From the NCBI GenBank assembly GCA_964435025.1, contig CAYSXL010000002.1:1-34237 (forward strand): a stretch of 34,237 nt of DNA. Reading direction: 5' to 3'. Numbering within the stretch: position 1 is the stretch's first letter; every line of letters starts with the position of its first letter. The translations under genes were made by a program, and so were the position numbers. This stretch comes from an uncultured Candidatus Saccharibacteria bacterium (GTDB lineage Bacteria > Patescibacteriota > Minisyncoccia > Minisyncoccales > PWPS01). The notes under the pieces were generated by a model. That model was not told where the DNA came from. It searched no databases and saw only the letters and a program-made list of their open reading frames with translations. Positions 1 through 34,237 of the stretch are shown one piece after another.

Positions 1-5
1 CAGCT

Positions 6-41
6 CCGTGTATACCCTTCGGGTGTACAACGGGGTTTTTG
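6..41 (+). terminator. Terminator-like hairpin at the window edge, presumably ending an upstream + strand gene
   Basis: TGTATACCC (9-17) pairs with GGGTGTACA (21-29), with one G-U pair. CCG/CGG extends the stem, and GGTTTTTGTTT follows. Confidence 0.5.
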
Positions 42-151
42 TTTACTTTTTTTATAAAGTTTGATACCGTTTTTATAAGTAACTTTATTTAAAAAATATT
101 GCAAACAAAGGTCGTCTTAAGATTAATAATTTTAAAAACTAAAATAATTTT

Positions 152-682
152 ATGAAAAATGCAGTAATAGTAATCGTTATTCTTCTTCTAGCAGTAGGTG
201 GATGGTATCTTTATTCACAGCAAGAAGAAGGAGAACCAGAAGAAGAAATTGAAGAATTAGATACTACTGAAGAGAGAGAAGATAAAGAGGACGAAAACCC
301 TTATACGGAAGCTGAGACTATAATTCCGATAGATGATCGTAACGTTGTGATGCACGAAGACCTCGGATCAGTATTGGAAGAAGTTTTTGAAGAGGAAGCA
401 AAACTTATTGATTCAGGAGATATAACAGTTCTTGCTTATGTAGTAAACAGAGAAATCACTTCTGACGATGCAACTGAGATAAAAGATCTTTTAGCGGAAA
501 AGGGTTACGAAACGGAGAGAACCAGCACTAAAGACGGCTTTTATGACCTCGATGTCTCTATTACCGAAGAGGTGTTGGAAGAAAAATATGATGGAGACTT
601 TGGAGGTAATCCCTATATTCAAGTTTGGACTAACGAAAGAGGAGAAGAAAACGCACAAATGGTTATAGTCAAGGCTCTCTAA
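152..682 (+). CDS. Hypothetical N-terminally anchored acidic protein
   Basis: ORF track. N-terminal hydrophobic helix (VIVIVILLLAVGGWYLY) followed by a long E/D-rich linker. A clean terminator lies downstream. No family recognised. Confidence 0.6.
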   Translation: MKNAVIVIVILLLAVGGWYLYSQQEEGEPEEEIEELDTTEEREDKEDENPYTEAETIIPIDDRNVVMHEDLGSVLEEVFEEEAKLIDSGDITVLAYVVNREITSDDATEIKDLLAEKGYETERTSTKDGFYDLDVSITEEVLEEKYDGDFGGNPYIQVWTNERGEENAQMVIVKAL

Positions 683-794
683 AGCCGGGAATACGTCAAA
701 ACGGAAATCTTTAATTTTAGATAGCAGGTAAGAGTGATTATTCAGAGATGATGTTGTTGCTATTAGAGACTTACTACAGGAACGAAATGTAAGA

Positions 795-826
795 GCCCCG
801 ACTTTTTTTATTGTCGGGGCTTTTTG
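795..826 (+). terminator. Rho-independent terminator
   Basis: GCCCCGAC (795-802) pairs with GTCGGGGC (813-820) and is followed by TTTTT. Confidence 0.8.
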
Positions 827-914
827 TTATATTCTTGGTACGGGGGACATTCAGCGAATGTTTTGGGGTGTGACAATCTTCTACAAAGGTCGTTATAAAA
901 AATAAATTAATTTT

Positions 915-995
915 ATGAACAAGACATTGAAAATAGTACTCATTGTTTTCCTTACTCTGTTTGTTATTGGCGGTGCGACTGTTTATTTGGGTTGA
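915..995 (+). CDS. Possible 26-aa hydrophobic micro-ORF, or a nonsense-truncated remnant
   Basis: ATG at 915 gives MNKTLKIVLIVFLTLFVIGGATVYLG, then TGA at 993-995. It is preceded by a GTGACA / TATAAA promoter-like pair and the ACAAAGGTCG motif. It is below the ORF-track length cutoff. Confidence 0.3.
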   Translation: MNKTLKIVLIVFLTLFVIGGATVYLG

Positions 996-1079
996 AGGGT
1001 TATAGGAGGAGTTACGGAAAAGAGACTGGAAGAGTTTAAAGAGGAAGAGGAGAAAAAACCCTATTATTTAGCGGATGTT

Positions 1080-1904
1080 TTATTTTATTATGGACGGGAC
1101 GAAATTTTCACTGTGCTTGTGCTCATCATGATGGTGGTCATGGTCTCCGTTGTGGGAATGAGGAGCTAATAAAGAGAAGGAGAACATAAGAAGAATACCC
1201 ATAGCAAAAGCTAAAAGGTGCAAGAAAAAACACTTCCTACAACTTAGTTCGTGGAAAGAGTGAGGGATAAGGTCTTGAAGAACTACAATAAAAAAGACAC
1301 CCGCGGAAATTCCCAAGAATACGGCTTCCAAGGCGGAAAAGAAAGAAAGGAGAAAAAAGCTTCCAATAGAGCCGATCAGAATGGTTCCCGAAACGGCAAG
1401 ATTAATAAGAATAGCCTTTTTTATGTTGTAGCCTGCTCTTCTTAAAACAAAAAAAATGGATGTTTCTTGTACCAGTTCATGAATAAAGACGCTTACCGTG
1501 GTCACGATTCCTAAATATATGTCTACTGAAAAAGCAACTGTAAGAAGCACTCCATCACCGATATTGTGTATTCCGTTACCGGTGAGAATTTTACGTATAT
1601 CTATGGTCTTTTCCCCTTTTTTTACATTATCGTGCTTATGAGAATGGGGAAGAATCTTAAAGATAAGCCAGATACCGATAGCACCGGCAAAAATCCACAA
1701 CAATCCGCTACTTATTGTGGGCGAATGAATGATAGCCTCTCTTCCCAACTCGTATGAAACGAAAAGAAACAACCCGGCAGTAAAACTTATTAGTAATCCC
1801 AGATTTCTTTCTATAGTTTTTCCGATTATTTTCCAAAAAGAGAGAGCTCCTCCGAAAGCTGCGAGCATCACAATAAAAGAAGCTGTGAATATTTCTAAAA
1901 GCAT
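1080..1904 (-). CDS. ZIP-family (ZupT-like) divalent metal permease
   Basis: Polytopic hydrophobic profile. GIHNIGDGVLL and FIHELVQE motifs are typical of ZIP transporters. His-rich C-terminal tail HSHNGDHDHHHDEHKH. Confidence 0.8.
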   Translation of the reverse strand: MLLEIFTASFIVMLAAFGGALSFWKIIGKTIERNLGLLISFTAGLFLFVSYELGREAIIHSPTISSGLLWIFAGAIGIWLIFKILPHSHKHDNVKKGEKTIDIRKILTGNGIHNIGDGVLLTVAFSVDIYLGIVTTVSVFIHELVQETSIFFVLRRAGYNIKKAILINLAVSGTILIGSIGSFFLLSFFSALEAVFLGISAGVFFIVVLQDLIPHSFHELSCRKCFFLHLLAFAMGILLMFSFSLLAPHSHNGDHDHHHDEHKHSENFVPSIIK

Positions 1905-2174
1905 ATTATATTTTATTTTAGTATTTTACTTATTTCGGGTATTTTATACTTTTTCTTATACATATCAAGTAGAAGAAATATAAATCAAAAAGAAATCCGA
2001 ATTTTATTTACAAATCTTTTTATATGTTGTAAAGTTCTGTTAAGGTCATATCTAATACAGCTTTGTGTAGTGTAAAAAACAAATAATGCGGGGTAATAAA
2101 GGTACTGTTTACAGTTTTTTCCCAAAGTATTATTATAAATTAAAGGTCTTTATAAAATTATAATTAAATAATTT

Positions 2175-2591
2175 ATGTCCGAGGAAAACAACTTTCAAGA
2201 GGAAGATAACGTGGAAGAAGAAAATAGTAACCACGAAGAAGGGCAAGCCGACACCGGAGAAGAAACTAAAGAAGAGAAGGCAGGGGAAAAATCCGAGGGA
2301 GTGAATGCAATAGCTATTCTCAGTTATATCGGAATCCTTGTTTTAGTTCCTCTACTTGCCGCTAAAGACGATGAGTTTGCCCAGTATCACGCAAAACAGG
2401 GGCTCGTCTTACTCATTGCGGGAGTAGTCGCTATGTTTATAGGAGTGATACCTATTTTAGGGTGGATACTTGCTCCTCTTATTACTTTGGCATGCTTAAT
2501 TCTTGCCATTCTGGGGATCGTAAACGTCTTAAAAAAACAAAAAAAGGAACTTCCTGTCATCGGGAAGTATGCTAAGCAGTTCAAGATTTAA
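2175..2591 (+). CDS. Small membrane protein with an acidic N-terminal tail (DUF4870-like)
   Basis: E/D-rich 45-aa N-terminus followed by hydrophobic helices. AILSYIGILVLVPLL..DEFAQYHAKQGL resembles the DUF4870-type motif. This is recognised from memory only. Confidence 0.55.
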   Translation: MSEENNFQEEDNVEEENSNHEEGQADTGEETKEEKAGEKSEGVNAIAILSYIGILVLVPLLAAKDDEFAQYHAKQGLVLLIAGVVAMFIGVIPILGWILAPLITLACLILAILGIVNVLKKQKKELPVIGKYAKQFKI

Positions 2592-2607
2592 GTAGACATA
2601 GATTAGA

Positions 2608-2757
2608 ATGGAAGAAAAAAAAGGAAACCTTTGTCTTTTTCCGACATGTCCGAAATGTGAGAAGGGGACGCTTTTACCTTTCTCTTACAAGGAAGACGTT
2701 TTTGAGAAGTGGAAGTGTTCGAATCCGGAGTGCGGATATGTAATCGAAAAAAGATAA
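2608..2757 (+). CDS. 49-aa zinc-ribbon protein (below the ORF-track cutoff)
   Basis: My own translation gives MEEKKGNLCLFPTCPKCEKGTLLPFSYKEDVFEKWKCSNPECGYVIEKR, ending in TAA at 2755-2757. It has two Cys pairs, CPKC and CSNPEC. It starts 17 nt after the previous gene on the same strand. Confidence 0.5.
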   Translation: MEEKKGNLCLFPTCPKCEKGTLLPFSYKEDVFEKWKCSNPECGYVIEKR

Positions 2758-2873
2758 CGGAGAAAACGTATATAGTTTTAAACCATGTGTTTATGTAAGG
2801 GCACATGGTTTTGCTTTTTGCTTTCTTTGGTTTATGTTATTATGGGCGAAAGAGTGAGTGTGAGGAAAAAGAC

Positions 2874-3722
2874 ATGAATTTTAAAAAAACTACAATAGGA
2901 ATCGCCCTTTTGGCTTTTGTTTCTTTGGGAATAGGCTTTACTCCTGTTTATGCCGGTGAAGAAGTAAAACTGGAGGGATTAAGAGTTCAAAAAGAAAGAG
3001 TGGAAAGGATAGGAGAGCTTGCTTTTGTGTTGCTCCAAGAGGCTCAGTTCAAGAGAAGAGGAGATGTGGTGAGAGCTGTAAGAAAATTAAACAACAGTAT
3101 TGAAAATATCAAAAAACGAGTAGAAGTAAGAATAGAAGAAGAAAAAGAGAAAAACATAGAATTTATAAAGTCTGCAAACAAACCGGAAGAACTCGTAAAT
3201 TTCTTCTTAAACAACCCTACTTTAAAAAATTTCGAGAGGACGTGTGAAAGATCCAGGGAAGTAAAACTTTTAGTAACCGGAAGCAACGAAACATTGTATG
3301 ACGAGTGGTATATGTGCCAAGATTACTTAAGAAGTGAAGATAATGCGGAATATATTTTTACCAAACCGAAGGAGGAGCATAAAATAGACCTTGCCGGATT
3401 TGACGCAGATGAGATTTCCGAACATAAACTGGCATATAATGAAAAAATAGAGCATATTATTGAAAACCACAATTTTTACGCCTTTAAGAAGCAGAGCTCA
3501 AGAGTGTTTGTGGGAGGAAAGTGGATAGAAATAGAAGTTTCCGGAAATAATCCACGGGAATACATTGAGCCGTATCTCGGAAGCGGAAGAAGAAATTATC
3601 TTCGGATACTGGGAATTACCGCTCCGAATGAAATGATAGAAGAGCTTAAGGATATATTTAAAAAAATACAATTGGAAGAGGAGATGAGAGAAATTCAGGA
3701 AAAATTGGATGAAATGGATTAA
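2874..3722 (+). CDS. Hypothetical secreted/anchored protein
   Basis: ORF track 2805..3722. I prefer the internal ATG at 2874 because MNFKKTTIGIALLAFVSLGIGFTPVYA looks like a signal peptide. No family recognised. Confidence 0.6.
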   Translation: MNFKKTTIGIALLAFVSLGIGFTPVYAGEEVKLEGLRVQKERVERIGELAFVLLQEAQFKRRGDVVRAVRKLNNSIENIKKRVEVRIEEEKEKNIEFIKSANKPEELVNFFLNNPTLKNFERTCERSREVKLLVTGSNETLYDEWYMCQDYLRSEDNAEYIFTKPKEEHKIDLAGFDADEISEHKLAYNEKIEHIIENHNFYAFKKQSSRVFVGGKWIEIEVSGNNPREYIEPYLGSGRRNYLRILGITAPNEMIEELKDIFKKIQLEEEMREIQEKLDEMD

Positions 3723-3851
3723 ATAAGCAGAGCAAAAAATATTATTATACGAGTATTTTCATGGAAAATAAAAGAGATAGCATAGTAGGCTCGATTAAAG
3801 AAGCGAGAGAAAAAGGCGTAAAGGAAGAACTGATTTTAAAGGAATGATGTA

Positions 3852-3880
3852 TTGTAAACGAGCCTTTTCTTTCGTATAAT
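3852..3880 (+). promoter_or_regulatory. Sigma-70-type promoter for the HAMP gene
   Basis: TTGTAA (3852-3857), a 17-nt spacer, then TATAAT (3875-3880). Confidence 0.6.
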
Positions 3881-3920
3881 GAACCGGAGGCGTAAATTTA
3901 AAAATATGTTATAGTAAACT

Positions 3921-4571
3921 ATGCGACTTACGGCAAAGCTTATCCTTATTTTCGTTCTTGTAGGCGTTATCCCGCTCCTTCTTGGGGGGGCGTTTTTGCT
4001 TTATTCTTTCGATGCTTATTTAGGAGATATACTCCCACCGGAGAAGTTGGACGGGTCTGCCTCTTTCTTGCAAGAAATAGTGGGAGGGTATATAGCTTTT
4101 TCGATAGTTTTGCTTTTGCCGATAACTCTCACCTCTTTCTTTCTCTCCAGAGAAATAACAAGACCTTTAAAAGACATTTCTCTTGCGGCCAAAAAAGTTG
4201 CCAGGGGAAATTTTAAAGCCAGAGCCGAGGTTTCGGGAAAAGACGAGTTTGGGGAACTCGCGGAAAATTTTAATAAAATGACAAAAGATTTGGGTACCTT
4301 GAGGGAAGATTTGGAAGAAAAGAGGAACATTTTAGAAGTTAAGGTGAAAGCAAGAACAAGAGAACTTGAAGAAATGAACGAGACTCTGGAAAGCCAGGTT
4401 AAAGAGAGAACCCGAGAAATGGAGAAAAAACTGGAAGAGTTCGAGAAAATGAGTAAATTGATGGTGGGAAGAGAGCTGAGGATGAAGGAAATGAAAAAGG
4501 AACTTAAACAAACAAAAGAAGAACTTGAGAAATTAAAAAAGGAAACGGGGCGAGATGTTTCCGATAAATAA
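3921..4571 (+). CDS. Membrane HAMP-domain protein with a long coiled coil and no output domain
   Basis: Two TM segments. HAMP-like segment REITRPLKDISLAAKKVARGNF..DEFGELAENFNKMTKDL. This is followed by heptad-rich K/E coiled coil including MVGRELRMKEMKKEL. Confidence 0.75.
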   Translation: MRLTAKLILIFVLVGVIPLLLGGAFLLYSFDAYLGDILPPEKLDGSASFLQEIVGGYIAFSIVLLLPITLTSFFLSREITRPLKDISLAAKKVARGNFKARAEVSGKDEFGELAENFNKMTKDLGTLREDLEEKRNILEVKVKARTRELEEMNETLESQVKERTREMEKKLEEFEKMSKLMVGRELRMKEMKKELKQTKEELEKLKKETGRDVSDK

Positions 4572-4580
4572 TTTTTTCAA

Positions 4581-5879
4581 ATGATACCAAAAAGATTTCT
4601 TTTAATTTCCGGGGTAGCCATAGTACTCGTAACCGTGATTCTTGTTGTTATCTTTTCTGAGCAACGTAAGAGGAGTGTGCCAAAACACATCTCCGCGGAA
4701 ACAGAATCATTTGAGAGCATAGTATTAAATTGGATTGGAAATGAAGATGCAAGCCAGTTTAATGTTTACCGCTCAGAGAATAAGGAGGGGCCCTACGAAA
4801 GAGTGGGATTTAGCAAGGAAAACGAGTACGTGGACGATGAATTGCAACCTAATAAAAAATACCACTATAAAATTACGCAGATTGTAAATTTCAGGGAAAG
4901 TGATTACAGCTCGAGAGCGAGCGCCGTTACCAGACCCGGAAAGCCTGTGGGTCTCAGGGCTAATGCCGTGGATTTTCAGGAAAGCTTGCAGATGAGAATA
5001 GAACTTGTTTGGGATTATTCCGTGGGAGTGGAAGAGTACGGTGTTTATCGCACCGAGGATAAGGACGGGCTTTACGAGAAAATAGCTACTACCACTCAAG
5101 ATGAGTATATCGATTTCGATTTACATCCCGAGACTACCTATTACTATGTGGTAACTCAAACCGTAGAAGGAAAGGAGAGCGTCTATAGTAATAGAGCGAG
5201 CGCGACAACGGGATCCGATTGGGATTGTGGCGATACCATTTCACATGGCGGGAGGAACTATGATACTTTAAAAATAGGAGAGCAGTGTTGGTTTTTGGAG
5301 AATATAGATATTACACAGAATGATCTTGAAAGAGATTGCGAAGTAGAGAGGCACTGTTATGACAATAATCTTGTTAATTGTGGTACCTATGGAGGACTTT
5401 ATGATTTTTCCAGCATAAGCTGTGGAGAGGGTTATGAAGGTATGCAAGGAATTTGCCCTTCCGGATGGAAAATACCTACGGACGAAGATTGGAGAAGCTT
5501 GGAGATGGAGATGGGAATGGAAGAGGAACAAACGAAAGGATACGGATTCCGTGGAGGGGAAGAAGGGAGTAAGCTCGCCGGCAGATATGATTTATGGAAA
5601 AGTGGAGTCTTGCGGCAAAGCGGATCATTCGCTTCTTCCGGACTGAACATTATCCCGGGAGGGCATCAGCCTGCGTTTAATCTAAGACTTTTTTATGATA
5701 TTGGAGAGGGAGCCCTACTTTGGTCATCAACTCGCGCGAATGAAGATGAGGCTTGTATGTACTATGAAGATGCCTATGCGGTAAGAGAAATAAGTTCGGA
5801 TGAGACTGCCATAAAAAAAGATTGCCACCTGGGGGTGGGAACGGCGCAACTTCGTTGCATGAGGGATTACGATAAGTAA
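4581..5879 (+). CDS. Anchored surface protein: two FN3-like repeats plus a C-terminal FISUMP (Fibrobacter succinogenes major paralogous, TIGR02145-like) domain
   Basis: N-terminal TM. Two repeats with the same pattern (..NWIGNEDASQFNVYRSE..Y..V and ..LVWDYSVGVEEYGVYRTE..Y..I). C-terminal GGRNYDTLKIGEQCWFLENI ... CPSGWKIPTDEDWRSLE is typical of FISUMP domains. Confidence 0.75.
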   Translation: MIPKRFLLISGVAIVLVTVILVVIFSEQRKRSVPKHISAETESFESIVLNWIGNEDASQFNVYRSENKEGPYERVGFSKENEYVDDELQPNKKYHYKITQIVNFRESDYSSRASAVTRPGKPVGLRANAVDFQESLQMRIELVWDYSVGVEEYGVYRTEDKDGLYEKIATTTQDEYIDFDLHPETTYYYVVTQTVEGKESVYSNRASATTGSDWDCGDTISHGGRNYDTLKIGEQCWFLENIDITQNDLERDCEVERHCYDNNLVNCGTYGGLYDFSSISCGEGYEGMQGICPSGWKIPTDEDWRSLEMEMGMEEEQTKGYGFRGGEEGSKLAGRYDLWKSGVLRQSGSFASSGLNIIPGGHQPAFNLRLFYDIGEGALLWSSTRANEDEACMYYEDAYAVREISSDETAIKKDCHLGVGTAQLRCMRDYDK

Positions 5880-5970
5880 AAAATTGTTGCTCTATTAATA
5901 ATTTTTTGGTAAAGTAAAAGAATTAATTGATTATAAGTTCTAATTCAATGCCTTTCGCATTGCAAAATAT

Positions 5971-6744
5971 ATGGAAACAAATATAAGAAAAGCCCTTTAT
6001 CTTGTGGGAATAGTGGTCGGTGTCACCGCAGTTATGGGCGTTGCCGTGTATTTTTTGTATTCCCAGGTCGAGTATGTTGATCTCATTGACAAGAAAATTG
6101 TTATCTCGGAAGCGGACGATACTCTTGAAGTAGTTGATGAAGATGACAATATCGCTTTTAGTTATACTTTATCGGAATGGCGTGATTGGACACAAGACAG
6201 GTGGGAGTATCTATTCAAAAGACCGATTGAAGTTGACGGTATAGAACTGAGCCCCCAAAGCTTTGAGCGGTTTACTGCCGCATCTCCTCTTACGGATCCG
6301 ATAAAGATGGTCTTTGCCGTATCTACCTACGCTATGCCCACAGACGCTTCTCTCTTTTTTACTCTCGATATAAGAAGTAAAGAGCTTAAGTTTGTTGGTG
6401 AGAAAAACAAAGGTGTTATCGGAAATGTGATTTGGTCTCCGGAAGGCACCCATTTTGCTTATTTTCTAAATACTGAGGAAGCACCGGGAGAATATCTTAC
6501 CGTAGACAATATAAAAACATTGGAAAAAGAGTTTGTGCTTGAAGATGAGGATATTCTATTAGCTCTTGGAGTGGAAGAAGAAGAGATAGAAGAGGGAGAA
6601 GTTGACTTTGCCCCCGAGTTTCGCAGTATAGAATGGGAAGAAGATGAGGAGAGGCTCATGTTTACCACAAATGCACTGGAAGAGGGAGAAGAGGTTCGGT
6701 GGTATATCAATAAAGACGGGACCGATATTGCAGAAAGAGATTAG
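5971..6744 (+). CDS. Hypothetical N-terminally anchored protein with an acidic C-terminal half
   Basis: ORF track. N-terminal TM (ALYLVGIVVGVTAVMGVAVYFLY). WSPEGTHFAY resembles a beta-propeller repeat signature. No family recognised. Confidence 0.55.
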   Translation: METNIRKALYLVGIVVGVTAVMGVAVYFLYSQVEYVDLIDKKIVISEADDTLEVVDEDDNIAFSYTLSEWRDWTQDRWEYLFKRPIEVDGIELSPQSFERFTAASPLTDPIKMVFAVSTYAMPTDASLFFTLDIRSKELKFVGEKNKGVIGNVIWSPEGTHFAYFLNTEEAPGEYLTVDNIKTLEKEFVLEDEDILLALGVEEEEIEEGEVDFAPEFRSIEWEEDEERLMFTTNALEEGEEVRWYINKDGTDIAERD

Positions 6745-6747
6745 TTT

Positions 6748-7161
6748 ATGGAAACAGCTCTTTTAATTTACGGCTTATGCCTTCTTCTGCTTATAATTGC
6801 TGACGGCATTTGGCTCGGTTTTGTAGTTAAGAATTTCGTCAAAAGACATATAGGGCATTTGATGGGAGAAAAGTTGAGAGTTGGTCCTGTTGTCTTTTTC
6901 TACCCTCTTTATGCTCTCGGGATAACCTTTTTGGTTGTTTTTCCGGCATTTAGCGGAAATCTTGAAGTATGGAAAGTGTTTTTATCGGGATGTCTTCTGG
7001 GGGTGGTCGCTTACGGAGCTTATGATTTGACCAACTTTGCCACTTTGAAAGGGTGGTCCTTTACCATGACCGTTCTGGATATGGCGTGGGGAACTTTGCT
7101 CACGGGGTCGGTAAGCACAATCACTTTTTGTTTAACAGGTATTATTTTAAAAGTAATTTAG
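6748..7161 (+). CDS. DUF2177-like integral membrane protein
   Basis: Four hydrophobic segments. ADGIWLGFVVKNF at the N-terminus and YDLTNFATLKGW....LDMAWGT match the DUF2177 signature as I remember it. It starts 4 nt after the previous gene. Confidence 0.6.
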   Translation: METALLIYGLCLLLLIIADGIWLGFVVKNFVKRHIGHLMGEKLRVGPVVFFYPLYALGITFLVVFPAFSGNLEVWKVFLSGCLLGVVAYGAYDLTNFATLKGWSFTMTVLDMAWGTLLTGSVSTITFCLTGIILKVI

Positions 7162-7164
7162 ATT

Positions 7165-7608
7165 ATGAATAAAAACATTATTGCGTTATTAATTGGAGTT
7201 CTCTTAGTAGGCGCTTCTCTTTATATAGTTACATTGGAAGAAGAGGCTGACCCGGGAGAAACTGTAGAAAGTGAAGATGTAGAGAGAGACGATGAAGAAG
7301 AAACGGAAGAGGAGCCGGAAACAGGAGTAGAGGGAAGTAATGGAATGGAAACCCTTGTAGGTTGTCTTGAAGAAGAGAATGTGGTTATTTACGGGAGTAA
7401 AACTTGTCCTGCTTGCGGGATGCTTGCGGATAGCTTCGGCGGGTATGACATGATCGAACCCATCTATATTGAATGTAGTGAGAATTGGGATGAATGTAGC
7501 AAAAATAAAGAAACAGGGTTCGTTCCCGAAATCCAAATAGGTGGCGAACTTCACGAAGGAAGCCGTAATCCGGAAGCTCTTGCCGATGCGGTAGGGTGCA
7601 AGGTTTAA
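7165..7608 (+). CDS. Anchored thioredoxin/glutaredoxin-fold protein (CPAC motif)
   Basis: N-terminal TM and an acidic linker, then VVIYGSKTCPACGML, a CxxC redox motif placed as in the Trx fold. Confidence 0.6.
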   Translation: MNKNIIALLIGVLLVGASLYIVTLEEEADPGETVESEDVERDDEEETEEEPETGVEGSNGMETLVGCLEEENVVIYGSKTCPACGMLADSFGGYDMIEPIYIECSENWDECSKNKETGFVPEIQIGGELHEGSRNPEALADAVGCKV

Positions 7609-7642
7609 TTTAAAAAACAAACCACCGGAAGGTGAGGGAGTG

Positions 7643-8941
7643 CTATAAGGCGCTCTCTTTTTCTTTGGAGGGGTACTCTTGAGTTCCGTTTACGGGATTG
7701 GGAGCAAACCCGGGAAGAAGGTATTCGTATATTTTTCTTATTTTAGTGTTGTATATAAGAAAAAGGAGAATTGAAGCGAGTAGAATGGAGAAGAAAATGA
7801 CAGTGTAGGTTATCTCTTGTATCACCTCCCCTCCCACTAATCCTTTCTGTAGTGGTATAAGAGCAAGTATGGCGGGAGCAAGACCTCTGGGAGCGGTAAC
7901 AGCCATAACAGCCGTATCAAAACGGGGCGTAGACTTGGGAATACTAAAGAGAATGGCGGGGATCCGAGCCGCAAAAATAAATATTGCGAGAAGAAAACCA
8001 AGAAGAAGAAAAGGAATGTTTGTAAAATTAAGAGAGACCCCGATAAAAATAAAGAAAAATATCTTTACCAGAAAAACCGTTTCCGAGAAAAAGGAAAGCT
8101 CCCTACTCGAGAGAGGTTGGGGATGAAGTATTTTGTAAATGAAGTAGTTGCGCTCCCTAAGAGAAGTCGCTAAAAAGGGGATATTACCGAGTACGATTCC
8201 GAAAACGATTACGGAAATAAGGCCGCTATAGCCGAAGAGTTCCGTTATTCCGTAGATAATAAAAACGAATGCGGGGGTTGCAAACACGGAATTTTGGATA
8301 TTGTGTACTTTATTGAGTAGAAGCGACCACAAGAAAGCGAAAAAGCCTCCAATGACGGTTGCGGCAAAAAGAGTGATCAAAACGTCGCTTATAACGGCAT
8401 CTATATGAAAGATACCCACTTCGAGTGAAGCAATAAAGGCAAGCGTAAAAACGATACTAAGGACATCACTCACTCCCGACTCCAAAAAGAGAGTTGTTCT
8501 CGACTCGTCTCTTATTTTCAGTTTTTGAACGATGGGAATAACAATGGCGGTTGAATTACTTCCCACGATAGCCCCTATTAAAAAAGAAGGAATAAGAGGA
8601 AAGCCTGCGAAGTGGTAAAGTAAATAACCTATCCCGAACATCGTGAGGAAAAAACTCACAAAAGCAAGACTGAAGGTGCCCAGCATTGCCTTTTTAAGCG
8701 TAATAAACTTTAATTTAATAGCACCCTCGAAGAGTATTAATACCAAAATGAGCATAACAAGCACATTTCCCGCTTCTCCCAAAAAATCGGGAGAAACAAT
8801 TCCTAGGAGCGGACCTATAAGAATACCGATACACATGAGAAGCAGTACGTCGGGGATACGAACAAAACTAAAAAGCCATGCAAAAAAATGAGCAAGAAAT
8901 ACGAGAAGGCCGATAAAGATAATAGGTAGTGCAATTTCCAT
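7643..8941 (-). CDS. Cation:proton antiporter (Na+/H+ exchanger family)
   Basis: 432 aa with roughly 11-12 hydrophobic segments. Motifs such as LILFEGAIKL, GAIVGSNSTAIV and ESGVSDVLSIV are typical of CPA1-type exchangers. Confidence 0.8.
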   Translation of the reverse strand: MEIALPIIFIGLLVFLAHFFAWLFSFVRIPDVLLLMCIGILIGPLLGIVSPDFLGEAGNVLVMLILVLILFEGAIKLKFITLKKAMLGTFSLAFVSFFLTMFGIGYLLYHFAGFPLIPSFLIGAIVGSNSTAIVIPIVQKLKIRDESRTTLFLESGVSDVLSIVFTLAFIASLEVGIFHIDAVISDVLITLFAATVIGGFFAFLWSLLLNKVHNIQNSVFATPAFVFIIYGITELFGYSGLISVIVFGIVLGNIPFLATSLRERNYFIYKILHPQPLSSRELSFFSETVFLVKIFFFIFIGVSLNFTNIPFLLLGFLLAIFIFAARIPAILFSIPKSTPRFDTAVMAVTAPRGLAPAILALIPLQKGLVGGEVIQEITYTVIFFSILLASILLFLIYNTKIRKIYEYLLPGFAPNPVNGTQEYPSKEKESAL

Positions 8942-8992
8942 TGAGGGTCATTTTACCACAACTTTTCCCAAACAAAAAGATACGGCTGCGTA

Positions 8993-9020
8993 TTGACAAA
9001 AAAATAAAAAAGAATATAAA
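8993..9020 (+). promoter_or_regulatory. Sigma-70-type promoter for the Cys-rich ORF
   Basis: TTGACA (8993-8998), a 16-nt spacer, then TATAAA (9015-9020). A strong SD, AAAAGGAGGG, ends 7 nt before the ATG at 9048. Confidence 0.6.
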
Positions 9021-9047
9021 GAGGGAAGAAAAAAGGAGGGATGAAAA

Positions 9048-9302
9048 ATGGCGTACAAAGAGCAAAAGGTGGAACGCATAAGTAGATATTTCCTTGGAGG
9101 AGTACTTGTAGAGGAAAGAGAAAAGAGTGTATATTACATCAGGCGTGTAGATTGTAAATGCGCAAACGATCCCTATCAAAACGGTTGTATTTTCTGTAAC
9201 GAATTTGTTAGTCCTTACCTCTGTGAGAAATGTGGAAATTACCACTGTAAGTGTGACGGGATAGAAGACATCAAGAGATATAACAAAAGAAGTACCTTCT
9301 AG
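9048..9302 (+). CDS. Small cysteine-rich protein (8 Cys), probably metal-binding
   Basis: It has its own promoter, a strong SD and a downstream terminator. Cys pattern: CKC..CIFC..CEKC..CKC. No family recognised. Confidence 0.55.
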   Translation: MAYKEQKVERISRYFLGGVLVEEREKSVYYIRRVDCKCANDPYQNGCIFCNEFVSPYLCEKCGNYHCKCDGIEDIKRYNKRSTF

Positions 9303-9330
9303 CCGCTTCGGGAGGCTGGTTCTACGTTAA

Positions 9331-9363
9331 AAGACAAGGAACTTTTTTCCTTGTCTTTTTATT
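9331..9363 (+). terminator. Rho-independent terminator
   Basis: AAGACAAGGAA (9331-9341) pairs with TTCCTTGTCTT (9347-9357) and is followed by a T-run. Confidence 0.8.
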
Positions 9364-9407
9364 TGGAAACTTCCGTAATAACTGATAGAATTCGCTTAAT
9401 AATAAAT

Positions 9408-10061
9408 ATGAACTTAATTTATCTTTTTATTCTCGCTGTCGTGGCTACCGTTGTTCTACCGATAATGCTTGTGTGGGGGTTTTTTCACTTTACAACAGTA
9501 GGATTTGAATATCTTGATATTTCCTTGGGTCTCGGGCTTTTTCTTTTTTTGGTTGTGCTCGTCTTGTCATTTGTTAATATTCCACTTGGGAAAAGAAGGC
9601 TCGTAAAGATACATGAACCTCATTTATTGGGTCTTTTCTCCAAGCCTGTCTGGAGAAATCAGGGAATTTCCGTTAATGTCGGAGGAGCCCTCATTCCTCT
9701 TTTTGTGGTGGGGTACTTTCTTTCCTATATTCCCGTAGAGCCGGTCCTTATTTCCGCCGGGGTAGTTGCTCTCTTTTCCTTTATAGGTGCCCGTTATATC
9801 GAAAAAAAAGGAGTTCTTCTTTCTATTTTTCTGCCGGTTCTTTTTGCGGTATTTTTTGCTCTTCTCCTTTCTCCCGAATATGCCAGAGAAACGGCTTTCA
9901 GTTCCGGGGTGCTTGGAGTTTTGTTTGGTGCTGATCTTTTACATTTACCGCAAGCCCTATTAAGGAAGGGCGGAGTGATGGTGATAGGAGGCGCGGGCAT
10001 ATTGGATGGCATTTTTCTTGCCGGAATTATATCCGCTCTTCTTGCGGGAATGAGCATTTGA
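9408..10061 (+). CDS. Polytopic membrane protein (DUF1614-like)
   Basis: ORF track 9351..10061 begins with a TTG inside the terminator hairpin, so I prefer the ATG at 9408 (MNLIYLFILAVV). VNVGGALIP and GADLLHL motifs resemble DUF1614, recognised from memory only. Confidence 0.55.
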   Translation: MNLIYLFILAVVATVVLPIMLVWGFFHFTTVGFEYLDISLGLGLFLFLVVLVLSFVNIPLGKRRLVKIHEPHLLGLFSKPVWRNQGISVNVGGALIPLFVVGYFLSYIPVEPVLISAGVVALFSFIGARYIEKKGVLLSIFLPVLFAVFFALLLSPEYARETAFSSGVLGVLFGADLLHLPQALLRKGGVMVIGGAGILDGIFLAGIISALLAGMSI

Positions 10062-10089
10062 TTGACAAAAAGGTAAAATAGTGTACACT
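10062..10089 (+). promoter_or_regulatory. Sigma-70-type promoter for csp, with a leader of roughly 55 nt
   Basis: TTGACA (10062-10067), a 16-nt spacer, then TACACT (10084-10089). Confidence 0.5.
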
Positions 10090-10151
10090 TATTGGTGTAG
10101 CGTAGGAATGGAGTCGGTTTCTGCCACCTTATAAAAATTACTTTTAGCTTA

Positions 10152-10346
10152 ATGGAAGGAACAATCAAAACCCTTACCGAGAGAGGCTTTGGTTTCATTG
10201 AGAGAGAAGGAGAGGAAGATTTATTTTTCCACTCCAACGATCTCGTTGATACAAGTTTTGACGATCTCAAGGTAGGAGACAAAGTGAGTTTCGAAGTTGC
10301 TACCTCTAACAAGGGGCCAAAAGCAGCAGACGTTACTCGCGTCTAA
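10152..10346 (+). CDS. csp: Cold-shock domain protein (CspA family)
   Basis: 64 aa. RNP1-like GFGFI and an RNP2-like (FFH) motif: GTIKTLTERGFGFIEREGEEDLFFHSNDL. Confidence 0.9.
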   Translation: MEGTIKTLTERGFGFIEREGEEDLFFHSNDLVDTSFDDLKVGDKVSFEVATSNKGPKAADVTRV

Positions 10347-10405
10347 AATGGAGGCCCTCTCGCTTAGTGCTGGGGGGGTTTTCGTTTTGGAGCATTGTAA
10401 ATAAG

Positions 10406-10424
10406 AGGGGCTCTGCCCCTTTTT
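10406..10424 (+). terminator. Rho-independent terminator
   Basis: AGGGGC (10406-10411) pairs with GCCCCT (10415-10420) and is followed by TTTT. Confidence 0.6.
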
Positions 10425-10449
10425 GTTGTTAGAATAAGTAAATTTCAGT

Positions 10450-12312
10450 ATGGCGAAAAAAATAAGAGGAACAGTAACTATCACCGCCAATGGTGCGGGT
10501 TATTTGAAAAGTGAAGAAATGGAGGAGGACGTAAAAATAGAACGGATATTTTTGAATACGGCTTTCCATGGTGACGAAGCGGAAGTAGTTCTCTTTCCGA
10601 AGAAAAAAGGAGAAAAACAGATGGGAGAGGTTGTTAATATCTTAAAAAGAGCGAGAACAAGATTTGTGGGAGTAGTCGAAAAAAAGGAAAAAAAGAATTT
10701 CGCCTTTCTTATTCCCGATGAAAAAAAAATGCACACGGATATTTTTCTTCCCGGAAGTAATGTAAAAAACAAAACAAAGGCTTTGGTAGAAGTAGTGGAT
10801 TGGGGAGATAAAAAGAAAAATCCGGAAGGCAGAGTGGTAAAGGAAATTGGAAAAAAAGGGGACAACGACGCGGAAATTCACTCCATTGTCTTGGAAAAGG
10901 GACTTCCTATAGAGTTTCCCGAAAAAATCGAAAAAGAAGCGAAAAAGTTAAAGAAAAAGGAAGTAAAGAAAGAAAAAAGAAGAGACTTTCGCAATGTTAC
11001 TACTTTTACCATCGATCCTGAGGATGCCAAAGATTTTGATGACGCACTTTCTGTAAAAGAACTCGGCGGAGAACTTTATGAAATCGGAATACATATTGCC
11101 GATGTTTCTTATTATGTCGAAGAAAAAACGGATCTTGATAAAGAAGCAAGAAACAGGGCTTTTTCTATCTATCTTGTTGACAGAACTATTCCCATGCTTC
11201 CCGAAGTTCTTTCCAACAACATCTGTAGCTTAAGACCGGAAGAAGACAGGGCGGCATTTTCCGCTGTTTTTAAAGTAAGAAAAGACGGAAGCGTTGTGGA
11301 AAGTTGGTTCGGGGAGACCGTTATAAATTCCGATAAAAGGTTTACTTATAAAGAAGCCCAAAAAATATTAGATGAGGAAAAAGGGGTTTTCCACAAGGAG
11401 ATTTCTTTGCTCGCCGATATAGCGAAAAAATTGAAAAAAAAGAGAACGGACGAAGGAGCTCTTCGCATAGAGGACGATGAGCTGTTCTTCAAACTTGATC
11501 ACGAGGGGAGGCCATTATCTGTCTTTCGCAAAGAACACTTGTTTACACATACGCTTGTGGAGGAGTTCATGGTTCTCGCCAATAGGCAGGTTGCCGAGAA
11601 ATTCAATACGCTCTATCGTGTGCACGAGACACCCGATAAAGAAACGATAAATGATCTTACCGCTTTTCTCTCCAATCTCGGATATTACATAAACATAAAG
11701 GGGAAGGAAATATCTTCCTCGGAACTGAATGGACTTTTCGAAAAATTAAAAGGAAAAAATGAAGAGTTTTTGGTTAAGTCAACCGTTCTGCGATCCATGG
11801 CGAAAGCGGAATATTCGATAAAAAGTAAGCAACACTTTGGGTTGGCGATAGACAAATATATGCACTTTACCTCTCCTATAAGAAGGTATGCCGATCTTCT
11901 TATGCACAGGATAATTAAGAAAAAGTTAAAGGGAGAGAAAGTAGATCCCAAGGATTACGAAAAAGTTGCGAGTGAAATATCCCTGCGGGAGCTGGATGTT
12001 CTCGACGCGGAAAGAAGCTCCATCGCCTATAAGCAGACAGAATATATGCTCGAAAGAACAGGAGAAAAATTTGAAGCTATTGTTGCCGGGGTTACTAGTT
12101 TCGGTATTTTTGTGCAAGAGCTGGAGACAAAGGCAGAAGGAATGGTTTCTATAAGAGACTTGGAAGATGACTATTACGTACTTGATGAAGAGACTTACTC
12201 TCTTCTTGGAACCAAAAAAGGAAGACGCTACTCCTTAGGAGATAAAATAAAGGTAAAGCTTGTAGGGGGAAGTATAGAGACAAGGAGGTTGGAATTTGTT
12301 TTGGCAAAGTAA
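10450..12312 (+). CDS. rnr: Ribonuclease R / RNase II-family 3'-5' exoribonuclease
   Basis: RNB-domain motifs (TIDPEDAKDFDDALS, IHIADVSYYV, SIYLVDRTIPMLPE, HFGLA...YMHFTSPIRRYADL) and a C-terminal S1-like domain (FEAIVAGVTSFGIFVQE). Confidence 0.9.
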   Translation: MAKKIRGTVTITANGAGYLKSEEMEEDVKIERIFLNTAFHGDEAEVVLFPKKKGEKQMGEVVNILKRARTRFVGVVEKKEKKNFAFLIPDEKKMHTDIFLPGSNVKNKTKALVEVVDWGDKKKNPEGRVVKEIGKKGDNDAEIHSIVLEKGLPIEFPEKIEKEAKKLKKKEVKKEKRRDFRNVTTFTIDPEDAKDFDDALSVKELGGELYEIGIHIADVSYYVEEKTDLDKEARNRAFSIYLVDRTIPMLPEVLSNNICSLRPEEDRAAFSAVFKVRKDGSVVESWFGETVINSDKRFTYKEAQKILDEEKGVFHKEISLLADIAKKLKKKRTDEGALRIEDDELFFKLDHEGRPLSVFRKEHLFTHTLVEEFMVLANRQVAEKFNTLYRVHETPDKETINDLTAFLSNLGYYINIKGKEISSSELNGLFEKLKGKNEEFLVKSTVLRSMAKAEYSIKSKQHFGLAIDKYMHFTSPIRRYADLLMHRIIKKKLKGEKVDPKDYEKVASEISLRELDVLDAERSSIAYKQTEYMLERTGEKFEAIVAGVTSFGIFVQELETKAEGMVSIRDLEDDYYVLDEETYSLLGTKKGRRYSLGDKIKVKLVGGSIETRRLEFVLAK

Positions 12313-12316
12313 AGTT

Positions 12317-12345
12317 TTGACAAATAACATATTCTGTGATATAGT
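12317..12345 (+). promoter_or_regulatory. Sigma-70-type promoter with an extended -10
   Basis: TTGACA (12317-12322), a 17-nt spacer, then TGaTATAGT (-10 at 12340-12345). Confidence 0.65.
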
Positions 12346-12398
12346 ATAGACACTCTGCTCTATCACAAAAAAATATAACTTTCAGGGAGGGAAAAATT

Positions 12399-12620
12399 TT
12401 GAAAAAAGCAATTGCTTTATTCATTTTGATAGTTCTGTTTTTTCTTGCGTTATCTCCGGAGTGGTCGCTACTTACCTTAGGAGAGAGAATTGCAGCGAAC
12501 GAAGAAGTAGCCACAATTGTCATTCAAGGACTTTTAGTGTTTTTCGTTGTTTTAAAGATAATTGTTGCCTACATTATTTTTGTGGGAAACGGTAAAAAGA
12601 ATCACGGGGACAAGGAGTAG
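12399..12620 (+). CDS. Small two-TM membrane protein (TTG start)
   Basis: TTG start 8 nt after the strong SD AGGGAGG. Two hydrophobic helices. Its own promoter and terminator bracket it. Confidence 0.55.
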   Translation: MKKAIALFILIVLFFLALSPEWSLLTLGERIAANEEVATIVIQGLLVFFVVLKIIVAYIIFVGNGKKNHGDKE

Positions 12621-12643
12621 AACCTTCTAAAAAAGAGCAGAGA

Positions 12644-12673
12644 AAAGAGCATGCAAAACGCATGCTCTTTTTA
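12644..12673 (+). terminator. Rho-independent terminator
   Basis: AAAGAGCATGC (12644-12654) pairs with GCATGCTCTTT (12660-12670) and is followed by Ts. Confidence 0.8.
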
Positions 12674-12705
12674 CTTTTTATTCCCACTCCTCTATAATTC
12701 AAACA

Positions 12706-13851
12706 ATGTTTAAGTTTGAGATAAAAAAGAGAGCGGGCAAAGCGAGAACAGGAGTGCTTCACACTCCCCACGGAGAAATAAAAACTCCGGCATTTGTTCC
12801 CGTGGCTACCCGGGGCGCGCTAAAAGGAATGAGCTTTGAGGAAGGAAAGAAGCTGGGAGCGGACATTTTCATGGTAAATACCTTTCATTTTTATTGCAGA
12901 AAAGAATACGAAACAGTGTCTAAGGCGGGAGGGCTTCACGATTTTTTAAACATTGATTTTCCGCTCATGACAGATAGCGGAGGATTCCAGGTTTTTAGTT
13001 TGGGCGCGGGTTGGGAACAAAGTACGGGCAAAATATTTAAAGAAAAAAAAGGAAAGGAAACAGAAATTAAAGAAAAAAGTAAAAGAGTAAAAATAGAAGA
13101 GGATAGGGCGCTTTTTAAATCTCCTTTTGACGGGAGCGAGGTAGAAATTACCCCCGAGAGTTCTATTAAGGCGCAAGAAAGTTTGGGAGCTGATATTATT
13201 TTTGCTTTTGACGAGTGTACTTCACCTCTTGCTTCTTATAAGTACCAAAAAAAGTCGCTTGAAAAGACCCACCGATGGGCGGAAAGATGCTTGGAGGCTC
13301 ACACCTCCAAAAAGCAGGAGATGTTTGGCATTGTGCAAGGGGGAAGATTTGAAGACCTAAGAAAAGAGTCGGCAGAGACTATAGGAGCTTTGCCTTTCTT
13401 TGGTTTTGGAATAGGAGGTTCTTTCGGAGATTCTTACGGAGATTCCAAAGAAAACATGTATTCTATGCTTAATCTTGTAACAGACAATCTCCCTTCCGAA
13501 AAACCGAGACATTTCTTGGGGATAGGAGAGCCACGGGATATCATAGAGAGCGTAAAAAAAGGAGTGGATCTTTTTGATTGTGTCATCCCCACCCGTTTTG
13601 CTCGGCACGGCACGGCGATTACCGGGAAAGGGAGAATCAATGTAAAATCTTCCCGTCACAAAGAAGATAACTCACCCCTTGATGAGAATTGCGTCTGTAA
13701 TACTTGTACTAATTACAAAAGGAGCTATCTTCATCACCTTGCAAAAAGAAAAGAGATTTACGCCGTGATGCTTCTTATGCACCACAACCTCTTTTTTATT
13801 TTTAGGCTGATGGAAGAATTAAGAGAAAAAATAGAAAAAGGGAAACTCTAA
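12706..13851 (+). CDS. tgt: tRNA-guanine transglycosylase (queuine tRNA-ribosyltransferase family)
   Basis: MTDSGGFQVFSL, IIFAFDECT and the Zn motif CVCNTCTNY...HHL. A Lys/Glu-rich insertion follows the FSLG motif. Confidence 0.9.
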   Translation: MFKFEIKKRAGKARTGVLHTPHGEIKTPAFVPVATRGALKGMSFEEGKKLGADIFMVNTFHFYCRKEYETVSKAGGLHDFLNIDFPLMTDSGGFQVFSLGAGWEQSTGKIFKEKKGKETEIKEKSKRVKIEEDRALFKSPFDGSEVEITPESSIKAQESLGADIIFAFDECTSPLASYKYQKKSLEKTHRWAERCLEAHTSKKQEMFGIVQGGRFEDLRKESAETIGALPFFGFGIGGSFGDSYGDSKENMYSMLNLVTDNLPSEKPRHFLGIGEPRDIIESVKKGVDLFDCVIPTRFARHGTAITGKGRINVKSSRHKEDNSPLDENCVCNTCTNYKRSYLHHLAKRKEIYAVMLLMHHNLFFIFRLMEELREKIEKGKL

Positions 13852-13868
13852 CCTTTCAACTTTTTGTT

Positions 13869-15941
13869 CTACTCGTTATCGGAGGGTTTTTTATTAGAAG
13901 TAAACTCGCAATCAGGGTATTTGTCACAAGCGTAAAAAAAGGTTCCTTTTTTTGATTTTTTCTTTACTACACTCCCTTCGCTGCATTCCGGGCACTTACC
14001 CAAATCACCTTCTTCGGACTTTATACTCTTGCACTCGGGGTAATTACTGCAACCGTAAAACTTCCCGAACTTGCTCTGCTTTAGTTGCATTTTTGCTCCG
14101 CACTTATCACAGGTTATCTCTTTTTCTTCCCCGGAATTTTCTTCAGGCAAAGGTTTGGCATTTTTGCACTCGGGAAAGTTTTTACAGGCAATAAATTTTC
14201 CGAATCTTCCCATTTTTATTGCCATATCTCCTCCGCATTTGTCGCATTTTTGTTCTACTGTTTCTTCGTTCATAATATCTTCTTTTTTAATTTCTTTTTC
14301 TTTTTCTTCTAATTTTTTAGCAAAATCTTCATAAAAATCTTTAATAAGAGTTTGCCACTCTTTTTCACCTTTGGCAACCTCATCCAACCCCTCTTCCATA
14401 TTGGCGGTAAACTTGAGATTGACTATGGAGGGAAAGTGCTTAGAAAGAAGGTCGCTTACTATTTTCCCTATTTCGGTTGGCTTTAAATGTCTTTTCTCTA
14501 TTTTTTCTACATAGTTTCGTTGGAGAAGGGTGGAGATAATAGGTGCGTAAGTAGAGGGTCTTCCTATGCCGTGCTTTTCCAGTTTTTTTATCAAAGAGCT
14601 TTCGGTGAATCTTGCCGGGGGTTTTGTGAAATGTTCGAAAAGATCTACTTTCTTAAGAGAAGGTTTTTCTTTTTCTTTTATTTCCGGAAGTTCATTTTCT
14701 TCAAATTTTATAGGATATATCCGGGTAAATCCGTCAAACTTCAGTGTGGAGCCGGAAGTGGAAAGGGTGTATTCCCCTTTATTTCCTTTGCTTTCAATTT
14801 CTATATTCGTATTATAGAAAACCGCTTCGGCCATCAAAGAAGCTATAAAGCGCTGCCAAATTAAGCGGTATAGTTTATTTTCTTCTTCTTTTATGTTTTT
14901 GGTATTTTCCGGGGGTAGGAGGGGATCGGAGGGTCTTACCGCCTCGTGTGCTTCCTCTGTTCTTCCTTTCGTCTTAAAGACACGCTCTTTGTAATATTTT
15001 TCTCCCAAACTTTCTTTTATGTATTTTTCGCCGCTCTTTTTTGCGTCCTGTGAGACGTGCAAAGAGTCGGTCCTGTGATAGGTTATAAGCCCTTTTTCGT
15101 AGAGTGATTGCGCTATTCTCATTGTAAATCCCGAAGGAAAACGCAGTCTCTTAAAGGCCTCCTGTTGCATGGTGCTTGTGGTAAAAGGGGGTAGTGGATT
15201 TCTTTTCTTCTCCTTCTTTTCTACCGAGGAAACTTCGAAGCTTCCTTTTCCGAGCTCTTCTTTTATTTCTTCGGCGTTTTCTTTCTTTTTAATTCCCGGG
15301 TCGGGTATCTTTTTGCCGTCAATTTTCTTTAAAGTAGCGGAAAAATCGCCTTTTTCACCCTCTAAAACAGCCGTAAGGCTCCAATATTTCTCCACCTTGA
15401 AGCTTTCAATCTCTTTTTCCTTATCGGTTATAAGGTGTAGGGCTGCGGACTGTACCCGCCCTGCGGAAAGCCCCTTGGCTACTTTTTTCCAGAGAAAAGG
15501 GGAAAGCTTGTACCCTACCAGTCTGTCAAGTGCTCGGCGAGCTTGTTGGGCGCTTACAAGATCCATATTGATCTCGCGGGGATTTTTCGTCGCTTCCTCG
15601 ACGGCGGATTTTGTTATTTCGTTAAAAGTTATTCTTTTATACTCCTTTATATCCAAAGCGTGCACCAGATGATAAGAGATGGCTTCTCCCTCTCTGTCCG
15701 GGTCAGTTCCCAAATAAACCTCGTCGGCTTCTTTTACGGCCTCTTTTAAGGGTTTTATGTTTTTCCTTACTTTTTGAGGAATAACGTATTGGGGTTCGAA
15801 ATTATTTTCGACATCAATTCCGAGCTTGCTTTTGGGCAGGTCGCGGATATGTCCTCCGGAGGCAAGTACTCTGTATTCCTTCCCGAGGAACTTCTCTAAT
15901 GTTTTTGTTTTTGTTGGACTTTCTACCAAAACTAAACGCAT
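13869..15941 (-). CDS. topA: DNA topoisomerase I with C-terminal zinc-ribbon repeats
   Basis: TOPRIM start MRLVLVESPTKTKTL, DPDREGEAI and the active-site region ITYHRTDS. There are three C-terminal C4 ribbons (CDKCGG..CKNFPEC, CDKCGA..CSNYPEC, CPEC..CDKYPDC). I prefer the start at M14 of the track ORF (15941). Confidence 0.9.
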   Translation of the reverse strand: MRLVLVESPTKTKTLEKFLGKEYRVLASGGHIRDLPKSKLGIDVENNFEPQYVIPQKVRKNIKPLKEAVKEADEVYLGTDPDREGEAISYHLVHALDIKEYKRITFNEITKSAVEEATKNPREINMDLVSAQQARRALDRLVGYKLSPFLWKKVAKGLSAGRVQSAALHLITDKEKEIESFKVEKYWSLTAVLEGEKGDFSATLKKIDGKKIPDPGIKKKENAEEIKEELGKGSFEVSSVEKKEKKRNPLPPFTTSTMQQEAFKRLRFPSGFTMRIAQSLYEKGLITYHRTDSLHVSQDAKKSGEKYIKESLGEKYYKERVFKTKGRTEEAHEAVRPSDPLLPPENTKNIKEEENKLYRLIWQRFIASLMAEAVFYNTNIEIESKGNKGEYTLSTSGSTLKFDGFTRIYPIKFEENELPEIKEKEKPSLKKVDLFEHFTKPPARFTESSLIKKLEKHGIGRPSTYAPIISTLLQRNYVEKIEKRHLKPTEIGKIVSDLLSKHFPSIVNLKFTANMEEGLDEVAKGEKEWQTLIKDFYEDFAKKLEEKEKEIKKEDIMNEETVEQKCDKCGGDMAIKMGRFGKFIACKNFPECKNAKPLPEENSGEEKEITCDKCGAKMQLKQSKFGKFYGCSNYPECKSIKSEEGDLGKCPECSEGSVVKKKSKKGTFFYACDKYPDCEFTSNKKPSDNE

Positions 15942-15990
15942 AATAGGAAAAGCATAACATAAAAAATAAAAAACAAGCAATCTTCCCCTC

Positions 15991-16011
15991 TGTACACCCG
16001 AAGGGTGTACA
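15991..16011. repeat. Second copy, in inverted orientation, of the TGTACACCC-loop-GGGTGTACA hairpin seen at 9-29
   Basis: TGTACACCCGAAGGGTGTACA. Its reverse complement differs from 9-29 at one position. It lies just upstream of topA on the minus strand. Confidence 0.6.
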
Positions 16012-16081
16012 TGTATATCTTGTGTTTACGGCTTTAGTGTAGAGTCTTTGCCTCGTAATTGCGAATTATCCGTCATGAGGT

Positions 16082-16109
16082 TTGACAAATTTGGAAAATG
16101 TAATATAAT
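16082..16109 (+). promoter_or_regulatory. Near-consensus sigma-70 promoter facing the ncRNA candidate
   Basis: TTGACA (16082-16087), a 16-nt spacer, then TATAAT (16104-16109). No protein gene lies downstream on this strand. Confidence 0.6.
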
Positions 16110-16116
16110 ATAGTTG

Positions 16117-16315
16117 CTCTTTCGAAAAAGTCTTTTTGGTTTATCTACGAGTGACTCCTTTCCGCGGGCTTTTCTTTGAAGAGACTCGTGGAAAAATAAA
16201 ATCCCTCCTTTTTTTATAAGAGTCGGTATTCGCAAAGAATGCTTCTTGCTCTCGGGCTGTTATCAGTCTTTGAAGGGCGAGGCTCGTAGATAAACCAAAA
16301 GAACTTTTTAAAGAG
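16117..16315 (+). ncRNA. Candidate structured RNA of about 200 nt (6S-RNA-like rod); identity unproven
   Basis: 5' segment 16117-16151 pairs with 3' segment 16283-16315 in about 32 bp, including a perfect 14-bp core GGTTTATCTACGAG/CTCGTAGATAAACC. The helix extends by CTC/GAG and CTTTC/GGAAG. There is an internal hairpin GTATTC-GCAAA-GAATGC (16226-16242). The promoter -10 ends 7 nt upstream and a terminator lies 20 nt downstream. The G-U pairs favour the + strand. Confidence 0.45.
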
Positions 16316-16334
16316 TGCGAAAAAAATAAATAAC

Positions 16335-16364
16335 AGACCGGACAAGCTTTGTCCGGTCTTTTTT
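16335..16364. terminator. Bidirectional rho-independent terminator (ncRNA candidate on +, pth on -)
   Basis: AGACCGGAC (16335-16343) pairs with GTCCGGTCT (16351-16359). TTTTT follows on the + strand and a T-rich tract follows on the - strand. Confidence 0.8.
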
Positions 16365-16977
16365 AAATCTTTATTGTTTCCGATTTTAGTCCGGATGTGA
16401 TTTTCTCTTTCAGTATTTTTGCCGCTTGCTTTTCTACGTCCTCGGTTCTCTCGGGAAGATTTTTTAAGACGGTGCTTAGCGCTTTTCCTTCTTTTGTTCG
16501 TACACCGACACGCAGCCGAACAAACTTCTTTGTTTTTATATGGTTTAATATCGACAGGACGCCTTTGTGCCCGGCGCTTCCTCTCTTATAAGAAAACTTT
16601 AGAGTTCCGAGAGGAAGATCCGTATCGTCATGTACGACAATCAAGGTTTCCGGATTATCTAAAAATCTTTCCGTAGCTTTTCTTACCGCTTCCCCGGAGC
16701 GGTTCATAAAAGTTAAAGGAAAAAGTAACACTACATTTTTTTCATCCACTTTTCCTTTTGCAATAAGAGAGTTCAAGGGATTGTCTTTCTCAAAAGAGGG
16801 GAACTCCTCTTCTTCCTTTAAGTGAGAAATGACGCGAAATCCTATGTTGTGCGCCGTCTTTTTATATTTTTCTCCCGGATTACCAAGACCGACGATGAGG
16901 TAATCAACATCGCTCGCTTTTTCCTCTTCTTTAAACAATCTCTTTTTTATCTTTGTCCACATATGAATATGACTCAC
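16363..16977 (-). CDS. pth: Peptidyl-tRNA hydrolase
   Basis: YLIVGLGNPGEKYKKTAHNIGF, the FMNRSGEAV motif, and VVHDDTDLPLGTLKF. It has an N-terminal extension of about 24 aa relative to typical Pth, so the start is uncertain. Confidence 0.9.
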   Translation of the reverse strand: MSHIHMWTKIKKRLFKEEEKASDVDYLIVGLGNPGEKYKKTAHNIGFRVISHLKEEEEFPSFEKDNPLNSLIAKGKVDEKNVVLLFPLTFMNRSGEAVRKATERFLDNPETLIVVHDDTDLPLGTLKFSYKRGSAGHKGVLSILNHIKTKKFVRLRVGVRTKEGKALSTVLKNLPERTEDVEKQAAKILKEKITSGLKSETIKI

Positions 16978-17046
16978 GATTTATAACCTATGATTTCTTT
17001 GTTATCGGTTATTTGTCATTGGTTATTTATCCTATTATATCCTTTC

Positions 17047-17075
17047 TTGATAATTTTGGAAAATTCTGGTAGTAT
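17047..17075 (+). promoter_or_regulatory. Sigma-70 promoter with an extended -10, placing the TSS at or just before the lepB ATG
   Basis: TTGATA (17047-17052), a 17-nt spacer, then TGgTAGTAT (-10 at 17070-17075). The ATG is at 17084. Confidence 0.55.
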
Positions 17076-17083
17076 TGCGACGT

Positions 17084-17638
17084 ATGAGAGAGGCAACGAA
17101 ATTTGTTCTGGAAACGCTAAAGATAGTTTTTTTTGCGCTTCTTATAGTAATTCCTATAAGGTACTTTTTATTTGAACCTTTCATTGTCAGGGGTGCTTCC
17201 ATGGAGCCGAGTTTTAGTGAGGCGGATTATTTAATCGTGGATCGTATTTCTTACCGTCTTCGTGATCCCCGTAGAGGAGAAGTGATAGTTTTCAGGTATC
17301 CGAGAAACCCGCAAAAAAGACACATCAAACGTATCGTGGGTCTTCCCGAAGAAAGAATAACCATTGAAGGAAAGAGCGTCTATATAGGTCCGGGAGAAGA
17401 GAGGATGCTTCTTGAGGAGAAATACCTTCCCTCGAATCGTGATTTTGGGGAGGAAGAAATAATACTCGGAGAAGAAGAATATTTCGTAATGGGAGATAAC
17501 CGTAACTCTTCTGTTGATTCACGCAATTGGGGAGCGCTTTCAAGGGATGACATTATAGGGAGAGCAGTAATTCAAGTTTCACCCTTTGATTATTTCAGGT
17601 GGGTGGATAGGCCGGAGTATCAACAAATAGCGGAATAA
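17084..17638 (+). CDS. lepB: Signal peptidase I
   Basis: GASMEPSF (catalytic Ser box), KRIVGLPEE (Lys box) and GDNRNSSVDSR. The track start at 17075 (TTG) overlaps the predicted -10, so I prefer the ATG at 17084. Confidence 0.85.
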   Translation: MREATKFVLETLKIVFFALLIVIPIRYFLFEPFIVRGASMEPSFSEADYLIVDRISYRLRDPRRGEVIVFRYPRNPQKRHIKRIVGLPEERITIEGKSVYIGPGEERMLLEEKYLPSNRDFGEEEIILGEEEYFVMGDNRNSSVDSRNWGALSRDDIIGRAVIQVSPFDYFRWVDRPEYQQIAE

Positions 17639-17669
17639 TAGAGCATAAGAGTCGTGATTTTTCAACGCT

Positions 17670-18938
17670 ATGCCTAAAAAATTCAAAACCCCAAGCGGAA
17701 TGCACGATATTTTCGGTAATTATTATAATTATCTGGAAAAAGTCAGGAATATTGCTTGTAAAACCGCCAAAGACTACGGTTTTGGGGGCATCGAAACACC
17801 GATAATAGAAGATACGGAAGTTTTCACCCGCGGGGTCGGAGAGGAAACCGATATTGTGGAAAAGGAGATGTACACTTTTAAAACAAAGGGAAATGATAAG
17901 GTTTCTTTGAGGCCCGAGGGCACCGCTCCGGTGATGCGTGCTTACATACAGCACAATCTTTATACCAGTCCCCAGCCGGTCAAGTTTTTTTACTTTGCTC
18001 CTTTTTTTAGGTATGAAAGACCGCAGGCGGGAAGATACAGGCAGTTTTGGCAGTTTGGATTGGAGTCTATCGGAAAGGGAGGGCCTATCGTTGACGCGCA
18101 AATAATCAAGGCTGTACACAGCATCTTTAAGGAGATGGGTATCGAAACGGTGGTCTCGATAAATAACATGGGAGACGCGAAGTGCCGTGAAGACTTTAAA
18201 AAGAGCCTTAAAAAGTACTTAAAGAAAGAAGCATCCTCGCTTTGTAGTGATTGCAAGAGGAGAATGAAGAAAAATCCTTTGCGTGTACTTGATTGTAAGA
18301 AATGTGTCAAGATAAAGGAAAATGCGCCTCAAATAGTAGATTATATATGCAAGAAGTGTTGCGAAGACTTTAAAAGTGTTTTAGAATTCCTGGAGGAAGT
18401 AGGGGTTCCTTATGATCTTGATCCTTTTTTAGTGCGCGGTTTTGATTATTATACGGGGACTGTTTATGAATTTTTTACAAAGGCAAAGGAAAATGAAGAA
18501 CCACTTGCACTCGGAGGAGGTGGAAGATATGACGGGCTCAGTACTATGCTTGGAGACGAAGAAAGACCTGCTACCGGCGTAGCAATAGGTATAGAAAGAC
18601 TTATTCTCGCTATGAAAGAAAACGGGGTTAGCGCCAAAGAGGAAAATCCGCAGGTTTTTATTGCTCAACTCGGTGACTTGGCGAAGAAGAAGTCCCTTAG
18701 AATATTTGAAGAACTTAAAGGTGCTAAGGTTTCTGTTGCCGAATCTTTCGGTCAGGATTCTTTAAAGAGTCAAATGAATCGGGCGGACAGGATGGGGGCG
18801 CAAATTACCCTTATTATAGGAAAGGAAGAGGCCGCGGAGGACAGAATGATATTGCGTGATATGGACTCCGGAGAACAAGAAAAAATAAAAACGGAGGATG
18901 CGGTAAAAGAGGTAAAAAAGAGACTTAATAAAAAATAG
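17670..18938 (+). CDS. hisS: Histidyl-tRNA synthetase
   Basis: Class II motifs (GMHDIF, LRPEGTAPVMR, FRYERPQAGRYRQFWQFG, GGGRYDGL) and a C-terminal anticodon-binding domain. Confidence 0.9.
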   Translation: MPKKFKTPSGMHDIFGNYYNYLEKVRNIACKTAKDYGFGGIETPIIEDTEVFTRGVGEETDIVEKEMYTFKTKGNDKVSLRPEGTAPVMRAYIQHNLYTSPQPVKFFYFAPFFRYERPQAGRYRQFWQFGLESIGKGGPIVDAQIIKAVHSIFKEMGIETVVSINNMGDAKCREDFKKSLKKYLKKEASSLCSDCKRRMKKNPLRVLDCKKCVKIKENAPQIVDYICKKCCEDFKSVLEFLEEVGVPYDLDPFLVRGFDYYTGTVYEFFTKAKENEEPLALGGGGRYDGLSTMLGDEERPATGVAIGIERLILAMKENGVSAKEENPQVFIAQLGDLAKKKSLRIFEELKGAKVSVAESFGQDSLKSQMNRADRMGAQITLIIGKEEAAEDRMILRDMDSGEQEKIKTEDAVKEVKKRLNKK

Positions 18939-18966
18939 AATTGCCCTTAAGGTAAGCAAATTTATT

Positions 18967-19302
18967 ATGAAAGATTGTATCTTTTGCAAAATTGTAAGAA
19001 AAGAGATTCCCGCGGATGTGGTTTTAGAAGAAGAGGATATTTTGGTTTTCAGGGACATAAAACCAAAAGCTCCCGTTCATCTTCTTATTATTCCCAAAAA
19101 ACACATCCCTTCCGTGAACGAGGTAAGTGAGGAAGATGAAAGCCTTCTCGGAAGAATGTTTCTTACTGCAAAGAAAGTCGCCAAGAAGGAGGGAGTGGCG
19201 GATTCCGGGTACAAGCTTTCCGTGCATGTGGGAGAAAACGCGGGACAAGAGGTGTTTCATTTACACATTCATTTGATGGGATGGAAACACGTTAACGAAT
19301 GA
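18967..19302 (+). CDS. HIT-family (histidine triad) nucleotide hydrolase
   Basis: CIFCKI near the N-terminus and the histidine triad HLHIHLMG near the C-terminus. Confidence 0.9.
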   Translation: MKDCIFCKIVRKEIPADVVLEEEDILVFRDIKPKAPVHLLIIPKKHIPSVNEVSEEDESLLGRMFLTAKKVAKKEGVADSGYKLSVHVGENAGQEVFHLHIHLMGWKHVNE

Positions 19303-19335
19303 CAGTTGATAATGATAATCAATACCGGGAAAATA

Positions 19336-19470
19336 CGAAATCCGAAATTAGAAATCCGAAACAAGCACGAAATTAGAAGTTCGAATTTTCCAAACACAAG
19401 GTTTGGGATATTGGGACATTCGATATTCGAATTTGTTTAGAATTTCGATATTATAAATTTCTAATTTAAG
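19336..19470. repeat. Degenerate heptamer (CGAAATY / ATTCGAW) repeat blocks in imperfect inverted arrangement around a small hairpin
   Basis: About 7 tandem CGAAATY-like heptads (19336-19389). Hairpin CCAAAC-ACAAG-GTTTGG (19390-19406). Then ATTCGAW-like heptads run to 19470. AAATTAGAAAT (19345-19355) is complementary to ATTTCTAATTT (19457-19467). Confidence 0.6.
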
Positions 19471-19476
19471 CAAATT

Positions 19477-19692
19477 ATGGCTTTAGAAGTAAAAAGAAAA
19501 GAAAAAGAAAATAATAGTAGCCTAGTACACAGGTTTACTCGTTCTGTTATTCAGAGTGGAATTATCAGAGAGGCGCGTTCAAGACGTTTTCGTGAACGTC
19601 CGCTTAGCGACACTGCAAAGAAGAACAAGGCTTTGAGAAAAATGCGTGCCAAAGCGGAATACGAAAGAAAATGGAAGATGGGAGAGATTTAA
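19477..19692 (+). CDS. rpsU: 30S ribosomal protein S21
   Basis: 71-aa basic protein. VKRKEKE..LVHRFTRSV..GIIREARSRRF.ERP fits the S21 pattern. It is adjacent to ybeY, as in many bacteria. Confidence 0.8.
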   Translation: MALEVKRKEKENNSSLVHRFTRSVIQSGIIREARSRRFRERPLSDTAKKNKALRKMRAKAEYERKWKMGEI

Positions 19693-19731
19693 AAACTTAC
19701 AAATACTCTCCTTTAGAAGTTTTATGGCACA

Positions 19732-20172
19732 ATGTGTTCCGGTAAAAATTGTTGTCAAAAATTAGGTGGTGAAGATTTCGGTGGAGTAAACAATCTTACC
19801 TCTTTTGAAATTGACAGGGAGAAATTGCTGGAAACGGCAAAGAATGTGCTAAAAAACGAAGGCGCAAAAGGAAGGATTGATTTCGCGCTCGTGGGGAAAA
19901 AAGAAATAAAAGAGCTTAACAGAACTTACAGGGGTAAAGACCACGCAACGGACGTTCTTTCTTTTTTTTATAATGAAAAAGATTTTTTAGGAGAGGTTGT
20001 GCTTTGCCCTCAAAAAATAGAAGAAAATGCGGGAGAGAGTGGATTTAAAAAGGAGCTCTTTCGTGTTGCCGTGCACGGAATACTTCATATTTTAGGGTAT
20101 GACCACACGAAAAGCGAAAAAGAGGAAAAAGCGATGAAAAAGAGAACGGAAAGCTATATCGAAGAAATTTGA
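19732..20172 (+). CDS. ybeY: rRNA maturation endoribonuclease YbeY
   Basis: LNRTYRGKDHATDVLSF and the metal-binding HGILHILGYDH motif. Confidence 0.85.
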   Translation: MCSGKNCCQKLGGEDFGGVNNLTSFEIDREKLLETAKNVLKNEGAKGRIDFALVGKKEIKELNRTYRGKDHATDVLSFFYNEKDFLGEVVLCPQKIEENAGESGFKKELFRVAVHGILHILGYDHTKSEKEEKAMKKRTESYIEEI

Positions 20173-20274
20173 AAATAATTTTTAAAAAGGTAGAATGGTA
20201 TTAGTATAAAAAATAACCGAATTTTGATAACCGTTTGATAAAAGATCAAACAGGTAATCGGATTTCTTAGAAAG

Positions 20275-21486
20275 TTGAGTAAGACTCCCACAATTGCCGC
20301 TGTAGATGTAGGGACTGGGAATATAAAAGCAATAATTGTCCAGAAACAGCCCGAGGAAGCGGGTTATAAGGTTTTAGGGAAGGCCGAAAATATTGCTTCG
20401 GGAGTTCGCAAAGGAGTTGTTAGTAATCCGGATAGAGTGGGGAAAATAATCCAAGAAACGGTAGCCGAAGCAAAGAGAGAGGCCGGACACGAAATAGATG
20501 ATGTATACGCGAACTTAAATGGAGCGCATATATTTTCTCTCTCCTCCAAGGGGCTTATTTCCGTTTCACGGGCCGACCAAGAGATAGCCCAAGAAGATGT
20601 CGACAGAGTGATAGACGCCGCGAAAACGTTCTCACTTCCCGCAAACAAAGAGATTTTGGAGATTATTCCACGGGAATTTATTATTGACAAAGAGAGGGGA
20701 ATCAAGAGCCCCGTGGGTCTTCACGGTGTAAGGTTGGAAACGGAAATTCTTGCTATTGGAGGATTTGTTTCTTATTCGAGAAACTTAAGCCAGGCGATAC
20801 TAAACGGTAACTTGCAAGTAGACGATCTTATTATAAGTCCTATTGCCACCGCAAGGGCGATACTCACCGTAGAAGAAAAAGAGCTTGGTGTTTTGGTTGT
20901 CGATATTGGTGCCGGGACTACGGAAATATCCGTTTTTGAAGAGGGTGATCTCTTGCATATTGCGGTGCTTCCCGTGGGAACCAATAATGTTCGTAATGAT
21001 ATTGCTATCGGTCTCAGGGTGGATATAGAAACGGCGGAATTTATCAAAAACAAATACGGGGAATCCATTTTGGGAGAAAAGAGCACTAAGAAAGAGAAAC
21101 TAAAATCTCCTGCAGGAGAGGATGTCGTTTTCAAAAGAGGAGATTTAAAAAAAATAGCCGAACCGAGAATGGCGGAAATATTCGAAGAGATAGAGAAAGA
21201 ACTCAAGAGAATATCCAGAAACAAACTTCTTCCCGCGGGGATTGTGGTTACGGGAGGAGGGGCAAAAATCCCGGGTATAGTGGATTTTGGTAGAAAAAAA
21301 CTTGGTCTTCCTTGTCGTGTGGGAACGCCCAGAAGATTTTTCCCACCTGTAGAAGATCCGTCTTTCTCCACGCTTTGCGGTCTTGTTCTCTGCGGTATGG
21401 ATTTGGAGGAAGAAGAGGAGGAGAAATTTAATATTAAAGGAATTTGGGGAAAGATTAAAAAAATATTTAGAATTTTTATACCATGA
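20275..21486 (+). CDS. ftsA: Cell division protein FtsA (TTG start)
   Basis: Actin-fold motifs (AAVDVGTGNIKAIIV, VVDIGAGTTEISVF, VVTGGGAKIPG). C-terminal amphipathic helix GIWGKIKKIFRIF. Confidence 0.9.
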   Translation: MSKTPTIAAVDVGTGNIKAIIVQKQPEEAGYKVLGKAENIASGVRKGVVSNPDRVGKIIQETVAEAKREAGHEIDDVYANLNGAHIFSLSSKGLISVSRADQEIAQEDVDRVIDAAKTFSLPANKEILEIIPREFIIDKERGIKSPVGLHGVRLETEILAIGGFVSYSRNLSQAILNGNLQVDDLIISPIATARAILTVEEKELGVLVVDIGAGTTEISVFEEGDLLHIAVLPVGTNNVRNDIAIGLRVDIETAEFIKNKYGESILGEKSTKKEKLKSPAGEDVVFKRGDLKKIAEPRMAEIFEEIEKELKRISRNKLLPAGIVVTGGGAKIPGIVDFGRKKLGLPCRVGTPRRFFPPVEDPSFSTLCGLVLCGMDLEEEEEEKFNIKGIWGKIKKIFRIFIP

Positions 21487-22415
21487 CAAAAGGATTGCCA
21501 AAGATAAAGGTGGTCGGTATAGGTGGTTCAGGAGGTAATGCCATCTCCAGGATGGCAGGGTGTGGCATACGCGGGGTGGAACTTATAACTATCAATACGG
21601 ACTTTCAGGACTTAAAGGACTCCAAAGGAGATGTCAAGATTCGCGTAGGAAAGAAACTTACCGAAGGTTTGGGTACGGGAATGAACCCGGAAATGGGCAA
21701 GAAGGCCGCGGAGGAAAACAGGGAAGAAATTGCAAAAGCGCTCAAGGATTCCGATATGGTTTTTTTAACTTGCGGTCTCGGAGGGGGAACGGGGACGGGA
21801 GCACTTCCCGTAATAGCCGAGATTGCCAAAGAAACAGGCGCGCTTACCATTGCCGTGGTTACGACACCTTTTTCTTTCGAAGGGAAAGAAAGGAGTAAAG
21901 TGGCGCGTAAAGGGTTAAAAGAAGTACAGGATAAAGTCGATACGCTTATCCCTATTTCCAACGACAAGCTTCTCTCTACACTCGACCCCAATGTCTCTTT
22001 ACTGCAGGCTTTCTGGGAGTGTGACGAAATATTAAGGCAAGCCGTCCAGGGGATATCCGATCTTATAACTCTTCCGGGAATTATCAACATAGATTTTGCG
22101 GACGTAAAATCCATCATGAAGAATTCGGGCTCGGCTCTTTTCGGAAAAGGAAAAGCAAAAGGTAAAAAACGGGCGGAAGAGGCTGCGCTTCGCGCGCTCA
22201 ATCTTCCTTTGGTGGACCTCTCTTGCGAAAATGCGAAGGGCGTGTTATTTAATGTCAATGGAGGTAATGACCTTAGCCTATCGGAAGTCGATGAGATAGC
22301 CCAAGTAATTAAAAAGAGAGTTTCCCCGAATGCAAGCATTATTTTCGGAGCGGTAGAAGATGATGACTTAGAAGAAGGGGAGATTAAAGTTACCGTAATC
22401 GCTACCGGGTTTTAG
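21483..22415 (+). CDS. ftsZ: Cell division GTPase FtsZ, globular domain only
   Basis: GIGGSGGNA and the tubulin signature GGGTGTGA. It ends at ..KVTVIATGF with a TAG stop. Its ATG overlaps the ftsA stop (ATGA). Confidence 0.9.
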   Translation: MTKGLPKIKVVGIGGSGGNAISRMAGCGIRGVELITINTDFQDLKDSKGDVKIRVGKKLTEGLGTGMNPEMGKKAAEENREEIAKALKDSDMVFLTCGLGGGTGTGALPVIAEIAKETGALTIAVVTTPFSFEGKERSKVARKGLKEVQDKVDTLIPISNDKLLSTLDPNVSLLQAFWECDEILRQAVQGISDLITLPGIINIDFADVKSIMKNSGSALFGKGKAKGKKRAEEAALRALNLPLVDLSCENAKGVLFNVNGGNDLSLSEVDEIAQVIKKRVSPNASIIFGAVEDDDLEEGEIKVTVIATGF

Positions 22416-22446
22416 AGCACTTTTTTGACGAAAGAGAACTTCTAAG

Positions 22447-22469
22447 ATATGTTCATTTAATGAACATAT
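22447..22469. promoter_or_regulatory. 10-3-10 perfect palindrome between ftsZ and nrdD (weak terminator or operator)
   Basis: ATATGTTCAT-TTA-ATGAACATAT followed by TATTTTTG. The stem is AT-rich, with only 2 G-C pairs. Confidence 0.4.
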
Positions 22470-22502
22470 TATTTTTGCTAATTCATCTAAAGAAAATAGA
22501 AA

Positions 22503-25500
22503 ATGATATCCAAGGTTGAAAAAAGAAACGGAGAAATCGTACCTTTTAACAAAGAGAAAATAGAAAAAGCTATTTATAAGGCCGTAACCTTTACCAAAGA
22601 GGAAGACGGTGAAAAGGCGGCGGATGTTTCCGACAAAGTATTTGATCTTCTCCTGAGGAGGTTTAGCAGCGAAGAAACCCCGCACGTTGAAGAAATACAG
22701 GATATCGTAGAAGAGGTTCTTATCATGGAAGGACTTGTAGAGACCGCTCGCAGCTATATCCTCTACAGAGAAAAAAGAAGGGAAATAAGAGAAACGGTAT
22801 CGGAATTTGATGAATCTACGGAACTTATTGAAAAGTATATTGGCGAGATCGATTGGCAAATAAAGGAAAATGCCAATATGACCTACTCCCTACAAGGACT
22901 GAACCAGTATACGACATCTCATATATCCAAAAAGTACTGGCTTAATAAAATTTATCCCGAAAGAGTAAGAGAAGCGGCAAAAAACCAAGACTTTCATATT
23001 CACGACTTAAATTTACTGGCTACCTATACTTTTTTCGGAAGAGAAGTGCTTCCCGTGAAGCTCTCCGGAGAAATCAAGCTTGTTTCTTTCCAGGATCTTT
23101 ATGAGTTTGTTGATGCAAGGGAAGTTTTGTTAAACGAGAAGGATCAGGCCTTTGCCAAATATCCCGAAGATCTCCGTGTGCTTGACAGAGGGGGATGGAC
23201 CGAAGTGAAAAGGTTAGTGAAAAAGAAAAAGGAGAGGAAAATGAGATTCCTCAAGTCGGAACAAGGACGAAGTGTGATAGTTACCGATAACCACCCTTTT
23301 ATTATAAAGGAAGATGAAAAGGGGGAGGAAAAGGAAATAAGAAGCCAAGATGTGAAGAAGGGAGAACACTTGATGGAGAGTGTAAATATTCCAAATCTTG
23401 TGGAAAAGGAAGGAATTTTTCAAAAGGATTTCGTATATGTAGCAGAGGAGCTTTTAAGGAGCGGCGTTAATGAATTCTTCTTGGAAGGACTCGACAGAAG
23501 GGAATTTATGGAAAAATGGAATGGCAGGACAGATGTGGAAGGGACCGTCAGTGTTTCCAATTCGGCAAACGGAATGGATAACAAGTTGGAGCTTACGGAG
23601 AACTTTGGGTATCTTGTGGGAATGTTCATTGCTGAGGGTAGTTATGATCATGAGAGAGTGGTCATTACCACGGGAGAAGCAAAAATCATAGAAAGAATAA
23701 GACGAACTTGTCATGAATTTGGTTTGAGATGTTATGAAGGGGACAAGAAAGAAGGAAGTGCGAAGAATATTTCCATCAATTCTGCCACTTTTAAACTTCT
23801 ATTTGAAAAAGTTTTTTGCATAAAAGGAAAAAGCAAGAACAAAAATATTCCCCCGAATATTCTCAGTTATAATATTGACTTTGCCAAAGGATTAGTAGCG
23901 GGGGTCATAGACGGAGACGGCACCGTATCTCCCTTTGATGATTCGCACAAGAATAGCCAGATTCTCATAAGAGTTTCTTCGAGGACTATGCTGGAGCAAT
24001 TGGCCGTTCTTCTGCAAATCTTTGGCATAGTACCGCGGGACAGAACAGAGGGCCTGGGAAGCAAAAGAGAGTTTAACGGAAGAGGGATAGAACAAAATTA
24101 CCCTTTGTACGGCTTAAGTTTCTCAAAAAGAGAGAATGTTGATATTCCTTCCTTTAAGTACAGAGGGGGAAGCGTGGCTCGGAAGTCGTGGGGAGCGGAT
24201 GGTTACGGGTGGAACAAAGTATTAAGCAACGAAGAGACGGAGATATACGAGGAATGGATATACGATATTACTACGGAGTCCGGAACTTTGGTGTGTAATG
24301 GTGTTCTGGTTCATAACTGCTGTGGATGGGATCTACAAGACCTTTTGTTGCGCGGTTTTGGCGGGGTATCCTCCAAAGTGGAATCCAAGCCTCCCAAACA
24401 CCTAAGACCCGCTCTCGGGCAGATAGTAAATTTCTTCTTCACACTCCAGGGAGAATGCTATTCGGAGGATACACAAGTCTTAACAAAAGATGGATGGAAA
24501 TATTTTTATGAGGTCTCTAAAAAAGACAAGGTTTTTACGCTTAAAAATGAAACGGGAGAAGTGGAGTTGCAAAAACCTGTTAAATTTTACGAGTTTGACC
24601 ATGAAGGAGAACTTTATAACTTTAAATCCAAAAAACTCGATTTACTGGTTACGCCGAACCATAATATGATTGTGGACCAATACAATCCCGAGCTCTTGAG
24701 TGAAAACTATAAGCGCAAGTTTGTAAAAGCGAAGGATTTTAATCCGAGCACACATTTTATTCCCAAGCAAGCTATTTGGAAAGGAAAGAAAGAAGAGTAC
24801 TTTACTCTTCCCGCTGTGCAAATAATAAAGTACAGCGGATATACCGGAAGGTATAGAAAGGAAAAACTAAAAGAAAAGGAAATACCGATGAGCAAATGGA
24901 TTCCTTTCTTTGGATTTTGGTTGGCTGAGGGTTGTACGTCTTTGCAAAAAAGAAAAAGGAAGGATAGAAACAAGCCGTACTACGAGTATCAAATAAGAAT
25001 TACTCAAAATGAAGGAAAAAACGCCGAGGAATTTAAGAGAGTACTTGAAAGATTACCCTTTCCCTATCTAACAAAGAAAGCAGGAAAGAAGCTGGAGTTT
25101 TGCATTTGGAGCAAGCAGCTTTTCTCTTATTTACGGAGATTTGGTGCATCGGGAGAAAAATTTGTCCCTGAGGAAATAAAGGGGCTGGAGAAGAATCATC
25201 TTTCCTCTCTTTTAGGCTGGATGATGAAAGGGGATGGTTATGAGGGGAATGGAAACATTGAATACTATACGAAAAGCGAGAAGTTAGCAAATGATGTGCA
25301 AGAAGTTATTTTGAAAATAGGCCTCACCGCTAATATTTACAGGAAAAACAAGGGAAAATTTTCTTGGTATAAGGTTTGTAATTCCCGAAGCAAGCACTTC
25401 AGATTATCAAAGGAAAGTGTAAAAAAGGTGGACTACAAGGGAAAGGTTTATTGTTTAGAGGTACCTAATCATACTCTCTATGTCAGAAGAAACGGACGAG

Positions 25501-28500
25501 CTTGTTGGTGTGGAAACTCTGCCGGGGCGCAGGCAATGAGTAATTTTGATACTTTTCTCGCGCCTTTCATAAGAAAGGACAACCTTTCCTATAAACAAGT
25601 AAAGCAAGCCGTCCAGGAATTCGCCTTTAATTGTATGGTTCCCACTCGTGTAGGATTTCAGTGCCTTTCGGAAGACACAGAGATACTTACTAAAAAAGGG
25701 TGGAAGAAACACAACGAAGTCAGAAAAGGGGATATAATAAAAACTTTCAATACGGAGAAAGGAGTTATTGAAGAGAAAAAGATAAAGAAGGTTTTCAGCA
25801 GAGAGTACGAAGGAAAGATGTATAACTTGGTAAACAGAGTCCAAGATCAACTTATCTCTCCCGGGCACAGGGTAGTAAGAAAGAAGTTTAATAGTGAAAA
25901 GTACTGTCTTGAAGAGATAGAAAAAACAAAGACCCTAAAATCTCCTCAAGCAATACCCGTAGGGGCAAGTAACTTAAACAAGGAAATCGGGCTCAGTGAC
26001 GAGGAAATTAAACTTGTTGCCTTTGTTCTTTCGGAAGGAAGTTTAGAAAAGAAAGGAAGTTGGAGAAAGGTAATGATTTACCAGTCAAAGAAAAAAAACA
26101 AGGAAAAATATGAAGAAATAATATCCTTACTTGATATATTGGGGGTAGATTATACTCTGCAGAAAGGATCTAAGTCACTTGGAGATACTGTTATTCAAAT
26201 TAAGTTTAACGCCGAAAACTCAAAAAAGGTTCTTCGCCTTTTTGACAGAGACGATAATGTAAAAGTTGTTCCCGAGAGAATATTGGAGATGAGCGGGAGA
26301 CAAAGCAAGGTGTTTATCGAAACCTACATTAAAGGGGATGGACATGGAAATTGTAAAATTACCGTTTCTGACAAAAAGATACTTGAAGATTTGCAGAGAA
26401 TTGTTGTAAATGCCGGTTACGGGTTTACGGTGGCAAGCAGAAGGTCTTCAGGGGCGGAAAACAAGACGCTCTACACTTTGAGAATTATAAGGCATAAAGA
26501 AACTTATATAAGAGAGATAAAGGAAGTTAATTACAAAGGAATTATCTGGTCGGTTAACACGGAGAATGAAACGGTTGTGGCAAAGAGGAAAGAAAAAGTT
26601 TTCATAACCGGGAATACGCCCTTTATAAATATATCTCTTGATGTAAAGGTGCCCGAATTCCTTAAAGATCAACCGGTAATGATAGGAGGTGAACTTCAAA
26701 AAGAAACTTACGGGGACTTTCAAAAGGAGATGGATCTCTTTAATAGCGCTTTTTACGAGGTACTTATGGAAGGAGATGCAAAAGGAAGAGTTTTTACCTT
26801 TCCTATTCCGACTATTTCTATTGCCAAAGACTTTGACTGGGATAATAAATCTCTCGACAAGATGTGGGAAGCGACGGCAAAGTACGGGATAAACTACTTT
26901 TCCAACTTTGTACAATCCGACATGAACCCCGAGGACTTTAGGAGCATGTGTCCTCTCGGAGGAAATGAAAAAGTTTTAATTAAATCAAGCAGAGGTCGTG
27001 GAGTAGAGTATTCGCGAATTCGGTGGATCTATGAAGGGAACCATAGTGAAAAAGACTATTGGATTTACAGCAACGGAAAGTTTGTGAAAGGGAAGTTCAA
27101 CAAGTTTGAAAACCAAGAGATGATCAGGGTGACTTTGTTTAACAATCACAAGATTGAAATGAGCAAGAACCACTTGAACTTTATAATGGAAGATGAAGAA
27201 TCTAGAGAGAAAGTATTAAAAGGAGAGGAATTGGAAGAGGGAATGTATCTTCCTTATTCTTTAAAATCCTTTGAAGGAAAGGGAGGTAATCGGGAATTGG
27301 GATATTTCGTGGGAGCTTATGCCGGAGATGGTAGTTTTGACGGAGAGACCAGTGTAATTTTTTCACTAAACGAGGATCAAAAAGAATCCGTAGCTAAAAA
27401 ACTGCAGGATATTGCCGAAAAGTATTTTGGAGCTCATTCCTCTCTCCAAAAACAAAACTCCGGAGACTCGCTATTGACGCTTAAAATACATTCCAAGGCG
27501 GCGGTTGGTTTCTGTAAAGACTTTGTAAAGGATGAGAAAAGAGAAAAACAATATAGTGCAAGACTTTTCGGTATGAGCAAAGATTTCCGCCAAGGGGTGG
27601 TTAAAGGGCATTATGCGACGGACGGAGGAAATAGGAATAGAATTTACACTTCTTCTCATGAAATGGTGGAGACACTGAATATGTTGGCGGCGACACTTGG
27701 CACTACCACCGCTGTTTATAAAGATGAAAGAGAGGGAAGATTGGAGAAAGGAGCCAATTATGCCGTTTTGTTCTATCAACTAAACAAAGAAAAGCTGGAA
27801 GATTTCTGGTTTAAGAAGAATGAAAAACTATGGATAAAAATTAAATCTATTGAAAGTATTTCCGATTCTGCGGCCTACTGTTTCGAAGTTGAGAATGATG
27901 AACCCGTTTTCACTGTCGGTACTACGGGTATATTAACTCACAACTGCAGACTTAGGCTCGATAATAAGGAGCTTATAAAGCGAGGTGGTGGCCTTTTCGG
28001 GTCACAACCCCTCACAGGGAGCATTGGCGTAGTTACTATCAACATGCCTCGCATAGGATATCTCTCCAAGACAAGAAAAGAATTTTTCGGCAGATTGGAG
28101 GAAATGATGGATATTGCAAAAGAAAGCCTGGAAATAAAAAGAAAAGTTTTGGACAATTTTATAGAAAAAGGCCTTTATCCTTATACGAGGAATTATCTTT
28201 CTTCGGTCAAAAAACTCAGAGGATCTTATTTTGGAAACCACTTCTCTACCATAGGTCTTATTGGGATGAACGAAACCACGCTCAACTTTCTTGGAGAAGA
28301 CATCGGTTCGAAAAAAGGAAGGGCTTTTGCCTTGGAGGTGCTCAATTTTATGAGAGAAAAACTTGTAGCGTACCAAGAGCAAACGGGATATCTCTATAAC
28401 TTGGAAGCTACTCCCGGAGAAGGAGCTTCCTTTAGGCAAGCGAGAGTGGATAGAGAGAAGTATCCCGATATTATTACCGCGGGCACGAAGGACGCCCCCT

Positions 28501-28817
28501 ACTATACCAATTCCGTGCACCTCCCTGTAAATTACACGGACGACCCCTTTGAAGCATTGGATCTTCAGGATGACCTGCAACAGAGCTTTACGGGCGGAAC
28601 GGTGTTGCATTTGTTTTTAGGTGAGAGGATAAATACTCCCGAAGCGGCAAAAAACCTTGTAAGAAAAGTTTTTGAAAATTATCACCTTCCTTACATAACC
28701 CTTACTCCCACCTTTTCAATTTGCCCGAAATGTGGTTATCTTAAAGGAGAGCAAACTTACTGTCCAAATTGTAAGATTAAAGCGCCTAAAAAAGTAATTA
28801 AAAAGTTTAAAGAATAA
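22503..28817 (+). CDS. nrdD: Anaerobic (class III) ribonucleoside-triphosphate reductase large chain. It has an ATP-cone, is interrupted by four inteins, and lacks the glycyl-radical loop.
   Basis: ATP-cone (KVEKRNGEIVPFNKEKIEKAIYKA). NrdD extein motifs FHIHDL, CCGWDL, GE/SAGAQA, GFQ/TPFINI and RSM/CRLRLD. Also EATPGEG and the C-terminal Zn ribbon CPKCG-x8-CPNC. Exteins total 670 aa (nt 22503-23027, 24318-24455, 25518-25661, 26616-26948, 27945-28814). Confidence 0.9.
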   Translation: MISKVEKRNGEIVPFNKEKIEKAIYKAVTFTKEEDGEKAADVSDKVFDLLLRRFSSEETPHVEEIQDIVEEVLIMEGLVETARSYILYREKRREIRETVSEFDESTELIEKYIGEIDWQIKENANMTYSLQGLNQYTTSHISKKYWLNKIYPERVREAAKNQDFHIHDLNLLATYTFFGREVLPVKLSGEIKLVSFQDLYEFVDAREVLLNEKDQAFAKYPEDLRVLDRGGWTEVKRLVKKKKERKMRFLKSEQGRSVIVTDNHPFIIKEDEKGEEKEIRSQDVKKGEHLMESVNIPNLVEKEGIFQKDFVYVAEELLRSGVNEFFLEGLDRREFMEKWNGRTDVEGTVSVSNSANGMDNKLELTENFGYLVGMFIAEGSYDHERVVITTGEAKIIERIRRTCHEFGLRCYEGDKKEGSAKNISINSATFKLLFEKVFCIKGKSKNKNIPPNILSYNIDFAKGLVAGVIDGDGTVSPFDDSHKNSQILIRVSSRTMLEQLAVLLQIFGIVPRDRTEGLGSKREFNGRGIEQNYPLYGLSFSKRENVDIPSFKYRGGSVARKSWGADGYGWNKVLSNEETEIYEEWIYDITTESGTLVCNGVLVHNCCGWDLQDLLLRGFGGVSSKVESKPPKHLRPALGQIVNFFFTLQGECYSEDTQVLTKDGWKYFYEVSKKDKVFTLKNETGEVELQKPVKFYEFDHEGELYNFKSKKLDLLVTPNHNMIVDQYNPELLSENYKRKFVKAKDFNPSTHFIPKQAIWKGKKEEYFTLPAVQIIKYSGYTGRYRKEKLKEKEIPMSKWIPFFGFWLAEGCTSLQKRKRKDRNKPYYEYQIRITQNEGKNAEEFKRVLERLPFPYLTKKAGKKLEFCIWSKQLFSYLRRFGASGEKFVPEEIKGLEKNHLSSLLGWMMKGDGYEGNGNIEYYTKSEKLANDVQEVILKIGLTANIYRKNKGKFSWYKVCNSRSKHFRLSKESVKKVDYKGKVYCLEVPNHTLYVRRNGRACWCGNSAGAQAMSNFDTFLAPFIRKDNLSYKQVKQAVQEFAFNCMVPTRVGFQCLSEDTEILTKKGWKKHNEVRKGDIIKTFNTEKGVIEEKKIKKVFSREYEGKMYNLVNRVQDQLISPGHRVVRKKFNSEKYCLEEIEKTKTLKSPQAIPVGASNLNKEIGLSDEEIKLVAFVLSEGSLEKKGSWRKVMIYQSKKKNKEKYEEIISLLDILGVDYTLQKGSKSLGDTVIQIKFNAENSKKVLRLFDRDDNVKVVPERILEMSGRQSKVFIETYIKGDGHGNCKITVSDKKILEDLQRIVVNAGYGFTVASRRSSGAENKTLYTLRIIRHKETYIREIKEVNYKGIIWSVNTENETVVAKRKEKVFITGNTPFINISLDVKVPEFLKDQPVMIGGELQKETYGDFQKEMDLFNSAFYEVLMEGDAKGRVFTFPIPTISIAKDFDWDNKSLDKMWEATAKYGINYFSNFVQSDMNPEDFRSMCPLGGNEKVLIKSSRGRGVEYSRIRWIYEGNHSEKDYWIYSNGKFVKGKFNKFENQEMIRVTLFNNHKIEMSKNHLNFIMEDEESREKVLKGEELEEGMYLPYSLKSFEGKGGNRELGYFVGAYAGDGSFDGETSVIFSLNEDQKESVAKKLQDIAEKYFGAHSSLQKQNSGDSLLTLKIHSKAAVGFCKDFVKDEKREKQYSARLFGMSKDFRQGVVKGHYATDGGNRNRIYTSSHEMVETLNMLAATLGTTTAVYKDEREGRLEKGANYAVLFYQLNKEKLEDFWFKKNEKLWIKIKSIESISDSAAYCFEVENDEPVFTVGTTGILTHNCRLRLDNKELIKRGGGLFGSQPLTGSIGVVTINMPRIGYLSKTRKEFFGRLEEMMDIAKESLEIKRKVLDNFIEKGLYPYTRNYLSSVKKLRGSYFGNHFSTIGLIGMNETTLNFLGEDIGSKKGRAFALEVLNFMREKLVAYQEQTGYLYNLEATPGEGASFRQARVDREKYPDIITAGTKDAPYYTNSVHLPVNYTDDPFEALDLQDDLQQSFTGGTVLHLFLGERINTPEAAKNLVRKVFENYHLPYITLTPTFSICPKCGYLKGEQTYCPNCKIKAPKKVIKKFKE
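23028..24317 (+). mobile_element. Intein 1 (430 aa) with a LAGLIDADG homing-endonuclease domain
   Basis: It sits between the conserved extein residues ..HIHDLNLLATY and CCGWDL. Block B is VIVTDNHPF. LAGLIDADG motifs are FGYLVGMFIAEGS and LVAGVIDGDGT. The C-terminus is VLVHN followed by +1 Cys. The N-terminal residue appears to be Thr (TFFGREVLPV), so that boundary is less certain. Confidence 0.75.
24456..25517 (+). mobile_element. Intein 2 (354 aa) with a LAGLIDADG domain
   Basis: Block A is CYSEDTQVLTKDGW and block B is LLVTPNHNM. LAGLIDADG motifs are FFGFWLAEGC and LLGWMMKGDGY. It ends ..ACWCGN with +1 Ser. Removal restores TLQGE-SAGAQA. Confidence 0.85.
25662..26615 (+). mobile_element. 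Intein 3 (318 aa) with a LAGLIDADG domain
   Basis: Block A is CLSEDTEILTKKGW and block B is LISPGHRVV. LAGLIDADG motifs are LVAFVLSEGS and FIETYIKGDGHG. It ends ..VFITGN with +1 Thr. Removal restores RVGFQ-TPFINI. Confidence 0.85.
26949..27944 (+). mobile_element. Intein 4 (332 aa) with a LAGLIDADG domain
   Basis: It starts CPLGGNEKVLIK and block B is EMSKNHLNF. LAGLIDADG motifs are LGYFVGAYAGDGS and VVKGHYATDGG. It ends ..GILTHN with +1 Cys. Removal restores DFRSM-CRLRLD. Confidence 0.85.
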
Positions 28818-28821
28818 AAAT

Positions 28822-29133
28822 ATGGAAAAAAATATATTTAAAACTAAGGAAAAAGCGCTCGATAAAGGGAAGTGCTTCGACTGTGAGAAAGAGGTCAGCA
28901 TAAACGAAGAGGAAATAGAAAACGGCTCTTTACTGGTATACGAAGATGGAGGAGAGGATGTTTTTGTTTTGAAATGCGATGATTGCCTAAAAAATAGCGA
29001 AGAGATATCCGAATATCAAAGATGTGAAATATACTCTCGTATTGTCGGATACCTCCGTCCCGTAAATCAATGGAATGCCGGAAAAAGGCAGGAATACAGC
29101 GAAAGAAAGGAGTATAAAGTTCCCGAAAAATAG
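28822..29133 (+). CDS. Free-standing NrdD C-terminal module: Zn ribbon plus glycyl-radical loop (103 aa)
   Basis: CFDC-x30-CDDC, then EIYSRIVGYLRPVNQWNAGKRQEYSERKEY, which is the NrdD RxxGY glycyl-radical signature (Gly76 at nt 29047-29049). The ATG lies 4 nt after the nrdD stop, in the +1 frame. nrdG follows 5 nt later. Confidence 0.8.
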   Translation: MEKNIFKTKEKALDKGKCFDCEKEVSINEEEIENGSLLVYEDGGEDVFVLKCDDCLKNSEEISEYQRCEIYSRIVGYLRPVNQWNAGKRQEYSERKEYKVPEK

Positions 29134-29138
29134 TATCC

Positions 29139-29834
29139 GTGAAAATAGGAGGCCTACAAAAGTTTACTCTTATCGATTATCCGGAGAAGATTGCTTGCAC
29201 GGTTTTCTTGTCGGGATGTAATTTTAGGTGTCCTTGGTGTTATTCTCCGGAACTTGTTCTTCCCGAGGAGATAGAAAGAAATCGGGGAATTGATAAAGAG
29301 GACTTTTTCTCTTTTCTGAGAAAAAGAAAAGGAAGACTGGAAGGGGTGGTAATTTGCGGAGGGGAGCCGACAATCCACAAAGACCTTTTCCCGTTTATAA
29401 AAGAAATAAGAAAAGAAGGTTTTCCGGTTAAAATCGATACGAACGGCTCTTATCCGGAAGTACTGGAAGAGCTTATAAAAGAGAGTCTTATTGATTATAT
29501 TGCTATGGATGTAAAGCTTTCTCCCGAGAATTACGGCAAGATTACGGGGGAGGAAAATTATGCGGGGAAAATAAAAAAAAGCATAAAACTCTTATTGGAG
29601 GATAGAGTCAATTATGAATTTAGGACAACGCTTGTTCCCGGGGTCCATGATATAAAAGAGGTTAAAGAGATAGGAGAAGAGATAAAAGGGGCAAAAAGAT
29701 ATTTTCTGCAAAACTTTTTACCCGAAAAGAATATGGAAAAGAGTTTTCTTAAAGAAAAGCCCTTTACCAAAGAAGAGCTTGAAGAGTTTAAAAAAGCGGC
29801 AAATCCTTTCGTAAAAATGTGCGAAATAAGATAA
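29139..29834 (+). CDS. nrdG: Anaerobic RNR activating enzyme (radical SAM), GTG start
   Basis: FTLIDYPEKIACTVFLSGCNFRCPWCYSPE (CxxxCxxC cluster motif) and the VVICGGEPT SAM-binding motif. The position after nrdD supports the call. Confidence 0.9.
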   Translation: MKIGGLQKFTLIDYPEKIACTVFLSGCNFRCPWCYSPELVLPEEIERNRGIDKEDFFSFLRKRKGRLEGVVICGGEPTIHKDLFPFIKEIRKEGFPVKIDTNGSYPEVLEELIKESLIDYIAMDVKLSPENYGKITGEENYAGKIKKSIKLLLEDRVNYEFRTTLVPGVHDIKEVKEIGEEIKGAKRYFLQNFLPEKNMEKSFLKEKPFTKEELEEFKKAANPFVKMCEIR

Positions 29835-31231
29835 AAATCTCCCGAATAGCGTTATTTACTCTCCTATCTTTTATTTTAGGAATATTTTTTGCCCCGATAA
29901 GTATTATCTCGGGTCTTTTTTTTGTCTCTCTTTTTTATATCTTTCTCAAAGATCGCACAGTTACCGTTTTTTGTCTGGTTTTTTTCCTTGCGGGCTCATT
30001 TTATTTTTTAAATAGCTTTTATCAGATTCCGTCTTCTTTAGAATCTCCTGTAATCGGGAAAATTACGGAAGAACCTCTCTATAAAGAAAATAGTGCGAGG
30101 ATTGTATTAGAGCGCAAGGAAGGGAAGATGCTCTTATATACGGATACTCTTGTAGCTTACGAATACGGGGATGTGCTTATGGTGGACGGGGATTTTGTAA
30201 GCCCGGAGAAGGGTTCTTATGCAAATTATTTAATGAAAGAGGGGATTTATCACACCTCCTTTTATCCTGAAATGGAGAAAATAGGAAGTGAGCGAAATTT
30301 CTTTAATAAAGCGTTGCAAAATTTCAGAGGTGGCTTAAAAAACACAATAAGAAAAGCAGTTCCCGCTCCGGAATCCTTTTTACTTGAAGCGGTTGTGCTC
30401 GGAGACCGAAGCTCTTTCCCTTCCGAGCTTGATGAGATGCTTAGCATTTCCGGAACGCGTCATATTACCGCTATATCGGGGATGCACATAATTATTATAT
30501 CTTCCGCTCTTTTCTTTTTATTTTCTTTTCTTGGGGTTTTGAGAAGACACGCCGCGCTTTTATCTCTGTTTTGTATTTTTCTTTTTGTAATTTTTATCGG
30601 AGCTCCGGCTTCGGCAGTGAGGGCGGGAGTCATGGGAGGGTTGTTGCTTCTTTCCTATTTTTATTTTCGTGAAACAGTGTCAAAGCGTTTGATAGTTTTT
30701 GCCGCGGCTGTGATGCTTGCTTTCAACCCTTTCCTTTTGCATTTTGATCTCGGATTTCAGCTTTCTTTCTTGGCGGTAACAGGTATTGCTTTTTTACAGG
30801 GACCGGTAAAAGCGCTTTTATGCGGTAATGATTTTTTAAGAAAAAAAGAAAAATTGGCCGATATTTTGGCGGTTACGTTATCGGCGCAACTGTTTGTTTT
30901 TCCTCTTATTTTATACAATTTCGGCCACATTCCTCTTTTTTCCGTTTTTACCAATATCCTTATTGTCCCGCTTCTTCCTTTTGTTATGGTATTCGGATTT
31001 CTTACCGCTCTTACCGGGGCTTTTATTTTTTCTTTCCCCGCATATCTTCTGCTTTCTTTTATCCTCTTGGTGGTAGAAACGGTGGCAGGGCTTCCTTTTG
31101 CGGCAGTTTACCTGGAAAAAGTCCCTCTTTATTTCGTAATTTTTCTTTACGGGCTGATAATTTACAAGACACTACAACTCTCAAACACTCTTCCTTTTTT
31201 TCGAAAAGCTAACACCGAAAGCGGTTTTTAG
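29819..31231 (+). CDS. comEC: ComEC/Rec2-family DNA internalisation channel (DUF4131 plus competence domain, no MBL domain), GTG start
   Basis: Polytopic protein. An OB-like N-terminal region (GKITEEP...VLERKEG..LLY) is followed by LSISGTRHITAISGMHI and other competence-domain-type motifs. It overlaps the nrdG end by 16 nt. Confidence 0.8.
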   Translation: MRNKIKISRIALFTLLSFILGIFFAPISIISGLFFVSLFYIFLKDRTVTVFCLVFFLAGSFYFLNSFYQIPSSLESPVIGKITEEPLYKENSARIVLERKEGKMLLYTDTLVAYEYGDVLMVDGDFVSPEKGSYANYLMKEGIYHTSFYPEMEKIGSERNFFNKALQNFRGGLKNTIRKAVPAPESFLLEAVVLGDRSSFPSELDEMLSISGTRHITAISGMHIIIISSALFFLFSFLGVLRRHAALLSLFCIFLFVIFIGAPASAVRAGVMGGLLLLSYFYFRETVSKRLIVFAAAVMLAFNPFLLHFDLGFQLSFLAVTGIAFLQGPVKALLCGNDFLRKKEKLADILAVTLSAQLFVFPLILYNFGHIPLFSVFTNILIVPLLPFVMVFGFLTALTGAFIFSFPAYLLLSFILLVVETVAGLPFAAVYLEKVPLYFVIFLYGLIIYKTLQLSNTLPFFRKANTESGF

Positions 31232-31240
31232 CTAAATAGG

Positions 31241-31268
31241 TTGAATATTATTGAGTTTTGAGTATAAT
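31241..31268 (+). promoter_or_regulatory. Sigma-70-type promoter
   Basis: TTGAAT (31241-31246), a 16-nt spacer, then TATAAT (31263-31268). The ACAAAGGTCG motif lies just downstream at 31279-31288. Confidence 0.55.
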
Positions 31269-31323
31269 AAAGAAGCTGACAAAGGTCGCAAGAGGAAATA
31301 CAAATAAATATATAATTTTTATT

Positions 31324-31485
31324 ATGACTGAAGGATACTGTGTAAAGTGTAAGGCAAAACAAGAAATGAAAGATGAGAAGGAAGTAGAAATGAAAGGAAA
31401 AGGGGGAATGAAGAGGAGAGCGCTTAAAGGGGAATGCCCTAAGTGCGCGACAAAGATGTTTAGGATTCTTGGTAAATCAGACTAA
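31324..31485 (+). CDS. Small zinc-ribbon protein (DUF5679-like)
   Basis: MTEGYCVKCKAKQEMKDEKEVEMKGKGGMKRRALKGECPKCATKMFRILG, with motifs CxxC...CxxC. The track ORF's TTG start at 31258 lies inside the promoter spacer, so I prefer the ATG at 31324. Confidence 0.65.
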   Translation: MTEGYCVKCKAKQEMKDEKEVEMKGKGGMKRRALKGECPKCATKMFRILGKSD

Positions 31486-31504
31486 GCCTCACCTTTCCTT
31501 TAAG

Positions 31505-31533
31505 ACCACCGACCCACAAAGCTCGGTGGTTTT
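31505..31533 (+). terminator. Rho-independent terminator
   Basis: ACCACCGA (31505-31512) pairs with TCGGTGGT (31523-31530) and is followed by TTT. Confidence 0.6.
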
Positions 31534-31544
31534 AAAATTTCAAA

Positions 31545-32363
31545 ATGAAAAAGAGTAAATTATTTTGGGCATTATTTTTTCTTCTCTTTCTAAATTTCCT
31601 TTCGTGGAATTTTCTTCTTTCACTCCAAGACAAAAAAGCGGAAGTTGTTTTCTTTGATGTGGGGCAAGGTGACGCCGTATTTATAAAAACCCCCCAAGGA
31701 CACCATATTTTGATAGACGGGGGACCGGGAGATAAAATACTTGAACATATCGGAAAGGAGCTTTCTTTTTTGGAAGATAAGATAGATTTACTTATTTTAA
31801 CCCATCCTCACTATGACCACCTTTCGGGACTTATGGAAATACTTCAGATTTACGATGTAGAGAACATTATGTGTACGGGGGTTGAGGGAGAAAGTGATAT
31901 CGCGAAAGAGTGGAGAGAAATAGCAAAAGAGAGAGGGTATATAGAAGCGATAGCAGGAAAGAGAGTTTTTGCGAAAAACTTCTCTCTTGAAATAGTCTAT
32001 CCCGAGGAAAGTTTAGAAGGGGAAACGGTAAGCGACCTTAACACGGCATCGGTTATCTCTTATCTTGCGATGGACGGGAGAAGTTTTCTTTTTACGGGTG
32101 ATGCGTATGCCTCTCAGGAGAAGGAAGTACTCTCTTCTTATAATATTCCCGAAGTAGATGTACTTAAAGTAGGTCATCACGGTTCAAAAACCTCTACCTC
32201 AAGCGAATTTATTTCCGCCCTAAGTCCTTCCTACGGAGTAATAATGGCGGGAGAGGGTAATCGCCACGGGCATCCGCACGAAGCAACTATTCAAACGCTC
32301 GAAAAACACAATGTGGAAGTGCTTCGTACTAACGAGCATGGAAATATTCGTTTTGTGTATTAG
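31545..32363 (+). CDS. Membrane-anchored metallo-beta-lactamase-fold hydrolase of the ComEC C-terminal type
   Basis: N-terminal TM. FFDVGQGDAVFI, THPHYDHLSG and VGHHGSKTS motifs match those of the ComEC MBL domain. Confidence 0.8.
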   Translation: MKKSKLFWALFFLLFLNFLSWNFLLSLQDKKAEVVFFDVGQGDAVFIKTPQGHHILIDGGPGDKILEHIGKELSFLEDKIDLLILTHPHYDHLSGLMEILQIYDVENIMCTGVEGESDIAKEWREIAKERGYIEAIAGKRVFAKNFSLEIVYPEESLEGETVSDLNTASVISYLAMDGRSFLFTGDAYASQEKEVLSSYNIPEVDVLKVGHHGSKTSTSSEFISALSPSYGVIMAGEGNRHGHPHEATIQTLEKHNVEVLRTNEHGNIRFVY

Positions 32364-32420
32364 GTATTTTTTTTCTTTTGTAATATAATGGTGGAGTTAT
32401 AAATTTAGATATATAAAAAA

Positions 32421-33131
32421 ATGGAAGAACAAAACAAAAAAGATCTTTCTCAAATTCCCGATACGGAGCTTCCTCCGTCAAAAGAAGATTTCAGGGAGAC
32501 TTTCCAATGGAGAATATTTCGTATTATGGCGGAGTTTGTCGAAGGATTTCAATTCGTTACCGACTTTGAAAAACCAATAGCGATTTTCGGTTCCAGCAGC
32601 TTTAAGGAGGATAGCCCCGATTACCAAAAAGCGAGAAGACTCGGCAACCTCTTGGCAAAAGAAGGTTTTACCGCGATTACCGGAGGAGGACCGGGAATAA
32701 TGGAAGCGGCAAACAGAGGAGCTTATGAAGAAGGAGGGGAGTCCGTGGGCGTTAATATTCAGATAGAGGACGGGGAGAGAGCAAACAAATACTTAAAAAA
32801 ATCCATCGGTTTCTATTATTTCTTTACAAGAAAAGTGATGCTTTCTTTCGGTTCTTCCGGATATGTGTTTTTTCCCGGAGGATACGGAACACTCGATGAG
32901 TTCTTCGAAATGATTACACTTATCCAGACCAAGAAAATTTCTCAGGACGTTGTTGTAGTGGCCGTGGATAAGGAGTTTTGGGAGCCGCTTTTCTCTTGGT
33001 TAAGAAGTACCGTCTGTCAAAAATATAAAGCGATAAAAGAAGAAAATCTTGATATCTTCAAGCTTGTAGACACTCCCGAAGAGGCGCTTGAAATAATAAA
33101 AGAGAATTTTGAAAGTAAAGATAAAAAATAA
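32421..33131 (+). CDS. LOG-family / TIGR00730-type protein (cytokinin riboside 5'-monophosphate phosphoribohydrolase-like)
   Basis: GGGPGIMEAANRGA and PGGYGTLDEFFE signature motifs. Confidence 0.85.
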   Translation: MEEQNKKDLSQIPDTELPPSKEDFRETFQWRIFRIMAEFVEGFQFVTDFEKPIAIFGSSSFKEDSPDYQKARRLGNLLAKEGFTAITGGGPGIMEAANRGAYEEGGESVGVNIQIEDGERANKYLKKSIGFYYFFTRKVMLSFGSSGYVFFPGGYGTLDEFFEMITLIQTKKISQDVVVVAVDKEFWEPLFSWLRSTVCQKYKAIKEENLDIFKLVDTPEEALEIIKENFESKDKK

Positions 33132-33144
33132 TAGTTTAGAAAAT

Positions 33145-34218
33145 ATGAAAGACGTAGAATTTCCCATTTTCAAAACCAAACTCGAAAACGACCGCAAGTT
33201 TGATCTTTCCGACCCCAAAGAGAGAGAGGACTATTTTAAGTTTAAAGCGGGAAAAGAAATAGAGGAAATAAAGGAGTACTTAAAAGAAAGTGCTTTTATA
33301 ATCTATCTTTTGGGGAAAAAGAGTGCCGGAAAGGGGACGTACTCCAAAATGCTTTCCGAGGTTGTTGATCCGGAAAAAATAGATCACTTTTCCATTGGAG
33401 ATATGGTAAGAACAGTGGATAAAGAACTTCAGGACGAGGAAAAAACAAAAGAGCTTACGGAGTTTTTGGAAAAGAACTACCGCGGATGGAGTTCGATGGA
33501 GGAAATAATGGAGCTTCTTAAGGGACGAAGCACCAAAAAGCTCATTCCTACGGACCTTATTCTTACGCTGGTAAAAAGGGAGATAGCAAAAAGAGGAAGA
33601 AAAGTTATTTTTATTGACGGATTTCCCCGTGACATGGACCAGATTTCCTACTCTCTCTTTTTTAGGGATCTTATCGGATATCGTGATGATGCCGACTTTT
33701 TTGCTCTCATCGATGTTCCCGAACAAGTTATAGACGAGAGAATAAAATGGAGGAAGATATGTCCAAAATGTGACACTTCCCGAAACCTTAAGCTTTTACC
33801 CACTTCCCAAATAGATTATGACAAGGAAAAAGGAGAGTTTCACTTGCTTTGTGACAGTCCGGGGTGTGAAGGGGGCAGAATGATAAGAAAAGAAGGTGAT
33901 GAAGCCGGGATTGCGCCCATAAAAGAAAGGATTGAAATGGACGAAAAACTTATAAAACAAGCCTTTGAACTTTACGGTGTTCCCAAAATACTTCTCCGCA
34001 ACTCTGTTCCTGTGGATAAAGCGGAAGAATACGTCTCCGAATACGAACTCACTCCTGAATACAACTACAAATGGAACGAAAAAGAGGGTAAGGTTGAAAT
34101 AGAAGAAACTCCCTGGACGATAAAAGACGATAATGGAGTAGAAAGTTATAGCTTAATGGCGCCTCCCGTTGTAGTTTCATTTATAAAGCAACTTGCAGAT
34201 GTACTAAAAAGGGCGTAG
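33145..34218 (+). CDS. Long adenylate-kinase-like nucleoside monophosphate kinase
   Basis: P-loop GKKSAGKGTYSKM, the IDGFPR motif and a Zn-type LID (CPKCD...CDSPGC). It is about 140 aa longer than a canonical Adk. I prefer the ATG at 33145 over the track start at 33109, which overlaps the LOG gene. Confidence 0.65.
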   Translation: MKDVEFPIFKTKLENDRKFDLSDPKEREDYFKFKAGKEIEEIKEYLKESAFIIYLLGKKSAGKGTYSKMLSEVVDPEKIDHFSIGDMVRTVDKELQDEEKTKELTEFLEKNYRGWSSMEEIMELLKGRSTKKLIPTDLILTLVKREIAKRGRKVIFIDGFPRDMDQISYSLFFRDLIGYRDDADFFALIDVPEQVIDERIKWRKICPKCDTSRNLKLLPTSQIDYDKEKGEFHLLCDSPGCEGGRMIRKEGDEAGIAPIKERIEMDEKLIKQAFELYGVPKILLRNSVPVDKAEEYVSEYELTPEYNYKWNEKEGKVEIEETPWTIKDDNGVESYSLMAPPVVVSFIKQLADVLKRA

Positions 34219-34237
34219 GAATTGTCGGGTGTATTAT

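Follow-up and report, generated by a model that had tools for sequence, protein, structure and literature searches.

Oxygen destroys glycyl radicals, the polypeptide chain being cleaved at the glycine, and pyruvate formate-lyase cleaved in this way is repaired by GrcA. To our knowledge, every characterised glycyl-radical enzyme bears the radical glycine on its catalytic chain, GrcA being the sole exception in spirit. GrcA (YfiD) of E. coli and Y06I of phage T4 are autonomous glycyl-radical cofactors that act as 'spare parts' for pyruvate formate-lyase (PMC8683613), and a 2026 review records such spare-part proteins for formate lyases only (PMC13450708). The protein described here is encoded within a window (the whole stretch of DNA that was analysed, 34,237 nucleotides) and likewise is a small stand-alone copy of the C-terminal glycyl-radical domain of a parent enzyme. 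By analogy, activation would in both cases be by the radical-SAM activase of that parent; phage-encoded versions exist for both; and among relatives of the protein there are cases with a complete parent enzyme alongside and cases located in oxygen-stress gene clusters. The protein differs from GrcA in that its parent is a class III ribonucleotide reductase (RNR), its homology being to PF13597, while a Pfam scan gave no match to the PFL-type glycine-radical domain. It also has a Cys4 zinc ribbon of its own, whereas the N-terminus of YfiD is disordered. Coexistence with a loop-bearing parent, a trait of GrcA, is absent from the window but is present in relatives, within one locus at L003, L016, L017, L023 and L038 and within one genome for L012 with L048 and L013 with L053. 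The large chain in the window has no loop, which would make the small protein an obligate subunit and not a part for repair. What stands of the earlier note's description of the small chain as obligatory is the loop-less large chain; that the small chain is indispensable is the softer part, a conclusion drawn from a 34-kb window of a genome that may encode a second nrdD elsewhere.

Canonical single-chain NrdD enzymes with their NrdG (T4, E. coli, T. maritima 4COI/4U3E, P. copri 8P23) share with this locus an adjacent nrdG, a sequence match throughout, and an identical order of ATP-cone, barrel, finger-loop Cys, zinc ribbon and RxxGY loop. In the window, however, the chain is broken between zinc ribbon and radical loop; the loop piece has a second zinc ribbon, and the large piece ends in a Lys-rich tail. 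RNRs whose genes are in pieces include NrdJa/NrdJb (Pseudomonas aeruginosa and Thermus phage phiYS40) and NrdA-a/NrdA-b (Aeromonas phage Aeh1), and in those studied the two chains assemble non-covalently into active enzyme, according to work cited in PMC3653736 and PMC9669993. There, as here, two neighbouring ORFs together encode a catalytic RNR subunit and tile a single profile. Those enzymes are of class I and II, and their break falls in the core or close to it (Aeh1 being interrupted by a homing-endonuclease gene), whereas the enzyme in the window is of class III, its split isolates the radical cofactor, and the small piece also exists independently, as a gene family of its own. In contrast to Aeh1, no mobile element lies at the break; in relatives the two genes overlap by 4 nt or lie 0 to 38 nt apart. 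Split nrdD genes reported from phages are cases of introns, inteins or fragmentation, and not of a separated radical domain. In the openly accessible literature, searched in full text, no description of a split NrdD or of an NrdD spare part was found, in agreement with the claim of the earlier note that the arrangement is undescribed.

Anatomy of the divided nrdD gene

Table 1. Coordinates of the nrdD–small gene–nrdG features in the window (slashes mark intein boundaries)
Feature	Position	Strand	Description
nrdD large chain	22503..28817	+	2104 aa precursor; 671 aa without the four inteins
Intein 1	23028..24317	+	aa 176-605; flanks ...LLATY / CCGWDL; first residue Thr
Intein 2	24456..25517	+	aa 652-1005; CYSEDTQ...CWCGN/S; aligned against intein-less homologues
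Intein 3	25662..26615	+	aa 1054-1371; CLSEDTE...FITGN/T; aligned against intein-less homologues
Intein 4	26952..27944	+	aa 1484-1814; within catalytic finger loop, RSMC/PLGG...ILTHN/CRLRLD
Large-chain Cys4 zinc ribbon	28722..28772	+	C2074-P-K-C2077 ... C2087-P-N-C2090, read from sequence
Lys-rich 14-aa tail KIKAPKKVIKKFKE and TAA stop	28773..28817	+	stands in place of the glycyl-radical domain
Small chain, 103 aa	28822..29133	+	stand-alone zinc ribbon and glycyl-radical domain
Small-chain zinc ribbon	28873..28986	+	C18xxC21-x30-C52xxC55
Glycyl-radical loop and following helix	29023..29115	+	C68...Y98; C68-EIYSRIVGYLRPVNQWNAGKRQEYSERKEY
nrdG, radical-SAM activase	29139..29834	+	start GTG 29139; CNFRCPWC cluster motif

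The large ORF encodes an ATP-cone, a catalytic barrel, a putative finger-loop Cys motif and a zinc ribbon (matches to PF13597 and PF03477). It scores 433 bits against TIGR02487 (cut-off 326) and 909 bits against NF006126 (cut-off 548), the latter profile being covered only up to position 650 of 684. The ribbon aligns with the zinc-ribbon region of the PDB NrdDs 9D3X, 8P23 and 4COI, and 14 residues beyond it the ORF ends, its C-terminus being ...FSICPKCGYLKGEQTYCPNCKIKAPKKVIKKFKE and its stop the TAA at 28815-28817. A motif scan of the 671-aa extein, with all four inteins taken out, found no R..GY; the sole R..GY of the unspliced ORF, RELGY at aa 1596, lies in a LAGLIDADG-type block inside intein 4. 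The claim that nrdD stops after its zinc ribbon without a radical loop is thus upheld, and the second RxxGY loop for which the earlier note had left room in the large chain is not there. Intein 1 shows up as a block of gaps when the large chain is aligned with L173 and L001, two homologues without inteins, and matches PF14890 and LAGLIDADG_3. Removal of the 331-aa insert that constitutes intein 4 leaves the large chain collinear with RSMCCRLRLD of the same two homologues. The finger-loop motif of NrdD reads MCCR or MGCR; only one Cys precedes this insert, so that an intein start at Pro gives MCCR, while a start at Cys leaves the finger loop one residue short.

The missing loop is found on the next ORF, whose ATG at 28822 lies 4 nt past the stop of the large one. 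This small chain matches positions 521-562 of the 562 in PF13597 (E 7e-11) and positions 648-683 of NF006126, so that the two ORFs between them tile the 684 positions of the latter, as would be expected from the earlier note's placing of the loop on this ORF beside nrdG. Mapped on T. maritima NrdD (4COI), the break leaves the large chain extending to residue 609 and the small chain corresponding to 612-644, the latter from a phmmer match that is marginal (E 0.95). The top phmmer match to the small chain in the PDB, a designed TIM barrel, was set aside as spurious. The activase gene follows directly upon the small gene; its product matches TIGR02495 (NrdG2; 1.5e-61, 207 bits, cut-off 131) and contains the CxxxCxxC radical-SAM motif as C-NFR-C-PW-C. 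No terminator-like site was found on the + strand between the three genes, and a promoter and terminator scan gave results at chance level.

The small protein as a gene family

The four Cys residues of the small-chain ribbon (C18, C21, C52 and C55) are invariant in 41 of 41 aligned homologues, down to 38% identity, and so are E69, Y71, R73, V75, G76, Y77, R79 and P80. The loop motif reads R73-I-V-G76-Y77, with Gly76 (nt 29047-29049) as the predicted radical site. This loop shares 61-76% identity with the cis loops of contiguous Patescibacteria NrdDs, and the remainder of the enzyme is conserved on a par with it (57-68% identity to L042). In an AlphaFold2 model of the small chain alone, the β-hairpins of the zinc ribbon have pLDDT values of 77-87, while the Gly loop is of low confidence (54-64). 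A Foldseek search of the PDB with this model returned nothing significant and, since the best match had an E-value of only 0.55 (small ribosomal proteins), it does not inform the origin of the N-terminal domain. When the family was compared by hhalign with the C-termini of contiguous NrdDs, the second zinc knuckle aligned with the second knuckle of the NrdD ribbon; the alignment reaches only through this second CxxC knuckle and thus does not demonstrate homology of the first one. No dedicated model of the small protein exists in Pfam and NCBIfam, where only PF13597 (NrdD) and NrdD models match, nor in PHROGs, where the only matches, all weak, fall in the C-terminal part of phrog_487, the NrdD large subunit.

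When the small chain was used as the query in a homology search, 133 clusters of homologous small proteins were recovered. At E<=1e-10 the family amounts to 768 clusters at 50% identity, the best 150 of which all consist of proteins of 42-159 aa. Members are typically about 90-120 aa, comprising zinc ribbon and Gly loop, with minimal forms of 41-70 aa, among them viral ones; they occur in Patescibacteria, Desulfobacterales/Syntrophales, ANME-1, DPANN archaea, and the viruses of these. The gene recurs in three contexts: as the partner of an NrdD that lacks the loop, as an additional copy next to a full-length NrdD, and as an orphan. The orphans sit in viral contigs and in Fur/rubrerythrin/hemerythrin/desulfoferrodoxin clusters, which in Patescibacteria run Fur, small gene, hemerythrin, rubrerythrin, desulfoferrodoxin. 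In two of the genomes that bear orphans, a full-length nrdD-nrdG locus lies on a different contig (L012 with L048, L013 with L053). These contexts, beside loop-bearing NrdDs and in oxidative-stress clusters, lend weight to the analogy with GrcA/YfiD that had been drawn from the window.

At L003, L016, L017, L023 and L038 the small gene follows a full-length NrdD that retains its own loop. Within each locus the two loop-coding DNA segments are identical at 88-99 of 111 nt, and between loci these segments differ at synonymous sites, which together indicate gene conversion and hence that the cis loop and the loop of the small protein use one socket. Taken together, the comparisons suggest that the small protein is to class III RNR what GrcA is to pyruvate formate-lyase, a spare part, and that it may have become obligatory in the lineage of the window.

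The split in related genomes and alternative explanations

Related genomes yielded five more Patescibacteria loci (L001, L008, L090, L173 and L174) in which a loop-less nrdD is followed by the small gene and nrdG, so that the closest homologues are split as well, not contiguous as the earlier note had thought conceivable. Two others, L066 (Bipolaricaulota) and L080 (Saccharicrinis), were left out of these clean cases, having the appearance of frameshifted or fragmented nrdD. The split large chains end, immediately before the stop, in RIKAPKKVVKKIN (L008), VIKSPKKVIK (L001), KIKAPKKTIKNLKDYRSR (L090), KINKPKKVIKK (L174) and KIKEPKERFRKIK (L173), all resembling the tail in the window. The order FtsA-FtsZ-nrdD-(small)-nrdG-ComEC is common to contiguous, duplicated and split loci, which are therefore states of one orthologous locus.

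That a sequencing or assembly indel in the A-rich stretch 28786-28821 has falsely split a continuous nrdD had to be considered, because a single-nucleotide deletion between 28798 and 28815 would fuse the frames. (The upstream in-frame stop that closes the frame of the small ORF is the TAA at 28795-28797, 3 nt away from the 28798-28800 given previously.) The 110-nt junction is, however, identical in eight assemblies from separate samples; across the surrounding 1.6 kb, five of these show 2-8 SNPs relative to the window and three match it exactly. Because these assemblies are independent, an indel of the kind the earlier note had warned of is excluded. The five diverged relatives are broken at the same place with junctions of different structure and frame, and gene callers have delivered more than 130 clusters of stand-alone homologues. 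The split is real, and the chance of an artefact is practically nil. Joining of the two ORFs after transcription, through programmed frameshifting, read-through or protein trans-splicing by a split intein, might be thought of in a host gene that already houses four inteins and in an A-rich context with the ORFs only 4 nt apart. No single recoding mechanism fits the junctions, though: a +1 frame in the window, an in-frame stop in L008, a 4-nt ATGA overlap in L001 and L174, and gaps of 22 and 38 nt in L090 and L173, the relatives using all three relative frames. Since the junctions of the five further loci differ in this way, error and a conserved recoding signal are both ruled out. No zero-frame slippery heptamer leading into the frame of the small ORF was found in the A-rich junction. 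Inteins end in Asn (or His-Asn) directly before Cys, Ser or Thr; C68 is preceded by R in the window and by K, P, E or Q in homologues, never by Asn, and the Lys-rich 14-aa tail shows neither N-intein features nor an intein block. Trans-splicing was rejected on these flanking residues. As the small protein also occurs as an orphan or beside full-length NrdDs, where joining is unnecessary, joining of any kind is very improbable.

A different reading accepts the split but takes the truncated large chain for a decaying, inactive home of inteins and the small protein for a spare part of a complete NrdD encoded outside the window. Other family members do coexist with complete NrdDs, and the 34 kb analysed are only part of a genome. 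Against this, the 671-aa extein has no internal stops, is collinear with intein-less homologues and attains its 909 bits on an equivalog model; six loci share a conserved truncation point and Lys-rich tail, and their small proteins match that of the window at 58-65% identity; and the locus occupies the syntenic position of the only nrdD seen in related genomes. In addition, an intein is generally retained only where the product of its host gene is required. Decay is thus unlikely. It is quite unlikely, too, that the small protein is a regulator or decoy, for example titrating NrdG or storing radical equivalents, while the truncated NrdD draws on some other source of radicals. The minimal viral versions could act in this way, but the loop and its flanking helix are conserved like cis loops that must fit the barrel, and in duplicated loci gene conversion keeps the loop of the small gene matching that of the neighbouring NrdD. 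Moreover, we know of no alternative radical generator for class III RNR.

A proposed two-chain enzyme and its significance

Given the observed gene anatomy, its conservation, the distribution of the family and its gene contexts, it is likely that the locus encodes a real and evolutionarily fixed two-chain class III RNR. The large chain, assumed here to be catalytically competent, would provide the ATP-cone, the barrel with its Cys finger loop and the zinc ribbon, and end in the Lys-rich tail. NrdG most likely abstracts the hydrogen atom from the small chain at Gly76, after which the small chain, now activated, may dock in trans, residues about 66-100 filling the socket of the barrel that in ordinary NrdD is used by the cis C-terminus, where the Gly76 radical would generate the catalytic thiyl radical. 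After oxygen damage only the small chain would need replacing, which presupposes that it is exchangeable; its stoichiometry and exchange are a matter of speculation. In the Patescibacteria clade the large chain would have lost its own loop and so become dependent on a small protein that elsewhere resembles a GrcA-type spare part of full-length NrdD.

With somewhat less assurance, a wider proposal is favoured: that the small proteins form an undescribed and widespread family of NrdD-type autonomous glycyl-radical proteins, the first spare parts beyond the formate lyases, and that the loop has been lost from the catalytic chain in one Patescibacteria clade, to which the window belongs, and in separate events in Micrarchaeota and Chloroflexota, which have minimal forms. 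This would be the first glycyl-radical enzyme with its radical cofactor on an obligate, dissociable and replaceable subunit.

If this proves true, the locus offers a natural system for studying how an activase recognises a radical domain, with a 12-kDa substrate tractable by NMR or cryo-EM, and one that could show how the radical domain enters and leaves the barrel and whether it exchanges between enzyme molecules. It would also account for a common mis-annotation, that of small ORFs labelled 'NrdD' in MAGs and in viruses; the one in ANMV-1, for example, was read as a full RNR. The concept of spare-part repair would be extended to the synthesis of DNA precursors in strict anaerobes with minimal genomes, and the copies carried by phages suggest a viral supply of radical domains that keeps the host RNR running during infection.

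The divided NrdD and its inteins

The 2104-aa ORF is recognised as an NrdD (NF006126, 909 bits against a cut-off of 548) with ATP-cone, intein and LAGLIDADG domains by Pfam and NCBIfam models, and its coverage of NF006126 ends at position 650 of 684. The short ORF that follows it is matched by no more than the final 36 positions of that model (648-683), together with positions 521-562 of the 562 in PF13597. On the Thermotoga maritima NrdD structure the large chain aligns as far as residue 609, and the small chain covers residues 612-644. The motif R..GY is absent from the 671-aa extein, the sole R..GY of the precursor (RELGY) being located within intein 4. The earlier note had proposed that nrdD is split, with its glycyl-radical loop on the next ORF, and had anticipated that a family model would be shared out between the two; direct reading of the ORFs, the profile coverage and the lack of R..GY in the extein confirm this. 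One detail needs correction, in that the upstream stop codon in the frame of the small ORF lies at 28795-28797 and not at 28798-28800.

Features of the divided nrdD locus (nucleotide positions are those of the window)
Feature	Location	Description	Basis
nrdD large-chain ORF	22503-28817	2104 aa; ends ...FSICPKCGYLKGEQTYCPNCKIKAPKKVIKKFKE; TAA at 28815-28817	ORF listing and direct reading
Intein 1	aa 176-605; 23028-24317		Alignment to intein-less orthologues
Intein 2	aa 652-1005		Alignment to intein-less orthologues
Intein 3	aa 1054-1371		Alignment to intein-less orthologues
Intein 4	aa 1484-1814; 26952-27944	In catalytic finger loop	Alignment to intein-less orthologues
Small-chain ORF	ATG at 28822; stop at 29131-29133	103 aa	4 nt after large-chain stop
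nrdG	GTG start at 29139	231 aa	TIGR02495, 207 bits against cut-off of 131

Alignment to intein-less homologues places Thr, an uncommon N-terminal intein residue, at the start of intein 1 (ATY/TFFGRE...VLVHN/CCGWDL). A single Cys stands ahead of intein 4 (RSMC/PLGG...THN/CRLRLD), compared with RSMCCRLRLD in intein-less homologues, so that either the intein begins with Pro, and thus without the usual nucleophile, or the spliced finger loop is one residue short. Among finger-loop junctions at homologous loci, L142 matches the window (RSMCPLKED), L008 and L090 read RSMCLH..., and L133 is orthodox (RSMC/CFTGD).

The gene order HisRS - YbeY - FtsA - FtsZ - nrdD - small gene - nrdG - ComEC (17670-31231) is common, wholly or partly, to many Patescibacteria loci (L003, L008, L090 and the L043-L082 set), which links the reductase with the cell-division cluster of these bacteria.

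Reality of the split

The exact small protein was found on at least 11 contigs. Its 110-nt junction with nrdD is identical in all eight contigs fetched, which derive from different samples and different assemblers; the surrounding 1.6 kb differs from the window by 2-8 SNPs in five of them and is identical in the other three. This identity across eight assemblies, five of them marked by their own SNPs, rules out an assembly artefact, and with it the sequencing indel that the earlier note had thought it necessary to consider. The same note had asked whether close relatives would prove contiguous, and they share the split: in five further Patescibacteria loci (L001, L008, L090, L173 and L174) a loop-less nrdD is followed by a small gene, encoding a protein 58-65% identical to that of the window, and then by nrdG. 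The junctions themselves vary. In L001 and L174 the genes overlap by 4 nt (ATGA), in L008 the small gene begins immediately behind the stop codon without a change of frame, and L090 and L173 have gaps of 22 nt and 38 nt respectively. A single chain might still be produced by frameshifting or read-through, and this reading was rejected because no one mechanism suits all of these junctions. Joining of the chains by protein trans-splicing is unlikely, since the residue preceding Cys68 in aligned family members varies among R, K, P, E and Q and in none of them is it the Asn with which an intein ends. The large-chain tails are alike across the split loci (IK-x-PKK-V/T-I/V-K...), which suggests that this feature has been kept and is not the outcome of random decay.

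The small-protein family and its genomic contexts

A word-indexed search yielded 133 clusters of related proteins, nearly all stand-alone and 56-121 aa in length, and an exhaustive profile search (E<=1e-10) yielded 768 clusters at 50% identity; among these, the 150 best all have lengths of 42-159 aa. Invariant in 41 aligned members, down to 38% identity, are C18, D20, C21, C52, C55, E69, Y71, R73, V75, G76, Y77, R79, P80, K88, E91 and R95. In the AF2 model of the small chain, residues 1-60 form a beta-hairpin zinc ribbon (pLDDT 77-87) and the Gly loop is of low confidence (pLDDT 54-64), as expected where a segment is ordered only inside the barrel. In profile alignments the loop, together with the second CxxC knuckle, pairs with its counterpart in NrdD, consistent with descent of the family from the NrdD C-terminal module. 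No dedicated model for it was found in Pfam, NCBIfam or PHROG. P0117, a protein of 112 aa from a 1550-nt contig, joins an L24/KOW ribosomal-protein N-terminus (PF17136, PF00467) to the glycyl-radical loop CPKCGKKCEIYSRIVGYLRPV..., and could be either a chimeric assembly or a genuine fusion.

Genomic contexts were classified for the 80 best loci, taking one genome per species, and for those retrieved by exact protein look-up. The putative obligate split (context C) comprises the window and the five Patescibacteria loci. Loop-less NrdDs also accompany minimal small chains of 59-70 aa that have no ribbon, in Micrarchaeota (L005-L007, L083, L084) and in Chloroflexota/Anaerolineae (L075, L086), and these splits look as though they arose independently. 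The Micrarchaeota large chain ends ...CPKCDADLMLKKVVK*, similar to the bacterial KKVIK tails. Loci L066 (Bipolaricaulota), L080 (Saccharicrinis) and L068 (Thermoplasmatales) were not counted as split; their nrdD genes seem to have undergone frameshifts or fragmentation towards the C-terminus, where frames overlap or the gene is in several pieces, and may be assembly errors or pseudogenes.

In duplicated loci (context B: L003/4, L016, L017, L023 and L038, of Paceibacterota/Minisyncoccales) the small gene, which in L003 encodes 85 aa, stands between nrdG and an upstream nrdD of full length whose product retains a YSRxVGYLR loop. Within a locus, the segments coding for the two loops agree at 88-99 of 111 nt, with identical runs of 54-57 bases; from one locus to another they differ at synonymous sites. 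This pattern argues for gene conversion, from which it follows that the same socket has to accept either loop. The loop repeats are direct and lie some 290-320 nt apart.

A further 27 loci (context D) are orphans, with neither nrdD nor nrdG within the fetched flanks. Patescibacteria orphans are located in oxidative-stress clusters, as in L013 (3619-5721: Fur-family regulator - small gene - hemerythrin - rubrerythrin - desulfoferrodoxin), parts of which recur in L009-L012, L014 and L175; in L035 (Smithellaceae) the small gene follows a rubrerythrin gene. Such placement suggests that the orphans are induced by oxygen stress. Two orphan-bearing genomes hold a complete nrdD-nrdG pair on another contig (L012 with L048, L013 with L053).

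About 45 IMG/VR contigs bear full-length orphan copies, and more bear minimal ones; some of these copies have primase, helicase and thymidylate synthase genes as neighbours. In L110 (a 137-kb IMG/VR contig; 4869-5285, 8276-9133) and L100 the small genes belong to modules for replication and nucleotide metabolism, which encode primase, nucleotidyltransferase, helicase and thymidylate synthase; BLAST detected no likeness to NrdG in a radical-SAM gene that lies downstream of the small gene in L110, at a distance of about 3 kb. The contig encoding the homologue P0092 also carries Mtd_N and YopX genes. The ANMV-1 virus (KP703175.1) has a 145-aa member, AJP62049.1 (L172, 3881-4315), near a prohead protease gene; although annotated 'anaerobic ribonucleoside triphosphate reductase', it is only a ribbon-plus-loop ORF of this family and no reductase.

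Proposed origin and function of the putative two-chain enzyme

The order FtsA-FtsZ-nrdD-(small gene)-nrdG-ComEC is common to contiguous, duplicated and split Patescibacteria loci, and a crude NJ tree groups the split-type small proteins in a single clade adjoining Patescibacteria orphans. The most economical history would be that a stand-alone ribbon-plus-loop copy first arose as a spare part, that its gene was then placed between nrdD and nrdG, and that in the window lineage the large chain finally lost its own loop.

By homology and profile matches, the large chain would provide the barrel and the thiyl-forming finger loop, the small chain Gly76, and NrdG the activase. The radical would be made by NrdG on the small chain, either free or docked, and small-chain residues ~66-100 would enter the large-chain barrel in trans. 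In the class III enzymes of T4 and Escherichia coli, radical generation needs the Zn-site cysteines, which would explain why the mobile module has its own ribbon. It may be speculated that the large-chain ribbon and Lys-rich tail dock opposite an acidic patch on the small chain (residues 28-46). Docking in trans and activation by NrdG are favoured by the trans loop, which is conserved to the same degree as cis loops (61-76%, with 57-68% in the remainder of the protein), by the gene conversion in duplicated loci, and by the precedent of GrcA (PMC8683613).

According to Andorfer et al. (2021), only YfiD and T4 Y06I have been validated as spare parts; these authors speculated that others might serve further glycyl-radical enzymes. 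Large RNR phylogenies dropped sequences of less than 400 aa, so that small chains would have been missed. The split RNR genes on record comprise genes interrupted by an intron or intein, phage nrdD genes in fragments whose status is uncertain, and class I or II genes-in-pieces (NrdJa/b, Aeh1 NrdA-a/b). A full-text search of open-access literature found neither a split NrdD nor an NrdD spare part, in keeping with the earlier view that the arrangement is undescribed for class III RNR. The concept is already known from GrcA and genes-in-pieces RNR; the novel aspects are its extension to class III RNR, a module that bears its own ribbon and, most notably, the putative obligate form.

The earlier interpretation of the radical loop as a separate, GrcA-like subunit gains support from the gene anatomy, the conserved family, its contexts and the diversity of split junctions. 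There seems to us hardly any room for doubt that the two-gene arrangement exists and is subject to selection, and its products would, judging from sequence, quite probably function together as an enzyme of two chains whose radical resides on the small one.
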